This document shows positions 1 through 64,000 of a stretch of 64,000 nucleotides of DNA, piece by piece (positions within the stretch are counted from its first letter, which is position 1; every line of letters starts with the position of its first letter). The DNA lies in assembly GCA_900542065.1 (NCBI GenBank), contig UQLU01000001.1:105967-169966 (forward strand), written 5' to 3'. The stretch comes from an uncultured Eggerthella sp. (GTDB taxonomy: Bacteria > Actinomycetota > Coriobacteriia > Coriobacteriales > Eggerthellaceae). The notes below the pieces were generated by a model. That model made no database searches. It saw nothing but the letters and a program-made list of their open reading frames with translations, and was not told the DNA's origin. The position numbers and the translations under genes were made by a program.

Positions 1-719
1 AAGCAGAAGTTATTTTGCTTGTTCGTGGTGGTGGGTCTTTTGAAGATCTTATGCCCTTTAATGATGAAGGATTGGCACGAGCAATAGCATCGTGCTCAAA
101 ACCCGTGGTAACTGGTATTGGGCATGAACCTGATACTTCTATTGCTGACATGGTGGCAGATTTTCGTGCTTCAACCCCGACGGGCGCTGCAGAAGCGGTA
201 AGTCCTCAGATGGAGGATTTGTTGGATACTCTTCGAAATCAATCATCGCGTTTAGCAGGGTCGCTTTCTCATCGGCTTCATCGCTCAGCACTTTATTTGG
301 ATGGTATAGCTTCTCGTCCTTTGTTTAAGGACCCTTCCACGCTTTATTCTGCGGAAATGCAAAGTGTTGATATGCTTCAAGAAACTATGGAGCGCCTAGG
401 TAAGTCGTTTACTCAGGAAAAGACTCATTCAGTTGTAGTTGCTAGTGCATCGTTTGAGCGTATTGGTAAGTCTCTTGTGGTTCCGTTTCAATCTCAGGCA
501 GCTGTGATTACTTCTCGCTTGCATGACCTTTCCCCTTTGAAAATATTAGAACGAGGTTGGTCGATTGCTCGTGACGAACAAGGAGGCGTTATTAGGAGCG
601 TTTCGCAGGTTAAACCGCAGGATAAAATTTCTGTTCAACTTTTAGATGGTACGTTAGCTTGTCGGGTTGAAGATGAAGGAATATCAGAATTAAGTGAAAT
701 CGTTACTATATCTAACTAG
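1..719 (+). CDS. xseA: Exodeoxyribonuclease VII large subunit, C-terminal part (5' end lies outside the window)
   Basis: In-frame ORF runs from the window edge to a TAG at 717-719. The translation (GGGSFEDLMPFNDEGLARAI...GIGHEPDTSIADMVADFRASTPTGAAE) matches the conserved XseA C-terminal region, and xseB follows immediately. Confidence 0.85.
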   Translation, partial: AEVILLVRGGGSFEDLMPFNDEGLARAIASCSKPVVTGIGHEPDTSIADMVADFRASTPTGAAEAVSPQMEDLLDTLRNQSSRLAGSLSHRLHRSALYLDGIASRPLFKDPSTLYSAEMQSVDMLQETMERLGKSFTQEKTHSVVVASASFERIGKSLVVPFQSQAAVITSRLHDLSPLKILERGWSIARDEQGGVIRSVSQVKPQDKISVQLLDGTLACRVEDEGISELSEIVTISN

Positions 720-746
720 CTAGACCTTTTGTTTTGGAGGATATAT

Positions 747-1031
747 ATGAGTGAAGAAACATTGCAAAATGCCAACGATCAATCGGTAAGCTCTGTTGAG
801 GGTTTATCGTTTCGTGAAGCTATGACTGAACTTAATGGGATTGTAGAAGCGCTTGAGAGCAATACACTAGAGCTTGAAGAAAGTTTAGTGAAGTATGAAC
901 GCGGCATTGCTTTGCTTCGTTTCTTGAAGGAAAGCCTTACTTCTGCCCAGCAAAAGGTGGATGTTTTGATGGGTGAACTTGATATGTCGGTTGATGATTC
1001 AATCACTGATTCAACGTTATCTAAGGCTTAG
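747..1031 (+). CDS. xseB: Exodeoxyribonuclease VII small subunit
   Basis: ATG at 747 is preceded by GGAGG at 736-740; the ORF-track TTG at 729 is less likely. The ~94-aa product shows the XseB helical signature (FEEAMTELNGIVEALE...LEESL) and lies directly downstream of xseA. Confidence 0.85.
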   Translation: MSEETLQNANDQSVSSVEGLSFREAMTELNGIVEALESNTLELEESLVKYERGIALLRFLKESLTSAQQKVDVLMGELDMSVDDSITDSTLSKA

Positions 1032-1151
1032 CCTTTGTATAAAACTTTTTTTAAAAGTCGTCTTCGCAATATCTTCGCATTTCAAAACCGTTTATCCCGT
1101 ATTTCTATCCATTGAACGCGCCTAGTCAGCCGTTCGCCAACTACCGGAAAA

Positions 1152-1178
1152 ATGCCTGTCCAATCAATGGACAGGCAT
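1152..1178. promoter_or_regulatory. Perfect 11-bp inverted repeat (ATGCCTGTCCA-N5-TGGACAGGCAT) overlapping the putative -35 of ackA, with a TACAAT -10 box at 1189-1194
   Basis: Read directly from the sequence. It sits 50 bp upstream of the ackA TTG start. It is followed only by a weak T tract, so it looks more like an operator than a terminator. Confidence 0.4.
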
Positions 1179-1226
1179 CGTTATTTCGTACAATAGGGTA
1201 ACGATATTTTAGTAGGAGGGATTGAT

Positions 1227-2453
1227 TTGAACATCCTTGTTATAAATGCTGGGTCTTCATCGTTAAAGTACCAATTGGTCAATGTAACCACTCATAAGGT
1301 TGTTGCCAAGGGTCTATGCGAACGTGTAGGAAGTGAAGAATCTTCTCATAAGCACGGCATTGATGAAAACGAGTATGTTTATGAACTTCCTCTGCCAGAT
1401 CACACGGCTGCAGTTCAGGTTGTATTGGACGTTCTTACTAAGGGGCCTAATGCGGTAATTCATGATATGAGTGAAATTGCTGCAGTTGGCCATCGTGTTG
1501 TTCATGGCGGCGAATACTTCCAAAAGTCTGCTCTTATTGATGAAGATGTTATTTCGAAAATCGATGAGTTGGCAGAACTTGCTCCTTTGCATAATAAGGC
1601 AGCACTTGCAGGTATTTTTGCTTGCCGCAAGCTCATGCCCGATACTCCTATGGTGGCAGTATTCGATACTTCTTTCTTCCAAACCTTGCCACCTTCGGCA
1701 TACATGTATCCGCTTCCCTATGAGTACTACGAAAAATACAGCGTACGTAAGTACGGTGCTCATGGAACTTCTCATCGCTATATTGCCGAGCGCGCCGCAG
1801 ATATGTTGGGAGAACCACTTACTGACCTGCGTTTAATTACCTGTCATTTAGGTAATGGCTGCTCTATTTCAGCAATCGATCATGGCTGTCCTATTGATAC
1901 TTCTATGGGCTTTACGCCTTTAGATGGTCTGATGATGGGTACTCGCTGTGGATCTATTGACCCTGCTATCGTTACTTATTTAATGGATAAGCTTGAACTT
2001 ACTCCTGGCGAAATGAACGACATCATGAATAAGAAGTCGGGTCTGTTGGGTATTTCTGGAATTAGCAATGACCTTCGCAGTGTACGGGAAGCCTCTGAAG
2101 CAGGCGACGAACGTGCTATGCTTGCCTACGAGATGTATTCTTCACGCGTAAAGAAATTTATCGGTCAGTATTTCTTTATGCTGGGTGGGGCAGACGCAAT
2201 TGTTTTAACCGCTGGTGTTGGTGAAAACTGCGATAAGATGCGTCGTATGATTTTCTCTGGTTTGCAGCCTTTGGGAATCATTTTGGATCCTGCTAAGAAT
2301 AAGCAGCGTGGATTTGAGCGTATTATTTCTTCTGATAAGTCTGAAGTTCCCGTTATCGTTATTCCTACCGACGAGGAATACATGATTGCGCGTGATACCT
2401 ACGATATTGTTCGTGCAAAAACTCAGATTATTCCAGTTTCGAAGGAGAACTAA
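1227..2453 (+). CDS. ackA: Acetate kinase
   Basis: 408 aa. N-terminal motif MNILVINAGSSSLKYQL and overall ASKHA-fold conservation. TTG start with AGGAGGG RBS at 1214-1220. Confidence 0.95.
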   Translation: MNILVINAGSSSLKYQLVNVTTHKVVAKGLCERVGSEESSHKHGIDENEYVYELPLPDHTAAVQVVLDVLTKGPNAVIHDMSEIAAVGHRVVHGGEYFQKSALIDEDVISKIDELAELAPLHNKAALAGIFACRKLMPDTPMVAVFDTSFFQTLPPSAYMYPLPYEYYEKYSVRKYGAHGTSHRYIAERAADMLGEPLTDLRLITCHLGNGCSISAIDHGCPIDTSMGFTPLDGLMMGTRCGSIDPAIVTYLMDKLELTPGEMNDIMNKKSGLLGISGISNDLRSVREASEAGDERAMLAYEMYSSRVKKFIGQYFFMLGGADAIVLTAGVGENCDKMRRMIFSGLQPLGIILDPAKNKQRGFERIISSDKSEVPVIVIPTDEEYMIARDTYDIVRAKTQIIPVSKEN

Positions 2454-2508
2454 CGTAAGGTTTACCAGATACAATTCTGCATTCTTACTAACTGTTTTCG
2501 AGCACATA

Positions 2509-2556
2509 TAAAGCGCGCCTTTCGTGATATAGAAAGACGCGCTTTTGTTTTTATTT
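2509..2556 (+). terminator. Rho-independent terminator of ackA
   Basis: GC-rich stem AAAGCGCGCCTTTC / GAAAGACGCGCTTT with an 8-nt loop, followed by TTTTGTTTTTATTTT. Confidence 0.6.
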
Positions 2557-2566
2557 TATTGCTAAA

Positions 2567-2598
2567 AGTGGGTCGTCATCCAACAATAACGACCCACT
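2567..2598 (-). terminator. Probable terminator for convergent pta
   Basis: 10-bp stem AGTGGGTCGT / ACGACCCACT with a 12-nt loop, located just beyond the pta stop. The minus strand shows an A/T-rich tract after it. Confidence 0.4.
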
Positions 2599-2658
2599 CC
2601 CTTAGTACAAAATGATTATTTAGAGCTTAGCAATTGCAATACTTTGGAAAGCCGCAAT

Positions 2659-3651
2659 TTACAACGTCTGTGCCTGAACGCAGGTGATAGCAATTACGCC
2701 AACAACATCTTCAGCGGTGCAGCCACGAGAAAGGTCGTTTACGGGAGCTGCGATACCTTGGAGGATTGGACCGTATGCCTGAGCGTTGCCAAGGCGCTGT
2801 ACTAGCTTGTAACCAATGTTTGCAGCATCCAAATCAGGGAAAATCAAAACATTAGCTTTGCCAGCAACAGGAGAGCCTGGAGCTTTTGATTGACCAACTT
2901 CTGGAACGATAGCGGCATCAAGCTGAAGCTCGCCATCGGCATTCAAGTCAGGATAGTTTTCCTTAATGTAGTTCATTGCTTCAACTACCTTGGTAGCGTC
3001 ATCGTTTTTGGCGCTGCCATAAGATGAATGCGAAAGAAGTGCAATGCGAGCTTCTTTACCAAGCAAACGTTTGAAAGAGTCGTTGGTAAGGTTGGCAATA
3101 TGGGCGAGTTTTTCTGCCGTAGGTTGAACCTCTAAAGCACAGTCCGCGAAAGCGAAAATGCCATTTTCTCCCAAGTCGCAGTTAGGAACATCCATCAAGA
3201 ACAGTGAACTTACCATAGGTGCGCCAGGAGCGGTTTTCAAAACCTTCAGGGCAGGGGAAAGAATTTTTACCGTTGCGCAGCCAGCGCCGCCAACGAGGCC
3301 ATCACACATCCCAGTCTTAAGCATCATGACGGCGAAGTAAATAGGATCAGTAGTTACTAATTCATGGGCTTCTTCTTCGGTCATGCCCTTCTTTTTGCGA
3401 AGTTCATATAAAAGATTAGTAAACTCTTCAACCTTATCGGAAGTGGCAGGATTGATGATTTTTGCGTCATCAAGTTTATAGTCCTTGCCACGAATTTCGG
3501 TTTCGTCGCCTAGAATTACGATATTTGCAATGCCGTCTGCAAGCGCAGTTTCTGCAGCTGCAAGAATACGATCATCATTTCCTTCTGGTAAAACGATAGT
3601 CTTTTTGTCAGACTTAGCACGTTCAATCATTGACTCAATGAGCGTAGCCAT
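2659..3651 (-). CDS. pta: Phosphate acetyltransferase
   Basis: About 330 aa with Pta/PTA_PTB family conservation (MATLIESMIERAK...GCTAEDVVGV). The ATG at plus 3649-3651 is preferred over the upstream TTG, with AAAGGA 6 nt upstream. It is convergent with ackA. Confidence 0.9.
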   Translation of the reverse strand: MATLIESMIERAKSDKKTIVLPEGNDDRILAAAETALADGIANIVILGDETEIRGKDYKLDDAKIINPATSDKVEEFTNLLYELRKKKGMTEEEAHELVTTDPIYFAVMMLKTGMCDGLVGGAGCATVKILSPALKVLKTAPGAPMVSSLFLMDVPNCDLGENGIFAFADCALEVQPTAEKLAHIANLTNDSFKRLLGKEARIALLSHSSYGSAKNDDATKVVEAMNYIKENYPDLNADGELQLDAAIVPEVGQSKAPGSPVAGKANVLIFPDLDAANIGYKLVQRLGNAQAYGPILQGIAAPVNDLSRGCTAEDVVGVIAITCVQAQTL

Positions 3652-3778
3652 AGGCAATCCTTTCGCGATAAATGCTACTTTTCGATATCATTTTAGCGTT
3701 CAAGGTACTACGTGGGTATAATGTGCCTTTAAGGGAAACCGCATACGGCGTGAACGGAAAGGTTAGGTGGAATCCTTC

Positions 3779-4813
3779 ATGAAAACAATCTCCTTTGCAG
3801 TGCCGTGCTACAACTCGGCAGACTACATGGAGAAATGCGTTGAATCACTGCTTCCTTGCGGTGATGATATCGAAATCATTTTGGTCGACGATGGCTCCAC
3901 GAAGGACGACACTCCCGCAATATGCGATAGGCTAGTCGAGGAACATCCTGGTATTGTTCGTGCAATTCATAAGGAAAATGGCGGTCATGGATCAGGGGTT
4001 AATGCAGGTCTTGCAGCTGCTGAAGGTCTTTATTACAAAGTGGTAGATTCTGATGACTGGTTGGATAAACAGGCAATGGATACCATCATGCCGTATTTAC
4101 GTGAGCAGAAAGCGCAGTTCGAACAAACAGGTACTACGGCTACAGATTTGGTTATTGCCAACTATGTGTATGAAAAAGTATATGAAGGTACGCATACCAC
4201 TATTCGCTATACGAATGTTTTCCCGACTGACACCGAGTTTTCATGGTCTGATGTAGGACGCTTTAATCCATCGCAATATTTGTTAATGCACTCGGTAATT
4301 TATCGCACTGAAATGCTTCGCGATATGGGACTCAAGCTCCCTGAACATTGTTTTTATGTTGATAACATCTTTGTTTATGTTCCACTGCCACACGTTAAAA
4401 CTATGCGTTATTTTGACGTTGATATGTATCGTTACTTTATTGGTCGCGAAGACCAGTCGGTTAATGAAAAGATAATGCTTTCAAGAATTGACCAACAGAT
4501 TCGCATTACCAAAGTAATGATTGATTCAGTTGATGTTATGGCTATTGAAAACAAGCGTCTTCGTAACTACATGAAAAACTATCTTTCTATGATGATGTGT
4601 ATCTGCTCGGTTTTCTTACGTATGGAAAAGACCGACGAAAACGAAGCAAAGCGCGCTGACATTTGGGCATATCTTCGCGCGAAAGATGAAAATCTCTACC
4701 ACGATGTTCGTCATTCAGTTTTGAATCTTGCGACTAATATTCCCAGTGATGTGGGACGTATGGTGGGTATTACGGGTTACCACATTGCACAAAAGATTTT
4801 CAAGTTTAACTAG
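3779..4813 (+). CDS. Family 2 glycosyltransferase
   Basis: ISFAVPCYNSADYMEKCVESLL...ILVDDGSTKDDT is the classic GT2 N-terminal DxD region. Start ATG at 3779 is preceded by AGGTGG. Confidence 0.75.
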   Translation: MKTISFAVPCYNSADYMEKCVESLLPCGDDIEIILVDDGSTKDDTPAICDRLVEEHPGIVRAIHKENGGHGSGVNAGLAAAEGLYYKVVDSDDWLDKQAMDTIMPYLREQKAQFEQTGTTATDLVIANYVYEKVYEGTHTTIRYTNVFPTDTEFSWSDVGRFNPSQYLLMHSVIYRTEMLRDMGLKLPEHCFYVDNIFVYVPLPHVKTMRYFDVDMYRYFIGREDQSVNEKIMLSRIDQQIRITKVMIDSVDVMAIENKRLRNYMKNYLSMMMCICSVFLRMEKTDENEAKRADIWAYLRAKDENLYHDVRHSVLNLATNIPSDVGRMVGITGYHIAQKIFKFN

Positions 4814-4867
4814 AAACCCAACTACAACACCTTTTGATAAGCTGCCTTTCTTTGATTGATGGGCGGC

Positions 4868-6319
4868 TTATTCTTTATAGTCTTCAGGGTTTTTAGCTGA
4901 ACTGCCCGTAGTGTCATTGTAGGTTTTCATTTCGTGTCCGAAGCGAACGGCGCCTTCGCCAAAACGTTGCGCAATTAAGTCATTGGCTTCCAACAATTTT
5001 GAATTCTTTTTTGCATGCGCAATCAAAGGACTCTGTTTATCGGCGTTTCTTTTCGCTGGTTTTTTAATATCGGAAATCGGTGTATCAGGTGACTGGTTTG
5101 ATTCACTGAATTCAGAACTATCAAAGAGGGAAGTCTGTACAGGCTCTCCATCGAATCCACTAATTCCCACGCCCACTAAACGAAGTTTTTCACCTGGGGT
5201 CCAAAGCTCATCAAGCATTTCGTAGAGTAGTGGCAGCCAGGTAAGTTCATTAGTTCCCAGGTTGGGAACTTTTCGTTGGCAGGTACGTATGGTTAAGTCT
5301 TCTCGGCGAATCTTCAGGTGAAGGGTGGTTCCTTCTAGATCTTTTCTTCGAAGCCGACGCCCAACTTTGTGAGCCATAGTGGCAATGCGCGCTCGAATTT
5401 CTTGCTTGTCAGTTAAGCTAGTGGCAAAACTAATTTCATTTGAAATTGATTTAACAGGGTCAGGGTTGGCGTTTACGGCAGTATCGATTCCTCGTGCGCG
5501 ATCTACCATGAGCTGCGTATTTTTCCCGAAAACCTGACGAAGAAGCGCAACGTCTGCGGTAACTAAATCGCCTAATGTTTTGATGTGATACGAATTCAGT
5601 TTCTTTTGGGCAACAGGTCCTATTCCGCTCATCACTTTAATAGGAAGCGGTGCTAAGAATCGCTCCGAATCTTCAGGATATACGATCGTTAACCCTCTGG
5701 GTTTGTTTTGGTTTGAGGCAATTTTAGCAACCGATTTTGATGCTCCAAGCCCGATGGAGCAGGTTATGCCGAGCTTTGCGACTCGTTGCTGAATTCTATG
5801 AGCGATACGTGCTGGGTGTTCCTTATTGGTACGAGTGGGACTAACATCAAGAAACGCCTCGTCAATGCTAACTTGCATCAACTGAGGTGATTCATCTAAA
5901 AGGATATTCATTACTTGCTTGGACATTTCACGGTAGCGATGAAAATTTCCAGGAGTCCATATAGCGTTAGGGCATAGTCGTGCAGCAGTAGAAGAGGGCA
6001 TCGCGGAATGAACGCCGTAGGTTCTTGCTTCGTAAGAGGCGGTGGATACTACTCCGCGTTTTTCAGGGCTTCCGCCCACAATTACGGGTTTGCCTTTCCA
6101 TTCAGGATGATCAAGCTGTTCTACTGATGCAAAAAAGGCATCTAAATCCATCAGGATAATGGCAGGACCATTCCATGGACGAAGTGAACTGGGTATTTCG
6201 ACTGGATTTTCATCAAAAGATAAAGATTGGGGTACAACATTACATAACCCCTTGTCAGAGGGTACATAATCAGGAGGAAAATCCTGGTTTTCTGAGTGTT
6301 GTACCTTATTCTTTTCCAT
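4868..6319 (-). CDS. dinB: DNA polymerase IV (Y-family) with N- and C-terminal low-complexity extensions
   Basis: ILMDLDAFFASVEQLDHPEWKGKPVIVGG together with palm, finger and little-finger domain conservation. Total length 483 aa. Confidence 0.85.
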   Translation of the reverse strand: MEKNKVQHSENQDFPPDYVPSDKGLCNVVPQSLSFDENPVEIPSSLRPWNGPAIILMDLDAFFASVEQLDHPEWKGKPVIVGGSPEKRGVVSTASYEARTYGVHSAMPSSTAARLCPNAIWTPGNFHRYREMSKQVMNILLDESPQLMQVSIDEAFLDVSPTRTNKEHPARIAHRIQQRVAKLGITCSIGLGASKSVAKIASNQNKPRGLTIVYPEDSERFLAPLPIKVMSGIGPVAQKKLNSYHIKTLGDLVTADVALLRQVFGKNTQLMVDRARGIDTAVNANPDPVKSISNEISFATSLTDKQEIRARIATMAHKVGRRLRRKDLEGTTLHLKIRREDLTIRTCQRKVPNLGTNELTWLPLLYEMLDELWTPGEKLRLVGVGISGFDGEPVQTSLFDSSEFSESNQSPDTPISDIKKPAKRNADKQSPLIAHAKKNSKLLEANDLIAQRFGEGAVRFGHEMKTYNDTTGSSAKNPEDYKE

Positions 6320-6420
6320 GAAACATAGTCTAGCATGCCCACGGGTAGTTCATTTTGTGTTAGGGTAGTTCACCCAGGCAAAACTCGAGATTAAATTGAT
6401 ACGTAAGGATATGAGGCAAA

Positions 6421-7545
6421 GTGAAACCATTTGATGCTTTTACAGAACTTGTGAATGAGGCATCAGTTGCACCTCAACGTCAAGAAACTTTGCCTTACGA
6501 TATCCGAGCTGAAATCGATTGGATTGATTTTTCTTGTATTGCCAACCCGTTAGGTACACCAAGCTGTGTAAAAGATGCTATTGCTTCTGCAATTTCTGAA
6601 GGAGATTTATCCTTTCTACCCAATAGTGACGGTCAGCATTTAAGCCGCGTTATTGGTCGCTATTTCGAAATGTCTCCTGAAAGTATTATGACGGGTACTA
6701 GCGTTACTTCCTTGGTTGGCGCTATCGCACAAGCTTATAGGCCTTGCAATGTCGGTATCCCAACTCCTGCACCAACGGGTTATTTTTTGGCGATTGCCAA
6801 TGTTGGACATAATCCTGTTAAGTTGGTTAATCCTTATTCGTTATCGGCCATTGAGCCTCAATCAGCTTTTTCAAGCGGAAACAAATTCGAAGCTGCGGTA
6901 TTGGCTAATCCGAGTTTTCCTTGCGCGCGCTTGCTTTCTGAAAAGACGTTGAAGCGCTACCTTGAAGTATGCAATTGGGTTATTGTTGACGAATCGAATA
7001 TTAGCTTAACCCTTGGCGGCGAATCATTTGTTGAACTTACGCGCCAATATCGAAATCTCTTTGTAGTACGTAGTCTTTCGAATGAGCTTGGTATGCCTGG
7101 TATCCCTATGGGCTATGTTGTTGGTAATGAGTCTGCCATTGCTCATATCAAGCAATTTACTGACGGCTCCGACATTTCAATGTTTAACGAAATTGTGGCA
7201 CGTGAATTCCCTCATACAGGCGAATACCTAGAAGAAACCGTTCAGTTGCTTGAAAACGAAATTCCTTGGATGCAGTGCATGCTTAGCTTAACGCCAGGCA
7301 TCAAGGTATTTCCTTCAGAAGCTAACTTTGTAATGTGCGCTCTTGAAGAACGTGCTGCACGCGATTTTGGTATTTCTAGCGCTGCAGATTTGATTGTTCG
7401 TCTTCAAAAAGCTGGCTTTACGGTACGCGATTTGGCGGGTGTCCCCGGCATTGAAGGCAAACGCTATTTCTTGGTATCTATTCGTAGTCACGAAGACAAC
7501 GAAAAGTTTATTTCTGCGTTGCGTGACATTATCGACGAAGCTTAA
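6421..7545 (+). CDS. Class I/II aminotransferase-fold protein (HisC/CobD-like) in which the PLP-lysine and other PLP-contact residues appear substituted
   Basis: 374 aa with overall fold-type I aminotransferase architecture. The expected SxSK motif reads SLSN (nt ~7072-7085), NPxNPTG reads IPTPAPTG, and the DEAY region reads DESN. Confidence 0.55.
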   Translation: MKPFDAFTELVNEASVAPQRQETLPYDIRAEIDWIDFSCIANPLGTPSCVKDAIASAISEGDLSFLPNSDGQHLSRVIGRYFEMSPESIMTGTSVTSLVGAIAQAYRPCNVGIPTPAPTGYFLAIANVGHNPVKLVNPYSLSAIEPQSAFSSGNKFEAAVLANPSFPCARLLSEKTLKRYLEVCNWVIVDESNISLTLGGESFVELTRQYRNLFVVRSLSNELGMPGIPMGYVVGNESAIAHIKQFTDGSDISMFNEIVAREFPHTGEYLEETVQLLENEIPWMQCMLSLTPGIKVFPSEANFVMCALEERAARDFGISSAADLIVRLQKAGFTVRDLAGVPGIEGKRYFLVSIRSHEDNEKFISALRDIIDEA

Positions 7546-7581
7546 TTTCTCAACATAACATCACGGTAAATAAATGAATAA

Positions 7582-7617
7582 AGGCCAGCGTTTACGAAAA
7601 CGCTGGCCTATTTGTTT
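7582..7617. terminator. Bidirectional rho-independent terminator between the aminotransferase-like gene and degV
   Basis: 12-bp stem AGGCCAGCGTTT / AAACGCTGGCCT with loop ACGA, followed by ATTTGTTT. Confidence 0.6.
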
Positions 7618-7699
7618 GAGACGTGACCACATGTAGTCGCCTAAAGAACCGCCCGTTTGAAAAGGTGCCTTTTAAGGCAAGCTAAAGGGGCGACAACTC

Positions 7700-8572
7700 T
7701 TAGCGTTCACTTGCTAAGAAGAAAAGTGCCAAGGTACCAGGACCAGAATGAGCGCCGATTACGGGATCTACGAAGTTCACCAGGTAGTTCTTTACACCAA
7801 ACTTTTCAGTAATGAGCTTTTGTAAATAAGCAACATCGTCAAAACAATCGCCATGTGAAATACCAATTACCTGATCTTCGATTGGCTGGGTAATTGTTTC
7901 CTCCATGTGTTTTACCAATGCCTGGATACTCTTTTTGCGTCCGCGTGTTTTCTCCATGGGAATAAGTAAGCCATCATTGTCCACATGGAGAACAGGCTTG
8001 ATATTGAGTAAACTTCCCGCAAATGCAGCAGTGCGTGATACGCGGCCGCCGCGGAAGAGGAACATCAAATCATCAACAGTAAACCAATGGGCAAGATGCA
8101 AACGATTGTCGCGAACCCATTGTTCTACTTCTTCAAGCGACTTGCCTTCTTGGCGTTGTTTTGCAGCATAGTAGACGATAAGACCTTGTCCAACCGATGC
8201 AGCAAGCGTATCAACTGAAGCAAAGGTTCGCTCGGGATATTGTTCGCTTAGCATTTTGCCAATATTGCGCATACCCTCATAGGTTCCTGAAAGACCACTC
8301 GAAAAGCCAAGATAGAGAATGCCTTCTCCCTGTTTAAATATGTTTTCAAACACTTCTTGAGCATCAGATAAATTGGGAAGGGAAGTGGTGAAAATCTTGC
8401 CTTCACGCATCATGGTATAGAACTGTTTTAAATCAGTTACCTGGCCTTTGAGGTAGCTTTGATATTCTTCGCCATCTGCCATAAAAACTAATGGCAGAAC
8501 TTCTAGTTCAAGATCGTCTATAAGTGATTCAGGTAAGTTGCAAGAAGAATCAGTAACAATTTTGTAGGACAT
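7700..8572 (-). CDS. DegV family fatty-acid-binding protein
   Basis: 290 aa beginning MSYKIVTDSSCNLPESL with DegV/EDD-fold conservation. Strong GAGGAG RBS. Confidence 0.85.
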   Translation of the reverse strand: MSYKIVTDSSCNLPESLIDDLELEVLPLVFMADGEEYQSYLKGQVTDLKQFYTMMREGKIFTTSLPNLSDAQEVFENIFKQGEGILYLGFSSGLSGTYEGMRNIGKMLSEQYPERTFASVDTLAASVGQGLIVYYAAKQRQEGKSLEEVEQWVRDNRLHLAHWFTVDDLMFLFRGGRVSRTAAFAGSLLNIKPVLHVDNDGLLIPMEKTRGRKKSIQALVKHMEETITQPIEDQVIGISHGDCFDDVAYLQKLITEKFGVKNYLVNFVDPVIGAHSGPGTLALFFLASER

Positions 8573-8871
8573 GAAGAGCTCCTCACATGGGCATTATTTT
8601 GCTATCGACAGAGTATCATATCGCACTTGATTTAACGGGCGTTTGCTCTGTTTAGGCCGTAAAGATAGGTAAAAGTTTAAGGTGGTTATGAAAGCATCAA
8701 TTGAGGTGCTAGTAATATTTCTTCTTGTTCTGATTTGATAGCTAGGTCACAATAGAATATCGGTAGCGGGAATTTGAGATATCTTATCGGACGATGATTC
8801 GTAAAGGGATAGTTTGATCATTTCGCATACCGTTATGGGGATTTATTTACTTATAAAGTGAGGGGTTAATC

Positions 8872-9876
8872 ATGGAGGGAATAAGCGCAGGTATTTCCCA
8901 AATTGTTATTTTGGCGCTTGTTGTCTTTCTTGGTTTCGTGTTAGCTAAGCTCGACTTTATCGACGAACATACCTCTAATAAACTTGTAGGTCTCCTTATC
9001 AACGTTACCTTGCCTTGCATGATTATTGCTTCAACATCTTCTGTTGAATTTAGCCAGATCGCTAATCAAATTCCCCTTGTTTGTGGTTTGGGTATTGTAC
9101 TTTTTATCTTTATGGCGTTGGCCTCCATCGTTGCCTGTCTTTTGTTGCGGGTTTCAAGGGACACGGTGGTTTGCTTTATTTTTTCAGGTATTTGCACACA
9201 AACTGCGTTTATCGGAGTTCCCGTTATAGCTGCGGTTTTGGGTGAGTCTACGGTTATTCTGACCAGCTTGATTGTGGCAATAATTAATGTCTTTTTATTT
9301 AGTGTTGGCATAGCTATGCTCGTTGTTGATCAGCAATTACGTGAAACTGAATCACCCGATGCTTCAGGAGAAAGGAAAAAGTTTTCTTTCAGTGATGCAC
9401 TTTCTCGAGTTTCGCTTAGTTGGAAAAACTTCATTAATCCTGCTTTGGTAGCTGCTGTGCTTGCTTTACTCTTGCTTTTCTTCCGTATTCCTTTGCCTTA
9501 TGTTTTAGAAAGTGCCTTCGATATGGTGGGTAGCTTAACAGCAACTATTTCGATGCTTGTTATCGGGTTTTATGTATCACGAATGCGGATAAAGGAATCT
9601 CTGTCTCAATGGCGGGTGTTTGCCTTCGGTTTTATTCGTTTTTTCCTTGGATCTGTTGCGCTGTTCTATGCGCTTTCGTTCGTAATCCCTGATGAGCTTA
9701 TTGTATCTATTGCGGTATTGGAGTTCGCAATGCCTACAGGTGCAATGGTTCCCGCCTTTATCGCCAGTCATAAAGGTGATGCAATGCTCGCTTCTGAACA
9801 CACGGTAATTTCTGCGGTGCTTTCGTTTGTATATCTGCCCTGTATTATTGCGATTATGGCGTTGTTCCCGTTATAG
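8872..9876 (+). CDS. AEC (auxin efflux carrier) family transporter
   Basis: 334 aa polytopic membrane protein with two hydrophobic halves separated by a hydrophilic loop, as expected for the AEC/Mleb family. Confidence 0.75.
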   Translation: MEGISAGISQIVILALVVFLGFVLAKLDFIDEHTSNKLVGLLINVTLPCMIIASTSSVEFSQIANQIPLVCGLGIVLFIFMALASIVACLLLRVSRDTVVCFIFSGICTQTAFIGVPVIAAVLGESTVILTSLIVAIINVFLFSVGIAMLVVDQQLRETESPDASGERKKFSFSDALSRVSLSWKNFINPALVAAVLALLLLFFRIPLPYVLESAFDMVGSLTATISMLVIGFYVSRMRIKESLSQWRVFAFGFIRFFLGSVALFYALSFVIPDELIVSIAVLEFAMPTGAMVPAFIASHKGDAMLASEHTVISAVLSFVYLPCIIAIMALFPL

Positions 9877-10401
9877 AGAAAAACCCAGTGTTGCCATAAT
9901 AATTCCTAGTAGTGCCCCCGCAACAACATCTTTAGTGAAATGGACACCTGAGACTACGCGTAGTACCGCAAGAAAGATTCCCAAAACAAAAATAACGATG
10001 GCAATTTGTGGAAGAGGGCATTTATACCAAAACGTCATTGCAATGACGAATATAGAAAAGACGTGTCTGCTGGGAAACGATTTACCTTTTGTATCTTTAG
10101 TAATAAGCGGCGCTGTTTCGAAGACTTCGTAGGGGCGGGGAGCGTTGATAGTTTTGCGCACCAGTGAAAGTAGGACAAAACAAACGAGGGGAACAAGGAA
10201 AGCAGCAAAAAAATCCGAAGAAAAGAAATGATTCAAAATGGATGTTGCATTTGGGTTCAAGAAGAAGAGATATACAAGAAGACATGGATAGGCTACATAT
10301 ATCGCTTTGGTGATAACGCTATTGCAGAATGGGATTCCTTTTGCCAAAAGTGGCTGGGAGGAAACCGTGTTGATCATATGTACGTACGTTTCTTTTTTCA
10401 T
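9871..10401 (-). CDS. PAP2 (type 2 phosphatidic acid phosphatase) family membrane phosphatase
   Basis: 176 aa multi-TM protein with a PSRHVFS motif matching the PAP2 KxxxxxxRP / PSGH / SRxxxxxHxxxD signature. It overlaps the convergent AEC gene by 6 bp. Confidence 0.6.
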   Translation of the reverse strand: MKKETYVHMINTVSSQPLLAKGIPFCNSVITKAIYVAYPCLLVYLFFLNPNATSILNHFFSSDFFAAFLVPLVCFVLLSLVRKTINAPRPYEVFETAPLITKDTKGKSFPSRHVFSIFVIAMTFWYKCPLPQIAIVIFVLGIFLAVLRVVSGVHFTKDVVAGALLGIIMATLGFSL

Positions 10402-10504
10402 CGTTGAGCTAAAGGTGGGTTGATATCCTTTGTTGTGCTTTTTCGCTAAATGTTACGTATTCTTTGGTGCTGTCAATAACGCGCTTGATTAGCATAACGA
10501 AAGT

Positions 10505-11407
10505 TTACTTTATATGCGACTCTGCTGATTTAATTTCACTTTGTTGTAGGCGTTTGGTTGCGAATTCAAAAAAGTGTCGAGCGGCTGGTGCGCAGGTGGA
10601 TTTATCGGGAATGGCTATACCTACAAGAATTGATTCAGAAGGTTCAATGGGGATTTTACTAACTTTAAAGTCGTATTTCTCCGTTGAAAGACTATTGGTA
10701 ATAGTTATGCCCATGCCTGCTTCTATCATGCCTAACGTTGCGGCGGTTTCAATTGTTTCGTAGGCGATTCTTGGATGCAAATCGTGACGAGATAAAACGC
10801 CGAGTGTATCAATATCTTGACCCTTGCCAGGCATAATAAAATCTTCGTTGCTACATTGCTTTAAGGGGTAGCATTCGTTTTGTGCTAGTGGGTGGTTCGC
10901 TGGCAATACAGCAATCATGGGGTCGTAGGCTAAGGGAATCCAATCGTAAGTTGTACTTGGGTCATAACTCATAAAGCCAAAATCGGCTTCTTTATTGTCG
11001 AGCCATTCAGATATTTCTTGGTGAATACCTTCCATCACTCGAATTTCAATTCCTGGATAAAGTTCTCGAAATTCTTTAAGTACCTTGGGGAGCCAATGAG
11101 ATGCAACACTGGGATAGGATCCAATGGTGACACTACCGATGGATAACCCCTTAAGTTCTGAGCTCATTTGAAACAGTCGGTCTTCTTCTTGGATGATGGC
11201 TCGAGCAATAGGCAGAATGCGCTTTCCGTTATTGGTTAGTTCTACTCCAGTACGTGTACGTTCAAGTACAGCAAACCCGACATCTTTTTCTAAGGCGGAT
11301 ATTAACTGACTTACTCCTGAAGGAGTATAGGCAAGATCTTTCGCTGCTTTGGAAAAGCTTCCTAGTTCAACTGCTTTTAAAAGGGCGCGGTAGCGTGATG
11401 TTTCCAT
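10505..11407 (-). CDS. LysR family transcriptional regulator
   Basis: 300 aa with an N-terminal HTH (YRALLKAVELGSFSKAAKDLAYTPSGVSQLISALEKDVG) and a LysR substrate-binding domain. It is divergent from the DMT transporter gene. Confidence 0.85.
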   Translation of the reverse strand: METSRYRALLKAVELGSFSKAAKDLAYTPSGVSQLISALEKDVGFAVLERTRTGVELTNNGKRILPIARAIIQEEDRLFQMSSELKGLSIGSVTIGSYPSVASHWLPKVLKEFRELYPGIEIRVMEGIHQEISEWLDNKEADFGFMSYDPSTTYDWIPLAYDPMIAVLPANHPLAQNECYPLKQCSNEDFIMPGKGQDIDTLGVLSRHDLHPRIAYETIETAATLGMIEAGMGITITNSLSTEKYDFKVSKIPIEPSESILVGIAIPDKSTCAPAARHFFEFATKRLQQSEIKSAESHIK

Positions 11408-11817
11408 TGAGGTAGTCCTAAAAGGTAGAAATTATTTGTGTTTGTAATACCGTTTTGCCGGTGGGGCGTAATTGCTTTTTGAGCTTTCTGATGCGCTTTA
11501 AGTAAAACTTAATACATACTTAATATATTATGGTTTTACTAATCATTCAATTCCCTTTATAACGTAAATAGCACATTTCAAGATTCTTTTATGGGGCAAC
11601 GCAAAGTGCTTAATGAACTCTGTAGACGGTATGTACTGTTAAGAAGCACTTTGTGCATAAAAGGCTATCGGATTTATGTGGCGTATCAGGGTGATGCAGG
11701 GCAGAGAGCGGATTCCTGATAAGAAATTCCTCGCCGTTATTACGGTGAGGAATTCTTTTTACTGAGTTGGTTTTGTAAGTAATTCAGAGTGTAAAATCCA
11801 AGCAGAAAGAGAAGCTG

Positions 11818-12777
11818 TTGAAACTGTCGATAACAATTGATTGGCGTATTTTTGCTCCAGCTTTAGTAATTGTTGCTGGAATCTGCTGGGGCTTAATTGG
11901 ATTGTTCTCAAATTATCTTTCTGCGGCAGGATTACGCCCTGAACAGATTACCGTTATTCGCTGTGTTCTTGCATGTTTTGCTATAGGAGGTTATCTCCTG
12001 ATTTTCAAACGAGGTGCATTCAAGGTTCGAGTTAAGCATCTTTGGATTTTCTTGGGAACTGGTGTTCTCAGTATCGCATTTTATAATGTTTGTTACTTCG
12101 CTTGCATTAACATGTGCGGTTTATCGTTTGCAGCAATTCTTTTATATACTGCGCCTTGTTTTGTAGTGTTATTGTCAGCGGTGTTTTTCAAAGAACGTCT
12201 CACTCGTCAACGTGGATTCGCGCTCATCATTGCTTTTGTGGGGTGTCTGTTAGTTGTGGGAGTTGGTTCAGGTCAGGCGTCTCTTTCAGGATTGGGTATT
12301 CTTGTTGGCCTAGCATCGGGTGTTGGCTATGCCTTGTATTCAATTTTTGCTCGAGTTGCTCTTAAACACTATGAAGCGCCTACGGTAATGTTCTATACGT
12401 TTTTGTTTGCTTCTTTGGCACTGTTGCCATTTTCTGAACCGATTAACATTGTATCCCTTGCGCTTGATTCGGCTTCTGTATTTGAAGTAATGATTGCCCT
12501 TGCGCTGATATCTACGGTCACACCGTTTGCATGCTATACCACAGGATTGGCGCATATGGAAACAGGTAAGGCTTCCATTATGGCCTTTGTTGAACCCATG
12601 GTTTCATTATTGCTAGGGGTTATGGTTTTTGGGGAAGTACTAACGCTTCAAAACATGATTGGGGTAATAGGTATTCTTGGCGCAGTAGTTTTGCTTAATC
12701 TTCCTGAAAACGCACTGCATAAATTCGTTTCAAAAAAATCTGGCAAGGTGCGTAAATTTGCTGGTGTAAAGCATTGA
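11818..12777 (+). CDS. DMT superfamily (EamA-like) transporter
   Basis: 319 aa with 10 predicted TM segments and duplicated EamA halves. TTG start. Confidence 0.75.
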   Translation: MKLSITIDWRIFAPALVIVAGICWGLIGLFSNYLSAAGLRPEQITVIRCVLACFAIGGYLLIFKRGAFKVRVKHLWIFLGTGVLSIAFYNVCYFACINMCGLSFAAILLYTAPCFVVLLSAVFFKERLTRQRGFALIIAFVGCLLVVGVGSGQASLSGLGILVGLASGVGYALYSIFARVALKHYEAPTVMFYTFLFASLALLPFSEPINIVSLALDSASVFEVMIALALISTVTPFACYTTGLAHMETGKASIMAFVEPMVSLLLGVMVFGEVLTLQNMIGVIGILGAVVLLNLPENALHKFVSKKSGKVRKFAGVKH

Positions 12778-12866
12778 TCAACCCGATATCAGTCTTGGCT
12801 TGCTATACTGCTTTCTAGTTTGTTAACGCTTAGATATGCGAATACTGGTTAAGGAGAGACTGGTAA

Positions 12867-14552
12867 ATGGATTGCCGTTCTTTATATGATCTTTGGTGTG
12901 AAAAAGTTTCCGATTCAGAATTGCGCTTAGATTTGGGTTCTATGGCGCATGATGATGCGGCAATTGAAGACGCATTTTATCGTTCATTGGAATTTGGTAC
13001 CGCAGGCTTACGCGGTGTTTTAGGTGCGGGAACTAACCGTATGAATATTTATACAGTCGGTCAAGCAACTCAGGGTATTGCTAATTACATTATTGGTAAG
13101 GCTGCTGACGAAGAGCTTGGTACGGTAGCCATTTGTTATGATTCTCGAATCAATTCTGAATTGTTTGCTCATACAGCAGCAAGCGTTTTAGCGGCAAATG
13201 GTATTACTTCTTTTGTCTATCCTCGTTTAGAGCCAACTCCTGCTTTATCTTTCGCAACGCGTTATTTGGGTTGTGCTATGGGCATTAATGTGACCGCAAG
13301 TCATAACCCGAGCCAATATAACGGTTATAAAGCTTATGGTCCTGATGGGTGTCAGATTGCATCTGATATGGCAGATGCAATTACACAGTGCATTGCGGAC
13401 GTGGATATTTTTGCCGATGTTAAAACCATGCCTTTCGAACAAGCTCAAGAGCAGGGTCTTATCAAAATGATTGGTGAAGATGTTCTTGATGCATATTTGG
13501 ATTCGGTTTATGAGCAGCATATTCCTCAAAGCAATGATGATCCATTGCGTGTTGTATACACGCCCCTTAATGGTACGGGTCTAGAATGCGTTACTCGTAT
13601 TCTAGAACGAATTGGCGTTAATGATATTCATGTTGTTGAAGAACAAGCTCAGCCAGATGGTAATTTTCCTACCTGTCCTTATCCAAACCCAGAGAATCGT
13701 GATGCACTTGAGCGTGGCATAGCGTTGTGCGAAGAAGTTCATCCTGATTTATTGCTTGCTACTGATCCTGATGCTGATCGTGTCGGTATTGCGGTTAAGC
13801 ATGGTGAAGAATATAAGCTGTTAAGCGGTAATGAAGTAGGTGTTTTGCTTCTCGACTTTATTTGTCGCAGTCGTATTGCTGCAGGCACTATGCCTAAAAA
13901 TCCAGTGGCTGTTACCACCATTGTTTCTTCGAGTATGGTAGATCCAATTGCCCAACATTATGGAGTAGAAGTTCGTCGTGTTCTTACGGGCTTTAAATAT
14001 ATCGGTGGTGTTATCGCTGAATTAGAGAACGATAATCGCAGTGATGATTTCATCTTTGGATTCGAAGAAAGCTATGGTTATTTAGCAGGTACACATGCGC
14101 GCGATAAAGATGCGATTGTTGCCTCTATGCTTATTTGCCAAATGGCTCGATATTATCGTGGTCTAGGCAAAAACCTTTTCGAAGCTATGCAAGATTTGTA
14201 TGACGAATATGGTTTCTATCACAACCGTACGCTTTCATTTACTTTTGAAGGTGCTGACGGTGCTCGTCAAATGACTGAGCTTATGCAAGATTTGCGTATG
14301 CATCCTATGCCTTCCATTGCTAATTTGTATGTTCATCAATATATCGACTATGAACTTGGAGTTAACGGGTTGCCGTCTGCTGATGTTATTCAATTCGACA
14401 TGGATGATGGTAATAAGGTTATTGTGCGTCCAAGTGGAACCGAGCCTAAAGTAAAGGTGTATGTCTTTACGGTCGCAGATACGGAAAATCAAGCTCAATC
14501 TATCGATGCTCATATTGCTGCAGAAATGACGACATATATTAAGAAATTCTAA
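12867..14552 (+). CDS. Phosphoglucomutase / phosphomannomutase (alpha-D-phosphohexomutase family)
   Basis: 561 aa with the active-site serine loop TASHNPSQYNGYK, a metal-binding DPDADR loop, and the GEESYG sugar-binding loop. Confidence 0.85.
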   Translation: MDCRSLYDLWCEKVSDSELRLDLGSMAHDDAAIEDAFYRSLEFGTAGLRGVLGAGTNRMNIYTVGQATQGIANYIIGKAADEELGTVAICYDSRINSELFAHTAASVLAANGITSFVYPRLEPTPALSFATRYLGCAMGINVTASHNPSQYNGYKAYGPDGCQIASDMADAITQCIADVDIFADVKTMPFEQAQEQGLIKMIGEDVLDAYLDSVYEQHIPQSNDDPLRVVYTPLNGTGLECVTRILERIGVNDIHVVEEQAQPDGNFPTCPYPNPENRDALERGIALCEEVHPDLLLATDPDADRVGIAVKHGEEYKLLSGNEVGVLLLDFICRSRIAAGTMPKNPVAVTTIVSSSMVDPIAQHYGVEVRRVLTGFKYIGGVIAELENDNRSDDFIFGFEESYGYLAGTHARDKDAIVASMLICQMARYYRGLGKNLFEAMQDLYDEYGFYHNRTLSFTFEGADGARQMTELMQDLRMHPMPSIANLYVHQYIDYELGVNGLPSADVIQFDMDDGNKVIVRPSGTEPKVKVYVFTVADTENQAQSIDAHIAAEMTTYIKKF

Positions 14553-14555
14553 TGA

Positions 14556-14990
14556 GTGATAGTTATGGCTGATTCTTCCAATAACCAATCTTATTCATTG
14601 ATTAGCGTTGAAAAAGCTAAAAAACGCTCTTTTGAGGATCCGATGCCAGCTTCTGTAGGTATCGATACTTCTGCTGTGGCGTCTTCTTCGGAGAAAGAGA
14701 ACAGCGTATCTAGGGCTAGTCAATCTTCAGCTGAGTTGACTTCTCCAGATGCGCAAGAAGTTTCGGAGCCTTTAGATGTGCAAGAGGCTTCGAAACCGCG
14801 TGCTGCGCAGAAACCTTCAAACTCTCCCGAGGCAAAAAAATTCGCTTCTTCGGAAGAGAGCGCGCTCGACAATTTAACGGAAGAAGATTTGCAAGGAAGT
14901 GCTCCTTTAGAGAATATGCATAAGATTATTCTTGTCGTATTAATTCTTGCCTTGATTGTTTTCGGCGTTTATTTCTTTGTGTTTATGTAA
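14556..14990 (+). CDS. Hypothetical tail-anchored membrane protein with a Ser/Glu-rich disordered N-terminal region
   Basis: 144 aa ending in a single C-terminal TM segment (IILVVLILALIVFGVYFFVF). No recognisable family. GTG or ATG (14565) start. Confidence 0.4.
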   Translation: MIVMADSSNNQSYSLISVEKAKKRSFEDPMPASVGIDTSAVASSSEKENSVSRASQSSAELTSPDAQEVSEPLDVQEASKPRAAQKPSNSPEAKKFASSEESALDNLTEEDLQGSAPLENMHKIILVVLILALIVFGVYFFVFM

Positions 14991-15006
14991 TATCAGGTAG
15001 GCTGCC

Positions 15007-15768
15007 ATGCAGAATTTAGAGATTGATCCCAAATCTAAAAAAGGAATTAAAGGATTAGTTATCTTTGCGGTAATTATGGCTTTGTTTGCCTTGGCTTTAG
15101 TTGTTGGTTTGGTGCTAAATTCTCAGTCCAGTCTATATAGTTTTGCTGCTCAGGAAGATCCACAAGATCAAAATACTGAATCTAATGAACCTTTAATCTC
15201 TTCACCGACCACTCAGGTCATTGACTTAGTTTCTCTTATGGGTCTGTCGCAGGATAAGGCTCTCGAACAAATTGGCCACGGAGCCTCTGTTCAAGACCAA
15301 GAAACGTTGAGCTCTCTTGGGTTTAGCAATGAGGTTGTAGTTGTTTTAGAAGATGAAAAGGGCGATCGCTACTCTGGTACACCTACGGTAACGCTAGGCT
15401 TTGATTCTGATGGTAAAGTTGCTGCTGCCTCCTATGAGGCGCCAACTTCTTTGTTGGGCTATGGCGATGTCGCTTTCGCGCCAGCTGTTAAACAGTTTCA
15501 TATTGTTGAATTCATTTTAGGTAAAGTTGGGTTAACGGAAATTGAAATAGGTGGCGTTAAATTGCCCGATTCGTCCGAATATTCCAGCTATGAATCTGAT
15601 AGAAAAACCTTATCGAGAGAGCATTATTCCTTTACGGGTAAAACCAAGCAAGATGATCAAGATTATTCTTGGGAGGTAACGCTTGATTATGATTATTCGG
15701 TTGCTAATGAGGAATCAAACTTAGCATATACGATTAAACGCATTAGCGTAGCTATCATGAAAGCGTAG
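15007..15768 (+). CDS. Hypothetical N-terminally anchored extracytoplasmic protein
   Basis: 253 aa with an N-terminal signal-anchor TM (LVIFAVIMALFALALVVGLVL) followed by a ~210-aa soluble domain. No recognisable family. Confidence 0.45.
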   Translation: MQNLEIDPKSKKGIKGLVIFAVIMALFALALVVGLVLNSQSSLYSFAAQEDPQDQNTESNEPLISSPTTQVIDLVSLMGLSQDKALEQIGHGASVQDQETLSSLGFSNEVVVVLEDEKGDRYSGTPTVTLGFDSDGKVAAASYEAPTSLLGYGDVAFAPAVKQFHIVEFILGKVGLTEIEIGGVKLPDSSEYSSYESDRKTLSREHYSFTGKTKQDDQDYSWEVTLDYDYSVANEESNLAYTIKRISVAIMKA

Positions 15769-15897
15769 ATTTACTTCTGCCTGAAAAATACTGATAGTGC
15801 ATTAGCTGTCAGCTAATGAAACGAAAATCCTTTTCTTCTACTTTTATTAACGTAGTGCGCAGGCACTGCGTCTGTTTAAACGTTTGAAGAAAGGATT

Positions 15898-16458
15898 TTG
15901 ATGATGAATCCCCAACAACCCAATCAGCAACCTAATAATAATTTCGTTCAAACGCCTCCTAAGAAAAAGTCGATTTTTAAACGATGGTGGTTTTGGCTGA
16001 TTGTAGTTGTATTGGTAATTGGTATAGCAGGAGGAGCTTCGGGTGGAGGCTCGAATTCGACTTCTACTACTGCAACAGATTCAGCAAATACTACAGAAGT
16101 TACCGAAACAACCGATTCGACGCCAAAAGAAGAAGCTAAAGAGGCGGAACCTGATGTTCCAACCGAATATAAGAATGCTCTTATTAAAGCTCAGCAGTAT
16201 AGCGATACTATGTACATGTCTAAGGCTGGTTTGTATGATCAGCTCACTTCTGAGTATGGAGAACAATTCTCTGAGGAAGCCGCTGAATACGCTATAGACA
16301 ATGTGCAGGCTGACTGGAAAGCAAACGCTTTAGAAAAAGCAAAGCAATATGAAGAGCAAATGAGCATGTCGCCTTCTGCGATTCATGATCAATTAACTTC
16401 TGATTATGGTGAGCAATTTACTGAAGAAGAAGCTGATTATGCGATTGAAAATCTTTAG
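15898..16458 (+). CDS. Membrane-anchored protein with two Ltp-type repeats (host cell surface-exposed lipoprotein family)
   Basis: N-terminal TM (WWFWLIVVVLVIGIAGG), then a Ser/Thr-rich linker and two ~45-aa repeats: AQQYSDTMYMSKAGLYDQLTSEYGEQFSEEAAEYAIDNV and AKQYEEQMSMSPSAIHDQLTSDYGEQFTEEEADYAIENL. Confidence 0.55.
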   Translation: MMMNPQQPNQQPNNNFVQTPPKKKSIFKRWWFWLIVVVLVIGIAGGASGGGSNSTSTTATDSANTTEVTETTDSTPKEEAKEAEPDVPTEYKNALIKAQQYSDTMYMSKAGLYDQLTSEYGEQFSEEAAEYAIDNVQADWKANALEKAKQYEEQMSMSPSAIHDQLTSDYGEQFTEEEADYAIENL

Positions 16459-16586
16459 GCTAAGCAATGCTTGGAGGGAGAAACTCTAATCGGAGCAAGC
16501 ATAAGCTTGACTTATCTTTGTCGGGTTCTCGCATACAATATATTTTGAGAAAACGTAAACATGGAATTTACCGTAGGAAGAAACGT

Positions 16587-17006
16587 ATGGAAGAACCCCT
16601 AACAGAAGAATTACTTGATGAATTGCTCGCTTCACCTAGTCCTACTTCATTCATTGCGAAAAATGAGGTAGGGAAACGCAGTCTTGCTGAATATCTTCAA
16701 GAACTTCTAGAAAAGAAAGGGCTTAAACGTTCAGAAGTGGTTAAAGCAGCGGGCCTTAATGAAACGTTTGGATACCAGATTTTTACTGGACAGCGTAAAG
16801 CCAAGCGTGACAAAATTTTGCAACTCGCCCTTGCAATGCATTTAAGCCTTAAAGAAACCGATAGGCTTCTTCAGGCTGGAGGAGTAAACGAGCTCTATTG
16901 CAAGAACAGACGTGATGCTATTATCATTTTCTCTATTGATAAGGGTTATTCGCTTCAGAAGACCGATGAGGAACTTTATCGTTTTGGCGAGGATACTATT
17001 TGCTAG
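16587..17006 (+). CDS. XRE-like helix-turn-helix protein (RodZ-N-terminal-like HTH)
   Basis: ATG at 16587 is the only plausible start inside the longer ORF-track frame. HTH region SLAEYLQELLEKKGLKRSEVVKAAGLNETFGYQIFTG. The TAG stop is immediately followed by the kinase ATG. Confidence 0.55.
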   Translation: MEEPLTEELLDELLASPSPTSFIAKNEVGKRSLAEYLQELLEKKGLKRSEVVKAAGLNETFGYQIFTGQRKAKRDKILQLALAMHLSLKETDRLLQAGGVNELYCKNRRDAIIIFSIDKGYSLQKTDEELYRFGEDTIC

Positions 17007-18494
17007 ATGCCGTTAGTGCGTGAATTACATACTGATCAAGATTGCTATGATCAAAAAGAAACCAATTCTTACGATCGGGAATCTATTAAACCTAACCCTG
17101 CGTCTTCAAAGGCGCAGGGTTTTTCTGCTTTGCATACTGATGATGAATTGACGCAGCTTGTTAGACGCGTTGATCATGACAACGAGTATGCAATTGATAG
17201 GGTATTAAAGAAATCTGATTTTGAAGAAACCCAGCTCGTATATAAGCGTGAATCTGATGGTAAAAAAACTGGTCCTTTTATTCGTAAATATCTAAACGTC
17301 GAGGCGGGCGTTGGCTCTGCCTATGAAAAGATATTCAATCTTCAACGTAGTGGCGTTCCTTTTGTTTACTTTCCAATGATTTATGAGTGCTATTTTCTGC
17401 ACAATACTCTCATTGTGGTAATGGAATACATCCAAGGTGAGACCTTGCAAGAAGTGGTGTATCGCTGCGATCCTTCGGTTGAACTTGCAATTGAAGTATT
17501 TCCGAAATTATGTAGTGCGGTACAAGAGCTACATGAGAAATTTAACCCACCGCTTATTCATCGTGATTTAAAACCTGCAAATATCATTATGTCGTTCAAT
17601 AGATTGACGTTGATTGATTTTGGTATTGCTCGAGAATATCGTGATGGACTTGATAAAGACACAGTTCGTTTTGGTACGCGTGAGTATGCTCCTCCTGAAC
17701 AATTTGGTTACGGCCAGACCGATATTCGCAGTGATGTGTATGCTCTTGGGATGCTTTTGTACTACTGTTTAACCGAAGAAACTGCCGATGTTTTTGTTCG
17801 CAAGAATAAATTTGCTAATTCTGCAATCCCTGAAGAATTGCGTTGCATTATTGAAAAGGCTTGCGCTTTTGATCCTCAGGATAGGTATGCAAGTGTATCG
17901 GAGCTAGAGGTTGAATTTACTCAAGCTTGCCATCTTCTTTATCTAAATCACTCAGCAGTACCATCAGGTGCTCCTGTTTATCTTCCGAATAAGCAGTTCC
18001 CTCCACCTAGTGGTGATCCGATTTATCCTATGGGAAAGAGTAATACTGGACCTATCACTTCAAGTGGAGTTGTGCATCGAGGGATCAGTGCGTTCGGTAA
18101 AACGTTTCAAGATGTGCTTACCAAGGTACAAGACGCTTTCGCTTCTATTCCTTTGTGGGTAGGTGTGATTTGGAATATTTTCTTAGTTTTGTTTCTTGCG
18201 CTTGGTATAGCTGGATGCATATCTGCAATGCTAGATCCTGCTGGTTCGGGCTTAGAGGCATATCCTTTTTGGTATAGAGCTTATGGTTGTATGGGCTTTG
18301 TCGGCATAAGTTGGATGTCGATTACCTATGTCTTATCCGACAAGCGATTGCTTTTTAGGAAGTTACCTAGGACAAAAAGGTTTTCTTTTATGATGCGAGT
18401 TCTCATTTTTGCTATCGGAATCCCTTGTGCTTTAGCGCTCGTATTTGTATTTTTAACTTTGCTGATAATGCCGCCAGTAGTTACCTGGTCGTAG
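17007..18494 (+). CDS. Membrane-anchored Ser/Thr protein kinase (divergent Hanks-type)
   Basis: HRDLKPANI catalytic loop, IDFGIA (DFG) and TREYAPPE (APE) motifs. There is no canonical Gly-rich loop. The C-terminal ~120 aa carry three predicted TM segments. Confidence 0.8.
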   Translation: MPLVRELHTDQDCYDQKETNSYDRESIKPNPASSKAQGFSALHTDDELTQLVRRVDHDNEYAIDRVLKKSDFEETQLVYKRESDGKKTGPFIRKYLNVEAGVGSAYEKIFNLQRSGVPFVYFPMIYECYFLHNTLIVVMEYIQGETLQEVVYRCDPSVELAIEVFPKLCSAVQELHEKFNPPLIHRDLKPANIIMSFNRLTLIDFGIAREYRDGLDKDTVRFGTREYAPPEQFGYGQTDIRSDVYALGMLLYYCLTEETADVFVRKNKFANSAIPEELRCIIEKACAFDPQDRYASVSELEVEFTQACHLLYLNHSAVPSGAPVYLPNKQFPPPSGDPIYPMGKSNTGPITSSGVVHRGISAFGKTFQDVLTKVQDAFASIPLWVGVIWNIFLVLFLALGIAGCISAMLDPAGSGLEAYPFWYRAYGCMGFVGISWMSITYVLSDKRLLFRKLPRTKRFSFMMRVLIFAIGIPCALALVFVFLTLLIMPPVVTWS

Positions 18495-18710
18495 GGTTGT
18501 CTGAGAGAGTTTGGCTTAATGTATGCCTGGCTAGATGAAAACTCTATTTTCAATAAAAAATTTTGTGAACATCCTTTACAGCGTTAAAGAGAATGGTATT
18601 ATATACAAGCTGTTTTCAAGAGAAGCGTATAGCTTCCACCTGGTTCGGCGCATGATTGCTGCTGATGGGTTATATGAATAAGTTCTCGATAATTCGAGTA
18701 TTCGTGTGGC

Positions 18711-18740
18711 CTGCAATCGTGTGATGTGCAGGTTTTTTTA
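18711..18740 (+). terminator. Attenuator-like hairpin plus T7 tract in the infC leader
   Basis: CCTGCA-N11-TGCAGG followed by TTTTTTT, about 55 nt upstream of the infC start region. Confidence 0.35.
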
Positions 18741-18795
18741 TGCAGCAGGTTATTTGAGTTTGTGCATGGTAGCACCGGATCGATGAAAGAAGGAG

Positions 18796-19359
18796 GTGGG
18801 CACCATAGCAGCTCAGGAACCAAGGCTCAATGAAGCCATTAAGGTTAAGGAATGCCGTTTGATTGCCTACGACGGATCCCAATTGGGAATTTTTCCTATT
18901 GAGCAGGCTCAGCGCATCGCCGATAACGAGGGTTACGATCTGGTAGAGATCGCACCTCAGGCAAAGCCACCTGTTTGCCGCATTATGGACTATGGAAAGT
19001 TTAAGTATGACCAGGCCATTAAGGCAAAGCAGGCTCGCAAGAATCAGAGCAAGATTGAAACTAAGGAAATGAAGTTTCGCCCCAAAATTGATATTGGGGA
19101 TTACACCACCAAGAAGAAGCACGTTATGCGATTCTTGGCAGCTGGTTCTAAGGTGAAGATTACGATTATGTTCCGTGGTCGTGAAATGTCTCACCCAGAA
19201 CAAGGTTTAAGCATCCTTGAGCGTCTTGCTGATGACTTGAAGGACGTTGCGGTTATTGAAAACCAACCAAAGATGGAAGGCCGCAACATGCATATGCTTA
19301 TTGCTCCGTTGCCAACGACGGTTAAGAAAAAGAAGGAAGAACAGGGAAAGGACAACTAA
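18796..19359 (+). CDS. infC: Translation initiation factor IF-3; the true start is probably the non-canonical ATA at 18805
   Basis: The IF-3 core is conserved ([12 protein letters not shown]...[12 protein letters not shown]). The SD AAGGAGG at 18789-18795 directly abuts the ORF-track GTG but lies 9 nt before the ATA. Confidence 0.85.
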
Positions 19360-19556
19360 TGCCCAAGATGAAGACTCATCGCGGCACCGCAAAGCGTTTC
19401 CGCGTTACCGGTTCCGGTAAGATTATGCGCTCCAAGGCATACAAGTCTCACATCATGACCAAGAAAAGCCAGAAGCGTAAGCGTAATTTCCGTCACGAAA
19501 CTGAGGTTGCAACTGCTGACAACAAAGTAATCGCTCGCAACCTTGGTCTTCGCTAG
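19359..19556 (+). CDS. rpmI: 50S ribosomal protein L35
   Basis: 65 aa reading [24 protein letters not shown], a canonical L35. Confidence 0.9.
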
Positions 19557-19574
19557 TAAAAGGAGGAACACAGT

Positions 19575-19928
19575 ATGCCTCGTGTAAAGCGTGCAGTTAA
19601 CGCCCACAAGAAGCGCCGCACCGTTCTTAACCGTGCAAAGGGCTATTATGGCGCAAAGTCTCGTTCTTATCGTGCTGCTAAAGAGCAGGTACAGCATTCT
19701 TTGCAGTACCAGTATCGTGATCGTCGCGCAAAGAAGCGTGAGATTCGTCGTCTCTGGATTACTCGTATCAATGCTGCTGCTCGCATCAATGGTCTTTCTT
19801 ATTCCGTATTTATGAACGGTTTGAAGAAGGCTGGCGTTGAGTTGGATCGTAAGGTTCTTTCCGATATGGCTATTAACGATCCTGACGCATTTGCAGCATT
19901 GGCTGAAGTTGCTAAGAAGGCTCTGTAA
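19575..19928 (+). CDS. rplT: 50S ribosomal protein L20
   Basis: 117 aa reading [15 protein letters not shown]...[13 protein letters not shown], a canonical L20. RBS AAAGGAGGAA. Confidence 0.9.
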
Positions 19929-20010
19929 TTACTGGACTTTTGGGAAAGCTTTTAGTTTTGCCAAGTAGTCAGTAATTGTCTTGGAAAAGACATACTTCAC
20001 TTCAAATTGT

Positions 20011-20043
20011 AAGAAAGCTCGCCTAAGCGAGCTTTCTTTTTTT
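20011..20043 (+). terminator. Rho-independent terminator of the infC-rpmI-rplT operon
   Basis: 12-bp stem AAGAAAGCTCGC / GCGAGCTTTCTT with loop CTAA, followed by TTTTTTT. Confidence 0.7.
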
Positions 20044-20049
20044 GTGTAA

Positions 20050-20277
20050 CTACCTCCAGGGATCTTCTTCGAACTTCAAATCCTTAAGCGTTCCGTCATG
20101 ATAGTCCGAATAAGGATCATATAAGTCATCGTCTTCGTTTGCGCTTCTTATAGAGGGCTTTAATGGTTTGGTTGGCTTTGAGGATTTTTTTGTTTTTGAT
20201 AATTTGGATTTAAGTGGTTTGCTGCTTGGTTTCAATGTGTAACGTTTAGTTGATTTTTCGCTATTATAAGTATCCAT
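20050..20277 (-). CDS. Possible small Lys/Ser/Pro-rich basic protein with an acidic C-terminal tail
   Basis: 75-aa ORF of low complexity with no recognisable family. Confidence 0.2.
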   Translation of the reverse strand: MDTYNSEKSTKRYTLKPSSKPLKSKLSKTKKSSKPTKPLKPSIRSANEDDDLYDPYSDYHDGTLKDLKFEEDPWR

Positions 20278-20437
20278 GAGTTTCGCTTTTCTTTAACAAT
20301 AAGAAGTGAACGTATTACTTTGTTTAAGGTATCAAATTATAAACTGAGTAGTGATTGTTATCACGATATGACTTTTACTTGGATATGACTTGCTGGATGT
20401 ATACAGACCGTAGTCAATGAGGTAAGAAAGGACGCCA

Positions 20438-21490
20438 ATGAAGGTTGAAGTAATTTCAAAAGATGGGGAAGAAGTACGTTTGCTGGCTACGGCGGATGCT
20501 GATGAAATGGAGCGTGCTTTTACCGATGGCTTGGATGCTTTTATCCTGCAATACAATTTAAATACACTTAAAGGAGAATCCGCTTACGACAAAATCGTAA
20601 ACACCCTTCCTCAGGAAGAAGCTGACCAAGTTATTTATTCTTCAGTAGTTAACTTTCTTGTTCCTTTTGCTATATCTGAATACGGCAAAGCTCCTTTGGC
20701 TACGTATGATATTTCCTCAGAGGAAGTTCCTGCATCAGGCAAGCCTTTTGCTTTCCAGCTTACGTTCTTGGAAAAACCTCATTTTGAACTTTCAACCTAC
20801 GAGCCTGCTACCGTATCTATTTCCGCTAAGCCCGAAGTACAAGAAAGTGATATCGAAGAGCAAATGCTTATGCTTGCTCGTCAGATTGCGGCAGCTCAGC
20901 AAAATGAAGATCCTAATTCAGAAAAGCTTGTTGTCCCAGCTGTTACTGATACGTGGGTAAAAGAAAATTTCGGTGATTCTAATATCAATACCGTAGATGA
21001 TCTGCGTGAGCGCTTCCGCGCAACCTCAGAAGAAGAACTTGCTCTTCGTTACGAGCAGCTTAAGATGGCTGCAGCTATGGAAGCTTACGTTGATCGTTTC
21101 ACGGGCTCAGTTTCAGAAAAAATGCTTTCTGCTATGACGCAGGAATTGTTCGAAACTTTGGTTTCTGACTTGATTAGTGAAGGAACCAATTTTGAAGAAT
21201 TCGCAAAACAACAAGGCTTAACAGAAGATGAGGTAAAGGATTCTCTTTCTGCTCAAGCTGAAAGCCAGCTTATTCAAGGCTTCATTTTGGATGCTATTTT
21301 CGCTCACGAACAAATTGTTTTGCAGCCTACCGATTTACTGCAAGCATTAAAGAATATTGCGCCAGGTAAGGAAGAGGAGACCTTTGAGTCTATGCAAAAA
21401 TCTGGTCGTGCTTTCTTGCTTAAGCAAAGCGCTGAGCGCATGAAGGCTGCGGAATGGATCATGGATAATACAACTTTTGTTGTTGAATAA
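20438..21490 (+). CDS. tig: Trigger factor homolog that appears to lack the PPIase domain
   Basis: N-terminal domain (MKVEVISKDGEEVRL...AFQLTFLEKPHFELSTYEP) and C-terminal arm (NFEEFAKQQGLTEDEVKDSL...ILDAIFAHEQIVLQPTDL) resemble trigger factor. The 350-aa length leaves no room for the ~90-aa FKBP domain. Confidence 0.5.
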   Translation: MKVEVISKDGEEVRLLATADADEMERAFTDGLDAFILQYNLNTLKGESAYDKIVNTLPQEEADQVIYSSVVNFLVPFAISEYGKAPLATYDISSEEVPASGKPFAFQLTFLEKPHFELSTYEPATVSISAKPEVQESDIEEQMLMLARQIAAAQQNEDPNSEKLVVPAVTDTWVKENFGDSNINTVDDLRERFRATSEEELALRYEQLKMAAAMEAYVDRFTGSVSEKMLSAMTQELFETLVSDLISEGTNFEEFAKQQGLTEDEVKDSLSAQAESQLIQGFILDAIFAHEQIVLQPTDLLQALKNIAPGKEEETFESMQKSGRAFLLKQSAERMKAAEWIMDNTTFVVE

Positions 21491-21532
21491 GTTATTTCGC
21501 CACGGACCTGCCAAGATACGATAAACTAGAGA

Positions 21533-21550
21533 ACTGTGAACATGTTCACA
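21533..21550. promoter_or_regulatory. Perfect 18-bp palindrome CTGTGAACATGTTCACAG upstream of the EF-G paralog; a second 8-bp-stem palindrome lies at 21565-21585
   Basis: Read directly. GAAC-N2-GTTC core. Neither element is followed by a T tract. Confidence 0.35.
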
Positions 21551-21651
21551 GCAATCGGCCTCCTGTTTTGTCGATGGGCGACAAAATGGTTCAGACATAA
21601 CTTCGGGTTCTGAGGGGCTAAGACGAATCCGAAATGAAGGAAGTGGTATCT

Positions 21652-23712
21652 ATGGCAGCTCCCGCAACAGAGCATGTACGTAATATTGCACTTGTCGGTC
21701 AGGACGGTGCTGGTAAAACGTCGCTTGCAGAGGCAATGCTCCATATTTCAGGTAAAACTCCCCGAATGGGAACCACTCATGACGGAAAGTCTTATCTGGA
21801 TTATGACGAAGAAGAAATCAGGCGTCGTTTTACTTTAGGCACTTCAATTGCTCCTATTCCTTATGGTGATGACTACAAGATTAATCTTCTTGACACTTCT
21901 GGACAGGCCGACTTCTTAGGGGACACCTTAGCTACCATGCAAGTATGTGAGATGTGCATGTTTGTAGTTGACGCGGTAGCGGGTCCTCAAAATATGACTA
22001 CTCGCTTATGGCATGAAGCAGAAGTCATGCGTACTTCTCGTTGTGTATTCATCAATCATATCGACCGTGAAGGTGCTAACTTCGATGTAGCAATGGCTCA
22101 GCTGCACGCTCGTTTTGGTTCACGTTTGGGCGCTGTTACTATTCCTATTGGTGTCGATAGTGATTTCAAGGGTGTAATCGATATTCTTCGCATGAAAGCT
22201 CGCTATTTTGTTGACGGCGGAGAAAAAGTTGAAGATATTCCTGAAGAATTCGCTGATGCTGCCCAGATCGCTCGTGATAAGCTTTGCGATTTAGTAGCAG
22301 AGGCTGATGATGAGCTGATGATGAAATATCTTGATGGGGAAGAGCAGCTTTCTCAAGAAGAGCTCGAATCTCTCCTTCAAGAAGCTATTGCTCAGGAAAT
22401 CTTTATTCCTGTATTCGTTGGTTCAACCATTATTGAACAGGGCATTAAGGGAATCATGGATGATATTTGCACCTATTTCCCTCATCCTCGTCATCATGGT
22501 CCCTTCTATTTGGCTGATGGTTCAGAACTTCGTGTTGATGAAACGGGCGAACCTGCAGGATTTGTCTTTAAAACCATTTCCGACCCCTTTGTTGGTCGCC
22601 TGAGTTTTATTAAGGTTCTTTCGGGATATCTTGAGCCTTCGACTGAAATGGTTAACGCTCGTACGGGCAAGAAAGAACGTCTTGGTCATATTTATGTCAT
22701 GATGGGCAAAGAGCCTATGGATGTTAAGAGCGCAAAAGCTGGCGACATTGTAGTAGTTCCTAAGCTCACTGAAACCAAGACAGGCGATACCCTTTCTAAG
22801 AGTGGTTCTATCGAAGTCGATCCTTTGCCTTTGCCTGTTCCTCAGTATCCTGTTTGCGTTGTTGCCAAGAACAAAGCAGACGAAGATAAGCTCGGTACCT
22901 TCTTGGCTCGCCAGGCTGAGGTTGATCCTACCATTCAGCTTACCCGTAATGAAGAAACTCATCAGCAGATTCTCTACACCATGGGTGATATGCAGGTGGA
23001 TGTGTTACTCAACCGCCTGAAAGCTCAAACAGGGGTAGAGGTTGATCTTGTTCCTGTTCGTATTCCTTATCGTGAAACCATCACGAAGCAGGCAGAAGCT
23101 CAGGGTAGACACAAGAAGCAGACGGGCGGTTCAGGTCAGTTTGGTGATTGCTGGTTGCGTTTAGCTCCAAATCCTGGCGAAGGTTACGAGTTCAAGAATG
23201 AAGTTGTAGGCGGTCGTATTCCTAAGAATTTGATTCCTGCTGTAGATAAGGGCGTTCAGGAAGCTATGCAAGAAGGATTCCTTGCGGGATATCCTATGGT
23301 TGATATTTGCTGCACGGTATATGACGGCTCCTATCATTCGGTTGACTCTAATGAAATGGCCTTCAAGACCGCAGCTCGTATTGGCTTTAGAGCAGCATGT
23401 GAACAGGCAGCACCCGTTATTCTTGAACCAATGGCAGATATGAGTATTGTTGTTGGTGAAGAATATGCTGGTACCGTAATGGGTGATGTGGCAACACGTC
23501 GTGGCCGTATTGTTGGTACTGACTCTGACGATGCGGGCGATACCATCATCGTAGTTCGTGTCCCTTATGCAGAGGTAGTATCTTATACAAAAGACCTGCG
23601 TGCTATGACGCGTGGTTCTGGCACTTATTCGCTCGAGATTAATGGATATGAGCCTGCGCCTTTTGATGTTCAGCAAAAGTTAGTTGAGGAATATCAGGCA
23701 TCTCGCAAGTAG
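21652..23712 (+). CDS. Elongation factor G paralog (EF-G2-like translational GTPase)
   Basis: G domain with G1 GQDGAGKTS and G3 DTSGQADF, plus EF-G domains II to V. ATG at 21652 has an AAGGAAG RBS. The gene is not in an rpsL-rpsG-fusA-tuf context. Confidence 0.8.
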   Translation: MAAPATEHVRNIALVGQDGAGKTSLAEAMLHISGKTPRMGTTHDGKSYLDYDEEEIRRRFTLGTSIAPIPYGDDYKINLLDTSGQADFLGDTLATMQVCEMCMFVVDAVAGPQNMTTRLWHEAEVMRTSRCVFINHIDREGANFDVAMAQLHARFGSRLGAVTIPIGVDSDFKGVIDILRMKARYFVDGGEKVEDIPEEFADAAQIARDKLCDLVAEADDELMMKYLDGEEQLSQEELESLLQEAIAQEIFIPVFVGSTIIEQGIKGIMDDICTYFPHPRHHGPFYLADGSELRVDETGEPAGFVFKTISDPFVGRLSFIKVLSGYLEPSTEMVNARTGKKERLGHIYVMMGKEPMDVKSAKAGDIVVVPKLTETKTGDTLSKSGSIEVDPLPLPVPQYPVCVVAKNKADEDKLGTFLARQAEVDPTIQLTRNEETHQQILYTMGDMQVDVLLNRLKAQTGVEVDLVPVRIPYRETITKQAEAQGRHKKQTGGSGQFGDCWLRLAPNPGEGYEFKNEVVGGRIPKNLIPAVDKGVQEAMQEGFLAGYPMVDICCTVYDGSYHSVDSNEMAFKTAARIGFRAACEQAAPVILEPMADMSIVVGEEYAGTVMGDVATRRGRIVGTDSDDAGDTIIVVRVPYAEVVSYTKDLRAMTRGSGTYSLEINGYEPAPFDVQQKLVEEYQASRK

Positions 23713-23881
23713 ATTGATAAATCTAGGATTTGCTGAGCGTTAACGAGACTTTCATAGTTTATTTTTCGCAAACCCAGGTTTGTTCTCCTTTGATGACAGA
23801 CCTGGGTTGTTTAATGCAAAGCTTGTTTGTTTTGATTGTAAGATTCTGGCTGATAAAGCTTCTTTGCTTAATTCCGCTTTA

Positions 23882-24859
23882 TTAAGAAATTAAAGAAGGA
23901 TCGAAGAGCACATTTAAATCGACATTTGCCTGAATGCCCGAAACGCTTCCTGTTGATGTGTATTGCCACATAACAATTGGAGTTGATGTTGTGGGTACTG
24001 TGTCGTTATATTCGGCATACCAAATGTCTTCTTTAAGGCTGCCTAGATCATAGCGTGCTAAATCATGCTGATTTCCATACACCAATGTTGAATATCCTGC
24101 TTGTTTAATGCGATTGCAAAAAGCTTCTGCATTCTTTGTGCACTGTTCTGCGCTTAAATTATTGGCTCGTGCATTATGGTTCGGCATGTCTTCAAGGTCA
24201 TAAGCAATAGGGCAAGTAACATTCATTCCTTCGATAAGCTGTAATACGTATTCAGCTTCTTCTATTGCTTCATCTTCAGTAACTGCCTGAGAAAAGAAAT
24301 ACACACCGAAGGGAACTCCTGCTGCTTGAGCGCCGTCTGCATTAGAGTAAAACGTTTCATCCGCAAACATATTTCCCTGGGTGTAACCACGGCTTCCACA
24401 ACGAATCATTGCGAAATCGATACCATCATTTGCTACCGCATTCCAATCAATAGTGCCCTGATGGCTCGATACATCAATACCCGTCTTAGAGGTTATTTGT
24501 CCAGCTTGTTGGTATACCATGCGTCCATTTTCTTGCGTTAGGTTATTCCAATCATAATCGCGTGAATGGCTGCAACTTTGAATTCCAATAGTAAGAAGAA
24601 TAATGAGGGCAAGGATTCCTATAACGAGTGCTACTAATTTCGTTGGAAATGGTTGTGATTTGGTAGAGTAGGTAGCGCTATAGGGGCGTGAGGTAGTTTT
24701 CGTTTTCGATGTTGAATAGCTCTTACGCGAATAAGAATTATAGACATGGGGAGTGTGAGAGCGCTGAGCATGTGAGCTTGCGCGATGTTTAGCCGTAGTC
24801 CTTCTAGTTGATCTACTAGAGGTTTGTGGCGAATGTTTCTTGTTTCGATACGATGTCAT
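23882..24859 (-). CDS. Membrane-anchored GH25 muramidase (lysozyme) with a basic Ser/Thr/Arg/Tyr-rich cytoplasmic N-terminal tail
   Basis: GIDVSSHQGTIDWNAVANDGIDFAMIRCG is the GH25 catalytic-region signature. The protein has an ~80-aa low-complexity N-terminus followed by one TM. Confidence 0.8.
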   Translation of the reverse strand: MTSYRNKKHSPQTSSRSTRRTTAKHRASSHAQRSHTPHVYNSYSRKSYSTSKTKTTSRPYSATYSTKSQPFPTKLVALVIGILALIILLTIGIQSCSHSRDYDWNNLTQENGRMVYQQAGQITSKTGIDVSSHQGTIDWNAVANDGIDFAMIRCGSRGYTQGNMFADETFYSNADGAQAAGVPFGVYFFSQAVTEDEAIEEAEYVLQLIEGMNVTCPIAYDLEDMPNHNARANNLSAEQCTKNAEAFCNRIKQAGYSTLVYGNQHDLARYDLGSLKEDIWYAEYNDTVPTTSTPIVMWQYTSTGSVSGIQANVDLNVLFDPSLIS

Positions 24860-24972
24860 GTGCTGATTGTATCAGTGATTAGGTATCTGTTGGCTTTCTG
24901 TTACAACTCTACGATAGAATACAAAGGTTATAACTTTTATAGTTTCCTCCCAATGTGATAGGAGTTAATTGT

Positions 24973-26796
24973 ATGTGTGGAATTGTTGGCTATACCGGTT
25001 CACTTCAGGCAAAAGAAGTTTTGCTTGAAGGTTTGAAGCGTTTGGAATATCGCGGTTATGATTCTGCGGGTATTGCAGTATTTGATGGCGATAAATTAAA
25101 TATCGTAAAACGCTTGGGTAAAGTATCGGAATTGGTTGATGCCCTTGGACCTCAAACCTGTGTTGGCACGTGTGGCATTGGTCATACTCGTTGGGCAACC
25201 CATGGTGCTCCTTCCGAGCGTAATGCACATCCGCATACGAGCTGTGCATCCGATATTGCAGTAGTTCATAACGGTATTATTGAAAACTTTACTGAACTCC
25301 GCGAAGAACTTATTGCGAGAGGTCATACCTTTGAATCTGATACCGATACAGAAGTAGCTGCTCATCTTGTTGAGGAAGCTTATAACGGTGATCTGTTAGA
25401 AGCGGTACGTAGTGCTGCTTCAAGGCTTGTTGGCGCATATGGTCTTGCTGTTACCTGCGAACAAGAACCAGGCACAATTGTAGTAACGCGTAAAGATTCT
25501 CCCATTGTGCTTGGCGCAGCAGAAAATGGTAGTTATGTTGCATCTGACATTATTGCTGTTATTGAAGCAACACGTGACGTTGTCATTATGGAAGACAATC
25601 AATTTGCTGTTATGAAGCCTGAAGGCATTACGTATTTTGATCAGGATGGTAAAGAAATTCATCCAGAAATTACCCATGTTGACTGGGACATTGATGTTGC
25701 AGAAAAAGGCGGTTATCCCGACTTTATGTTAAAGGAAATTCACGAACAGCCTCGCGTAGTTCGTGATACCTTGGCAGGCCGTATGTCTGGTCGAGAAATC
25801 AAGATCGATGAGCTTACTCTTACTCGCCAAGAGCTTAACTATATTGATCGTGTCTACATTATCGGATGCGGTACGTCGTATCATGCAGGTCTTATCGCTA
25901 AGAATTTGATTGAGGCATGGGCTCGAATTCCTACTGAGGTAGAAGTAGCAAGTGAATTCCGCTACCGTAATCCTATTATTACTCCTACTACTTTGGTTGT
26001 TGCTGTTTCTCAGTCGGGTGAAACGGCAGATACGCTTGCCGCAATTCGTGATGCACGTATTAAGGGCGCTAAAGTTTTTGGTATTACTAACGTTATTGGT
26101 TCTCCTGTTGCGCGAGAATCTGATGGTGTTATTTATACAAAGGCTAATAAAGAAATTGCAGTTGCTTCAACCAAATCATTTATTGGTCAGGTTGTAAGTT
26201 TGACCTTGTTGGCAATGTTGCTTGGTCGTGTGAAGGGTAAGTTAACGCTGAACATGACTCGCATGCTCTTTACTGAGCTTGCAGATACTGCTGATCAAAT
26301 TGAGGCAATTCTTGATGATACTTCGGTAATTGAAGAAGCTGCTCATTTCTTTGATGGCCGAGATTCAACCCTCTACATTGGTCGTGGATTAGGTGAAGCA
26401 GTATGTTACGAAGGTGCATTAAAGCTTAAAGAAATTAGTTATATTCATGCGGAAGCTTATGCTGCAGGCGAAATGAAGCATGGTCCTATTGCATTGTTGG
26501 ATGATGGTTTCCCTATTGTTGCTGTTGTTACGCAGAGTGCAACCTACGATAAAACCCTTTCCAATTTGGAAGAGTCCAAATCTCGTGGCGCCAAGATTAT
26601 TGCAATAGCTACCGAAGGCGACGAAAACGTTAAAAAGGTTGCGGACCATGTAATCTATATTCCAAAAGTTCGTGATTCGTTTATGCCTATTACTGCAAGT
26701 GTTCCTTTACAGTTGTTGGCACGTGCGGTTGCGGTTGCTCGTGGTTGTGATGTAGACCAGCCACGTAACTTGGCAAAGTCTGTTACCGTAGAATAA
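24973..26796 (+). CDS. glmS: Glutamine--fructose-6-phosphate aminotransferase (isomerising)
   Basis: Starts MCGIVGY, giving the N-terminal nucleophile Cys after Met removal, and has two SIS domains. Ends ...KSVTVE. Confidence 0.95.
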   Translation: MCGIVGYTGSLQAKEVLLEGLKRLEYRGYDSAGIAVFDGDKLNIVKRLGKVSELVDALGPQTCVGTCGIGHTRWATHGAPSERNAHPHTSCASDIAVVHNGIIENFTELREELIARGHTFESDTDTEVAAHLVEEAYNGDLLEAVRSAASRLVGAYGLAVTCEQEPGTIVVTRKDSPIVLGAAENGSYVASDIIAVIEATRDVVIMEDNQFAVMKPEGITYFDQDGKEIHPEITHVDWDIDVAEKGGYPDFMLKEIHEQPRVVRDTLAGRMSGREIKIDELTLTRQELNYIDRVYIIGCGTSYHAGLIAKNLIEAWARIPTEVEVASEFRYRNPIITPTTLVVAVSQSGETADTLAAIRDARIKGAKVFGITNVIGSPVARESDGVIYTKANKEIAVASTKSFIGQVVSLTLLAMLLGRVKGKLTLNMTRMLFTELADTADQIEAILDDTSVIEEAAHFFDGRDSTLYIGRGLGEAVCYEGALKLKEISYIHAEAYAAGEMKHGPIALLDDGFPIVAVVTQSATYDKTLSNLEESKSRGAKIIAIATEGDENVKKVADHVIYIPKVRDSFMPITASVPLQLLARAVAVARGCDVDQPRNLAKSVTVE

Positions 26797-26851
26797 AAGC
26801 ATTAATTCTTATTCAAGTTTGTCTTGAAGGATTCGAAAAGAGTAATTAGCT

Positions 26852-27403
26852 TTGAAAGATACAGAGAAACTATCGCAAGATGAGGCGCTTCAGGGCGCTT
26901 CATCTGCTGTTTTGCCTGATTCTGTTTCCCTTGGAGTGGATATTGTAGAAATTGAACGTATGAGGGCTATCCTAAAGCGATCTCCTGCGTTTGCTCGACG
27001 TGCTTTTTCTGAAGAGGAACAGGCGTATTGTAATGCAACTGCCGCTCCTGAATTTCACTATGCAACAAGGTTTGCTGCAAAAGAAGCCGTGGTAAAAGCG
27101 CTTGGTACGGGGTTTTCTTCGGGTATTGGGATTAAAGATATTGAAGTGTCGCTTGATAGTAAGGGCAAGCCACGTGTAGTGTTGCATGGTAGAGCAAAGG
27201 AAATCTTTGAAGAGAAGAATATTGAAGAGCTTCCTCTTTCTCTTTCTTATACCCATAAAGAAGCAGTAGCTTGCGCAATGGCTTTAACGGGCGATGTCCG
27301 CAAGGCAACGGAGCGAAAAATTAGCCCAACTGAAGCTCTTACTCGACAATTTAAAGAAGTACGCTCGCTCCTAGACGATATCGATACAAAAGAAAGTCGG
27401 TAA
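26852..27403 (+). CDS. acpS: Holo-[acyl-carrier-protein] synthase with N- and C-terminal extensions (start uncertain)
   Basis: GVDIVEIERMRAIL...RFAAKEAVVKALGTG is the AcpS core. The frame opens with TTG and no ATG is available before the core. Confidence 0.7.
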   Translation: MKDTEKLSQDEALQGASSAVLPDSVSLGVDIVEIERMRAILKRSPAFARRAFSEEEQAYCNATAAPEFHYATRFAAKEAVVKALGTGFSSGIGIKDIEVSLDSKGKPRVVLHGRAKEIFEEKNIEELPLSLSYTHKEAVACAMALTGDVRKATERKISPTEALTRQFKEVRSLLDDIDTKESR

Positions 27404-27408
27404 AAGAA

Positions 27409-28269
27409 ATGGAACAGAAAGAACTTGCTTCATTAATTCCTTATCCAGCCGATGATGCCCATAAGTATTCTCGTGGTAAATGCGTTCTACTTGCTGGATG
27501 TGCCCCTTACCCAGGGGCTGCTTGCCTTGCGGCTCGTGCATCGCAGTATGCAGGAGCAGGGTATACGCAAGTGTTTACCGCATTTGAAAACAAATTAACG
27601 CTTCGTTTGTATAGACCTTCTTTAGTGGTGAATTCTTTTGAGGAATTCTTTCCATTGCAGGCGCTTAAACCAGGTAGCAAAGGTGCTTTTGTAGTGGGTC
27701 CTGGCTTTGAAGCTGACGATCTTCATATTTTGTCCCTTATAGAATCCGTACTTAATTACGCAGCACGTCCTGTTCTTGTAGACGGGGGTGCCCTTTCGTA
27801 TTTACCTGCCTTGCGTGAAGACTCTACCTGGCCAAATACTCTTACGCTTCTTTCGGGATCTTTGATTTTGACTCCTCACCATGGTGAAGCGGTAAAACTT
27901 GGTGAGCCGTTTAACATTGATGTGACCTCTATGTCTCGAGAAGAAGCAGCTAAGCAACTTGCAACGTATTACAACGCTACTGTTGTGTTAAAAGGAGCAG
28001 ATACTGTTGTTGCTCAGCATGATAGACATGAAGTTATAACGTTTGGCAGTGCAGTTTTATCTAAAGCAGGAACAGGAGATGTGTTAGCAGGCACTATTGG
28101 TGGACTGTTAGCGCAAGATATGGATCCCTATGAGGCTTGCATTTTGGGTGTTTCGATTCATGCCAAAGCAGGTTTGTTAGCGCAAGATAAGTACGGCATG
28201 GTAAGTGCAAGTGCCGAAGAGGTATTAGAGAATATTCCAGGCGCTTTTTTGTCATATCAAGAAAACTAA
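27409..28269 (+). CDS. nnrD: ADP-dependent NAD(P)H-hydrate dehydratase (YjeF C-terminal domain)
   Basis: 286 aa carbohydrate-kinase-like fold with GPGFEADD...GTGDVLAGTIGGLLAQ motifs. It sits in the common acpS-adjacent position. Confidence 0.75.
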   Translation: MEQKELASLIPYPADDAHKYSRGKCVLLAGCAPYPGAACLAARASQYAGAGYTQVFTAFENKLTLRLYRPSLVVNSFEEFFPLQALKPGSKGAFVVGPGFEADDLHILSLIESVLNYAARPVLVDGGALSYLPALREDSTWPNTLTLLSGSLILTPHHGEAVKLGEPFNIDVTSMSREEAAKQLATYYNATVVLKGADTVVAQHDRHEVITFGSAVLSKAGTGDVLAGTIGGLLAQDMDPYEACILGVSIHAKAGLLAQDKYGMVSASAEEVLENIPGAFLSYQEN

Positions 28270-28345
28270 CTTTTTGAAATACATAGCAATTTAGAGGTCA
28301 TTTTAAGAGAAGCGGCGATTTAGCTGAGCTAATTAATAGTTTTAA

Positions 28346-30487
<2,142 letters not shown>

Positions 30488-30520
30488 TCAACGAGTGATA
30501 TAAAGGACGTTAGAAACACT

Positions 30521-31252
30521 ATGAGTAAAGTTCGGCTAGATGATTTGCTTATAGAGCAGGGGTATTTTCCCAATAAAGATGCGGTACTACGTGCGGTAAT
30601 TGCCAAAGAAGTTCGCGTAGACGACGTGTATGTAACGAGCGCGGCGGTTAAGGTTAAACCTGACGCGGATATTTTCGTGAAAAATACCAAACGTTTTGTT
30701 TCTCGGGGTGGTCACAAACTTCAAGGTGCGCTTGATTATTTTCATGAGAATGTTGAAGGAAAGCGTTGTATCGATGTTGGGTCTTCGACTGGCGGATTTA
30801 CTGATTGTTTGCTTCAGGCAGGCGCTCAAAGTGTAGCGTGCGTTGATGTAAATTATGGCCAACTAGCCTGGCAATTACGGCAAGACGACCGTGTAAGTGT
30901 TTTTGAGCGTACTAACATTCGTCTTGCTGATCCTGCTGATTTGGGAGCACCTTTTGATATTGTAGTATGCGATTTAAGCTTTATTGGAATCGCTCAATTA
31001 GCCGATGTTTTTGCATCTCTTTGTAGTTCAGGTAGTGTATTTCTTGGCTTAATTAAACCCCAATTTGAAAGTCATCATGATGAAACTGAACGTGGTGTTG
31101 TAGTTGATGAAGCGGTTCGTCAACGTGTGATTTCTGAAGTAACGCAGGCACTTGAACAGGTTGGTTTTACGGTGGATGGGGTCGTGCAATCTCCTATTAA
31201 AGGCCCAGAAGGCAATATAGAATATATTGTCCGTGCAGTCTTCTCTGGATAG
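30521..31252 (+). CDS. tlyA: TlyA family rRNA 2'-O-methyltransferase (S4 domain plus FtsJ-like methyltransferase)
   Basis: 243 aa with an S4 RNA-binding N-terminus (VRLDDLLIEQGYFPNKDAV) and a SAM-binding motif (IDVGSSTGGFTDCLLQAGA). Confidence 0.8.
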   Translation: MSKVRLDDLLIEQGYFPNKDAVLRAVIAKEVRVDDVYVTSAAVKVKPDADIFVKNTKRFVSRGGHKLQGALDYFHENVEGKRCIDVGSSTGGFTDCLLQAGAQSVACVDVNYGQLAWQLRQDDRVSVFERTNIRLADPADLGAPFDIVVCDLSFIGIAQLADVFASLCSSGSVFLGLIKPQFESHHDETERGVVVDEAVRQRVISEVTQALEQVGFTVDGVVQSPIKGPEGNIEYIVRAVFSG

Positions 31253-31322
31253 ATTAAACCGTGATTCTTACGAGGTTTAATACCTGGTAAGGCTGTAAGC
31301 TGAAGTAAAGATTGGCAATATC

Positions 31323-31631
31323 GTGAATGTTTCCTACGAGCAATCGTTAATAGATTACATGGTTAAGAAAAAGTTTTCCGCTATTGTGGTCGAACAAATT
31401 GACCCTGTTGGATGTTGTGCGGATACTTCTGAGTTGCTGTTGCGTTTTGTCAACGAAAAAGGTGCCGATAAGCTTCGCGATCAAGCTATTCGACAGCTGG
31501 ATGCTCCTTTTGGTGAACTTTTTGTTATGGTTCGCGGTCTTGATTATGACAATGAAATTACCTTTGGTCTTCGTAACTTCTTAGGGTTAAAAGATATTAC
31601 GGTAAAAGGAATTCGTCATTGGCAAATTTAA
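31323..31631 (+). CDS. Small hypothetical protein with a conserved-looking Cys-Cys pair (VGCCADT)
   Basis: 102-aa ORF with a plausible alpha/beta fold and no confidently recognisable family. Confidence 0.4.
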   Translation: MNVSYEQSLIDYMVKKKFSAIVVEQIDPVGCCADTSELLLRFVNEKGADKLRDQAIRQLDAPFGELFVMVRGLDYDNEITFGLRNFLGLKDITVKGIRHWQI

Positions 31632-31670
31632 ATACCCCTTACTGCATGACAATAAGGGGTATCTGAGTTT
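31632..31670. terminator. Bidirectional terminator hairpin
   Basis: ATACCCCTTA / TAAGGGGTAT 10-bp stem with an 11-nt loop, followed by a T-rich stretch. It lies between two convergent genes. Confidence 0.5.
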
Positions 31671-31694
31671 GATGTGTAAGCTAATTACCTGTAA

Positions 31695-32456
31695 TTAATA
31701 GGTAGTGGGAGCAAGTAAGACTTTGCCTGTTCCGCGATAAACGTTTACTAAACCTTCACCAGAAGCAGCTGATCCAATAAGAGATTTGCCAGAACGCTCG
31801 ACGCTAAAGTTCAAACTTCCGCTCCAGCATAATGCCATATTGCCATCAATCTTTAATATATCGTTATCAAGTGTAACTTCAATGAGTTCTTCTTTGGGGC
31901 TAGGGGATTCAAGAGCTAAAGCACCATAGCCATTAATGCTTAAGTTGAACAAGCCTTCGTTGCCGGCAACAGCAGATGAAACATTGGTGCGCATAACTGC
32001 TTGATGTTGCAAGCTAGAATAGCAAGCAAGGAATAAACCATCGTCTAACACGATGCTGTTGCCCCAATTAGCAACGTCAATAAGCAAGATGTATTTATAG
32101 GTAGGCTCAAGAATTACTTTGCCAGTACCTTTATATTCAGGTTTAATAGCACTTTCTTTCGTTACTGCTCCACGAACTGCTTTACCTAAGAAGTCACCAA
32201 CTCCTGTTACGCCTGTAGTCTGCTCGACGTCACCCACCATCCACTGCATTGCTCCTGCTTGAATGGTTACAGGTGCCTGACTTAAGTCGCAAATTACTTG
32301 ACGACGGCGTACATTCATTTCACTTGAAAAGTAAGCGGTAGCAGCAGATTCGGGAGTAACACTTAAATCTCGTTTCCATTCGATTACCTGAAAGGCACCG
32401 AGTGCATCAAGCATTTGTACATCGTCATTTTCGGTGAAATTACTGATAGTGAACAT
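31695..32456 (-). CDS. AIM24 family protein (TIGR00266/DUF124)
   Basis: About 253 aa, beta-rich, with glycine-punctuated repeats typical of AIM24. The ATG at plus 32454-32456 has a strong GGAGGAG RBS; the ORF-track TTG upstream is less likely. Confidence 0.55.
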   Translation of the reverse strand: MFTISNFTENDDVQMLDALGAFQVIEWKRDLSVTPESAATAYFSSEMNVRRRQVICDLSQAPVTIQAGAMQWMVGDVEQTTGVTGVGDFLGKAVRGAVTKESAIKPEYKGTGKVILEPTYKYILLIDVANWGNSIVLDDGLFLACYSSLQHQAVMRTNVSSAVAGNEGLFNLSINGYGALALESPSPKEELIEVTLDNDILKIDGNMALCWSGSLNFSVERSGKSLIGSAASGEGLVNVYRGTGKVLLAPTTY

Positions 32457-32541
32457 GTCTCCTCCAAGAAACCGCAACAAATAAAAGATCCCTTACACAA
32501 GTGTAAGGGATCGAACGTAAATTCAGCGTTGTAATTACCGA

Positions 32542-33906
32542 CTAATTCTTTAAAGAATTTAGTGGGGCGGGCATACGTCCGCCACGATGAGCAAATACGG
32601 TACCTGCATTTTGATTAACGGGCATTACAGGAGCATAGCCAAGCAATCCACCAAAATCGAGTTTGTCTCCCACTTTTTTGCCAATAGCTGGAATTAAACG
32701 CACTGCTGTGGTTTTATTGTTGATCATACCAATGGCGCATTCGTCAGCAATAATGCCAAAAATTGTTTCAACAGAAGTGTCGCCTGGTACTGCAATCATG
32801 TCTAAACCAACTGAGCAAACACAGGTCATAGCTTCAAGTTTTTCTAGGCTAAGTGCTCCCGCTTCTGCAGCGCGAATCATACCTGAATCTTCTGAGACGG
32901 GAATGAACGCGCCTGATAGACCACCAACGCTTGAGCTTGCCATTACGCCACCTTTTTTAACGGCATCATTGAGCATAGCAAGAGCAGCTGTGGTTCCAGG
33001 ACCACCGCAGGTACCAACGCCAATAGATTCAAGAATTTCCGCAACTGAATCGCCTTCAGCAGGAGTTGGTGCTAAAGAGAGATCAAGGATGCCTTTTTGA
33101 ACTCCAAGACGTTTGCTTGCTTCGCGGCTCATAAGTTCGCCTGCACGGGTAATCTTGAAAGCAGTTGCTTTGATTGCTTCAGCGATGCTGGTCATATCAG
33201 CTTCTTTTGGCATGCTGCGTAAAACGGCATTAACAACACCAGGGCCAGATACACCAACATTTACCACGGCATCTGCTTCTCCCGATCCATGGAAAGCGCC
33301 AGCCATGAAGGGATTGTCTTCTACTGCATTACAAAAGACCACCAATTTACCTGCACCAATGCATTGATTATCTGCAGTAAGTTCAGCTGATCGTTTGACA
33401 ATATGAGCCATACGCAAAGCGGCATCCATATTAATACCTGCACGAGTAGAGCCAATGTTGACTGAAGCACAGACATTATCGGTAGTTGCCAAAGCTTCTG
33501 GGATTGATTCCATTAGCGTAATGTCTGCCTTGGTTGCTCCCTTATGAACCAGTGCAGAAAAGCCACCTACAAAATCTACTCCAACTTCTTTGCCTGCTTT
33601 GTCCATTGCTTGTGCAATAGGGGAGAAATCAGTTGCATCAGTTGCAGCACAAATTTCTGCGATAGGAGTAACGGAAATACGCTTGTTAACGATAGGAATA
33701 CCATATTCACGTTCTAGCTGCTCTGCTGTTGGAACAAGCTTTTCCGCAGCAGAGGTCATGCGATCATATACTTTACGAGCCATCACATTGATGTCTTCAT
33801 GGGTGCAGCTTCGTAAATTAAGGCCTAGGGTAATAGTGCGAATATCTAAGTGTTGCTGACTTACCATTGCAAGGGTTTCAGCAATTTCTTCTGGAGTGAT
33901 TTGCAT
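32542..33906 (-). CDS. UPF0210 family protein (DUF711, PFL-like fold)
   Basis: 454 aa beginning [31 protein letters not shown], characteristic of UPF0210. No UPF0237/ACT partner gene is adjacent. Confidence 0.8.
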
Positions 33907-34096
33907 GAAAGCAAAGCCTTTCTATACATGAATAAACTGCTTAGCAGCATACCAAATTTAGAGCAATTTGTGCGTAAAGGTATGACAAGTGATGATTTCG
34001 TTACAGTCTTAGTTTTTGAACACTGTGTCTATTATTGTGCGCTCTGTTGAAATATAATGTTATACACGATTTATAAAGAGGGAGAGTAGACAATAC

Positions 34097-34738
34097 GTGG
34101 CGAAGATTCAGGGGCATAGTTCTCTACAAGATTCGACTCAAAATGAAGATAGACGCATTGTTAAATCGAAACGTGCTCTTCGTGGTGCCTTAATAACCTT
34201 GATGGAAACTAAGGGCTTCGAGGCAATAACCGTAAACGATTTATGTAGTGCGGCGGATCTGAACAGAGGCACTTTTTATAATCACTTCTCCGATAAGGAA
34301 GACTTGCTGGTTTCTTTTGAGAATGAAGTGATGGAAACTATTGCGCTCATTCGTAGTGAAATGGCTTTATTGTCTGTTAAAGATGTAATGGCGTATTGCG
34401 TTTCTAAAAAGCCGCTTCCTTTTTTAGTAAGACTTTTTGATTATTTCAGAGAACAAGGGGATTTTCTTCATGCGGTAATGGGCCCTGGTGGTGATCCTCG
34501 TTTTGGTTCTCGCTTAAGAGATAGTTTCTGCACCAACCTTATTCAGGGTGTGTTGCATGAAAAGTATCGAAACGATCCTGATCCTTTCGTTGGCTATTAC
34601 ATTTCGTTTTATGCTTCAGCTTATTTAGGCGTAATAAACCACTGGATAGATACGGGTATGAAAGAAGATTCTCAAACCATGGCCTTAATAGCTATGCGTT
34701 TGTTGTTTATTAAACCTGGCGAACCAATTAGATTGTAA
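34097..34738 (+). CDS. TetR family transcriptional regulator
   Basis: 213 aa with an N-terminal TetR HTH ([44 protein letters not shown]). GTG start. Confidence 0.8.
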
Positions 34739-34748
34739 GGAGATATTG

Positions 34749-37700
34749 ATGGCACCCGAAACGACAAGCACTGCGCGGCTTCATTTGGGCATTGATGTTG
34801 GATCCACTACCGTAAAAGTTGCTGTTTTGGATAATAACCAGCAGATCGTGTATTCCGTTTACCGTCGTCATCATGCTGATGTACGCGCAACGGTATTAGA
34901 GGTGCTGCGTGAAGCTGCTGAGCAATTTCCTGATCAACCGATAACGATTGCTATTACCGGCTCAGGTGGCTTGTTGCTTTCGCAATGGCTTAACTTGGAA
35001 TTTGTTCAGGAAGTTATAGCTTCTAAGACGGCAGTTGAAACCTTTATTCCAAAGACTGATGTTGCTATCGAGCTTGGTGGCGAAGACGCGAAAATTATCT
35101 ATTTTGATAACGGCATTGAGCAGCGTATGAATGGTACATGTGCTGGCGGTACGGGTGCTTTCATTGATCAGATGGCATCGCTTTTGGATACAGATGCTAG
35201 TGGTCTTAATGAATTAGCTAAAAACCATACGGTTTTGTATCCCATTGCAAGTCGATGTGGTGTATTTGCTAAAACCGACGTGCAACCTTTACTTAATGAA
35301 GGTGCCAAAAAAGAAGATATTGCTGCTTCAATTTTCCAGTCGGTAGTTACCCAGACCATTTCTGGTCTTGCTTGCGGTAGACCTATTCGCGGATATGTAG
35401 CCTTCCTTGGTGGTCCGCTGCAGTATTTGCCTGAGTTGCGCAAGCGTTTTTACGAAACGCTCGAATTGGATGAAGAACACATCATTGTTCCAGACAATGC
35501 GCATCTTTTTGTTGCGGGTGGTTGCGCCCTTGCAAGTGCTAAAGGCAAACCTGAGCTTTTAGCTGACGTTGTAGAGCGTCTTGAAAATCTTGGTGACATT
35601 CAAGGCAGCGAAGTGGTTCGACTTCCTCCTTTGTTTAAGGACGAGGCGGACTATCAAGAGTTCAAAGAACGTCACGACAAAGAAAAAGTTCGTCGTGAAA
35701 ATCTTGATACCTATAAGGGTGCTGCATATTTGGGTATTGATGCTGGTTCTACCACGTTTAAAGCAGCTTTGATTTCAGAAGATGGTGCTTTGTTGTGGAG
35801 TAGCTATATGAATAACAAGGGCGACGTTTTGGGTTGCGCAAAACGCGCTGTAGCGGAGCTATATGGCAAGTTGCCTATAGATCCTGCTACGGGTAAATCG
35901 AATGTTCGTATTGGCCATGTTACGGTAACAGGATATGGCGAAGCACTTCTTCTTGAGGCCTTGCGTGTTGACTCTGGTGAAATTGAAACCGTTGCTCATT
36001 TGCGTGGTTCCGAAGAAATGCTTCCTGGTGTTGAGTTCATTTTGGATATTGGCGGCCAGGATATGAAGTGCCTTCGCGTTAAAGACGGCGTAATTGAGCA
36101 TATTATGCTTAATGAGGCATGCTCTTCTGGCTGCGGTTCCTTTATCGAAAGCTTTGCTTCTGGTCTTAATCTCAGTGTTTCTGAGTTTGCTCAAAGCGCT
36201 ATTCAAGCTCGTAATCCTGTGGATTTGGGTAGCCGTTGTACGGTATTTATGAATAGCCGTGTAAAGCAAGCGCAAAAAGAAGGTGCTACGGTAGGCGATA
36301 TTGCTGCTGGTTTGGCGCTTTCTGTTATCAAGAATGCCTTGTTTAAGGTAATCAAAATTCGTGACCCGCGTGAGGTTGGTTCAAAGGTTATCGTTCAGGG
36401 CGGCACCTTCTTAAACGATGCTGTTTTGCGTTCTTTTGAACAGCTGGCTGAAACTAATGCGGTACGACCTGATATTGCAGGTAATATGGGTGCTTATGGT
36501 GCTGCACTTTTAGCGCGTGATCGTGCCCATGACGCTGAAGCACGTAGTGGCAAACCCGCTCAGACTTCTATGCTCGATCTTGCAGGGTTAGAGGCGCTTG
36601 AGCCCACCCATCGCAACATTCGTTGCAAGGCGTGTTCGAATCATTGTCTGTTAACCATTAATGATTTCGGTATTGACGAAAAGACAGGTAAACACCGTCG
36701 TTTCATAACGGGTAATCGTTGCGAAAAGGGTGCTGGTCTTGCACAGGAAGCTGCAAAGGTTCCCAATCTGTTTGATTACAAGACTGAGCGTATGTTTAAT
36801 CACTACACGCCGCTTACTGCTGAAGAAGCAACGCGTGCAACCGTTGGTATTCCTCGTGCTTTGAATATGTATGAGAACTATCCATTCTGGTTTACTTTCT
36901 TCACCAAACTTGGTTTCCGTGTGGTTCTTTCAGACCCTTCAACTAAGAAAACCTATGAGGCAGGTATTGAGTCAATGCCATCTGAAAGCGTGTGTTATCC
37001 TGCAAAGCTTTCGCATGGTCATATTATGAACTTGCTTGAAAAGGACATCGACTTTATCTGGATGCCTTGCGCTAAGTATGAACGTCAAGAAGACGAAACT
37101 GCAGGTAATCACTTTAATTGCCCGATTGTTATGAGTTATTCCGAGGCGTTAAAGCTCAACGTTGATGCGCTTAACGAAACAGATATCCAATTCCTGAATC
37201 CTTTCGTTCCTTATCATTTGAAGGACAAACTTAAAGAGCGTCTCTATGTTGAATTGGTTGAAAAGCACCCCGAACTTATGGGTTCAGGGCCACTGCCTAC
37301 TCAGGACGAAATTGATGCTGCAGTAGATGCTGCTTGGGCAGAAGATGAGCAAGTGCATGAAGATATTCATCAAAAGGGAATGGAAACCCTGAAGTGGATT
37401 GAGGAACACGGAGTTCACGGTATTGTTCTTGCAGGCCGTCCTTATCATGGAGATCCTGAAATTAACCATGCTATTCCTGAACTTCTCACAAGCTTTGGTT
37501 TGGCGGTATTTACTGAAGATTCTGTTGCTCATATGGGTCAGGTCGAGCGTCCTTTGCGTGCTGTTGACCAATGGATGTATCACACTCGTCTGTATCGTGC
37601 CGCTAAGGTGGTTACGCAGCGTGACGACCTTGACTTAATCCAGCTTAATTCCTTTGGTTGTGGTTTGGATGCTATTACCACAGATCAGGTTCAGGAAATT

Positions 37701-39437
37701 CTTGAAGGATCAGGCAAGATCTATACCGTTTTGAAGATCGACGAAGTATCTAACTTGGGTGCTGCCCGTATTCGTGTACGCTCTTTGCTTGCAGCATTGA
37801 AAGACCAGGCCGAAGAACGTGCTGAAAAGAATGCTTTGGAAGGCGGATGTCCCGTTTGTGGTATTGATGGTGATCAGCTTGAAGCTGATGTTAAAGCTCG
37901 TGAAGCTGTTATTGAAGCGAAGAGTGGTAAGCGCGAGGCTGAAGCTGGTGCTGCCGTTGCTGCTGAAATTGCTCGTGAAAGTGCCAAGGAGGTACAAAGT
38001 GAGCATCGCATTATGACTTCTGAAGAAGAAGCAGCGCTTGCAGAGGCGCTAAAGGGAAGTCATGAGCTAAAGGCTGAATCAACCGCGTTTCCGAAAGTCC
38101 AGTTCACAAAAGAAATGAAAGAAGCGGGATATACCATTTTGTGTCCTCAAATGGCCCCAATTCACTTCGATTTGTTGTTGCCAATCTTTAATGCCAATGG
38201 CTACAACATGGAACTGTTGCCTGCAGTTGACCATGGTGCGGTGGACGCTGGCCTGAAATACGTCAACAACGACATTTGCTATCCTTCCATTTTGGTAACT
38301 GGCCAAATTATGGAAGCGGTTACTTCTGGTCGTTATGATACCGATAAGCTAGCAGTTATCATCACCCAAACAGGTGGTGGTTGTCGCGCTACGAATTATA
38401 TTTCTCTAATTCGTAAAGCACTTAAAGCTGCTGGATTGGGTCATATCCCTGTTATATCTTTGGCATTCAAGAAACTTGACGAATCTAATCCTGGTTTCAA
38501 GCTTTCTGCAACGATGCTTTATAACGCGGTATTCGCTCTGTTCTATGGCGACTTGCTTATGCAATGCTTGTATCGCACGCGTCCTTACGAAATTGAGCCG
38601 AATGCTGCTCAGAATCTGTTTGATTACTGGATGGCAAAATGTAAGCAACAGGTCTATGAGGGCGAAAAGTTTGGTCGCTACAAGAAGACTGTTCGTGCCA
38701 TTGTTGACGACTTTGATAACTTGCCTTTGCAGGGCGAAGGCACTAAGCCCCGTGTTGGTGTTGTAGGCGAAATTCTGGTTAAGTTCCATCCTACGGCTAA
38801 TAATCAGGTTGTTGATGTTATTGAGGCTGAAGGCTGCGAAGCGGTTGTTCCTGGCTTAGTTGACTTCTTCTTATTTGGCATTGCTGGCTCCATCTTCCAG
38901 CAGGAAGGCGTAGGCAAGTCGAAGAAGGGTGCAACGGGTGCTCGTGCGGCACTAAAGGCAATTGCGAAACTTCGCAAACCAATGAATGACGCTCTTGAGC
39001 AATCAAATCGTTTTGAACCACCAACCGATATCTTTACCCTTGCAAGCTACGCAGAAGAGATCTTGTCACTGTGTAATTCGATGGGTGAGGGTTGGCTGTT
39101 AACGGCGGAAATGGTAGAGCTCATTCGCAGTGGTGCGCCAAATATTGTTTGCGCTCAGCCTTTCGCTTGCTTACCTAACCATGTGGTAGGTAAAGCAGTT
39201 ATTAAGGAACTGCGTCGTCGTTATAAGGGCACCAACATTGTTGCCGTTGACTACGACCCAGGTGCTTCTGAGGTTAACCAGCTTAACCGAATTAAGTTGA
39301 TGATTTCAGTGGCAAAGGCAAACTTAGAAGAAGATTTAGCGCAGCGCCAGCCTCATGATTTGCCTTCTCGTTCGCAGGCAACTGAGGAATTTGATGTGTT
39401 TAGTACCGAAGACGAAGTTGTGCAAAAGCAGGTATAA
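34749..39437 (+). CDS. Giant CoA-substrate-specific enzyme activase (double BadF/BadG/BcrA/BcrD ATPase) fused to 2-hydroxyacyl-CoA-dehydratase-like / DUF2229 domains
   Basis: Two acetate-kinase-fold ATPase modules ([16 protein letters not shown] and [18 protein letters not shown]), a Cys cluster (CKACSNHCL...CEKG), an Ala/Glu-rich linker and C-terminal HgdB-like domains. ATG at 34749 has an AAGGAG RBS. Confidence 0.75.
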
Positions 39438-39472
39438 CGAGGAATCTTCTATCCTTATTAGGATTACGTGAA

Positions 39473-39499
39473 AGGGGAGCTGGAAAGCTCCCTTTTTCT
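39473..39499 (+). terminator. Rho-independent terminator of the giant activase gene
   Basis: GGGGAGCT-GGAA-AGCTCCC followed by TTTTT. Confidence 0.65.
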
Positions 39500-39563
39500 T
39501 TGGTGTACAATTTGCACGTTTTAATTTATCTGAAAGACCAAGGAAGTTGATTTAAGTAAATAA

Positions 39564-40367
39564 ATGGAATGGTTAGTTCAAGGCATACATGAGGTATTTG
39601 GGATCGCTCCTTGGGGATTATTGGTTGTTTGTTCATTAGTATTTATTGCAGGCTACGTTGACTCTATTGCGGGCGGTGGAGGGCTTATATCTCTTCCTGC
39701 CTACATGATTGTTGGACTTCCTACTCATGCTTCTATTGCAACCAATAAGCTGGCTTCTGCGATGGGTACTACTGTTGCTACGTGGCACTATGCGAAATCT
39801 GGATTTATCCAGGTGAAACTTGCAATTCCCTCTATTATTTTTGCTTTCATAGGTTCATTTTTTGGTTCGAATCTTGTTTTGTTGGTAAGCGATTATGCCC
39901 TAAAAATCATTCTGCTTTTTGTTTTGCCACTAACAGCGCTTTATGTTATGAAAACCAAGCAGTTAGGAAACAATAAAACATCTACGCTTACTTTTCGGCA
40001 AACAGTGCTTATTTGTTGTTGTGTTGCGATGATTGTAGGCGCCTATGATGGCTTCTATGGCCCTGGCACGGGTACGTTTTTAATGCTGCTTTTAAGTGGC
40101 GCCGCTCAACTTCGTCTCGACGCTTCCGCAGGTATTACTAAAGCAATCAATTTAAGTACTAACATTGCTGCTTTGGCGGTATTCCTCTTCCATGGTGAAG
40201 TTCTTATTCCGCTTGGGTTGTTAGCTGGAGTTTTTAGTATTGCAGGTAATTATGTAGGTTCTCATAAATTCACCTCGCAAGGTGGATCGGTTGCTAAACC
40301 AATTACGATAGTTGTCCTTGTTATTTTTCTTATCAAGATCATCTATGATCTATCAACGGGTGCATAA
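39564..40367 (+). CDS. TSUP (TauE/SafE) family anion exporter
   Basis: 267 aa with 8 predicted TMs and the duplicated TauE halves with Gly-rich motifs (GGGGLISLP, GPGTGTF). Confidence 0.8.
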   Translation: MEWLVQGIHEVFGIAPWGLLVVCSLVFIAGYVDSIAGGGGLISLPAYMIVGLPTHASIATNKLASAMGTTVATWHYAKSGFIQVKLAIPSIIFAFIGSFFGSNLVLLVSDYALKIILLFVLPLTALYVMKTKQLGNNKTSTLTFRQTVLICCCVAMIVGAYDGFYGPGTGTFLMLLLSGAAQLRLDASAGITKAINLSTNIAALAVFLFHGEVLIPLGLLAGVFSIAGNYVGSHKFTSQGGSVAKPITIVVLVIFLIKIIYDLSTGA

Positions 40368-40399
40368 AAAACTACCTACGACTTCGTAGGTAGTTTCAA
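40366..40399 (-). terminator. Terminator for the threonine dehydratase gene
   Basis: AACTACCTACG / CGTAGGTAGTT stem with an A5 tract on the plus strand, which is a T5 tract on the minus strand. Confidence 0.5.
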
Positions 40400-40463
40400 A
40401 AATTAAGCTTCGATTGAGTGATTCTTGCAGCAGTTTTAGCTGCGCTTGAGCTGAAGCGAAGGT

Positions 40464-41675
40464 TTAAAGATGAACTTGAATGAGCTTTGGACGGAAGCCT
40501 TTTTCTTCTAGAGCATGTACAATCTTATTCTTGTGATCAGTACCAAAGGCTTCAATAGTTACGCGCAATTCCACTGCTGCATTTCTGTTTGCAGTTACGA
40601 ATTGGTTATGATCTAAGCGCACTACGTTGCCATTGCAGTCTGCTATTGTTTGAGCAACACGAACCAATTCGCCAGGGCGATCGGGGAGTAGTACTGATAC
40701 CGTAAAGATTCGATCACGCTGAATAAGACCATGCTGAACAACAGAAGACATCGTGATCACGTCCATGTTGCCGCCTGAAAGAATGGAAACGATCTTCTTT
40801 CCTTCAACGTTAAGGTGCTTTAATGCCGCAACTGTTAGAAGACCTGAATTTTCGACGATCATTTTATGGCTTTCGACCATGTCTAAAAAGGCAACGATTA
40901 GTTCATCATCTTCAACGGTGATAATGTCATCGATATTTTCTTGGAGGTAAGGGAAGATTTGATCGCCTGGTTCAAGTACGGCGGTACCATCGGCGATAGT
41001 ATTGACGCTTGGTAGTTTTACAACATGTCCAGCTTCAAGTGATGCTTTCATGCAGGCAGCACCTGCTGGTTCAACACCTATTACGCTGATACGGGGATTG
41101 AGCATTTTTGCAAGCGTGGAAACACCTGTTGCAAGTCCGCCGCCTCCGATAGGTACAAGAATGATATCGACGAGAGGCAATTCCTGAACGATTTCCATCG
41201 CGATTGATCCTTGACCAGCTGCAAGAATAGGATCATTAAAGGGATGAATAAAGGTTAAAGAGCGCTCTTCTGCTAATTTCAATGCATGTTCATAGGCCTC
41301 ATCGTAAACGTCGCCTGCCAGCACAACTTCAGCCCCTTGTTCCTTGGTACGTTCGACCTTAATGAGTGGGGTAGTTGTTGGCATAACAATAGTGGCAGGA
41401 ACACCATACTTTCGCGCTGCATAGGCTACGCCTTGTGCATGATTGCCGGCAGAAGCAGTGATTAATCCATGAGAACGTTCTTCGTCGGTCAGCGTGCTGA
41501 TTTTATAATAAGCACCACGTACCTTATAAGCGCCAGTACGCTGCATGTTTTCTGGCTTTAGGTAAACTTCATTACCCGTTTCTTTGCTGAAATGATGGCT
41601 ATAGATCAGTTTCGTTTCTTGGGTAACTTCTTTTACTTTTTTTGCAGCTTCTTCAAATGTAGCGAGCGTTAACAT
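40464..41675 (-). CDS. ilvA: Threonine ammonia-lyase (threonine dehydratase) with a C-terminal ACT-like domain
   Basis: 403 aa. PLP-lysine region (ENMQRTGAYKVRGAYYKIS), SAGNHAQGVAYAA, and the Gly-rich PLP-phosphate loop (GGGGLATGV). Confidence 0.9.
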   Translation of the reverse strand: MLTLATFEEAAKKVKEVTQETKLIYSHHFSKETGNEVYLKPENMQRTGAYKVRGAYYKISTLTDEERSHGLITASAGNHAQGVAYAARKYGVPATIVMPTTTPLIKVERTKEQGAEVVLAGDVYDEAYEHALKLAEERSLTFIHPFNDPILAAGQGSIAMEIVQELPLVDIILVPIGGGGLATGVSTLAKMLNPRISVIGVEPAGAACMKASLEAGHVVKLPSVNTIADGTAVLEPGDQIFPYLQENIDDIITVEDDELIVAFLDMVESHKMIVENSGLLTVAALKHLNVEGKKIVSILSGGNMDVITMSSVVQHGLIQRDRIFTVSVLLPDRPGELVRVAQTIADCNGNVVRLDHNQFVTANRNAAVELRVTIEAFGTDHKNKIVHALEEKGFRPKLIQVHL

Positions 41676-41780
41676 GGAGGTCCTTTACTCTTATAGTATG
41701 AATTGTTTGTTTTGAAATGTTATCTTAACAGCGTTACGTTATCACTATTTATAGTACAAAGTTGCGAAAAGGGAGAAAGA

Positions 41781-42158
41781 ATGCACGCTATCAGCACTGA
41801 AAAAGCACCTGCTGCTATTGGACCCTATTCTCAGGGTGTTGTGGTCAACGGTATTTTGTTTGCCTCTGGTCAGATTGCGCTTGACCCAAAAACAGGCGAG
41901 ATGGTTGGTTCTACGATTGAAGAGCAGGCAGCGCAAGTTATGAAGAATATTGCAGGTCTTCTTGAAGCTGCGGGCAGTGATTTCGATCACGTTATTAAAA
42001 CTACGTGTTTCTTGGATGATATATCTGACTTTGCTGCATTTAATGAAGTCTACGCTCAGTCGTTTGGAAAGCACCTTCCTGCTCGTTCTGCTGTTGGTGT
42101 TGATGCGTTGCCTAAGGGTGCATTAATTGAGGTAGAAGTAATTGCTTCGGTAGAGTAG
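41781..42158 (+). CDS. ridA: RidA family reactive-enamine/imine deaminase
   Basis: 125 aa from ATG 41781 with a GGGAGAAAG RBS. MHAISTEKAPAAIGPYSQGVV...GALIEVEVIA matches the YjgF/RidA fold. It is divergent from the threonine dehydratase gene. Confidence 0.85.
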   Translation: MHAISTEKAPAAIGPYSQGVVVNGILFASGQIALDPKTGEMVGSTIEEQAAQVMKNIAGLLEAAGSDFDHVIKTTCFLDDISDFAAFNEVYAQSFGKHLPARSAVGVDALPKGALIEVEVIASVE

Positions 42159-42173
42159 TGGTCAATTTTTAGT

Positions 42174-43067
42174 ATGGCAAAAATGTGCAATATGAATACT
42201 TCATCTAAAAAAGGAAAACTTATTATTTGTCCAACCCCATTGGGGAATTTAGGTGATGTTACTCAGCGTAGTTTAGATGCCTTTACGTCCTGTGATGTGG
42301 TCTGTTGTGAAGATACGCGCGTTACGGGCAAGTTGCTTAGCGCACTTGGGTTGCGTAAACCTCTTGAGCGACTCGACGAAGCAACTATTTCTCACAAGGC
42401 AGAAGTTATTGCACAGCGCGTATTGTCGGGTGAAGTTATTGCATATGCTTCTGATGCGGGAATGCCTGGTGTTTCGGATCCTGGTTTAAGGCTTGTTGAT
42501 GCTGCTCACAAGGCGGGAGCTACAGTAGAAGTCTTACCAGGACCTACTGCGGTTACAACAGCTTATGTTGCCAGCGGTTTTACTGCTCAGTCGTTTTATT
42601 TCGGTGCTTTCTTTCCCCGAAAATCGGGAGAGCGTCAAAAACTACTTACTTCGCTAAAGTCTCTCGATGCGGTATTGGTGTTTTACGAAAGCCCATTACG
42701 CATTGTTTCTGCATTAAGGGCAGTTCAAGAGATATTTCCTTTGAGGCGTGTTGCGGTCTGTCGTGAACTTACTAAACTTCATGAAGAAGTTGTTCGTGGC
42801 AGGGTAGCTGAAGTAGTGCAAATTTTTGAACAAAGGCAAGAAGAGGGCTCTATAAAAGGAGAAATTGCACTTGTTATTGACGCTCCTAATGAAGAAGAAT
42901 CACAGGCTGGCGTAGAGGACGCTCTTGTTTCTGCTGAAAATCGCGCATCTGAGCTGCTTAAGGATTCTACCTATTCAAAGAAAGATATTGTGAAAATTCT
43001 TAAAGAAGAATTTGGTCTATCGCGCAACGATGCTTACGAGCTTGTGCATAGTTCTAAATCTGAATAA
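42174..43067 (+). CDS. rsmI: 16S rRNA (cytidine1402-2'-O)-methyltransferase
   Basis: GKLIICPTPLGNLGDVTQRSLDAF...CEDTR is the RsmI/tetrapyrrole-methylase-fold N-terminus. The start is uncertain between 42174 and 42192. Confidence 0.8.
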   Translation: MAKMCNMNTSSKKGKLIICPTPLGNLGDVTQRSLDAFTSCDVVCCEDTRVTGKLLSALGLRKPLERLDEATISHKAEVIAQRVLSGEVIAYASDAGMPGVSDPGLRLVDAAHKAGATVEVLPGPTAVTTAYVASGFTAQSFYFGAFFPRKSGERQKLLTSLKSLDAVLVFYESPLRIVSALRAVQEIFPLRRVAVCRELTKLHEEVVRGRVAEVVQIFEQRQEEGSIKGEIALVIDAPNEEESQAGVEDALVSAENRASELLKDSTYSKKDIVKILKEEFGLSRNDAYELVHSSKSE

Positions 43068-43130
43068 TGTAATTCCTACGATATCTTTTGCATGGTATTC
43101 TTTCACTGTTTGGGGAATTTATCGTGCGAA

Positions 43131-44441
43131 ATGAGTTCTTTTATGAATAAGCAGCGTGTAAAAACACCGTTGTCAGCGCGTCATATTATGGTTATTGCAG
43201 CTGGTATTCTGCTGTGTTTAGGACCCTGTGCTTTGGTGTACAATACCTGGTCAATTTTTGTTGTTCCCGTATCCACTGCGCTTGGGGCAAGCTCTTCTCA
43301 ATTTACGCTTTATATTACTTTGGTTTACTTAATAGGTGGTTTAGCTTCACCTGTTGCAGGCAACTTAATGGAACGTTTTGATTTGCGTATCGTCCTTTCT
43401 GTTTCAGTCTTGTTTGTGACGGTCGGTATGGGGTTGTGTGCGTTCTGGAATCATATTTGGCAATTTTACATTTCTGGAATTCTGATTGGTTTTGGTATCG
43501 TATCGTTAATGTTTCTTGCTGTTCCAACCCTTATTAATCGTTGGTTTGTAGAGCGTACAGGATTTTTCATCGGTCTCTGTTTTTCCATGTCTGGTGTTGG
43601 TGGAGCGCTTTGGAGTATGGTTGGCGGTATCGTTTTTTCTGTTGCAGATTGGCGTAGTGCGTACCTTCTGTTTGCCGTATTAGTTCTCGCTACTGGTCTT
43701 ATTGCAAGTCTTGTACTGATAAGAAGTTATCCTTCCGAGATTGGATTATTGCCTTACGGCGCTTCGGCAGATAATAAGACAAAAGATGATGATGTATCTC
43801 AGGCGAAAGGCAAGCAATGGGGAGTGCCTGCTCGTACAATGTTTAGGTCTCCTGTGTTTTATACCTTGATGATTACTATGGGTATTTTTAATGCGTTAAC
43901 GGTCGTAGGTAATCTCTTTGCAACCTATATTTATCACTTAGGAGACATTGGAAGCGCTGGAGTAACAGCACAAAGCGCTATTATGCTTGCATCAGCAGTT
44001 GCTGCTTGCATTATGGTACTTTCTGCAGTTGGTAAGGTGTTGTTGGGGGCCGTCTCGGATAAGAGTTTGTTTGTTGCTTTATGCATCCCTTGCGTATGCG
44101 GTTCACTCAGCATTTTATTTATGTGGTTTGGTGCTCCAATTTCACCTTTATTTATCTATGCTGGTGGTTTGCTCTGTGGAGTACTTTACGCTGCTGTTGA
44201 CGCGCTTGGCGCATCGTTTACGCGCCAGATTGCAGGCCCTCGTGATTACACGCTTATCTATTCACGTGTGGCAATTATTGTTAATTTGGCAGGAGCAGTA
44301 TCGGCCACTTTGTTCGCCGCTGTCGCAGAAATTAGCTGGGAAGCGGAATGGATAATGGCTCTATCGCTTATAGCGCTAGCTTTTGTGCTTGGACTTGCGA
44401 CAATTGTTAAAGGTACGAAGTTAGAGCAAACGTACGAATAA
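43131..44441 (+). CDS. MFS transporter (start uncertain)
   Basis: 12 predicted TMs and MFS signature loops. No substrate assignment. Confidence 0.7.
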   Translation: MSSFMNKQRVKTPLSARHIMVIAAGILLCLGPCALVYNTWSIFVVPVSTALGASSSQFTLYITLVYLIGGLASPVAGNLMERFDLRIVLSVSVLFVTVGMGLCAFWNHIWQFYISGILIGFGIVSLMFLAVPTLINRWFVERTGFFIGLCFSMSGVGGALWSMVGGIVFSVADWRSAYLLFAVLVLATGLIASLVLIRSYPSEIGLLPYGASADNKTKDDDVSQAKGKQWGVPARTMFRSPVFYTLMITMGIFNALTVVGNLFATYIYHLGDIGSAGVTAQSAIMLASAVAACIMVLSAVGKVLLGAVSDKSLFVALCIPCVCGSLSILFMWFGAPISPLFIYAGGLLCGVLYAAVDALGASFTRQIAGPRDYTLIYSRVAIIVNLAGAVSATLFAAVAEISWEAEWIMALSLIALAFVLGLATIVKGTKLEQTYE

Positions 44442-44456
44442 AATAATTATTTCTGC

Positions 44457-44655
44457 AAAGTATGACTTACTATTTCTCTTGAACTAACTCCGCTTATTTC
44501 ATATTTCAACCAAAGCAACGAACACGGCGTGAATGATTCGACGATTGATTATTCTATCCCTAAACAATTGATCGAAAACAGGGGGCCGTGTTTTTTAGAG
44601 CTTTGGTTGAAATATGCGCTCCGAATAGTTCAATCGAAACAGTAAGTCATACTTT
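44457..44655. repeat. ~200-bp imperfect long palindrome / MITE-like element with 20-bp terminal inverted repeats (AAAGTATGACTTACT[A/G]TTTC)
   Basis: Nested inverted repeats read directly: 44457-44476 with 44636-44655 (19/20), 44500-44516 with 44600-44616 (17/17), and AACACGGC with GCCGTGTT centrally. It fills the whole convergent intergenic space. Confidence 0.4.
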
Positions 44656-44663
44656 TTAAATCA

Positions 44664-45233
44664 TTAGTCGAGGTTTGCTATCGCTTCACGAGCTTTATCC
44701 ATTTGAGCTTCAATATCCATGCCGATAATATCGAGCCCTTCTGCGCTTACGAAGCGAGTTTCACCAAGATCAAGCATTTCTGCAATACCGCAGATATAGT
44801 CATAGCCATAATTCTTGTTAGCTATGAAGCCACCACTCGTTGTGATGTAGGTAAGCTTTTGTGATTTACATAATCCTTCAGGGCGTCCATCGGGAGTGTA
44901 GTGAAAAGTAATATCGCAAACGCAGCAGTGCTCAATATAGGTCTTAAGCGCTGCAGGGAAAGAAAGATCCCAGTAAGGAGCACCTATCACTACTTCGTCT
45001 GCTTTGACCATCTGGTGCGCTAAATCAAAAATAGGATCTTCCCATGCACCTTCGGATTGTTTTTGCATGCGGTAAGCTGCTTTTTCTCCCGTAAAAGGCG
45101 AAAGCTGGATTTCGTTAAGGTTCACTTCTTCTATAGTGTCATTTGACTTTTTGCTGAGATATTCGCGACATAGAGTAAGAGTGCGAGATTCTTCACCTCG
45201 CATACATGCGTTTACAAATAAGATAGTTGCCAT
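44664..45233 (-). CDS. Flavodoxin-fold NAD(P)H-dependent FMN oxidoreductase (azoreductase/AcpD-like)
   Basis: Starts MATILFVNACMRGEESRTL with an AAGGAG RBS, typical of the FMN_red family. Confidence 0.65.
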   Translation of the reverse strand: MATILFVNACMRGEESRTLTLCREYLSKKSNDTIEEVNLNEIQLSPFTGEKAAYRMQKQSEGAWEDPIFDLAHQMVKADEVVIGAPYWDLSFPAALKTYIEHCCVCDITFHYTPDGRPEGLCKSQKLTYITTSGGFIANKNYGYDYICGIAEMLDLGETRFVSAEGLDIIGMDIEAQMDKAREAIANLD

Positions 45234-45321
45234 GTAAAGCTCCTTGTTTGTAATAGAATTCAACTGATTTAAATTGTAAGCATTTTGATTGAGTAATGTA
45301 GATTGCTATAAGGGATTGAGC

Positions 45322-46149
45322 ATGGTTTCTTTGCATGATAAGGAATTGCGTTTACGAACGCTATTACGTTCATATAGTAAGCTCGCCATAGCCTTTTCGG
45401 GTGGAGTGGATTCAACGTTATTGTTGTCACTTGCTGCTGAAGAGCTTCCAGGTAGCGTTATTGCGGTTACATCACGTGTTCCCATGACCTCGGCAAAAGA
45501 ATTCGAGGAAGCAAAACTATTTTGTGAAGAACAAGAGGTTAACCAACTTATCTGTACGCCTGATGTACTATCTCTTGATCAAGTTAAAATGAACAGTCCA
45601 AAGCGTTGCTATTATTGCAAAACCATGCTGTTTTTCTCTATGAAGGAAGCTGCTGCTGAAAACGGCTATTCCATTATTGCTGATGGAACTAATGTCGATG
45701 ATTTAGCGGATTATCGTCCTGGTATGAAAGCAATTAAAGAACTGGGTGTCGTGAGTCCTTTTTTGGAAGCAGGTTTTACTAAAAAAGATATTCGTGATCT
45801 TTCACTGCAACGTTCACTTTCAACTTGGAATAAACAATCTAATGCCTGTTTGGCAACACGTATTCCCTACGGGCAGGAATTGTCCTACGATTTACTCTCA
45901 AGAATCGATCAGGCAGAAGAATTGTTACATATCTTAGGTTTTACGAATGTGCGCTTGCGTGTTCATAATGATGTTGCGCGTATAGAGATAGGGCTCGATC
46001 AATTCATAAAGCTACTCGACGATAGCGTGCGTGAATCGATAATCGAGCAGGTAAAGGATCTTGGTTTTAGCTATATTACGCTTGACTTAGAAGGATTTAG
46101 AACAGGTAGCATGAATACTGAAGTTTTAGGAGCTCTTAGTGAAAAATAA
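45322..46149 (+). CDS. LarE-family / TIGR00268 PP-loop ATP pyrophosphatase (sacrificial sulfur transferase family)
   Basis: PP-loop motif AFSGGVDSTLLL with conserved Cys residues further downstream. Sits immediately upstream of mnmA. Confidence 0.7.
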   Translation: MVSLHDKELRLRTLLRSYSKLAIAFSGGVDSTLLLSLAAEELPGSVIAVTSRVPMTSAKEFEEAKLFCEEQEVNQLICTPDVLSLDQVKMNSPKRCYYCKTMLFFSMKEAAAENGYSIIADGTNVDDLADYRPGMKAIKELGVVSPFLEAGFTKKDIRDLSLQRSLSTWNKQSNACLATRIPYGQELSYDLLSRIDQAEELLHILGFTNVRLRVHNDVARIEIGLDQFIKLLDDSVRESIIEQVKDLGFSYITLDLEGFRTGSMNTEVLGALSEK

Positions 46150-47230
46150 AGAGCGGGTACTTTGCGCTATGAGTGGTGGTGTTGATAGTTCTGTTGCAGC
46201 ACGACTTCTTTTGGATGCAGGCTATGAAGTGATTGGTGTTACGATGGTTCTTTATGACGAGAACTATCATGAAGATACGCTTGAGGAACAAGATTTCCTT
46301 ACATTGTTTCCTGAAGTTCGAGATGCGCGCAGTGTTGCGAATACCCTTGACATTGAACATGTTGTTGTTGATTATCGAGATCTGTTCAACAACAAAGTTG
46401 TTAACCCTTTTTGTCAGGCGTATTTAGGAGGTCTTACTCCTAATCCGTGTGTTGAATGCAATAAGTATTTGAAATTTGGAGCGCTTCATGATCTGCGTCG
46501 TAAATTAGATTGTGATTATTTGGCCACGGGGCATTATGCTCAGATTCGCTTCAATGAAACCACTCGAACTTACGAGCTCTGTAAGGGCTTGGATCCTCGC
46601 AAAGATCAAAGCTATGTTCTGTATCATTTACAACAAGATGATCTTGCTCATACTTTGTTGCCTCTCGGTGGATTATCTAAAAATGAAACTCGTGTTATAG
46701 CCGAACATGCCGGATTTACGAATGCTCAGAAGGAAGAAAGCCAAGATATCTGTTTTATTCCCGATGGAGACTATGCCTCTTTTATAGAAAGCTATTCAAA
46801 ATGTAATCCTGCGTCAGGTCCAATTGTTGATAAGCAAGGAATTGTTCTTGGTAGCCATAAGGGCTTGATGCATTACACCATTGGTCAGCGAAAGGGTTTA
46901 GGTGTTGCAGTAGGCGAACCCTTATTTGTTATTAGGAAAGAGGGCGAATCAAACACGCTTGTGGTTGGCAGGGAATCGGAAACAGGTGTTTGTCGTATTG
47001 TGGCAGATAAGGTATCGATTCCTTCAAATGATGATTTTTCGAAAGCGATATCGGTCGAAATAAAGATAAATTATCGTGCTCGGTTGCGCCAGGGTAGTGC
47101 ACAGATAAATGGCAGCACTTTGGAAATCGTATTTAATGAACCTATTCGTGGTGCTGCGCCTGGACAAGCGGTGGTTTTATACCAGGGAGATCGCGTTGTC
47201 GCGGGCGGAACGATTGTTTCTTACGAATAA
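46139..47230 (+). CDS. mnmA: tRNA-specific 2-thiouridylase
   Basis: PP-loop motif VLCAMSGGVDSSVAARLL, with a catalytic Cys in NPCVECN and conserved C-terminal domains. Confidence 0.9.
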   Translation: MKNKERVLCAMSGGVDSSVAARLLLDAGYEVIGVTMVLYDENYHEDTLEEQDFLTLFPEVRDARSVANTLDIEHVVVDYRDLFNNKVVNPFCQAYLGGLTPNPCVECNKYLKFGALHDLRRKLDCDYLATGHYAQIRFNETTRTYELCKGLDPRKDQSYVLYHLQQDDLAHTLLPLGGLSKNETRVIAEHAGFTNAQKEESQDICFIPDGDYASFIESYSKCNPASGPIVDKQGIVLGSHKGLMHYTIGQRKGLGVAVGEPLFVIRKEGESNTLVVGRESETGVCRIVADKVSIPSNDDFSKAISVEIKINYRARLRQGSAQINGSTLEIVFNEPIRGAAPGQAVVLYQGDRVVAGGTIVSYE

Positions 47231-47232
47231 CT

Positions 47233-47271
47233 AAGAATGCCCCGAGTGAAAATTCGAGGCATTCTTTTAAA
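47233..47271. terminator. Bidirectional terminator between mnmA and the LuxR gene
   Basis: AAGAATGCC...GGCATTCTT stem flanked by A- and T-runs. Confidence 0.5.
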
Positions 47272-47367
47272 AACATGATGCAATTAATGTCCGTAGAAAT
47301 TAATTACTTTTAAGTACTACTGAGTCGAATCATCTTTTCGCATATTGAGGTATTCCAAAAGTTCACT

Positions 47368-47844
47368 TCATTTATGGATTCCTACCTTGTCATAAATATG
47401 GCGTATGTGGGTGTTGACCGTATGGGGTGATATGAAAAGTTTATTGGAGATGCCATTAGCGGTGTTGCCTTTAGCAATAAGTTTAAGAATTTCTGCTTCA
47501 CGTTCAGATAATACAAATTCACTTGCTACTTCATTACATATTTCATCTATTTCTGTAGGCTTAACAGGGGCGCTGGTAAGATCGATAATACTTTGTTCTC
47601 GTTTGGTGATAGGAATCAACAAGAAGGCTAGTAAACAGATACCAAGTACTGCAAGCGGATCCGTAGCAACTTGTGCCAGTGAAGGTGTCATCTCGAAAAT
47701 TAACGCAATACCATTACCAATAACTATGCCGAATCGAGCCGATACTACCGATAAGGTAAACCGGTAGCGGGGGAGAAGAATCCTTTTTGCATGAGGATTC
47801 CGAAATACATAATTAGTGATATTTCGATAAGCGATGAGATGCAC
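47368..47844 (-). CDS. Small membrane-anchored LuxR-family transcriptional regulator
   Basis: C-terminal LuxR HTH (SEREAEILKLIAKGNTANGISNKLFISPHTVNTHIRHIYDKVG) and an N-terminal hydrophobic segment. The upstream frame closes at a stop at 47923-47925 with no earlier start, so the GTG at 47844 is the start. Confidence 0.7.
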   Translation of the reverse strand: MHLIAYRNITNYVFRNPHAKRILLPRYRFTLSVVSARFGIVIGNGIALIFEMTPSLAQVATDPLAVLGICLLAFLLIPITKREQSIIDLTSAPVKPTEIDEICNEVASEFVLSEREAEILKLIAKGNTANGISNKLFISPHTVNTHIRHIYDKVGIHK

Positions 47845-48022
47845 AACGCTCCAATAAAGGAAACGATATACAGGTCTGATGTCAGAATAAAAGCAGCTAA
47901 ACAGGCTATTCCGACGAGCAAATTAAGGAACTTCTTGCTGCTGGCGTAGTTAAAGAAAGCTAATCATTTTCGTAAGCCCTCAAACGTTGTTCCCCCTCCC
48001 GCGTATGATGGGCTGGTTTCAT

Positions 48023-48051
48023 CCCCCTCTGGCTCCCTTTCCAGAGGGGGG
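48023..48051 (+). promoter_or_regulatory. GC-rich hairpin (CCCCCTCTGG-N8-CCAGAGGGGGG) in the leader upstream of the caiC-like gene
   Basis: Read directly. Additional C tracts at 47992-48000 and G tracts at 48055-48070 flank it. Confidence 0.35.
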
Positions 48052-48337
48052 ATATAGGGGGGGTAAAGGGAAATTAATGTGAGTTGTGACTTATTTCATT
48101 GGTGAAATTCAACGAAATTTTCATTCGGTTGGTGTCGCTTTGGTTTCACATCTGCTTGTAGCTTCGTTTTCTTTGATAAAAACCCACATAGTCTCTCTCC
48201 TCTTCTTTTTTCGGAATTCTTTGGTTGCATTCCTATGTGGGTTTCTATCAGGGATAACAAAAGGGGATCGTTCAACTTTTTGCAAAAGGGGATTTCAGCA
48301 AAGTTGAACTACCTATTCTTCGGAGGAGGAAACGAAG

Positions 48338-49954
48338 ATGACTGATATCGTAGGCAATGAAACGCTTCGTGATTTATGGCAAAGCGTCGTCAGCCGCAGG
48401 GGTGATCGTTCGTTTTTAATATTTCATAATCGTATTGGGGATATTTTTGAATATACCTATTCAGAATTCGATCAAGATGTAAATCGTATTGCAAACGTGT
48501 TCTTGTCGCTTGATATCAAGAAGGGCGATCATGTTGCTTTGCAGCTGCATAGTTCACCCGAATTCTTAATGTGCTTATTTGGGCTGGCTAAGATTGGCGC
48601 TATTGTCGTTCCTGTTAACGAGCAGTATTTAGCTGATGAGGCTGAATATATCTTACGTACTTCTGGTGCGGTATGCGCGGTTACTGAACCTTTGTTCTTT
48701 GAAACTTACGAAGAACTATTACAGCGTGGTTTGTATTTTCCTAAGGGCTTATTGGTTGCTCGTGCGGGAAGCGATTCTTCAGAATCAGATATTGATTTTT
48801 CTCAGTTCTATACAAAGCCAGGAGAAGAAACAGATGGCGTTCAATCCATTTATGACTTCTGGGATATGCGTTGCAAAGAATCCACTGAGCTGCGTGAATA
48901 TGTTGAACTAAATTCTATGGATCCTTGCCAGATTATTTATACCTCTGGCACGACTTCTCGTCCAAAGGGTGTCGTAGTTACTCATGCCAACATGGTCTTT
49001 TCTGGTCTATATGGCGACTGGAAAGTTTCGCTGCGCGGTTCCGATCGCGTGCTTAGTTCTATGCCCGCATGTCATTCTAACTTCCAGCTAGCGGCGCTTA
49101 TGCCCGTAATTACTGCTGGTGCCACCATAATTATTGTTGAGAAGTATTCAGCCCGTCGTTTTTGGAGGCAGGTGCAACACTATCGGGCTACGGTTATTCA
49201 GTGTGTTGCAATGATGCTGCGTACGTTGATGCTCCAGCCAGTTTCTGACCATGAACAAAAGCATCACGTTCGTGAAGTGCTCTACTTTATTTCCGTTACC
49301 GATGCGGAGAAAGAGGCATTTGAAAAACGCTTCAACGTAAAAATTATGAATACCTATGGTTCTACCGAATCCATTGGTTGGGCACTTACTGATCCTCCCG
49401 TTGGAAAACGAAATTGGCCTTCAGTTGGACGCGCGGGGCTTGGATATGAAGTACGTATCGCTGATGTGAATGACAAAGAGCTTCCTCATGGTGAAGTAGG
49501 CGAAATTCAAATTATGGGTGTTCGTGGACGCTCGATAATGTTGGAGTGTTTCAACAATCCTGAAGCAACCAAAGATACCTTTAGTACTGATGGGTGGCTT
49601 AAAACAGGGGATCAGGGTTATCAGGACGATAACGGTTGGTTTTTCTTTGTCGATCGCAAATCGAACATGGTTAAGCGTGCGGGAGAAAACATATCTACAA
49701 CTGAAATCGAAGAGATACTTGAAGAGCATCCCTATATTTCTGAAGCCGCTGTTATCGGCGTCGATGATCCTATTCGAGATCAAGCAATAAAGGCATTTGT
49801 GTTGCCTTTAGATAAGAGCAAGGTAACGGTTGAGGAACTAAAGACGTACTGTGAAAGTAAGATGGCTAAATTTAAAGTACCGTCTTATTTCGAGATCGTT
49901 GATGAATTCCCCCGTACTTGCAGTCTCAAGATTGAAAAGAAGTTACTCAAGTAA
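48338..49954 (+). CDS. CaiC-like acyl-CoA ligase (crotonobetaine/carnitine-CoA ligase family; ANL superfamily)
   Basis: 538 aa. AMP-binding motif IYTSGTTSRPKGVVVTH. It also shares long blocks with E. coli CaiC as I recall it (FGLAKIGAIVVPVN, KYSARRFWRQVQHYRATVIQCVAMMLRTLMLQP, MAKFKVPSYFEIVDEFPR). RBS GGAGGAGGA. Confidence 0.7.
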   Translation: MTDIVGNETLRDLWQSVVSRRGDRSFLIFHNRIGDIFEYTYSEFDQDVNRIANVFLSLDIKKGDHVALQLHSSPEFLMCLFGLAKIGAIVVPVNEQYLADEAEYILRTSGAVCAVTEPLFFETYEELLQRGLYFPKGLLVARAGSDSSESDIDFSQFYTKPGEETDGVQSIYDFWDMRCKESTELREYVELNSMDPCQIIYTSGTTSRPKGVVVTHANMVFSGLYGDWKVSLRGSDRVLSSMPACHSNFQLAALMPVITAGATIIIVEKYSARRFWRQVQHYRATVIQCVAMMLRTLMLQPVSDHEQKHHVREVLYFISVTDAEKEAFEKRFNVKIMNTYGSTESIGWALTDPPVGKRNWPSVGRAGLGYEVRIADVNDKELPHGEVGEIQIMGVRGRSIMLECFNNPEATKDTFSTDGWLKTGDQGYQDDNGWFFFVDRKSNMVKRAGENISTTEIEEILEEHPYISEAAVIGVDDPIRDQAIKAFVLPLDKSKVTVEELKTYCESKMAKFKVPSYFEIVDEFPRTCSLKIEKKLLK

Positions 49955-50019
49955 TTGCACGTACCTTTGTAACTCTCCTTATTTATTGAGAACGCATCCG
50001 CAGAGGAAAGGTTACCTAA

Positions 50020-50891
50020 TGACGATCAAAACAGATATTGTGGGCAAAGAATTTGGTCCGTTTGTGCGCGATTATACCTTTAAGGATTTAGAGATTTGTG
50101 CACTTGGCTGCAATGCTGGCTATGACGGTAAAACTGATTTGGAATACATCAATGAAGGCGATGCTAAAGATCCACAGCTTAAAGTGCTGCCGATTTTTGG
50201 TGTACCTCTAACGGTTAATGAAGAGATGACTCGTACCTTGGACTATGGCTACGATTATTCAGGTTCTCTTCATAATGGCTTTGAAATTCGCCTCCATGCG
50301 CCCTTCAAGATGAACGATCATATTGAGACGTTTGTAACTCAAGCTGCGCTCTACGATCGCGGTGAAGGTCGCGGATGTCTTTCAAAACAGACAGCTAGAA
50401 GCTATAGCGCAGATGGTACGCATCTTTGTACCGTTGAGACATGGGATGTGAGTATCTACGATGGTGGTTGGGGAGGACCAAAACCTCCACGTGATATAGT
50501 AGAGATACCTGATCGTGCACCAGATAAGCTAGTTACGGAAACTATGCCGTACAACATGCCATTAATCTATCGTTTGATGGGTGACTGGCATCAGCAGCAT
50601 ATCGATTGGTCTTATACCGAGCAAACAGGTCTTGATCGACCCATTGCACATGGGGTTAGTCTTGGCGGATTTACTATGCGCCATATCATTTCTAGCTGGT
50701 TCCCAGGCGAACCTGAGCGCATGACTCGCTTTAAAACGCGTATCGCTTCTCCAGTGATACCTGGACAAGCGTTGACCACTCGTATGTGGCAAGTAGGCGA
50801 AAAAGAAATCCGTTTTCAGCTGGTTGATTCTGATGCCGATCAAACAGGAGCAAAACCACATTTGAATTACGGCATATGCGAATGGGACTAG
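50020..50891 (+). CDS. Double-hotdog MaoC-like (R)-specific enoyl-CoA hydratase/dehydratase
   Basis: About 290 aa from ATG 50020 with a GAGGAAAGG RBS. The C-terminal hotdog carries a hydratase-2 motif variant (YRLMGDWHQQHIDWSYTEQTGLDRPIAHG), and the N-terminal hotdog appears non-catalytic. Confidence 0.65.
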
Positions 50892-50906
50892 GACTAGGTG
50901 AGATTT

Positions 50907-52316
50907 ATGAGGCAGCATCTTAAAACATTAGCAAAGACGGTTACTACTCCTAAGGTTGTTGTAGAAGCTGTTGGCGATGGGAGTGTTACTCGTTCCATTA
51001 AGCATGCTGCTCGTAAAACTATTGACGATGTTGCAATGACGCCGTTTCTTCGTAAGATCACGTTCTTTTCCAGTGGGGGTGCCTTTTTAGAGGGGTATGC
51101 TCTATCGTTAATTGGTGTTGCACTTACTCAAATTACTCCATTATTTGAATTAGATTCATTCTGGAGCGCTGCTATTGGCGCTTCAGTTTTTCTCGGTATT
51201 TTAGTCGGCGCTATTTTAGGCGGTTATCTTACTGACTTAATTGGACGTCGTAAGATGTTCATTATCGACATGATTGCTATCGGCGTCGTGTCAATTCTTT
51301 CGATGTTTTCTACCGAGCCTTTGCATCTAGTTTTGGCGCGTTTCCTTATTGGCTTTTTCGTTGCCGCTGATTATCCTATCTCAACCGCTATGATCACCGA
51401 ATTTACTTCTAAACGTTATCGTGCCATTGCAATGGGTATGGTTTCTGCTTCATGGTACTTCGGTGCAACTGCTGCTGCCTTTGTAGGGTTTGCCTTATTC
51501 CCGATGGATGATGGCTGGAAGTGGATGCTTGGAAGCGCTGCTATTCCTTGTTTAATATTGCTTATCGGTCGTCATGATATTCCTGAGTCTCCCTTATGGC
51601 TTCGTGCTAAAGGAAGGTTAGAGGAAGCTCGTGCTGTTATGGATCGCGTCTATGGCGAAGATGTTGACTTCAATGATGAAGAGCAGGTCGGACGCACCAG
51701 CATGGCTCAAATTTTCAAGGGTGGTTATTTTAAACGAGTTGTCTTTGTAGGATTGCTGATTCTTTGTCAAGTTGTTCCGATGTATGCAATTTACACCTTT
51801 GGTCCTGACATCATGACTGCATTTGGTTTGGGCGAGGGTCGTGACTCAATCTTGGGAGAAGCAGCGGTTAGTTTATTCTTCCTAATTGGCACATTTCCTG
51901 CAATGTTTTGGCTGAACTCTATCGGACGTCGTCCTTTATTGATTGGCTCGCTTGCTTTTATGGCGATTGGTTTAATTATTCTTGGTGTATTCCCTGCAGC
52001 TCCCGTAATCGTCATTATTCTTGCTTTTGGTCTGTATGCATTCTTTAGTGGTGGACCTGGCATTTTGCAGTGGTTGTATCCTAACGAGCTTTTCCCAACA
52101 TCGGTTCGCGCTTCAGCGGTAGGAATTGCTATTTCTATTTCACGCGTGGGTACTATTGTTTCAACTTACGGAACACCGCTTATGCTTGAACAGTTTGGCG
52201 TCGGTCCAACGATGCTTGTTGCTGCAGGTCTTGTTGTGCTTGGGCTGGTGCTTTCTATCTTTATGGCTCCTGAAACAAGAGGCAAATCTTTGGCAGAAAC
52301 AAGCAAAATCCACTAA
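50907..52316 (+). CDS. MFS transporter of the metabolite:H+ symporter / sugar-porter type (ProP/KgtP-like)
   Basis: GRRKMFIIDM and PESPLWL motifs, 12 predicted TMs. ATG 50907 is preceded by AGGTGA. It starts 16 nt after the hydratase stop. Confidence 0.7.
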   Translation: MRQHLKTLAKTVTTPKVVVEAVGDGSVTRSIKHAARKTIDDVAMTPFLRKITFFSSGGAFLEGYALSLIGVALTQITPLFELDSFWSAAIGASVFLGILVGAILGGYLTDLIGRRKMFIIDMIAIGVVSILSMFSTEPLHLVLARFLIGFFVAADYPISTAMITEFTSKRYRAIAMGMVSASWYFGATAAAFVGFALFPMDDGWKWMLGSAAIPCLILLIGRHDIPESPLWLRAKGRLEEARAVMDRVYGEDVDFNDEEQVGRTSMAQIFKGGYFKRVVFVGLLILCQVVPMYAIYTFGPDIMTAFGLGEGRDSILGEAAVSLFFLIGTFPAMFWLNSIGRRPLLIGSLAFMAIGLIILGVFPAAPVIVIILAFGLYAFFSGGPGILQWLYPNELFPTSVRASAVGIAISISRVGTIVSTYGTPLMLEQFGVGPTMLVAAGLVVLGLVLSIFMAPETRGKSLAETSKIH

Positions 52317-52780
52317 CTTCAGTAAGTACATGATTTCTTAGTCGCATAGAACAGATTATTAATTTCTGTTGCTTTATGTGACTGCGTCTATTATTTTTGG
52401 CATTTAAGACGTTATGGTACGCATTTTTTGAGAAAGTAACACATCTAGAAAATCCTAATTCAATAGCATGTAACTAAGTAGACAATATAGGTAACAACCG
52501 ATTGCTTAGCTGTTCGCCTCCTGAATACTTTCCTAAAATCATCGAAGAAGAGTATTACTTTTTTAAATATTGCGTACCACCCCTGCAGATTTAGGAAGAA
52601 ATGTGTACTTTCCCACGAAACTTATCATCTAGTCGCACTCTGCGATGTAATTAGCTATGCGTAAATTGTAATTATCTAAATTTGCGGCATCTACACTGGC
52701 TATATCAAAATGATTCAAGAACAAATGAATATACATTTCTTGCATTATCTGCAGGGGTAGGTCTCAAATCGCAAAAATCT

Positions 52781-52820
52781 AAAAGACGCCTAAGCTATGT
52801 AAGCTTAGGCGTCGTATTTT
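52781..52820. terminator. Strong bidirectional-looking hairpin (12-bp stem GACGCCTAAGCT / AGCTTAGGCGTC) with flanking A and T runs, inside the gene-free gap
   Basis: Read directly. It lies 165 bp downstream of the caiD-like stop on the minus strand and ~465 bp downstream of the MFS gene on the plus strand. Confidence 0.45.
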
Positions 52821-52984
52821 AGAGAGGAGTGGATTATGAATCGATGCTGCCCTTTACTTGAAGAAAGGATTTGTCTGTTGAGGGTTAGTAAAGGGCAGTG
52901 GTAGGTGAGGGCTTGTGTTCATGAAATGAACTTTGTTGTAGAAGTGAACTTCCTTCTACAAAGATTAGCGATCAAGTTGCGCTT

Positions 52985-53770
52985 TTAGCGACCTTTCCAA
53001 ACTGGTTCGCGCTTCTCAACAAATGCTGCAGGGCCTTCAATGCCGTCTTCAGTCTTTTCCAAGAAGCGATAAGCTGCATCGCAATACTTCATAGCATCTT
53101 CTTCAGACATCTGGTCTGCAGCATGAACAAGGTACTTAGTCCACTTAAGAGCCAAAGGAGCGTTCTTTAAGCATTGCTCTGCAAGCTCGATTGCCTTATC
53201 CATAACTTCTTCAGCAGGAACTACATAGTTGATAAGGCCAAGCTTCTGCGCTTCTTCTGCTTTAATCTTCTTACCAGTAAGAAGAAGTTCCATGCAATCT
53301 TTGCGGTTGATGTCACGAGCAAGACGAACGATACCGCCCGTAGAAGCGATAATGCCCAAGCCTACTTCGGTACAACCAAATTTAGCGCGATCGGATGCTA
53401 CAACCATGTCGCAGGAAAGTGCGATTTCCATACCACCGCCAGCAGCAGAGCCATTGCAAGCAGCAATTACGGGCTTAGAGCACGTGCGAGCAGTTAAACC
53501 ACCGAAACCATGTTCGGTTACTGTCTGGCATTCTCCGCCTTCAGAAAGCTCGGAGAGGTCTTCGCCAGCGCAGAATACTTTGCCCGTGCCTGTAACGATA
53601 ATTGCGCGAACAGCAGGATCAGTCTCTGCATTGTTCATAATGTTTTCCATGGCTTTTGAAGTTGCACCGTTGAGTGCATTTGCCATGTCAGGACGATTGA
53701 TGCGGATAATCAGAAGTCCGTCTTCACGGAGCTCTGATACGACCGTATCGGTTCCATAATAATCTGCCAT
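52985..53770 (-). CDS. CaiD-like enoyl-CoA hydratase/isomerase (carnitinyl-CoA dehydratase family, crotonase fold)
   Basis: 261 aa crotonase fold (VFCAGEDL...AACNGSAAGGGMEIALSCDM). The C-terminal IEGPAAFVEKREPVWKGR closely matches the CaiD C-terminus as I recall it. Strong GGAGG RBS. Confidence 0.7.
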   Translation of the reverse strand: MADYYGTDTVVSELREDGLLIIRINRPDMANALNGATSKAMENIMNNAETDPAVRAIIVTGTGKVFCAGEDLSELSEGGECQTVTEHGFGGLTARTCSKPVIAACNGSAAGGGMEIALSCDMVVASDRAKFGCTEVGLGIIASTGGIVRLARDINRKDCMELLLTGKKIKAEEAQKLGLINYVVPAEEVMDKAIELAEQCLKNAPLALKWTKYLVHAADQMSEEDAMKYCDAAYRFLEKTEDGIEGPAAFVEKREPVWKGR

Positions 53771-54150
53771 TGTTTCCTCCTTGTACTACCTCGTATAGGT
53801 AAATAGGTGCATTAAGATTTTTAAACTTCCCATTTGTGTTTGTAGGAACAACACATGTTCTTAATGCACTTTAGATGGTATGAATTTTGTTGTTTTGCAG
53901 CATCGCGAGCTATTGCGTATAGGCTAATTACTTAAAAAAGACCACTCACTACTTTTTAAGTATTGTGTTGATTAGGGGTTTGTACCACTAGGGGTAGTAC
54001 TTGATATACACGCGAAAAGGAAACAGATAATTCCATTTACCGAGCAATCAAGCGTTCCCCGCGAACACAGGGCAGCATATCTTGGCATTACTACTAGAGT
54101 AAATACATCGCCTTTAGGGCGATTTTGTCTATCAGTTGCAGAAGAGGTGG

Positions 54151-56097
54151 ATGCCCATGGAAATGATTGGATTCCTTATCCTGTTTCCGCTCATTGTTGC
54201 GGGCTTGCTTTTGGTCTTTCGTAAGACGAAGCCCCGCAATGTAATTGTATGTATTGGATCGGCAGCAATTGCTATCGTCTCAATTGTCCTCGTTGTTACT
54301 TATATGGGTACAACAGGCACGTACTTTACGTTTGAATCGGTGTATGTTGATTACATTTGCCTTGCGGTTGACGTAATTATTGCAATTACCATCATTGCTT
54401 TTGGTGTTAAGTATCGCAACGCACCTGCAATCATCCTTGCAATCATTCAAATTGCGGGTACGTTAGTGTATGAATTCATGTTTGCACATGGTCTAGAGTG
54501 CTCACGTAGTTTATATATCGATTCTTTGTCGTTAATTATGGCGCTTATTATCGGTATTGTGGGTACGGGTATTTGCGTGTACTCCATTGGCTATATGCAT
54601 GACTTCTACTTTGGTATTCATCACCCTGAAACTGAAATGCCTGATCGACGTCCAACGTTCTTTGCGTTGATGTTTGTCTTCCTCTCTGCAATGTATGGCA
54701 TCATTTTCTTTAACAATATGATTTGGCTCTTCACTGCATGGGAAGTAACCACGCTGTGTTCGTTCTTGCTTATTGGCTTTACGAAAACCGATGAGGCAAT
54801 CCATAATGCCTTCCGCCAGATTATTATGAACCTGGTTGGTGGTATCGCTTTCTTGGCGGCGCTGTATTACCTCGCAATTCAGTTCAGCTGCATTGACTTT
54901 ATGGACTTCATTGTATTTGGCACTATTGCACCAACCTATGTCGTCTTACCTCTTACGTGCTTAAGCTTGGCCGGTATGACAAAAGCTGCTCAAATGCCAT
55001 TCCATACCTGGCTTTTGGGAGCAATGGTTGCACCCACGCCAACTTCTGCGCTTCTGCATTCTTCTACGATGGTAAAGGCTGGCGTATTTATGCTTATTAA
55101 ATGCGCACCTATTTATGCGGTTTCCTTTGCGCCATCTATCTTGGTTATTCTTGTTGGTGGAATTACCTTCTTGTTGTGTTCAATGATGGCTATTTCACAG
55201 TCGAATGGTAAGCGCGTTTTGGCATATTCTACAATTGCTAACCTTGGCTTGATTACTGCCTGCGCTGGCGTTGGTACTGCTGAGGCTATTTGGGCAGCTA
55301 TTTTGTTGGTTATTTTCCACGCTGTTGCAAAAAGCCTTTTGTTCCTTTGTGTTGGTACTGCAGAACACCATATCGGTTCGCGTGACATTGAAGATATGGA
55401 TTTGCTCTTTGAACGTATGCCACGTCTGTCCCGTATGATGATTGTCGGTATCATGATTATGTTCTTGGCGCCCTTTGGCATGCTGGTTGCTAAATGGGCA
55501 ACATTGGTTTCGTTTGTCGATACCCGTCAGTTTGCGCTTTTGTTAATGCTTGCATTCGGTTCTGCTGCAACCTTTATGTTCTGGGGTAAATGGCTTGGAA
55601 AGCTTGCAGGCATTACGGGTACTCCTGAAAGTATCGAGAAAACAGTTCATTGGAGTGAATGGGTAGCTACCATGACCTTTACTATTCTTGCATTGGTTAG
55701 CTGCGCAACTATTCCACTTATGTCTGATTACTTAATTGAGCCTTATATTGCTTCTGTTCTTGGTATTGCCATCCAGCCTATTCTTGATGACGATCTCTAT
55801 ATTGCGGGAATTTGTTGTTTGGTTATGGCTGTGGTCCTTTTGGGTGGCATGCGCAAGTACAAGAAGGGTGTACGTAAGACTGACGCATATCTTTCTGGTA
55901 TTTCGGTTAATAATGCTGACCGTACCTTTGTTAATGCGCTCTCTCAGCCCATGCAGGCAACCGCTCGAAACTGGTATTTAGAGCCAGTATTTGGCGAAGC
56001 AAAGATTAAACCTATCGGTACTATTGCTTGCTATGTATTGCTTGCTGCTGCATTTGTTTGGGCAATTTATTTAACCGTTGCAATGGGAATTCTTTAA
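54151..56097 (+). CDS. echA: Ech-type hydrogenase membrane subunit EchA (NuoL/MnhA/HyfB-like antiporter module)
   Basis: About 649 aa polytopic protein with NuoL-family conserved TM helices (WEVTTLCSFLLIGF). ATG at 54151 has a GAAGAGGTGG RBS; the ORF-track TTG at 54136 is less likely. Confidence 0.75.
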   Translation: MPMEMIGFLILFPLIVAGLLLVFRKTKPRNVIVCIGSAAIAIVSIVLVVTYMGTTGTYFTFESVYVDYICLAVDVIIAITIIAFGVKYRNAPAIILAIIQIAGTLVYEFMFAHGLECSRSLYIDSLSLIMALIIGIVGTGICVYSIGYMHDFYFGIHHPETEMPDRRPTFFALMFVFLSAMYGIIFFNNMIWLFTAWEVTTLCSFLLIGFTKTDEAIHNAFRQIIMNLVGGIAFLAALYYLAIQFSCIDFMDFIVFGTIAPTYVVLPLTCLSLAGMTKAAQMPFHTWLLGAMVAPTPTSALLHSSTMVKAGVFMLIKCAPIYAVSFAPSILVILVGGITFLLCSMMAISQSNGKRVLAYSTIANLGLITACAGVGTAEAIWAAILLVIFHAVAKSLLFLCVGTAEHHIGSRDIEDMDLLFERMPRLSRMMIVGIMIMFLAPFGMLVAKWATLVSFVDTRQFALLLMLAFGSAATFMFWGKWLGKLAGITGTPESIEKTVHWSEWVATMTFTILALVSCATIPLMSDYLIEPYIASVLGIAIQPILDDDLYIAGICCLVMAVVLLGGMRKYKKGVRKTDAYLSGISVNNADRTFVNALSQPMQATARNWYLEPVFGEAKIKPIGTIACYVLLAAAFVWAIYLTVAMGIL

Positions 56098-56114
56098 GGC
56101 GAAGGAGATACTGA

Positions 56115-56996
56115 ATGGATACTTTAATTTCAATCCTCATTACACTTCTTGCCTCTGTGGTATTTGCTATTGTTGCAACAGTATTAGGTTGCTTGCTTTC
56201 GGGTCTTGACCGTAAGGTAACGGCACGTATGCAAGGTCGTGTTGGTCCTCCTTTGCTTCAGCCTTATTACGATGTGCGTAAGTTGTTCGCCAAGGAGAAC
56301 GCGAGCGTAAATACCGCTATCGGTACGTACGTATTTTGGGCTCTCATCTTTACCTTTATTGCAGGTGGCATCTTTATTTCTGGTGGCAATATCTTGCTTT
56401 GCGTATTTATTGTTACGCTTTCAGAAATGCTTTTTATTATGGCTGCTTATGCTGCTCGTTCGCCTTTCGCTGAAGTTGGAGCGCATCGCGAAACGCTGCA
56501 GGTTATGGCGTATGAACCTATGGTCTTGCTTCTTGCGGTTGGATTCTTTTTAGCAACAGGAAGCTTTAATGTTTCAACGGTTTTGCACCTTGATTATCCG
56601 ATCATTGGCTCTATTGTTGGTGTGTTTATTGGTTTGCTCTTTATCCTTACCATTAAACTTCGCAAATCACCATTCGACCTTTCTTGTTCGCATCACGCTC
56701 ACCAAGATTTGGTCAAAGGTGTAACTACCGAAATGTCTGGAAAGGTATTAGGCCAAGTAGAAATAATGCATTGGTGCGAGAACATTTTGTTCTTAGCATG
56801 GGTTGCCCTGTTCTTCATTTGGGAAAGCCCTCTATGCATACCCGTTGTTATCATTGCCTTAGTTTTGATTTATCTCTTAGAAATTTGGATTGATAACAAT
56901 TTTGCTCGCGTTAAATGGCAGCTCCTACTTAAGTCCGCTTGGATTGTTACGCTGGTATTTGCGGGTATTAACATTGGATTATTGATTTATCTGTAA
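56115..56996 (+). CDS. echB: Ech hydrogenase membrane subunit EchB (NuoH/HycD-like)
   Basis: 293 aa with RMQGRVGPPLLQPYYDVRKLF, the hallmark NuoH/HycD N-terminal loop. Confidence 0.8.
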   Translation: MDTLISILITLLASVVFAIVATVLGCLLSGLDRKVTARMQGRVGPPLLQPYYDVRKLFAKENASVNTAIGTYVFWALIFTFIAGGIFISGGNILLCVFIVTLSEMLFIMAAYAARSPFAEVGAHRETLQVMAYEPMVLLLAVGFFLATGSFNVSTVLHLDYPIIGSIVGVFIGLLFILTIKLRKSPFDLSCSHHAHQDLVKGVTTEMSGKVLGQVEIMHWCENILFLAWVALFFIWESPLCIPVVIIALVLIYLLEIWIDNNFARVKWQLLLKSAWIVTLVFAGINIGLLIYL

Positions 56997-57005
56997 GGAG
57001 AAGAT

Positions 57006-57449
57006 ATGTCTGCTATTTCTAAATCTCCTTGGATTATTCACTATGATGGCTCTAGCTGTAATGGCTGTGATATCGAGGTATTAGCTGCTTTAACGCCCCT
57101 TTATGATGCAGAGCGTTTTGGTGTTATCAATACTGGTAACCCAAAGCATGCCGATATCTTTTTGGTAACAGGAAGCGTAAATCAGCGCAATATTAGCGTT
57201 ATTCAAGAGATTTACAACCAGATGGTTGAACCTAAAGTAGTGGTAGCTTGTGGAGTTTGCGCATGTTCAGGCGGTATTTTCCATGACTGCTATAACGTTA
57301 TTGGTGGTGTTGACCAGGCAATTCCTGTTGATGTTTATGCGGCAGGTTGCGCTGTTCGCCCTGAAGCAATTATCGATGCAGTAGTACAGGGTGTTGCTGT
57401 ATTAGAAGAAAAAGCAAAAAAGATTGCTGAGCAGAAGAAAGGTGCCTAA
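57006..57449 (+). CDS. echC: Ech hydrogenase small subunit EchC (NuoB-like, [4Fe-4S])
   Basis: 147 aa with SCNGCDIEVL and CG..CA.SGG Cys ligands of the NuoB/HycG family. Confidence 0.85.
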   Translation: MSAISKSPWIIHYDGSSCNGCDIEVLAALTPLYDAERFGVINTGNPKHADIFLVTGSVNQRNISVIQEIYNQMVEPKVVVACGVCACSGGIFHDCYNVIGGVDQAIPVDVYAAGCAVRPEAIIDAVVQGVAVLEEKAKKIAEQKKGA

Positions 57450-57451
57450 CA

Positions 57452-58087
57452 ATGTCGGTTAAACAAGACTTTCGACCCTTGGCACTCGATCAGCTAATTG
57501 ACACGTGCAAGGAATATAAAGAAAAAGGATATCGCTTAGACCAGCTGCTTCCTAAGCTTGAGCGTGATGACACCATAACGCTGATTTATACCTTTGTAAT
57601 GGGTGAGGAGATTGTCAATTTCAAAATTGGCGGAATTATTAAAAATGAAACCGTTGTTCCTTCTGTTACGGAATTATTTATTGCGGCATTTGTTTTTGAA
57701 AATGAGGCTCACGAGCTCTATGGCGTAAACATTGAAGGTAATGTTTTGGACTTCAAGGGTAACTTCTATAAATTCCCTGAAGGTGTAGAAGCTCCTATGA
57801 CCATTATTTCGCCTGAACAGCTTGCTGCTCGAGAAAAAGCTGCAAAGATTGCTGCTGCTAAAGCTGCTCGTGAAGCAAAAGCAAAAGCAGCAAAAGAAGG
57901 TCAGGGTACTGCACCATCTCAAAGCGTAGATGAAGCAACACAAGCTCAAAAAGAAGCAGAACTTGAAGCGAAGCTTGCTGGAATGGATCCTGAAAAGGCT
58001 GCAAAAGTTCGTGCTGCTATGGAAGCAAAAGCTAAACGTGCGGCGAAAACACAAACTACAACCGACACTTCAAAGGAAGGGGAGTAA
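57452..58087 (+). CDS. echD: Ech hydrogenase subunit EchD (NuoC/30-kDa-like) with an ~90-aa Ala/Lys/Glu-rich C-terminal tail
   Basis: The N-terminal ~120 aa match the NuoC-like fold (FIAAFVFENEAHELYGVNIEGN). The tail has AKAAREAKAKAAKE-type repeats. Confidence 0.7.
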   Translation: MSVKQDFRPLALDQLIDTCKEYKEKGYRLDQLLPKLERDDTITLIYTFVMGEEIVNFKIGGIIKNETVVPSVTELFIAAFVFENEAHELYGVNIEGNVLDFKGNFYKFPEGVEAPMTIISPEQLAAREKAAKIAAAKAAREAKAKAAKEGQGTAPSQSVDEATQAQKEAELEAKLAGMDPEKAAKVRAAMEAKAKRAAKTQTTTDTSKEGE

Positions 58088-58089
58088 TA

Positions 58090-59178
58090 ATGGGAAAAGC
58101 TCAAGTTATACCCTTCGGCCCTCAGCATCCAGTTTTACCAGAACCAGTTCATTTGGATTTGGTTGTTCAGGATGAAACGGTTGTTGATGTACTTCCGCAG
58201 ATTGGTTTTATTCATCGCGGTTTAGAAAAGCTCGTGGAAACACGTGATATTCATCAATATATCTATGTAGCTGAACGTATTTGTGGTATTTGCGCGTTTG
58301 GCCATAGTTATGGTTATGCCCAAGCGGTTGAAACGCTTATGGGTGCCGAAGTTCCTATGAGAGCTGAATATTTGCGTACGATTATGCACGAGCTTTCTCG
58401 TATCCATTCTCATCTTTTGTGGATGGGATTAGCAGCTGACGCTTTTGGTTATGAAAGCTTATTTATGCATACCTGGCGACTGCGTGAGCGCATCCTAGAT
58501 ATTTTTGAAGCAGTAGCAGGTGGTCGAGTAATTCTTTCTTATACACTCTTGGGCGGTGTTACTAAAGATATTGATGCACCAATGCTTGCATCTATTAAAG
58601 ATACTCTTAAAGGTATCGGCAAAGAATATGGCGAAATCTGTAATGCTTTTTTGAAGGACTCTTCCGTTAAGAATCGTACGGTTGGTGTAGGTATTGTTGA
58701 TGAAGAGCATGCCTACGAATACGGTATGGTTGGTCCTTTTGCTCGAGCAAGCAACGTTAACAACGATGTTCGTTGTTTGGGAATTGGCGGATACGGCGAA
58801 CTGTCTTCCTTTGAACCCATTTTAGATACTGCTGGTGACTGTTATGCGCGTGTTAAGGTTCGCGCTTTAGAGGTGCTACAGTCCATTGATATTATCAACG
58901 AATTGATTGATAAGATTCCTGATGGTCCTGTTCATATTCCTGTTAAGGGCGCTCCAGCAGATGGATCTGAAGCCTGCAATATTTTAGAACAGCCGCGTGG
59001 TGAAGTGTTCTATTACTGCAGTGGTAATGGTACTAAGAATCTTGAGCGTATGCGTATTCGCACCCCAACTTCACAGAACCTTGCAGGCATGACCATGGCA
59101 CTTAAAGGTTGTGAAATTGCCGATGTAAACATGATCGTACTTTCAATTGACCCTTGCATTAGTTGTACGGAAAGGTAG
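58090..59178 (+). CDS. echE: Ech hydrogenase [NiFe] large subunit EchE (NuoD/HycE-like)
   Basis: 362 aa with an N-terminal RICGICAFGHSYGYAQA motif and a C-terminal DPCISCTER motif. These are the two CxxC pairs that ligate the Ni-Fe centre. Confidence 0.85.
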   Translation: MGKAQVIPFGPQHPVLPEPVHLDLVVQDETVVDVLPQIGFIHRGLEKLVETRDIHQYIYVAERICGICAFGHSYGYAQAVETLMGAEVPMRAEYLRTIMHELSRIHSHLLWMGLAADAFGYESLFMHTWRLRERILDIFEAVAGGRVILSYTLLGGVTKDIDAPMLASIKDTLKGIGKEYGEICNAFLKDSSVKNRTVGVGIVDEEHAYEYGMVGPFARASNVNNDVRCLGIGGYGELSSFEPILDTAGDCYARVKVRALEVLQSIDIINELIDKIPDGPVHIPVKGAPADGSEACNILEQPRGEVFYYCSGNGTKNLERMRIRTPTSQNLAGMTMALKGCEIADVNMIVLSIDPCISCTER

Positions 59179-59185
59179 GAGCGTG

Positions 59186-59638
59186 ATGGGTGGTTTTAAA
59201 TTAGGAAAGATGACCCTTCGCTCGCTTTTTTCAAAACCCGAAACCATTCGGTATCCTTTTGAAGAGCCTGAGCATCCTGCTTGTATGAAGGGCCTTGTAG
59301 AATTTGATTACACAAATTGCATCTATTGCGGCATTTGCGAAAAGCGTTGTCCTACTAATGCCATTTCGGTTAATAAAGATGATCAAACATGGACTATTGA
59401 TCATTTTTCCTGCATTCAATGCGGATCTTGTATTCGTGAATGTCCGAAATCTTGCTTGACTATGGATCCTGTGTTAGTTCATCCTAGTACCGTGAAGACT
59501 AAGGTAACAGTTTCAAAACCTGAGCCAACCGAAGAGGAAAAGGCTGAGCTTGCACGCAAAGAAGCTGAAAAAGCTGCTAGAATCAAGGCTGCGAAGGAAG
59601 CAAAAGCAGCACGCGAGAAAGCAGCCGCAGAGCAATAG
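59186..59638 (+). CDS. echF: Ech hydrogenase 2x[4Fe-4S] ferredoxin subunit EchF (NuoI-like) with an Ala/Lys/Glu-rich C-terminal tail
   Basis: CIYCGICEKRCP and CIQCGSCIRECP clusters. The tail reads EEKAELARKEAEKAARIKAAKEAKAAREKAAAEQ. ATG 59186 has an AAAGGTAGGA RBS. Confidence 0.8.
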   Translation: MGGFKLGKMTLRSLFSKPETIRYPFEEPEHPACMKGLVEFDYTNCIYCGICEKRCPTNAISVNKDDQTWTIDHFSCIQCGSCIRECPKSCLTMDPVLVHPSTVKTKVTVSKPEPTEEEKAELARKEAEKAARIKAAKEAKAAREKAAAEQ

Positions 59639-59683
59639 TGTTACAGTAGTGCTTTGTAGGTTTTTGTGTATACTTTTGGTTTT

Positions 59684-59714
59684 AAGAACCGGGCCTTCAA
59701 GCCCGGTTCTTTTG
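59684..59714 (+). terminator. Rho-independent terminator of the ech operon
   Basis: AAGAACCGGGC-CTTCAA-GCCCGGTTCTT followed by TTT. Confidence 0.65.
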
Positions 59715-59728
59715 TGAAGGATGGGGTA

Positions 59729-60388
59729 ATGGCAGAACATAAAAAGACAGAAGAATACGAGGTCAGCAATAAAATATGTACGCTGCCGAATCTTCTTTCT
59801 TTTATTCGGCTTTGCATGATTCCAGCATTTTTAATCTTGCTTCTAAATGGATATAACCTCATCGCTACTCTTATTTTTGCTATTGCAGCTTCTACAGACT
59901 GGATCGATGGTCAGGTTGCTCGTCGAACCAATTCTGTGTCGAAGTTGGGCCAATTACTCGATCCTTTTGTTGATCGTTTTTTGATGATTTCTGGTGTAGT
60001 TGGTTTGTTGCTGGTTGGCAGGTTGCCAATTTGGATCGTTTTAGTGGTAGTTCTTCGCGATGTTTTTATGCTTGCTGGTAGTTCGTATCTGCTTACCCGT
60101 TGGAAAGTCCGCGTACCCGTTATTTATGCTGGTAAAGTAGCTACCACTTTCTTATATATAGGATTTGCGGGAGTTTTGCTTAATATGCCTCTCCTTGAAG
60201 GTCTGGGTTGGGTCAATGTTTCGTGGTTGCCTGCTTTTTCCTATGATTGGTATTCTTGGGGTTTTTGGTTTGTGTATGCAGGCCTTATTATGCTTGTTGG
60301 TACTACAACCTATTACATTATTAAGGGAGTACAAGGGATGAGGAATGCTCAGCGCTTAGAGCACGAGGTAGCAGGGGAGACTAAGTAG
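59729..60388 (+). CDS. pgsA: CDP-alcohol phosphatidyltransferase (PgsA-like)
   Basis: DWIDGQVARRTNSVSKLGQLLDPFVDR matches the DG..AR...G...D...D signature. Multi-TM. ATG 59729 with a GAAGGATGGGG RBS. Confidence 0.8.
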   Translation: MAEHKKTEEYEVSNKICTLPNLLSFIRLCMIPAFLILLLNGYNLIATLIFAIAASTDWIDGQVARRTNSVSKLGQLLDPFVDRFLMISGVVGLLLVGRLPIWIVLVVVLRDVFMLAGSSYLLTRWKVRVPVIYAGKVATTFLYIGFAGVLLNMPLLEGLGWVNVSWLPAFSYDWYSWGFWFVYAGLIMLVGTTTYYIIKGVQGMRNAQRLEHEVAGETK

Positions 60389-60390
60389 AA

Positions 60391-62871
60391 ATGCCTACTA
60401 AACGTCCTCGTAGCTCGCAGTTTAATTTTAGAGGTGAAGGAAAAAAGCGTGTTACTCAGCCACGAGCTGATCATGCTTCATTTTCTCGTGGCCCTCGGAC
60501 TTCGCATTTTTCTCAAACTCGTGAAAACCTCTCAGCAGCACGTGAACAGGAAAAGCCACTGTTGCGTTCATCTGCTCGCATTAATGAAATACGTACGCGC
60601 AATAAATCAGCTGATGCTGCAGCGCCACTTACCAACGCTTCTGCTTCTAAGGCGCGCCCCGTGCGTCGCCAGACAGCACCACAAGGCCAAAGAAAACCGC
60701 AGCGACCTTCTGTTGTTCAGCGAGGTTTGAAACCGAATAATAACCCATCTCAGCCCGCATCTCCTTCTTTGCCCAACTCTTCATTGAAGCGCTCAAGAGT
60801 GGTTCGCGATTCAGCGTCGCGACAGCGCTCTAATACGGCTGCAATTGCTGAACAAAATATGAGTGGTCATATTTGGAACCAGGCTAATCAAGTTCCTAAA
60901 AAAGCTGGTCGTTTAAAGGCAGGTTCGAGCGCTAAACACTCCAATGCTCGTTCTCCTTTTGCGGGATCTCGGTCTTCATCGGGTAGTAACTTTACTTCAC
61001 CAAAAGGGCCTTCAGCTCTTCATAGCGTTAAGGTAAAGCGACATTTCCCAACACGAATTGTGCTAGGTGTATTGGTGGTTATTCTGCTTTTTGCAGGCGC
61101 TACTGGCATTGATTCGTTGCTTAATGGCAATAAGATTTATCAGGGCGTATCTATTGGTGATGTTAATGTTTCTGGTTTAACCAAAGATGAGGCTATCCAA
61201 GCTGTGTCTGGATATTATTCTCCTCGTGTTTCTGATAATGTGGCGACGTTCTATACCACCCAAGAAGCGCAAGATAATCCCACGACTGCTGAAAATTCTG
61301 AAAGTATTGAAGAGCAAATCTCCTACGAAGAATCCCTGGATTCTCGAACTCAGTGGACTATTCCTTCTTCCTACTTAGATACCACCTTTAATGTTGAAGA
61401 TGTTGTAGAAAAAGCCTACCAGGTGGGTCGTTCGAATGGCAATATTATTGCGCGCATACAGGCTTCTCTTAATGGCTGGAATATTCAGCCTGAATGCACT
61501 TTTAATGAAACTACCTTATCTGAGATCCTTAAAGAAATGACCTCCGCAGTAGGATCGGAACGGGTAAATTTCAACATCGAAATGAACGATGAAGGTATTG
61601 CTTCGGTTACTTCTGGTCATGATGGCAATGAAGTAGTGCGCGATTGGCTTGTTGGTCATTTAAATGAAACGTACTTTGGCGGACAAACCGAAACAAAATA
61701 TGTGCTTGAAACTCAATATATGCCTTTGCAAATAACTGAAGAGATAGCTACTAAATGCGCCGATAAAGTGAATGCTTCTTTATCTGCTGGCGCGGTGTTT
61801 TCTTACGAAGGGCAATCTTGGAATGCTTCGCGTACCGATCTTGCGCCTTGGATTAAGACCGATGTGGTTCAAACAGGTAATACCTGGGATTTGAAACCGC
61901 TCTTTGATGAAGGCGTAGCTAAAAAGAGCCTTCTTCATTCTTTGCAGTCAAATATTCATCAGGGTGACTTACAGGTAACGTTTAGTAAAGACGATCAAGG
62001 TGCTATTTCGGTATCGAGTAATGCTACTGGTACGGTACCGTTAGTTTCTGATGCAATTAACCAGATGAATGATACATTCTTTGTGAATGATTCACGTACT
62101 GAAGCACCTACTATCGAGCTTTCTTCGACTGATTTACCCTCAACTATGTCTTTTAATGATGCTATAGATTTTGGCTTAATTTCTGAAGTCTCTTCCTTTA
62201 CTACGCAGTATTCTTCGGGTGCTGAAGCACGAACTAATAATATTCATACCGCTGCAAATCTTTTAAACAATTCAATTATTACTGCTAATGGAGGATCGTG
62301 GTCCTTTAACGATACTGCTGGTGAAGCCACTGAAGATAAGGGTTACCAAAATGCTGGCGCCATTATTGGAGGCGATTATTCTGACGCTATTGGTGGCGGT
62401 ATTTGCCAAGTAGCCACGACGGTATTCAATGCAATTTATGATGCGGGTTATCCTGTAACTGAGCGTCATAATCATACGTTGCACATTGAGAGCTATCCTG
62501 AAGGTAGAGATGCTGCAATTGCCTATCCTTACATGGACTTGGTATGGGAAAACGATTCTTCTTCTGATGTATTGCTTGTTATGAGCTACACCAATTCTTC
62601 TGTTACCTGTACGCTTTGGGGTGTTGATCCTGGATACGAAGTTTCTACCGATTATGGCGATTGGCAGGAAGGTGAACCCTATTCTGTTCAATACCGCACC
62701 GATGATACGGTAGCTTCTGGTACGGAATATGTTGAAACTACAGGAGTGAATGGAAGCAGCATTTCTATTACGCGAATCGTTAAAGATTCCGATGGTAAAG
62801 TGCTTCATGAGGATCTGTTTGAATCAAACTATTCGCCGAAGAATCAAGTTATTGTTCGAGGTACCGCTTAA
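60391..62871 (+). CDS. VanW-domain protein with a long basic disordered cytoplasmic N-terminus, one TM and a large extracytoplasmic region
   Basis: 826 aa. VanW core (IIGGDYSDAIGGGICQVATTVFNAIYDAGYPVTERHNHTLHIESYPEGRDAAIAYPYMDL) and a C-terminal G5-like region. Confidence 0.8.
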   Translation: MPTKRPRSSQFNFRGEGKKRVTQPRADHASFSRGPRTSHFSQTRENLSAAREQEKPLLRSSARINEIRTRNKSADAAAPLTNASASKARPVRRQTAPQGQRKPQRPSVVQRGLKPNNNPSQPASPSLPNSSLKRSRVVRDSASRQRSNTAAIAEQNMSGHIWNQANQVPKKAGRLKAGSSAKHSNARSPFAGSRSSSGSNFTSPKGPSALHSVKVKRHFPTRIVLGVLVVILLFAGATGIDSLLNGNKIYQGVSIGDVNVSGLTKDEAIQAVSGYYSPRVSDNVATFYTTQEAQDNPTTAENSESIEEQISYEESLDSRTQWTIPSSYLDTTFNVEDVVEKAYQVGRSNGNIIARIQASLNGWNIQPECTFNETTLSEILKEMTSAVGSERVNFNIEMNDEGIASVTSGHDGNEVVRDWLVGHLNETYFGGQTETKYVLETQYMPLQITEEIATKCADKVNASLSAGAVFSYEGQSWNASRTDLAPWIKTDVVQTGNTWDLKPLFDEGVAKKSLLHSLQSNIHQGDLQVTFSKDDQGAISVSSNATGTVPLVSDAINQMNDTFFVNDSRTEAPTIELSSTDLPSTMSFNDAIDFGLISEVSSFTTQYSSGAEARTNNIHTAANLLNNSIITANGGSWSFNDTAGEATEDKGYQNAGAIIGGDYSDAIGGGICQVATTVFNAIYDAGYPVTERHNHTLHIESYPEGRDAAIAYPYMDLVWENDSSSDVLLVMSYTNSSVTCTLWGVDPGYEVSTDYGDWQEGEPYSVQYRTDDTVASGTEYVETTGVNGSSISITRIVKDSDGKVLHEDLFESNYSPKNQVIVRGTA

Positions 62872-62893
62872 GGAAACCTATTCTTCCGTTTCT

Positions 62894-62926
62894 GCTAATA
62901 ATGCCATAATACTTATTAGCTTTTTG
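62894..62926 (+). terminator. Terminator after the VanW gene
   Basis: GCTAATAA-N11-TTATTAGC followed by TTTTT. Confidence 0.5.
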
Positions 62927-62986
62927 TATAGAACTTTCGCTTATCAATCAGCGTTAGCTCTTGTGTGCGGGTGAGAGGAGATGTAG

Positions 62987-64000
62987 GTGTTATATCAACC
63001 CGAAATCGAAACGATGGGTCGAGATGAATTAGAACAACTTCAGCTCGAACGTCTTAAGGCTTTAGTTAAGCGTGTATCGGAAACAATCCCATTTTATAAA
63101 GAATCATTCGCTAAAGCGGGTTTAAGCGCCGATGATATTACCTGCTTGGATGATCTTGCTAAATTTCCTTTCACCACTAAACAAGATATGCGTGATGCGT
63201 ATCCTTTTGAAATGTTTGCAGTGCCTAAAAGTGAAGTCGCGCGCATTCATTGTTCATCCGGCACTACGGGTACCGCAACGGTAGTTGGCTACACCCAAGC
63301 TGATCTTGATCGTTGGGGCGATTGTTTTGCACGCTTTTTATATGCTGCTAATTGCGGAAAAGAAGCAACTATTCAAGTTGCTTACGGCTACGGTTTGTTT
63401 ACTGGTGGTTTAGGCGCTCACTATGGCGGTGAACGTGCTGGTTGTACGGTACTGCCTATGTCTACTGGCAATACGAAGCGTCAAGTTCGCCTTATGCATG
63501 ATTTTGAAGTGGATGCTTTGTGTTGTACTCCTTCTTATGCGCTCAATATTGCCGATGTTGCTATAGAAGAAGGTTTTAATCCCGCTAAAGATTTCCATAT
63601 TCATGCAGCTGTCTTGGGTGCTGAGCCCTGTTCTGAATCAATGCGTAAAGAAATTCAGGATAAATTAGGCGTGCAGGTGTATGACATTTATGGCCTTTCA
63701 GAAATTATGGGTCCTGGTGTGGCTTGTGAATGCGAAATGCAGCATGGTCTTCATGTATGTGAAGATCAGTTCATTATCGAAATCGTTGATCCAAAAACCC
63801 TTCAACCTGTTCCTGATGGTGAATGGGGCGAAGTGGTATTTACGACGCTTTGCAAGGACTGTTCTCCTTTAGTTCGCTATCGCACCCGTGATATCTCTCG
63901 CATCTTGCCAGGCGAGTGTTCTTGTGGTCGTACGTTCCGCCGCATGGATCGTATTGCTGGTCGAACTGACGACATGATGATCCTTCGTGGCGTAAATGTT
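62987..64000 (+). CDS. Phenylacetate-CoA ligase (PaaK) family adenylate-forming enzyme, 3' end outside the window
   Basis: GTG start reading MLYQPEIETMGRDELEQLQLERLKALVKRV. AMP motif region (IHCSSGTTGTATVV) and typical PaaK N-terminal architecture. The ORF is open to the window end. Confidence 0.75.
   Translation, partial: MLYQPEIETMGRDELEQLQLERLKALVKRVSETIPFYKESFAKAGLSADDITCLDDLAKFPFTTKQDMRDAYPFEMFAVPKSEVARIHCSSGTTGTATVVGYTQADLDRWGDCFARFLYAANCGKEATIQVAYGYGLFTGGLGAHYGGERAGCTVLPMSTGNTKRQVRLMHDFEVDALCCTPSYALNIADVAIEEGFNPAKDFHIHAAVLGAEPCSESMRKEIQDKLGVQVYDIYGLSEIMGPGVACECEMQHGLHVCEDQFIIEIVDPKTLQPVPDGEWGEVVFTTLCKDCSPLVRYRTRDISRILPGECSCGRTFRRMDRIAGRTDDMMILRGVNV

Follow-up and report, generated by a model that had tools for sequence, protein, structure and literature searches.

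A deletion scar and a probable conserved RNA structure in front of a CaiC-like ligase gene of an uncultured Eggerthella sp.

In a stretch of 64,000 nucleotides from an uncultured Eggerthella sp. (the window), the region in front of a CaiC-like ligase gene was analysed. With some reserve we favour a two-layered reading as the best explanation of this region as a whole: a deletion scar lies next to an old operon spacer that holds a structured element. Alignments with an intact relative make it practically certain that the region is a scar joining pseudogene remnants, and the comparison of lineages makes a conserved, selected RNA structure in the spacer highly probable. Most likely the element works in cis as an intercistronic RNA and determines how the ligase message is processed, stabilised or translated, a mechanism that we infer. 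The genes, remnants and borders of the region are the following.

47326-47905, minus strand: LuxR' pseudogene, remnant of a gene for a transmembrane LuxR/GerE-type regulator of 515 aa, of which the 3' 40% (about residues 305-503) is left
47904-47905, no strand: deletion junction, with LuxR-side homology to 47905, caiB-side homology from 47904 and a common GG (local nucleotide alignments)
47904-47963, plus strand: caiB' remnant, the last 19 codons and the stop of a CaiB-like family III CoA-transferase gene, GYSDEQIKELLAAGVVKES followed by the stop
47964-48337, plus strand: caiB-caiC intercistronic spacer of 374 nt, holding the structured element
48338-49954, plus strand: CaiC-like AMP ligase gene, intact (Pfam, gene calls)
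50019-50891, plus strand: MaoC-type hydratase gene, intact (Pfam, gene calls)
50898-52316, plus strand: MFS transporter gene, intact (Pfam, gene calls)

Locus L164 is a syntenic intact relative with the same genes flanking on both sides (gene map). Relative to this locus the window lacks 6321 bp (L164:3262-9582), about 6.3 kb, at the junction 47904/47905, as mapped by nucleotide local alignments of window positions 47800-47980 against L164. The same scar was detected in L084, a locus of the same species. In a second lineage, L134, other breakpoints and a broken ligase gene were found. The ancestral order was almost certainly mnmA, the LuxR gene (515 aa, minus strand, of the Eggerthellaceae LuxR type with a transmembrane N-terminus), a divergent promoter, the genes of an MFS protein, an esterase, an acyl-CoA dehydrogenase and a CaiB-like CoA-transferase, the spacer, and the CaiC-like ligase, MaoC and MFS genes. 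In the window lineage a deletion of about 6.3 kb fused LuxR codon ~305 to caiB codon 395 at 47904/47905. The native promoter and four genes went with it, and in this strain the LuxR stub was later damaged further by a frameshift and by a nonsense codon.

The remnants on both sides of the junction were identified by homology. LuxR' is frameshifted near 47757-47772, and its reading frame ends early, at a stop codon in 47368-47370. The intact LuxR protein of L164 matched the window in two HSPs in different frames with 77-78% identity (tblastn), and with the LuxR protein of L022 the homology continued past the LuxR' stop codon (tblastn). In the remaining 158-aa ORF the GerE domain spans residues 111-157 only. 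LuxR' of L084 carries neither the frameshift nor the premature stop. The caiB' remnant matches residues 395-413 of the CaiB protein of L004 with 84% identity (E 1.6e-4, tblastn), and the DNA alignment agrees. No homology to caiA or caiB was detected elsewhere in the 64-kb window; a caiA-like match at 63.9 kb was rejected as chance similarity within a PaaK-like ligase gene. The initial annotation had described a divergent intergenic region between the LuxR gene and the ligase gene. This description had to be given up, since 47926-47963 is a gene remnant and the true divergent promoter lay inside the lost ~6.3 kb. For annotation purposes, both the LuxR gene and the divergent leader are to be entered as pseudogene remnants left by a 6.3-kb deletion.

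The genes behind the spacer were compared with L084. The dN/dS values were 0.176 for the ligase, 0.114 for MaoC and 0.172 for the MFS gene, with 0.145 for mnmA. These values indicate that ligase, MaoC and MFS are still under purifying selection after the deletion. As the three genes were kept in this way through the deletion, their function and promoter would be independent of the lost caiA/caiB half.

In about 60 genome loci caiB is linked to the ligase gene, the spacer between them measuring 29-382 nt; with metagenome contigs the number rises to 108 loci. A spacer of the L010/L013 type is found in E. lenta-type strains. Within the spacer of the window the following features were assigned.

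47975-48014, plus strand: H1, two-part stem with the invariant C-rich loop CCCCCUCCC at 47992-48000
48022-48051, plus strand: H2, perfect 10-bp hairpin (U)CCCCCUCUGG / CCAGAGGGGG(G), with an anti-SD-like 5' arm and an SD-like 3' arm
48049-48070, plus strand: non-conserved G3N5G3N1G3N4G3 motif that might fold as a G-quadruplex; it contains the G7 run 48057-48063
48060-48130, plus strand: lineage-specific, AT-rich insert of about 68 nt with direct repeats and two small hairpins
48166-48258, plus strand: H3, 24 bp, arms 48166-48191 and 48233-48258, 41-nt pyrimidine-rich loop (RNAfold)
48258-48268 and 48283-48293, plus strand: exact 11-nt direct repeat, CAAAAGGGGAT / CAAAAGGGGAU, SD-like and G-rich, absent from the initial annotation
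48270-48309, plus strand: H4, perfect 10-bp stem (15 bp with inner extension), loop displaying AAAAGGGGAU
48317-48340, plus strand: H5, UCUUCG/CGAAGA helix enclosing the SD GGAGGAGGA (48322-48331) and adjoining the ATG 48338-48340

The region folds better than shuffled sequences, a point on which the initial annotation had made its reading depend. For 47926-48345 the MFE was -129.7 kcal/mol compared to a shuffled mean of -115.8 (z -2.49), and none of the 100 shuffles was as good. The spacers of 24 lineages gave a mean z of -4.75, most lineages being 4-8 sd better than their shuffles; the values of the window clade were weak (-1.1 to -2.5). Counterparts of the hairpins H1-H5 were found at matching positions in about 15 Eggerthellaceae lineages, where the stem sequences differ. 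The stems are no product of chance: H2, H3, H4 and H5, which had been read from the letters of one genome, are found at equivalent positions of orthologous spacers with covarying stems. The coordinates of all six features described initially were correct within 1 nt (sequence and repeat finder). What is expected of a conserved structured cis-RNA in general, matching helices in orthologous spacers and compensatory changes above controls, was observed here.

The strand could not be taken from the folding energies, as sense and antisense folded equally (mean z -4.75 and -4.40), and G.U counts were used instead. G.U pairs made up 12.1% of the helix pairs on the plus strand versus 8.1% on the minus strand, one-sided changes retained G.U pairs on the plus strand, and the conserved G.U pairs of H3 have their G in the 5' arm. 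Because of this G.U usage an RNA on the ligase (plus) strand is favoured. The spacer sits within a co-oriented operon. Co-transcription, processing sites and the plus strand of the element are points that we infer from the sequences.

H3 is the best-conserved part of the spacer. The 12-bp stem described initially (48180-48191/48233-48244) proved to be the core of a longer imperfect inverted repeat (48163-48191/48233-48261) with arms of 29 nt and 83% complementarity. Identity of H3 to L004 and L134 was 85-88%, while outside H3 and its loop the spacer could not be aligned to these lineages; the ligase gene is 78.5% identical to that of the L004-type locus L164. In the clade alignment A5, 98.4% of the cells were paired, with two double changes and six one-sided changes keeping G.U pairs. 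A helix of 18-27 bp with unrelated sequence was found at the H3 position in 15 of the 16 other lineages folded; the exception, L029, has short hairpins only. RNAalifold on plain MAFFT alignments recovered H3 in three clades (2, 5 and ~6 or more compensatory pairs), and the same runs also recovered H4, an SD-pairing helix or H5. The 24 bp of H3 in the window, like the 18-27 bp in 15 of the 16 other lineages, correspond to the length of a helix cut by RNase III (about two turns, at least 20 bp). A specific anti-SD function of the pyrimidine tract in the H3 loop was considered and rejected, its duplex energy with the SD region being no better than that of shuffled loops in 8 of 10 lineages.

For H2, the strong hairpin proposed between 48023-48032 and 48041-48051 was recovered as a perfect 10-bp pairing of 48023-48032 with 48041-48050. 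Its pattern, with up to three mismatches, occurs once in the 64-kb window and in none of 100 shuffles. Perfect hairpins of 10-15 bp with covarying inner pairs are its equivalents in all close relatives, and the G>A change at 48051 in L084 turns a G.U pair of H2 into A-U. Covariance model R1 matched at the H2 position only (window and ~566 kb of related loci). H1 is backed by model R2 and by pair counts. Nine sequences representing about eight lineages were also folded, the stems differing and the loop being identical. A REP/MITE-type repeated element was rejected, since the 64-kb window has no second copy of the arm motifs or of the H2 pattern, and since all matches of R1 and R2 in the window and ~566 kb of related loci fall in the spacer. 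The C tracts of the initial annotation lie where they were placed (CCCCCTCCC at 47992-48000, CCCCCT at 48023-48028), as do the G tracts at 48057-48063 and 48068-48070; the first G tract is 48046-48051, the letter at 48045 being A.

For H1 and H2 together, the covariation score was 0.286 versus 0.146 in shuffled alignments (0/500; slid controls at most 0.09), and double changes were counted in 45 cells versus 18.4 (0/500), in the CM-made alignment A8, which is fitted to the structure and in which 80% of the cells pair. This CM-guided alignment was needed because plain MAFFT with RNAalifold across clades misregistered the stems by one-column offsets and returned an alternative C/G pairing. Much of H2 and of the loop motifs is invariant and carries no covariation information. 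The C-rich motifs are concentrated in the spacers, with densities of 1.47/kb versus 0.03/kb outside for CCCCCTC and 3.65/kb versus 0.01/kb elsewhere for CCCCTCC. About half of the lineages that keep H2-H5 have no H1, and the G-run behind H2 is likewise missing from about half of the lineages.

The perfect 10-bp stem 48270-48279/48300-48309 with its 20-nt loop was present as described (H4). The second copy of the 11-nt repeat sits in this loop, and two copies were also found in L004 and L134. GGGGAT has a density of 2.9/kb in spacers versus 0.23/kb outside, and hairpins with GGGG(A/U) loops on unrelated stems were detected in L004, L134, L088, L005, L007, L009, L021, L020, L015 and L023. The helix said to bracket the ribosome binding site and the ATG was likewise located, with TCTTCG at 48317-48322, CGAAGA at 48333-48338 and the ATG at 48338 (H5). 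Alternatively, UUCUUC can pair with GAGGAA, which would occlude the SD. Other clades have equivalent SD-bracketing or SD-occluding helices with compensatory changes.

The insert at 48060-48130 is a gap opposite L004 in alignment A2, and no blastn match to it was obtained in any other locus compared. The approximate direct repeats reported for this region exist (TTTCATTGGTG at 48094-48104, TTTTCATTCGGTTGGTG at 48118-48134); they are confined to this lineage-specific insert of ~68 nt. The spacer ORFs 47987-48082 and 48086-48307 and those on the minus strand were rejected as coding, as they lie in lineage-specific or unalignable sequence and the 73-aa ORF has no Pfam match. No tRNA or tmRNA genes were found.

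The pathway can do without the element: several lineages (L057, L032, L036, L039, L043) have a spacer of no more than 29-60 nt. Between the window and L084 the spacer has 5 differences in 374 nt and the neighbouring pseudogene 9 in ~600 nt; thus, the spacer is not conserved in excess of the pseudogene, and selection on the structure after the deletion is not demonstrable by this comparison. In the window organism the element may be a mere relic.

With Rfam 15, only eukaryotic miRNA and snoRNA models were obtained for 47300-48700 at E up to 10 (13-24 bits compared to gathering thresholds of 38-245). There were no matches in the whole 64-kb window, none in the spacers of 14 related loci, and none or miRNA-like hairpin noise in the spacers of L010 and L015 at E up to 1. 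The Rfam search proposed in the initial annotation therefore named no family. Of its suggestion of a riboswitch or attenuator, the structured cis-acting RNA upstream of the ligase is the part that, judged by the covarying helices, appears to hold; an Rfam riboswitch or leader match and a ligand-binding core were absent. The helices covary, but the invariant nucleotides are C- and G-runs in hairpin loops and arms instead of an aptamer core. In the spacer no conserved multi-helix junction was found, and the invariant or displayed nucleotides are SD/anti-SD-like only. By these comparisons the element is absent from RNA databases and is apparently kept by related gut Eggerthellaceae before the same CoA-ligase gene.

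As a cis-acting RNA the element would act after transcription, so that expression of the distal ligase-MaoC-MFS genes could be set independently of the proximal genes. The long H3 helix, with the size of an RNase III substrate, might be a determinant of processing or stability. The GC-rich, tail-less H2 might shield the upstream fragment at its 3' end. Competition for pairing may take place between C-rich segments (H1 loop, H2 5' arm, UUCUUC) and G-rich ones (H2 3' arm, H4 loop, SD), and this competition could gate ribosome access to the ligase start. This particular combination of processing, stability and SD gating is proposed tentatively, and we would not be surprised to see it replaced by another. 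RNase III is named here for the length of the helix only.

A riboregulator in the broad sense, i.e. a riboswitch or attenuator responding to a ligand or a protein, is an unlikely alternative to such an intercistronic RNA. The CCCCCUCCC loop and the H2 5' arm would compete for G-rich partners, namely the H2 3' arm, the G-run, the H4 loop GGGGAU and the SD, and a shift among them would open or close the SD of the ligase. The signal might be a pathway metabolite, an RNA-binding protein or a ribosome that terminates at the caiB stop, which lies 12 nt upstream of H1. C/G pairings that exclude each other do exist: given alignment A6, RNAalifold chose to pair the C-run of the H1 loop with the G-arm on the 3' side of H2. 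This pairing was found in the lineages having H1, its partners are invariant, and H1 is not universal. The GGGGA of L004 can be presented by a hairpin loop or else pair with UCCCUU upstream of it. The C- and G-rich motifs are enriched 12- to 365-fold in spacers, and helices that would occlude the SD are predicted for several clades. A single switch model does not cover all lineages, as about half of them lack H1 and the G-run after H2. The Rfam result, the lack of a conserved junction or internal-loop core as in aptamers and the dispensability of the spacer in some lineages also argue against a riboregulator, and the window has no caiB frame that would bring a terminating ribosome. In its most specific form, the element would be an undescribed, Eggerthellaceae-specific class of cis-acting riboregulator working as an SD/anti-SD mimic switch, to which we give a low probability. 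The H2 5' arm GAUCCCCUCC resembles the 16S rRNA 3' end, and with the C-rich H1 and the SD-like H4 loops it might sense a metabolite, an RNA-binding protein or upstream translation and pass this on to translation or processing of the CoA-ligase module in gut Actinobacteria that metabolise xenobiotics or diet components.

The spacer could also separate two transcription units, which we regard as not likely. H1 and H2 would be tail-less terminators of MFS-esterase-caiA-caiB, an internal promoter would follow, and H3-H5 would be the 5' UTR of ligase-MaoC-MFS. As these three genes are under purifying selection and the upstream promoter is lost, transcription has to start somewhere upstream of 48338. 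The linker between H2 and H3 is AT-rich in low-GC members, the window adds its 68-nt AT-rich insert at this place, and in L134, where the promoter is lost too, the insert is absent and the ligase is broken. Nevertheless, the H2-H3 gap measures only 10-25 nt in most relatives, leaving no room for a promoter. No sigma-70-like promoter was found on the plus strand of 47926-48337 or in the L164 spacer, by a scan that is weak either way and also misses the true divergent promoter region of L164. Promoter-like hexamers on the plus strand within LuxR' (47561-47589, 47786-47813) could equally drive read-through. A scan for intrinsic terminators gave none on the plus strand of 47200-48500, and none in the spacer of L164. 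Behind H2 comes GAUAUAGG and no U-tract. Since no T-run follows H2, while a T-tailed bidirectional terminator at 52785-52813 closes the operon, H2 is not a terminator of the canonical kind that exists in this genome. Of the terminator/antiterminator-like character proposed initially, only the competing C/G pairings are left.

It is quite improbable that the hairpins have no present function, being neutral by-products, e.g. of repeated local duplication of the SD region and its complement, or decaying relics. The SD-like motifs do look duplicated, with the exact 11-nt repeat and with an H2 3' arm and an H4 loop that resemble the real SD of relatives; the loss of the spacer in some lineages, the weak z-scores of the window clade and the comparison with L084 point the same way. 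Such by-products do not account for the many compensatory changes that keep the stems in about 15 lineages of several genera, for folding 4-8 sd better than shuffles in most lineages, or for H3 and its loop being 85-88% identical to L004 and L134 next to unalignable spacer and a ligase with 78.5% identity to L164.

Very improbable is the proposal that the inverted repeats are DNA operators to which the neighbouring LuxR-type regulator, or some other transcription factor, binds. LuxR/GerE proteins are palindrome binders, as is generally known. In E. lenta, transmembrane LuxR-type activators govern neighbouring metabolic operons (PMC9734109). However, a functional cognate regulator beside its target promoter was not found here: the adjacent gene is a 5'-truncated, frameshifted and nonsense-bearing remnant, and the divergent promoter is deleted. 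In intact relatives the LuxR gene lies ~5.5 kb upstream with its own divergent promoter region elsewhere. Furthermore, pairing is kept and not sequence, the H4 stem being wholly different in a relative with a 92% identical ligase. Arms of 18-27 bp and loops of 4-108 nt are unlike operators, and the G.U asymmetry points to RNA. The binding sites for LuxR suggested initially were thus abandoned. A functional G-quadruplex can hardly be credited: the canonical motif at 48049-48070 exists, as had been noted, but its first tract belongs to the conserved H2 stem, the four G3 tracts are not conserved in orthologues, only three being left in L084 of the same species (A at 48051, five G in place of the G7 run), the closest intact relatives have no G-run after H2, and the motif is absent in L004, L134 and L088.

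Eggerthellaceae carry out many conversions of drugs, diet components and host metabolites in the human gut. No paper tying Eggerthella to crotonobetaine/CoA-ligase clusters was found in the literature. Known regulation of Eggerthellaceae pathways is almost wholly transcriptional, via transmembrane LuxR activators (PMC9734109). If real, a covarying RNA structure in a CoA-dependent operon would be a first handle on post-transcriptional control in this family, and the idea is directly testable, as genetic tools for E. lenta now exist.

Among known systems, the flanking gene of the intact relatives is similar to the transmembrane (10-12 TM) LuxR activators DadR, HcdR and CadR of Coriobacteriia (PMC9734109). 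It shares with them a C-terminal GerE HTH, a hydrophobic, membrane-like N-terminal region within its 515 aa and the divergent position to a metabolic operon. In contrast, the window keeps about the last 40% of the gene, further broken, and the structured region is not its promoter or operator.

SD-sequestering platforms comprise translational riboswitches and RNA thermometers such as ROSE and fourU. As in these, upstream pyrimidines can pair with the SD (UUCUUC/GAGGAA in the window, CCUUC/GGGGG in the L015 clade), and the SD and the start codon lie within or beside a small helix. The spacer differs in having no recognised aptamer or thermometer motif, and its local helices are weak (5-7 bp).

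6C RNA of Actinobacteria (Rfam) is a small RNA with two hairpins whose C-run loops pair with G-rich targets. The H1 loop CCCCCUCCC, also actinobacterial, has at least six pyrimidines, is dominated by C and is complementary to G-rich, SD-like sequences. In contrast to 6C RNA, the element gave no cmscan match (E up to 10; relatives E up to 1), is cis-encoded in an operon instead of a free-standing sRNA, and has a single C-loop that is absent in half of the lineages.

Stabilising hairpins between cistrons, which lead to differential operon expression, are known from Rhodobacter puf, the E. coli malE-malF REP and papBA. The element is much larger, with five helices, and REP sequences are genome-wide repeats, whereas H2 is confined to one position in the sequence searched, the 64-kb window plus ~566 kb of related loci. 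The common trait is stable hairpins without U-tails between cistrons, which suits H2 as a putative 3'-end protector.

In the E. coli rpsO-pnp spacer, a hairpin after rpsO is followed by the long helix of the pnp leader, which is cut by RNase III; the processing sites of phage T7 early mRNA are RNase III-processed hairpins, too. There is no sequence relation to these systems, H2 has no U-tail like that of the rpsO terminator, and the loop motifs of H1 and H4 have no counterpart. The likeness lies in the arrangement on one mRNA: an upstream stop is followed by a small GC hairpin, then by an extended imperfect helix of ~20 bp or more, and finally by the SD of the next cistron. The predicted helix of 18-27 bp at the H3 position would suit a double-strand-specific nuclease as in rpsO-pnp and T7.

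The interval 47926-48337, initially annotated as a leader between divergent LuxR and caiC-like genes, is read here as a deletion scar (to 47963) followed by the ancestral caiB-caiC intercistronic spacer (47964-48337). This reading is based on alignments with the intact locus L164 and on the flanking gene remnants caiB' and LuxR'. L164 is a 21.6-kb contig of a CAG:338-like species with synteny to the window on both flanks and the following gene order:

First part: flavodoxin-like gene (-), QueC-like gene, mnmA, LuxR of 515 aa (-), MFS transporter, esterase
Next: acyl-CoA dehydrogenase, CoA-transferase, 359-nt spacer, ligase, MaoC, MFS transporter, enoyl-CoA hydratase (-)

In nucleotide alignments the window breakpoints map to L164:3261 and L164:9583. 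Thus, 6321 bp of L164 are missing from the window, with the junction at 47904/47905 and a shared GG. Alignment to the closest intact relative (L004, Cryptobacterium sp. CAG:338; its ligase shares 92% identity) identified 47904-47963 as the final 19 codons and the stop of the CaiB-like CoA-transferase gene. Beyond this segment no caiA or caiB sequence was found in the window. A short CaiA match was spurious and came from a PaaK-type phenylacetate-CoA ligase-like ORF (62990-64000, +), which extends past the window end.

The supposed LuxR gene covers only residues ~305-503 of 515. This remnant (47368-47844, -) is broken twice, by a frameshift near 47757-47772 and by a stop at 47368-70, past which the homology runs on. 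L084, a second strain of the species (98.9% identical over the region), has the same scar; its LuxR' (L084:1500-2096) is an uninterrupted frame without frameshift or premature stop. The HTH and the C-terminal, hydrophobic portion of the membrane region survive in the stub. The intact regulator, which has a hydrophobic N-terminal region and carries a GerE HTH at its C-terminus, is similar to the transmembrane LuxR activators known from E. lenta (PMC9734109). By comparison with L164, the native divergent promoter of the operon is missing from the window; the region is no divergent leader under LuxR control. A second, more distant lineage missing the same part of the locus is L134 (L134:1500-3606, metagenome contig OCHL01000830.1). 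It has other breakpoints, with LuxR' comprising residues 251-348 and a frameshifted caiB' comprising residues 301-413. An internal stretch of its ligase (~residues 185-316) is deleted; MaoC and MFS are 92-95% identical to those of the window. The locus seems to be undergoing recurrent or progressive decay.

Sequence reading and a repeat scan recovered all features of the initial annotation within 1 nt, and one repeat absent from it:

47992-48000: C tract CCCCCTCCC (sequence reading)
48023-32 pairing with 48041-50: perfect 10-bp hairpin
48046-51, 48057-63 and 48068-70: G runs
48094-48104 and 48118-48134: direct repeats
48180-91/48233-44: 12-bp core within a 29-nt imperfect inverted repeat
48258-68 and 48283-93: exact 11-nt repeat CAAAAGGGGAT, the addition
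48270-79 with 48300-09: perfect 10-bp stem
Flanking GGAGGAGGA and the ATG at 48338: TCTTCG/CGAAGA helix

The pattern of the 10-bp hairpin (up to 3 mismatches) had a single occurrence in the window and none in 100 shuffles. RNAfold gave 24 bp for 48166-91/48233-58 with a loop of 41 nt. The minimum free energy of the 420-nt stretch was -129.7 kcal/mol (z -2.49), and none of 100 dinucleotide shuffles folded equally well.

The downstream ligase (48338-49954, AMP-binding domains) belongs to an uncultured low-GC Eggerthellaceae member, with identical gene copies in ENA and NCBI metagenome-assembled contigs. Its homologues in Eggerthella carry the annotation crotonobetaine/carnitine-CoA ligase. In ~60 related genome loci a co-oriented CaiB-like CoA-transferase (~410 aa) lies directly upstream of the ligase with a gap of 29-382 nt, so the spacer element sits between two co-oriented cistrons. 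In blastn the window spacer had almost no primary-sequence similarity to other spacers, except for H3 and parts of H1/H2 in the nearest clade. All relatives with a ligase identity of at least 71% have a common spacer architecture, described here as hairpins H1 to H5 in 5' to 3' order on the + strand.

H1, present in about half of the lineages, has a lineage-variable bipartite stem (e.g. ACG/CGU, CACGC/GCGUG, CUGAUGU/ACAUCAG, CCAAU/AUUGG, CCGAUC/GGUCGG) and always the loop CCCCCUC(CC). H2 forms a perfect hairpin of 10-15 bp with outer pairs (A/U)CCCCUCC and GGAGGGG(A/U) and covarying inner pairs (GG/CC, UGG/CCA, AGGC/GCCU, CCG/CGG, UUCGGA/UCUGAA, UUGAGC/GCUCGA); one clade shows C-G to U-A changes throughout. 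Its 5' arm (48022-48032; GAUCCCCUCC in E. lenta-type spacers) resembles the conserved 16S rRNA 3' end GAUCACCUCC, and its 3' arm GGAGGGGAUC resembles a full-length Shine-Dalgarno (SD) sequence in L010-type spacers. Because of these resemblances, H2 appears to copy the SD/anti-SD duplex within a single molecule. Of 17 lineages that were folded, 16 have H3 as a long helix of 18-27 bp with unrelated sequences; the exception, L029, has only short hairpins at this position. H4 presents a GGGG(A/U) loop on unrelated stems (~11 of 14 lineages), and H5 is a short helix bracketing or occluding the SD. In Adlercreutzia, Paraeggerthella and Eggerthella sinensis (L025, L030, L072) an H2 of the CCCCUCC/GGAGGGG type is absent. 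Their spacers contain two short GC hairpins and then, before the ligase SD, a 19-28 bp helix of common sequence CGCACGAUGCCGCC...GGCGGCAUCGUGCG; they may form a second sequence family with the same architecture.

The mean folding z over the spacers of 24 lineages, other genera included, was -4.75. A covariance model of H1+H2 matched in 30 loci (E 1e-12 to 1e-24), once in each and always within the spacer. In its alignment the covariation score was 0.286 versus 0.146 in shuffles (0/500), with 45 double-change cells versus 18.4 (0/500); slid controls reached at most 0.09 in covariation. RNAalifold was run on plain MAFFT alignments, unfitted to any structure. For the window clade it predicted an H3 of 21 pairs in which 98.4% of cells pair, with 2 double changes and another 6 one-sided ones that preserve pairing. 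In the L015 clade H3 had 25 pairs with 5 double changes, besides H4 and a CCUUC:GGGGG SD-pairing helix, and in the L009 clade 19 pairs with at least 6 double changes, besides H5. The stems noted initially are thus conserved as covarying helices across lineages, and we regard a selected RNA structure in the spacer as probable. One-sided changes lead to G.U on the + strand, where the minus-strand equivalent would be C.A. Five G.U pairs with G in the 5' arm are kept in the L015 clade, and the overall G.U share of helix pairs is 12.1% on + and 8.1% on -. By these G.U pairs the + strand is indicated as the structured one. Across the 64-kb window and ~566 kb of related loci the H2 model matched this site alone, and the density of CCCCTCC is 3.65/kb in spacers against 0.01/kb elsewhere; within these sequences the element is not a dispersed repeat.

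Between the two deletion carriers, the window and L084, dN/dS was 0.11-0.18 for ligase, MaoC and MFS and similar for mnmA (0.145). By these values the ligase module is still expressed from somewhere. A promoter search on the + strand of LuxR' gave only non-significant, sigma-70-like hexamer matches:

47561-47589, +: TTAACA-17-GATAAT (10/12)
47786-47813, +: TTTGCA-16-CATAAT (9/12)

Both are candidate replacement promoters for the module, without statistical enrichment. Compared with L164, the ligase is 78.5% identical in nucleotides and mnmA ~66% (window mnmA 46139-47230, module 48338-52316); compared with L134, the MFS is 94.7% identical in amino acids and mnmA 60%. The far higher similarity of ligase-MaoC-MFS points to recombination or horizontal exchange of these genes, or else to exceptionally strong constraint. 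In the NCBI assembly of the window's genome, GCA_000431675.1 (L002:3774-4890), mnmA is split, with two tblastn HSPs and an 89-aa C-terminal piece from the gene caller. Since it is intact in the ENA assembly L001, this is probably an assembly indel.

Tentatively, we favour an intercistronic processing, stability or SD-gating element that would uncouple ligase-MaoC-MFS expression from the proximal genes, because of the length of H3, the tail-less H2, the SD motifs of H4/H5 and the alternative pairings. The element would act at the mRNA level. Its H3 helix is long enough for an RNase III substrate, and the stable H2 just upstream would be suited to shielding the 3' terminus left on the proximal fragment by processing. 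An SD-like motif is displayed by H4, the true SD is held by H5 together with the pyrimidine tract, and C-rich and G-rich segments can pair alternatively. The pyrimidine-rich H3 loop was tested as anti-SD and rejected.

A signal-responsive riboregulator seems unlikely. Of the riboswitch or attenuator proposed initially, the structured cis-RNA with covarying helices upstream of the ligase stands, but covariance-model search of Rfam 15 matched no family in the window or the relatives' spacers. In one relative, a SAM riboswitch (RF00162, 46.9 bits) at L020:9298-9388 (-) follows the ligase module at a distance of a few kb and is unrelated to the element. Equally improbable is a terminator with internal promoter and 5' UTR: the hexamer pairs lie upstream of the spacer, and no U-tract follows H2. 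In contrast to this tail-less hairpin, the following sequence is a canonical bidirectional terminator closing the operon:

52785-52813: palindromic hairpin (perfect, 12 bp) flanked on each side by T-runs, located where the MFS and enoyl-CoA hydratase genes converge

Neutral relics are still less probable in view of the covariation. In the window organism the element lies within a disrupted operon and may be no more than a relic; comparing window and L084, the spacer shows no greater conservation than the neighbouring pseudogene. Some lineages have spacers of only 29-60 nt, where the element is dispensable. As the caiB-ligase gap is 29-43 nt in L057 (L057:3327-3357), L032, L036, L039 and L043, one short-gap ligase being 78% identical to that of the window, the structured spacer has been repeatedly lost, or was never gained. 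LuxR operators, suggested by the adjacent LuxR', are very improbable with the regulator truncated. A functional G-quadruplex is least credible of all: the motif is present at 48049-48070, but is destroyed in L084 (A at 48051, G7 run reduced to G5) and has no counterpart in L004, L134 or L088. The direct repeats exist as annotated, but in an AT-rich insert of ~68 nt (~48060-48130) found only in the window lineage; both features are incidental.

The locus itself is a decaying remnant. Its conserved spacer element can reasonably be put forward as a candidate new family of regulatory RNAs in a gut lineage of medical relevance, and is most aptly described as a family-specific variant of a structured cis-acting mRNA element, absent from Rfam 15. 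The C-rich H1 loop recalls the actinobacterial 6C RNA; however, there was no match to its covariance model, and the element is cis-encoded, whereas 6C is a free-standing gene. The spacer layout is also like operon-internal stabiliser hairpins and most like RNase III-processed intercistronic regions such as rpsO-pnp.

What the first reader, a model, noticed from the sequence alone, without database searches (positions are those of the whole stretch)
54151..59638. Complete six-subunit Ech-type (group 4) energy-converting [NiFe] hydrogenase operon whose EchD and EchF carry Ala/Lys/Glu-rich tails
The gene order and sizes match echABCDEF exactly: a NuoL-like membrane subunit, NuoH-like, NuoB-like, NuoC-like, the [NiFe] large subunit with both CxxC pairs, and a 2x[4Fe-4S] subunit. 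No formate dehydrogenase (so it is not a formate hydrogenlyase), no CO dehydrogenase or CooA, and no hypA-F or hycI maturation genes lie in the window. Unusually, both soluble accessory subunits EchD and EchF end in ~35-90-aa histone-H1-like AKEAKAAREKAAA low-complexity tails, which are not part of canonical Ech, Hyc or Coo subunits. Such tails could mediate docking to a partner such as a ferredoxin, to a nucleoid or membrane surface, or be a lineage-specific feature. An Ech complex implies ferredoxin-coupled H2 metabolism with ion translocation in this organism.
Basis: partly seen in the sequence, partly recalled or inferred. Interest (0 to 1): 0.6.

Follow-up and report, generated by a model that had tools for sequence, protein, structure and literature searches.

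The report
Ech hydrogenase with conserved helical tails
A human-gut Eggerthellaceae bacterium carries an ordinary, already annotated six-gene Ech-type membrane hydrogenase, but two of its small subunits end in strongly conserved helical add-on modules found only in this bacterial group; their job, perhaps docking a redox partner, is unknown.

Summary
Window 54151-59638 (+) encodes echABCDEF. The subunits are, in order, NuoL-like, NuoH-like, a NuoB-like small subunit, NuoC-like, a [NiFe] large subunit with both CxxC pairs, and a 2x[4Fe-4S] subunit. The proteins are identical to public entries of Eggerthella sp. CAG:1427, and the operon is conserved across Coriobacteriia. No hyp, hycI, formate dehydrogenase or CO dehydrogenase gene lies in the window. 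HycI is not needed, because EchE ends at the Arg after its second CxxC.

The tails are real but mis-described. They are neither frameshift artefacts, nor plain low complexity, nor histone-H1-like (net charge only about +3).
- EchD carries a 30-residue helix, a free-evolving linker, and a 36-residue helix-turn-helix motif (consensus ELEAKLAGMDPEKAAKVRAAMEAKAKK).
- EchF carries a related 32-residue helix.
- These modules are as constrained as, or more constrained than, the folded cores (pN 0.05-0.07, with synonymous sites near saturation).
- The motif occurs in 0-5 copies and sits on EchD or EchF depending on lineage.
- In 1.84 billion representative proteins it is found essentially only in these Ech subunits.

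The function is unproven. My best guess is a tethered docking module at the ferredoxin-facing tip. The operon is known; the tail module is a new variant.

The parts
54157..56097 (+). echA: NuoL/MrpA-like antiporter-type membrane subunit. ATG 54157 has the best Shine-Dalgarno spacing.
   Evidence: Pfam PF00361 1.2e-46 and PF00662. The best solved relatives are MrpA (6z16_A, 3e-45) and ND5/NuoL. The NuoL channel residues E144, K229, H254, H338, K342 and K399 are all conserved.
56115..56996 (+). echB: NuoH-like membrane subunit.
   Evidence: Pfam PF00146 1.9e-41. Solved relatives are MbhM (6cfw_M, 3e-18) and HycD (7z0s_D, 3e-14).
57006..57449 (+). echC: hydrogenase small subunit (NuoB-like) carrying one [4Fe-4S] cluster. 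The cysteines are C18, C21 (CNGC), C85 (GVCACSGG) and C115 (GCAVRPE).
   Evidence: Pfam PF01058 5e-28. Solved relatives are MbhJ (1.3e-41) and HycG (5.5e-34), with the four cysteines aligned.
57452..57805 (+). echD core (residues 1-118): NuoC-like alpha/beta domain.
   Evidence: Pfam PF00329 1.5e-7. The AF2 model has pLDDT above 95 over this region. Foldseek matches MbsK (6u8y_K, 1.7e-5) and complex I 30-kDa subunits.
57806..57901 (+). EchD tail module 1 (residues 119-150): conserved A/K-rich helix, ISPEQLAAREKAAKIAAAKAAREAKAKAAKEG.
   Evidence: AF2 predicts a helix at 121-150 with pLDDT 90-95. pN is 0.054 against pS 0.67. It scores 18.9 bits against the motif profile, versus 7.3+-2.6 for shuffles (4 of 1000 reach it).
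57902..57946 (+). EchD linker (residues 151-165): disordered, rich in S/T/Q/P/E, and variable in length and sequence between species.
   Evidence: pLDDT is about 50. pN is 0.46 over residues 148-168. The sequence is not alignable between genera.
57947..58054 (+). EchD tail module 2 (residues 166-201): helix-turn-helix motif, QKEAELEAKLAGMDPEKAAKVRAAMEAKAKRAAKTQ.
   Evidence: AF2 predicts helices at 161-176 and 180-203. pN is 0.055 against pS 0.62. Positions 5-31 are highly conserved in 70 distinct copies. The motif occurs in 0-5 copies per EchD across 80 loci. Only 76 hits were found in 1.84 billion proteins.
58073..58084 (+). Shine-Dalgarno sequence of echE (AAGGAAGGGGAG), embedded in the last echD codons. 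This explains the conserved terminal K-E-G-E.
   Evidence: Read directly from the sequence. EchD orthologues end in KEGE, KGGE or EEGE.
58090..59178 (+). echE: [NiFe] large subunit. The L1 motif RICGICAFGH is at nt 58282-58305 and the L2 motif DPCISCTER is at nt 59149-59175. The protein ends at the Arg, with no C-terminal extension.
   Evidence: Pfam PF00346 3.3e-53 and PF00374 2.7e-15. MbhL (7e-72) and HycE (1e-64) align with both CxxC pairs.
59186..59485 (+). echF core (residues 1-100): NuoI/MbhN-like 2x[4Fe-4S] subunit, with CIYCGICEKRCP and CIQCGSCIRECP.
   Evidence: Pfam Fer4 families. NCBIfam NuoI, FpoI and HyfH families match below their cutoffs. MbhN (6cfw_N) matches at 2.7e-10. The start codon is supported.
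59528..59623 (+). EchF tail helix (residues 115-146): TEEEKAELARKEAEKAARIKAAKEAKAAREKA. It is a diverged copy of the EchD motif's second helix.
   Evidence: pN is 0.07, against 0.15 for the Fe-S core. It scores 26.2 bits against the EchD motif profile, versus 6.7+-2.5 for shuffles (0 of 1000 reach it).

Best explanation
**Identity of the locus (shown by sequence).** This is the echABCDEF operon of an uncultured human-gut Eggerthellaceae bacterium (Eggerthella sp. CAG:1427). It encodes a minimal six-subunit complex-I-like group 4 [NiFe] hydrogenase. All metal-binding motifs and the antiporter-channel residues are intact.

**How the enzyme works (inferred from characterised Ech enzymes).** Reduced ferredoxin delivers electrons to the two clusters of EchF. 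They pass through the EchC cluster to the Ni-Fe site in EchE, which reduces protons to H2. The reaction is reversible. It is coupled through EchB and EchA to ion translocation.

**The tails (shown).** In Eggerthellaceae the two subunits at the membrane-distal tip carry C-terminal copies of one helical unit, core EKAA[KR][IV]xAAxEAKAxR.
- On EchD there is a helix fused directly to the NuoC-like core. Behind a disordered linker follow 0-5 copies of a 36-residue helix-turn-helix version of the unit.
- On EchF there is a single helix.
- The units are under purifying selection as strong as, or stronger than, that on the folded cores.
- They are not a general feature of the proteome and are found essentially only in Ech subunits.
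- At least one unit is kept in almost every member of the clade, on either subunit.

**What the tails do (inferred, about 35-40% likely).** I think the units are tethered docking sites. They would hold a soluble partner close to the electron entry site of EchF. The partner could be ferredoxin, or a ferredoxin-reducing enzyme such as the indolepyruvate or pyruvate:ferredoxin oxidoreductase. Copy number would tune capture.
For: **Identity as a hydrogenase**
- Pfam, NCBIfam and PDB matches exist for all six subunits.
- The Ni-Fe and Fe-S ligands are present.
- The NuoL channel residues are present in EchA.
- The gene order matches ech.
- Public names include 'ech hydrogenase subunit F' and 'NiFe-hydrogenase III large/small subunit'.
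- An Ech complex is recognised in E. lenta (PMC10234575).

**The tails are real and under selection**
- Pooled Nei-Gojobori pN values for EchD are 0.054 (helix 1), 0.055 (motif), 0.46 (linker) and 0.08 (core), with pS 0.62-0.76 throughout.
- For EchF, the tail helix has pN 0.07 against 0.15 for the core.
- There is no tandem DNA repeat in the tails.

**One shared unit**
- Composition-controlled shuffles support a shared unit.
- Both helix faces, including the charged residues, are conserved.

**Modularity**
- The motif occurs in 0-5 copies per EchD.
- It also occurs on EchF, in L064, P0146 (3 copies) and P0149.
- Some lineages carry it on EchD only and others on EchF only.

**Exclusivity**
- A profile search found 76 hits among 1.84 billion representative proteins. 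Apart from three unrelated repeat proteins and three apparent chimeras, they are EchD-like (34), EchF-like (2), one EchE-linked sequence or short tail-only fragments.
- Only EchD and EchF among the 61 window ORFs have such segments.

**Predicted structure**
- AF2 predicts a long helix, a disordered linker and a helical hairpin.

**Ferredoxin context**
- iorAB lies a few kb downstream of ech in relatives, and a paaK-like gene sits at the window end.
- ack and pta are in the window.
- PFOR-based metabolism has been proposed for E. lenta.
Against: - No experiment or complex-level structure prediction links the tails to any partner. No candidate partner co-occurs with the motif in the 8-kb flanks.
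- Helix 1 follows the core without a linker and is predicted with very high confidence. It could simply be a fixed structural element, like the C-terminal extensions of complex I 30-kDa subunits.
- The units are only mildly basic, so electrostatic capture of acidic ferredoxin is not obvious.
- The hairpin motif is missing from EchD in several lineages (for example L027-L032). All units are missing in more distant Coriobacteriales (L068-L080). They are therefore accessory.
- Assignment to a group 4 subgroup (4e) rests on subunit set and gene order, not on a phylogeny with reference sequences.
- The hyp maturation genes were not located.
- The direction of catalysis in vivo is unknown.
Confidence: 0.6

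Rival explanations
1. The tails are structural. The helices pack on the peripheral arm, or on each other, as Ala-seamed helical bundles. They would clamp EchD to EchF and EchE, or link neighbouring complexes into oligomers or arrays. This would resemble the lineage-specific extensions and supernumerary helices of complex I.
For: Three units of one helix type sit on two adjacent subunits. Helix 1 is fused directly to the core and has pLDDT 90-95. The hairpin is predicted to fold on itself. The hydrophobic positions L6, L10, M13, V21 and M25 and the small Ala positions are conserved. The EchD core has the NuoC fold, whose complex I relatives carry C-terminal extensions.
Against: A fixed site cannot accommodate 0-5 copies on long disordered linkers. 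The EchD and EchF units do not co-occur obligatorily: some lineages have them on EchD only, others on EchF only. Charged surface positions are as conserved as the hydrophobic seam. Relatives without any unit exist (L068-L080).
Confidence: 0.28
2. The tails bind a polyanionic surface rather than a protein. Candidates are anionic phospholipid head groups (a pgsA-like gene follows echF), or nucleic acid or nucleoid as with histone-H1-like actinobacterial tails.
For: The units are mildly basic, with net charge +2 to +4 and pI 9.2-10. Multivalency suits binding to a surface by avidity. A CDP-alcohol phosphatidyltransferase gene lies about 75 nt downstream in 54 of 80 loci.
Against: D+E is 13-25%, so the tails are ampholytic and unlike H1 or AKP-type tails. 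The apolar face is Ala/Val/Met and too weak for membrane insertion. Position-specific conservation of acidic residues (E7, D14, E16) is not expected for generic polyanion binding. The downstream synteny consists of housekeeping genes conserved across the family.
Confidence: 0.08
3. The tails are non-functional: frameshift or assembly artefacts, or neutrally drifting low-complexity extensions typical of the lineage.
For: Other reading frames stay open across the A/K/E-coding DNA. Tail length varies from 0 to about 240 aa between lineages. Two assemblies break inside the tail (L048 and L056).
Against: The same frame and the same modules are kept in dozens of species. Synonymous sites are near saturation (pS 0.6-0.76) while pN is 0.05-0.07 in the modules, as low as or lower than in the folded cores. 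The exact 211-aa protein is seen on many independent contigs. No other protein in the window has such a segment. There is no DNA tandem repeat.
Confidence: 0.02
4. The complex is not an Ech hydrogenase. It could instead be a Nuo/Fpo/MBS-like non-hydrogenase, or the hydrogenase module of a formate hydrogenlyase or a CO-dependent Coo system.
For: The top NCBIfam names are NuoD, NuoB and FpoD, though all fall below their cutoffs. MBS subunits also appear among the PDB hits.
Against: All four Ni-Fe cysteines are present, and the small subunit has the hydrogenase-type CNGC instead of the complex I CC motif. The window has no NuoEFG, HycB, FdhF, CooS, CooF or CooA. The large subunit has neither the fused NuoC domain nor the C-terminal extension of HycE. 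The order L-H-B-C-D-I is that of ech, not of cooMKLXUH (my knowledge of the coo operon).
Confidence: 0.03

Closest known systems
Ech hydrogenase of Methanosarcina barkeri, and bacterial Ech such as Thermoanaerobacter kivui Ech2 and the Eggerthella lenta Ech complex ([NiFe] group 4e)
   Same: It has the same six subunit types, and the echABCDEF order of the M. barkeri operon (order from my knowledge). There is a single antiporter-like subunit. The large subunit has no C-terminal extension. A ferredoxin-type 2x[4Fe-4S] subunit serves as the electron entry point. The EchD core is about 13 kDa, matching the 14-kDa Ech2D of T. kivui (PMC4320612).
   Different: EchD is 211 aa, carrying a 93-aa tail. 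EchF carries a 50-aa tail. The tails hold a conserved helical unit that was found essentially only in EchD- and EchF-like sequences. Slackia-type relatives fuse EchA and EchB.
Membrane-bound hydrogenase MBH of Pyrococcus furiosus (PDB 6CFW; group 4d)
   Same: It provides the best solved relatives of EchE (MbhL, 7e-72), EchC (MbhJ, 1e-41) and EchB (MbhM, 3e-18), and also matches EchF (MbhN, 3e-10). The metal ligands are the same, and MbhL also ends at ...CxxCTDR.
   Different: MBH has 14 subunits, including an Mrp-type sodium module. The tails have no sequence counterpart in any PDB chain.
E. coli formate hydrogenlyase (PDB 7Z0S; group 4a)
   Same: It has homologous HycE, HycG, HycD and HycF subunits.
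   Different: HycE has a fused NuoC-like N-terminal domain and a C-terminal extension that extends beyond the alignment. By my knowledge this extension is removed by HycI. FHL also needs HycB and FdhF. None of these is present here.
C-terminal repeats of E. coli RsxC/RnfC (VDPRKAAVEAAIARAKARK, six copies)
   Same: These are also Ala/Lys-rich helical repeats that start with D-P-(E/R)-K-A-A. They sit on the cytoplasmic subunit of a ferredoxin-linked, ion-translocating membrane complex. The profile aligns all six repeats in one register, and the score exceeds shuffles (10.5 bits against 3.1+-2.0, 6 of 1000).
   Different: There is no statistically supported homology: about 0 bits after composition correction, and RsxC is absent from the 76 profile hits. 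The RsxC repeat lacks the first helix of the hairpin. Its function is also unknown to me. I treat this as a lead only.
Charged single alpha-helices (ER/K-type SAH) and TolA-like A/K/E-rich helices
   Same: The composition is similar, and long isolated helices are predicted.
   Different: SAH segments act as spacers between domains and are conserved in composition rather than by position. Here the helices are terminal and position-specifically conserved.

Membership tests
Group 4 (energy-converting, complex-I-like) [NiFe] hydrogenase | The large subunit has the N-terminal RxCGxCxxxH and C-terminal DPCxxCxxR Ni-Fe ligand motifs. | tested here: met
   RICGICAFGH is at residues 63-72 and DPCISCTER at residues 354-362. 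Both align with MbhL and HycE.
Group 4 (energy-converting, complex-I-like) [NiFe] hydrogenase | The small subunit is NuoB-like with a single proximal [4Fe-4S] cluster and a CxxC first pair, instead of the CC pair of complex I. | tested here: met
   CNGC, GVCACSGG and GCAVRPE align with MbhJ and HycG.
Group 4 (energy-converting, complex-I-like) [NiFe] hydrogenase | Membrane subunits are homologous to NuoH and to NuoL/MrpA, with the charged channel residues intact. | tested here: met
   Supported by Pfam and PDB matches. The equivalents of NuoL E144, K229, H254, H338, K342 and K399 are present in EchA.
Ech-type hydrogenase (subgroup 4e) | There are exactly six subunits in the order A(NuoL)-B(NuoH)-C(NuoB)-D(NuoC)-E(NuoD)-F(NuoI), with no Mrp module, HycB, FdhF, CooS or CooF. 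| tested here: met
   Shown, and by the neighbour scans. The IMG name is 'ech hydrogenase subunit F'.
Ech-type hydrogenase (subgroup 4e) | EchE clusters phylogenetically with reference 4e sequences (HydDB classification). | not tested
   No reference Ech, Coo or Ehf sequences were available to the tools. Among solved structures only groups 4d (MBH) and 4a (FHL) are represented.
Ech-type hydrogenase (subgroup 4e) | The enzyme carries out ferredoxin-dependent, ion-translocating H2 evolution or uptake. | not testable with these tools
   This needs biochemistry. The context is compatible: iorAB is near ech in relatives, and ack and pta are in the window.
Ech-type hydrogenase (subgroup 4e) | The large subunit has no C-terminal extension, so no specific endopeptidase is needed. 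| tested here: met
   EchE ends ...CISCTER, as MbhL ends ...CLSCTDR. HycE continues for 32 residues beyond this point.
Respiratory complex I / Fpo / MBS (non-hydrogenase relatives) | The NuoD-like subunit lacks the Ni-Fe cysteines, and NuoB carries the CCxxE motif. | tested here: not met
   All four cysteines are present, and the small subunit has CNGC.
Formate hydrogenlyase (group 4a) | The large subunit is a NuoC-NuoD fusion with a cleavable C-terminal extension, and HycB and FdhF partners are present. | tested here: not met
   EchD and EchE are separate proteins, EchE has no extension, and no HycB or FdhF lies in the window.
Histone-H1-like / AKP-rich polycationic tails of Actinobacteria | The tail is strongly basic, with few acidic residues, and is conserved in composition rather than by position. 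| tested here: not met
   K+R is 19-31% and D+E is 13-25%, giving a net charge of about +3. Conservation is position-specific, including E7, D14 and E16. pN is 0.05.
RsxC/RnfC C-terminal repeat | There is significant sequence similarity to the DPRKAAVEAAIARAKARK repeat. | tested here: inconclusive
   All six repeats align in the same register, and the score exceeds shuffles (6 of 1000). However, the score is about 0 bits after bias correction, and RsxC is not among the profile hits.

The most novel reading that the evidence does not exclude
The EKAAK[VI]RAAMEAKAK helix, and its 36-residue helix-turn-helix form, may be a previously undescribed portable docking module of a complex-I-like enzyme. 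Tethered in 1-5 copies to the ferredoxin-facing tip of Ech, it would recruit ferredoxin or a ferredoxin-reducing 2-oxoacid oxidoreductase (IOR or PFOR). Gut Eggerthellaceae would then channel electrons from amino-acid or acetate metabolism directly into H2 and ion translocation. The RsxC/RnfC repeats might be a convergent or very distant version of the same device.
Probability: 0.3. Interest if true: 0.65.

Novelty: new variant of a known kind. Interest (0 to 1): 0.42.

Why it matters
Ech is the simplest relative of respiratory complex I. How it meets its soluble electron donor is not settled, and no Ech chain appears among the solved structures I searched.

Eggerthellaceae such as Eggerthella lenta are prevalent gut bacteria that metabolise drugs and diet compounds, and their energy metabolism is poorly understood.

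A short, highly conserved, copy-number-variable peptide module that occurs only on Ech gives a concrete handle. It can be used as bait to find the physiological partner, as a deletion target, and as a marker for this clade of hydrogenases in metagenomes.

If the tails turn out to be merely structural, the finding remains a lineage-specific decoration of a well-known enzyme.

Tried and rejected
1. **Frameshift or neutral low complexity.** Rejected by the pN/pS comparison and by the absence of DNA tandem repeats.
2. **Histone-H1-like character.** Rejected by charge and composition.
3. **Homology of the motif to E. coli RsxC repeats.** The register matches but the score is not significant. I keep it only as an analogy.
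4. **Solved-structure relatives of the tails.** None found at E up to 10.
5. **Obligatory pairing of the EchD helix with the EchF helix.** Rejected, because lineages exist with the unit on EchD only or on EchF only.
6. **A partner or hyp genes encoded next to ech.** Clustering the flanks of 80 loci gave only conserved housekeeping synteny and variable upstream genes. No hyp genes lie within 8 kb.
7. **A riboswitch or leader RNA upstream of echA.** No Rfam match. The promoter and terminator scan was uninformative.
8. **Literature on Ech in Eggerthellaceae or on Ech and RnfC tails.** Six searches found nothing on tails and only one passing mention of the E. lenta Ech complex.
9. **Fold search against AFDB.** The library was unavailable.
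10. **General proteome habit.** Only EchD and EchF among the 61 window ORFs have such segments.

Full report
**1. What is at the coordinates**

ORF listing shows six co-directional genes separated by 2-17 nt, or slightly overlapping:
- echA: 54136/54151-56097
- echB: 56115-56996
- echC: 57006-57449
- echD: 57452-58087
- echE: 58090-59178
- echF: ends at 59638

Pfam assigns them to Proton_antipo_M (1e-46), NADHdh (2e-41), Oxidored_q6 (5e-28), Complex1_30kDa (1.5e-7), Complex1_49kDa plus NiFeSe_Hases (3e-53, 3e-15) and Fer4 families. NCBIfam gives only below-cutoff Nuo, Fpo and Hyf names.

Two start codons need adjusting.
- echF most likely starts at ATG 59186, not at the overlapping TTG 59147. 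Orthologues start 5-8 nt after the echE stop. The public gene call is 150 aa. AGGTAGGAG lies just upstream of that ATG.
- echA probably starts at ATG 54157, behind GAGGTGG.

**2. Is it a hydrogenase?**

- **EchE.** Its best solved relatives are MbhL of the Pyrococcus membrane-bound hydrogenase (6cfw_L, 7e-72) and HycE of E. coli formate hydrogenlyase (7z0s_E, 1e-64). Both cysteine pairs align: RICGICAFGH and DPCISCTER. EchE ends at the Arg after the second pair, as MbhL does. HycE continues for another 32 residues. By established knowledge that extension is what HycI cleaves, so the absence of hycI is expected.
- **EchC.** It aligns with MbhJ (1e-41) and HycG (6e-34). It has the hydrogenase-type CNGC and the two further cluster cysteines.
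- **EchF.** It has two CxxCxxCxxxCP motifs.
- **EchB.** Its closest solved relatives are MbhM and HycD.
- **EchA.** Its closest solved relatives are MrpA and ND5/NuoL. It keeps the equivalents of NuoL E144, K229, H254, H338, K342 and K399. That these residues line the NuoL channel is my knowledge of complex I.

**3. Which kind of group 4 enzyme?**

- The subunit set has six subunits and a single antiporter-like subunit. The order L-H-B-C-D-I is that of echABCDEF.
- By my knowledge the coo operon has a different order. FHL has a fused NuoC-NuoD large subunit plus HycB and FdhF. MBH has an Mrp module.
- Pfam scans of every other ORF of 100 aa or more in the window found none of these, nor hyp genes.
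- IMG names the identical EchF 'ech hydrogenase subunit F'.
- I could not run a phylogeny with reference sequences, so placement in subgroup 4e is inferred from architecture.

**4. Organism and conservation**

- The four proteins looked up (EchC, EchD, EchE and EchF) are identical to CCY06691-CCY06694 of Eggerthella sp. CAG:1427. There EchD is only a 'conserved domain protein / hypothetical protein'.
- A scan of one genome per species found 201 related stretches. The best 80 are all Coriobacteriia-type operons, several in mislabelled bins, with the same gene order.
- An Ech complex is already recognised in E. lenta (PMC10234575).
- The operon itself is therefore known biology.

**5. The tails are real**

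The 211-aa EchD recurs at full length in dozens of near and distant relatives. I compared the window with nine species for EchD and fifteen for EchF.

| Region | pN | pS |
|---|---|---|
| EchD core (1-118) | 0.08 | 0.76 |
| EchD helix (119-147) | 0.054 | 0.67 |
| EchD linker (148-168) | 0.46 | 0.73 |
| EchD motif (169-198) | 0.055 | 0.62 |
| EchD last 13 residues | 0.36 | 0.65 |
| EchF Fe-S core | 0.15 | 0.71 |
| EchF connecting stretch | 0.30 | 0.76 |
| EchF 32-residue tail helix | 0.07 | 0.67 |

Synonymous sites are near saturation everywhere, so the constraint acts on the protein in this frame. It does not act on the DNA or on an overlapping ORF.

The DNA has no tandem repeat apart from a 17-nt AAGCAA run. 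The conserved terminal K-E-G-E of EchD is explained differently: those codons (AAGGAAGGGGAG) are the ribosome-binding site of echE.

**6. Anatomy of the tails**

- **EchD prediction.** AlphaFold2, with a 47-sequence alignment, gives mean pLDDT 86.9.
  - The NuoC-like core has pLDDT above 95.
  - A helix spans residues 121-150 with pLDDT 90-95.
  - A disordered linker follows with pLDDT about 50.
  - Two helices (161-176 and 180-203) meet at the invariant Asp-Pro.
- **Core fold.** The core matches MbsK and complex I 30-kDa subunits over about 100-126 columns.
- **Motif consensus.** Seventy distinct motif copies give the consensus (D/E)(D/E)LEAKLAGMDPEKAAKVRAAMEAKAKK. Nearly all positions are highly conserved, charged ones included.
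- **EchF tail helix.** AEKAARIKAAKEAKAARE matches the second helix of the motif (PEKAAKVRAAMEAKAKR). It scores 26.2 bits against the motif profile, versus 6.7+-2.5 for 1000 shuffles of the same residues (none reach it).
- **EchD helix 1.** It scores 18.9 bits versus 7.3+-2.6, and 4 of 1000 shuffles reach it.
- **Conclusion.** This complex carries three copies of one helical unit.
- **Charge.** The tails are ampholytic, with net charge about +3. They are not H1-like.

**7. Distribution of the unit**

- **Across the 80 loci.**
  - The hairpin motif occurs 0-5 times on EchD. There are five copies in the 356-aa EchD of L051-L055.
  - Profile matches of 17 bits or more occur only in EchD and EchF, never in EchA, B, C or E.
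  - Lineages exist with units on EchD only (for example L037-39, L051-55), on EchF only (L027-32, L042, L045-46, L065), or on both.
  - Almost all loci with EchE at least 68% identical keep at least one unit. The exceptions are L056 (assembly gap), L067 and L073.
  - The more distant Coriobacteriales (L068-L080) have none, and instead carry a different tail on EchC.
- **The motif can sit on EchF.** Examples are L064, P0149 and the 300-aa EchF of the complete genome LR134379.1. That EchF has three copies, and its EchD has one.
- **Profile search.** A search of 1.84 billion representative proteins returned only 76 hits at E up to 1e-3.
  - 34 have an EchD core.
  - 2 have an EchF core.
  - 1 is linked to EchE.
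  - Most of the rest are short tail-only fragments.
  - 3 are unrelated TPR-like or other repeat proteins.
  - 3 appear to be chimeric sequences (P0164, P0165, P0189).
- **Within the window.** No other protein has a comparable segment.

**8. What the tails might do**

The facts constrain the options.
- Position-specific conservation on both helix faces argues for a specific interface.
- Variable copy number on disordered tethers, and transfer between the two tip subunits, argue against one fixed structural site. They favour a module whose only requirement is to be tethered near the top of the peripheral arm, where ferredoxin is expected to dock on the NuoI-like subunit. That expectation is an inference from MBH and FHL.
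- Loss in some lineages shows the tails are accessory.

I therefore favour tethered docking of a soluble redox partner (about 35-40%). Next come a structural or oligomerisation role (about 28%) and polyanion binding (about 8%). None of these was tested.

Candidate sources of reduced ferredoxin are nearby in relatives. IorAB lies 5-7 kb downstream in at least 12 loci, and the paaK-like gene of that cluster runs off the window end at 62987.

**9. Resemblance to RsxC**

E. coli RsxC ends in six VDPRKAAVEAAIARAKARK repeats. The motif profile aligns all six in one register, but at about 0 bits after composition correction. RsxC-type proteins are not among the 76 hits. Against shuffles the score is modestly high (6 of 1000). 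This is an analogy worth remembering, since both are ferredoxin-linked ion-translocating complexes. It is not demonstrated homology.

**10. Verdict**

The operon is already annotated and ordinary for Eggerthellaceae.

What is new, as far as the searchable literature and PDB show, is that the 'low-complexity' tails are a conserved, modular, Ech-exclusive helical unit. That makes this a new variant of a known enzyme, of moderate interest.

Noticed in passing
window 62987-64000 (+), runs off the end; L082:9943-15906; loci: A PaaK-like aryl-CoA ligase gene starts about 115 nt after the VanW gene. In relatives the conserved downstream string is ech, a CDP-alcohol phosphatidyltransferase, sometimes VanW, paaK-like, ACT, Peptidase_S11, FHA and iorA/iorB. 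The last pair encodes indolepyruvate:ferredoxin oxidoreductase, so a ferredoxin-reducing enzyme lies a few kb from ech.
   Followed up: partly
L061, L063 (Slackia exigua ATCC 700122), L066, L082:2918-5827: In Slackia-type genomes echA and echB are fused into a single ORF of about 960-985 aa that carries Proton_antipo_M plus NADHdh.
   Followed up: no
L068-L080, EchC orthologues: In more distant Coriobacteriales, EchD has no tail (131-141 aa). Instead EchC carries a 40-90-aa acidic, Pro-rich tail beginning KRxALAAGxPxP. The EchF tail there is A/K/E-rich but does not match the motif profile.
   Followed up: no
window 59666-60388 (+): A CDP-alcohol phosphatidyltransferase (pgsA-like) gene follows echF by 28-90 nt, with no predicted terminator between them. 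It holds this position in 54 of 80 loci and may be co-transcribed with ech.
   Followed up: partly
window 54107-54123: A perfect hairpin (ATCGCC-TTTAG-GGCGAT) followed by TTTTG lies about 30 nt upstream of echA, inside a 365-nt divergent intergenic region. It has no Rfam match.
   Followed up: partly
window 34746-39437 (+): A 1563-aa protein has two BcrAD_BadFG ATPase modules plus DUF2229, resembling a 'CoA enzyme activase'. It follows a TetR-family regulator. Enzymes of this type normally need a low-potential electron donor.
   Followed up: no
window 47368-53770: Just upstream of ech lies a cluster of a LuxR-type regulator, an acyl-CoA ligase, a MaoC-like dehydratase, an MFS transporter and a divergent enoyl-CoA hydratase. 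The upstream neighbours of ech vary between species, and some have SUF Fe-S assembly genes instead.
   Followed up: partly
window 60391-62871 (+): The VanW/PG_binding_4/G5 protein has a basic N-terminal region of about 220 aa, rich in S/R/Q/P and apparently disordered, ahead of a transmembrane segment.
   Followed up: no
L012, L016, L017, L020, L022, L038 and others: Many metagenome bins that carry this Eggerthellaceae operon have unrelated organism names, such as Escherichia coli, Prevotella, Succinivibrio and Melainabacteria. These look like mislabelled or contaminated bins.
   Followed up: no
L048 and L056, echD tail: Runs of N fall inside the echD tail, and a shifted-frame ORF in L056 carries two DPEKAAKVRAA copies. 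Assemblies seem to break at the repeated motif, so copy numbers in draft genomes may be underestimated.
   Followed up: no
window 1227-2453 (+) and 2659-3657 (-): Acetate kinase and phosphotransacetylase genes are present. This fits the acetate/acetyl-CoA/pyruvate:ferredoxin metabolism proposed for E. lenta (PMC10234575).
   Followed up: no
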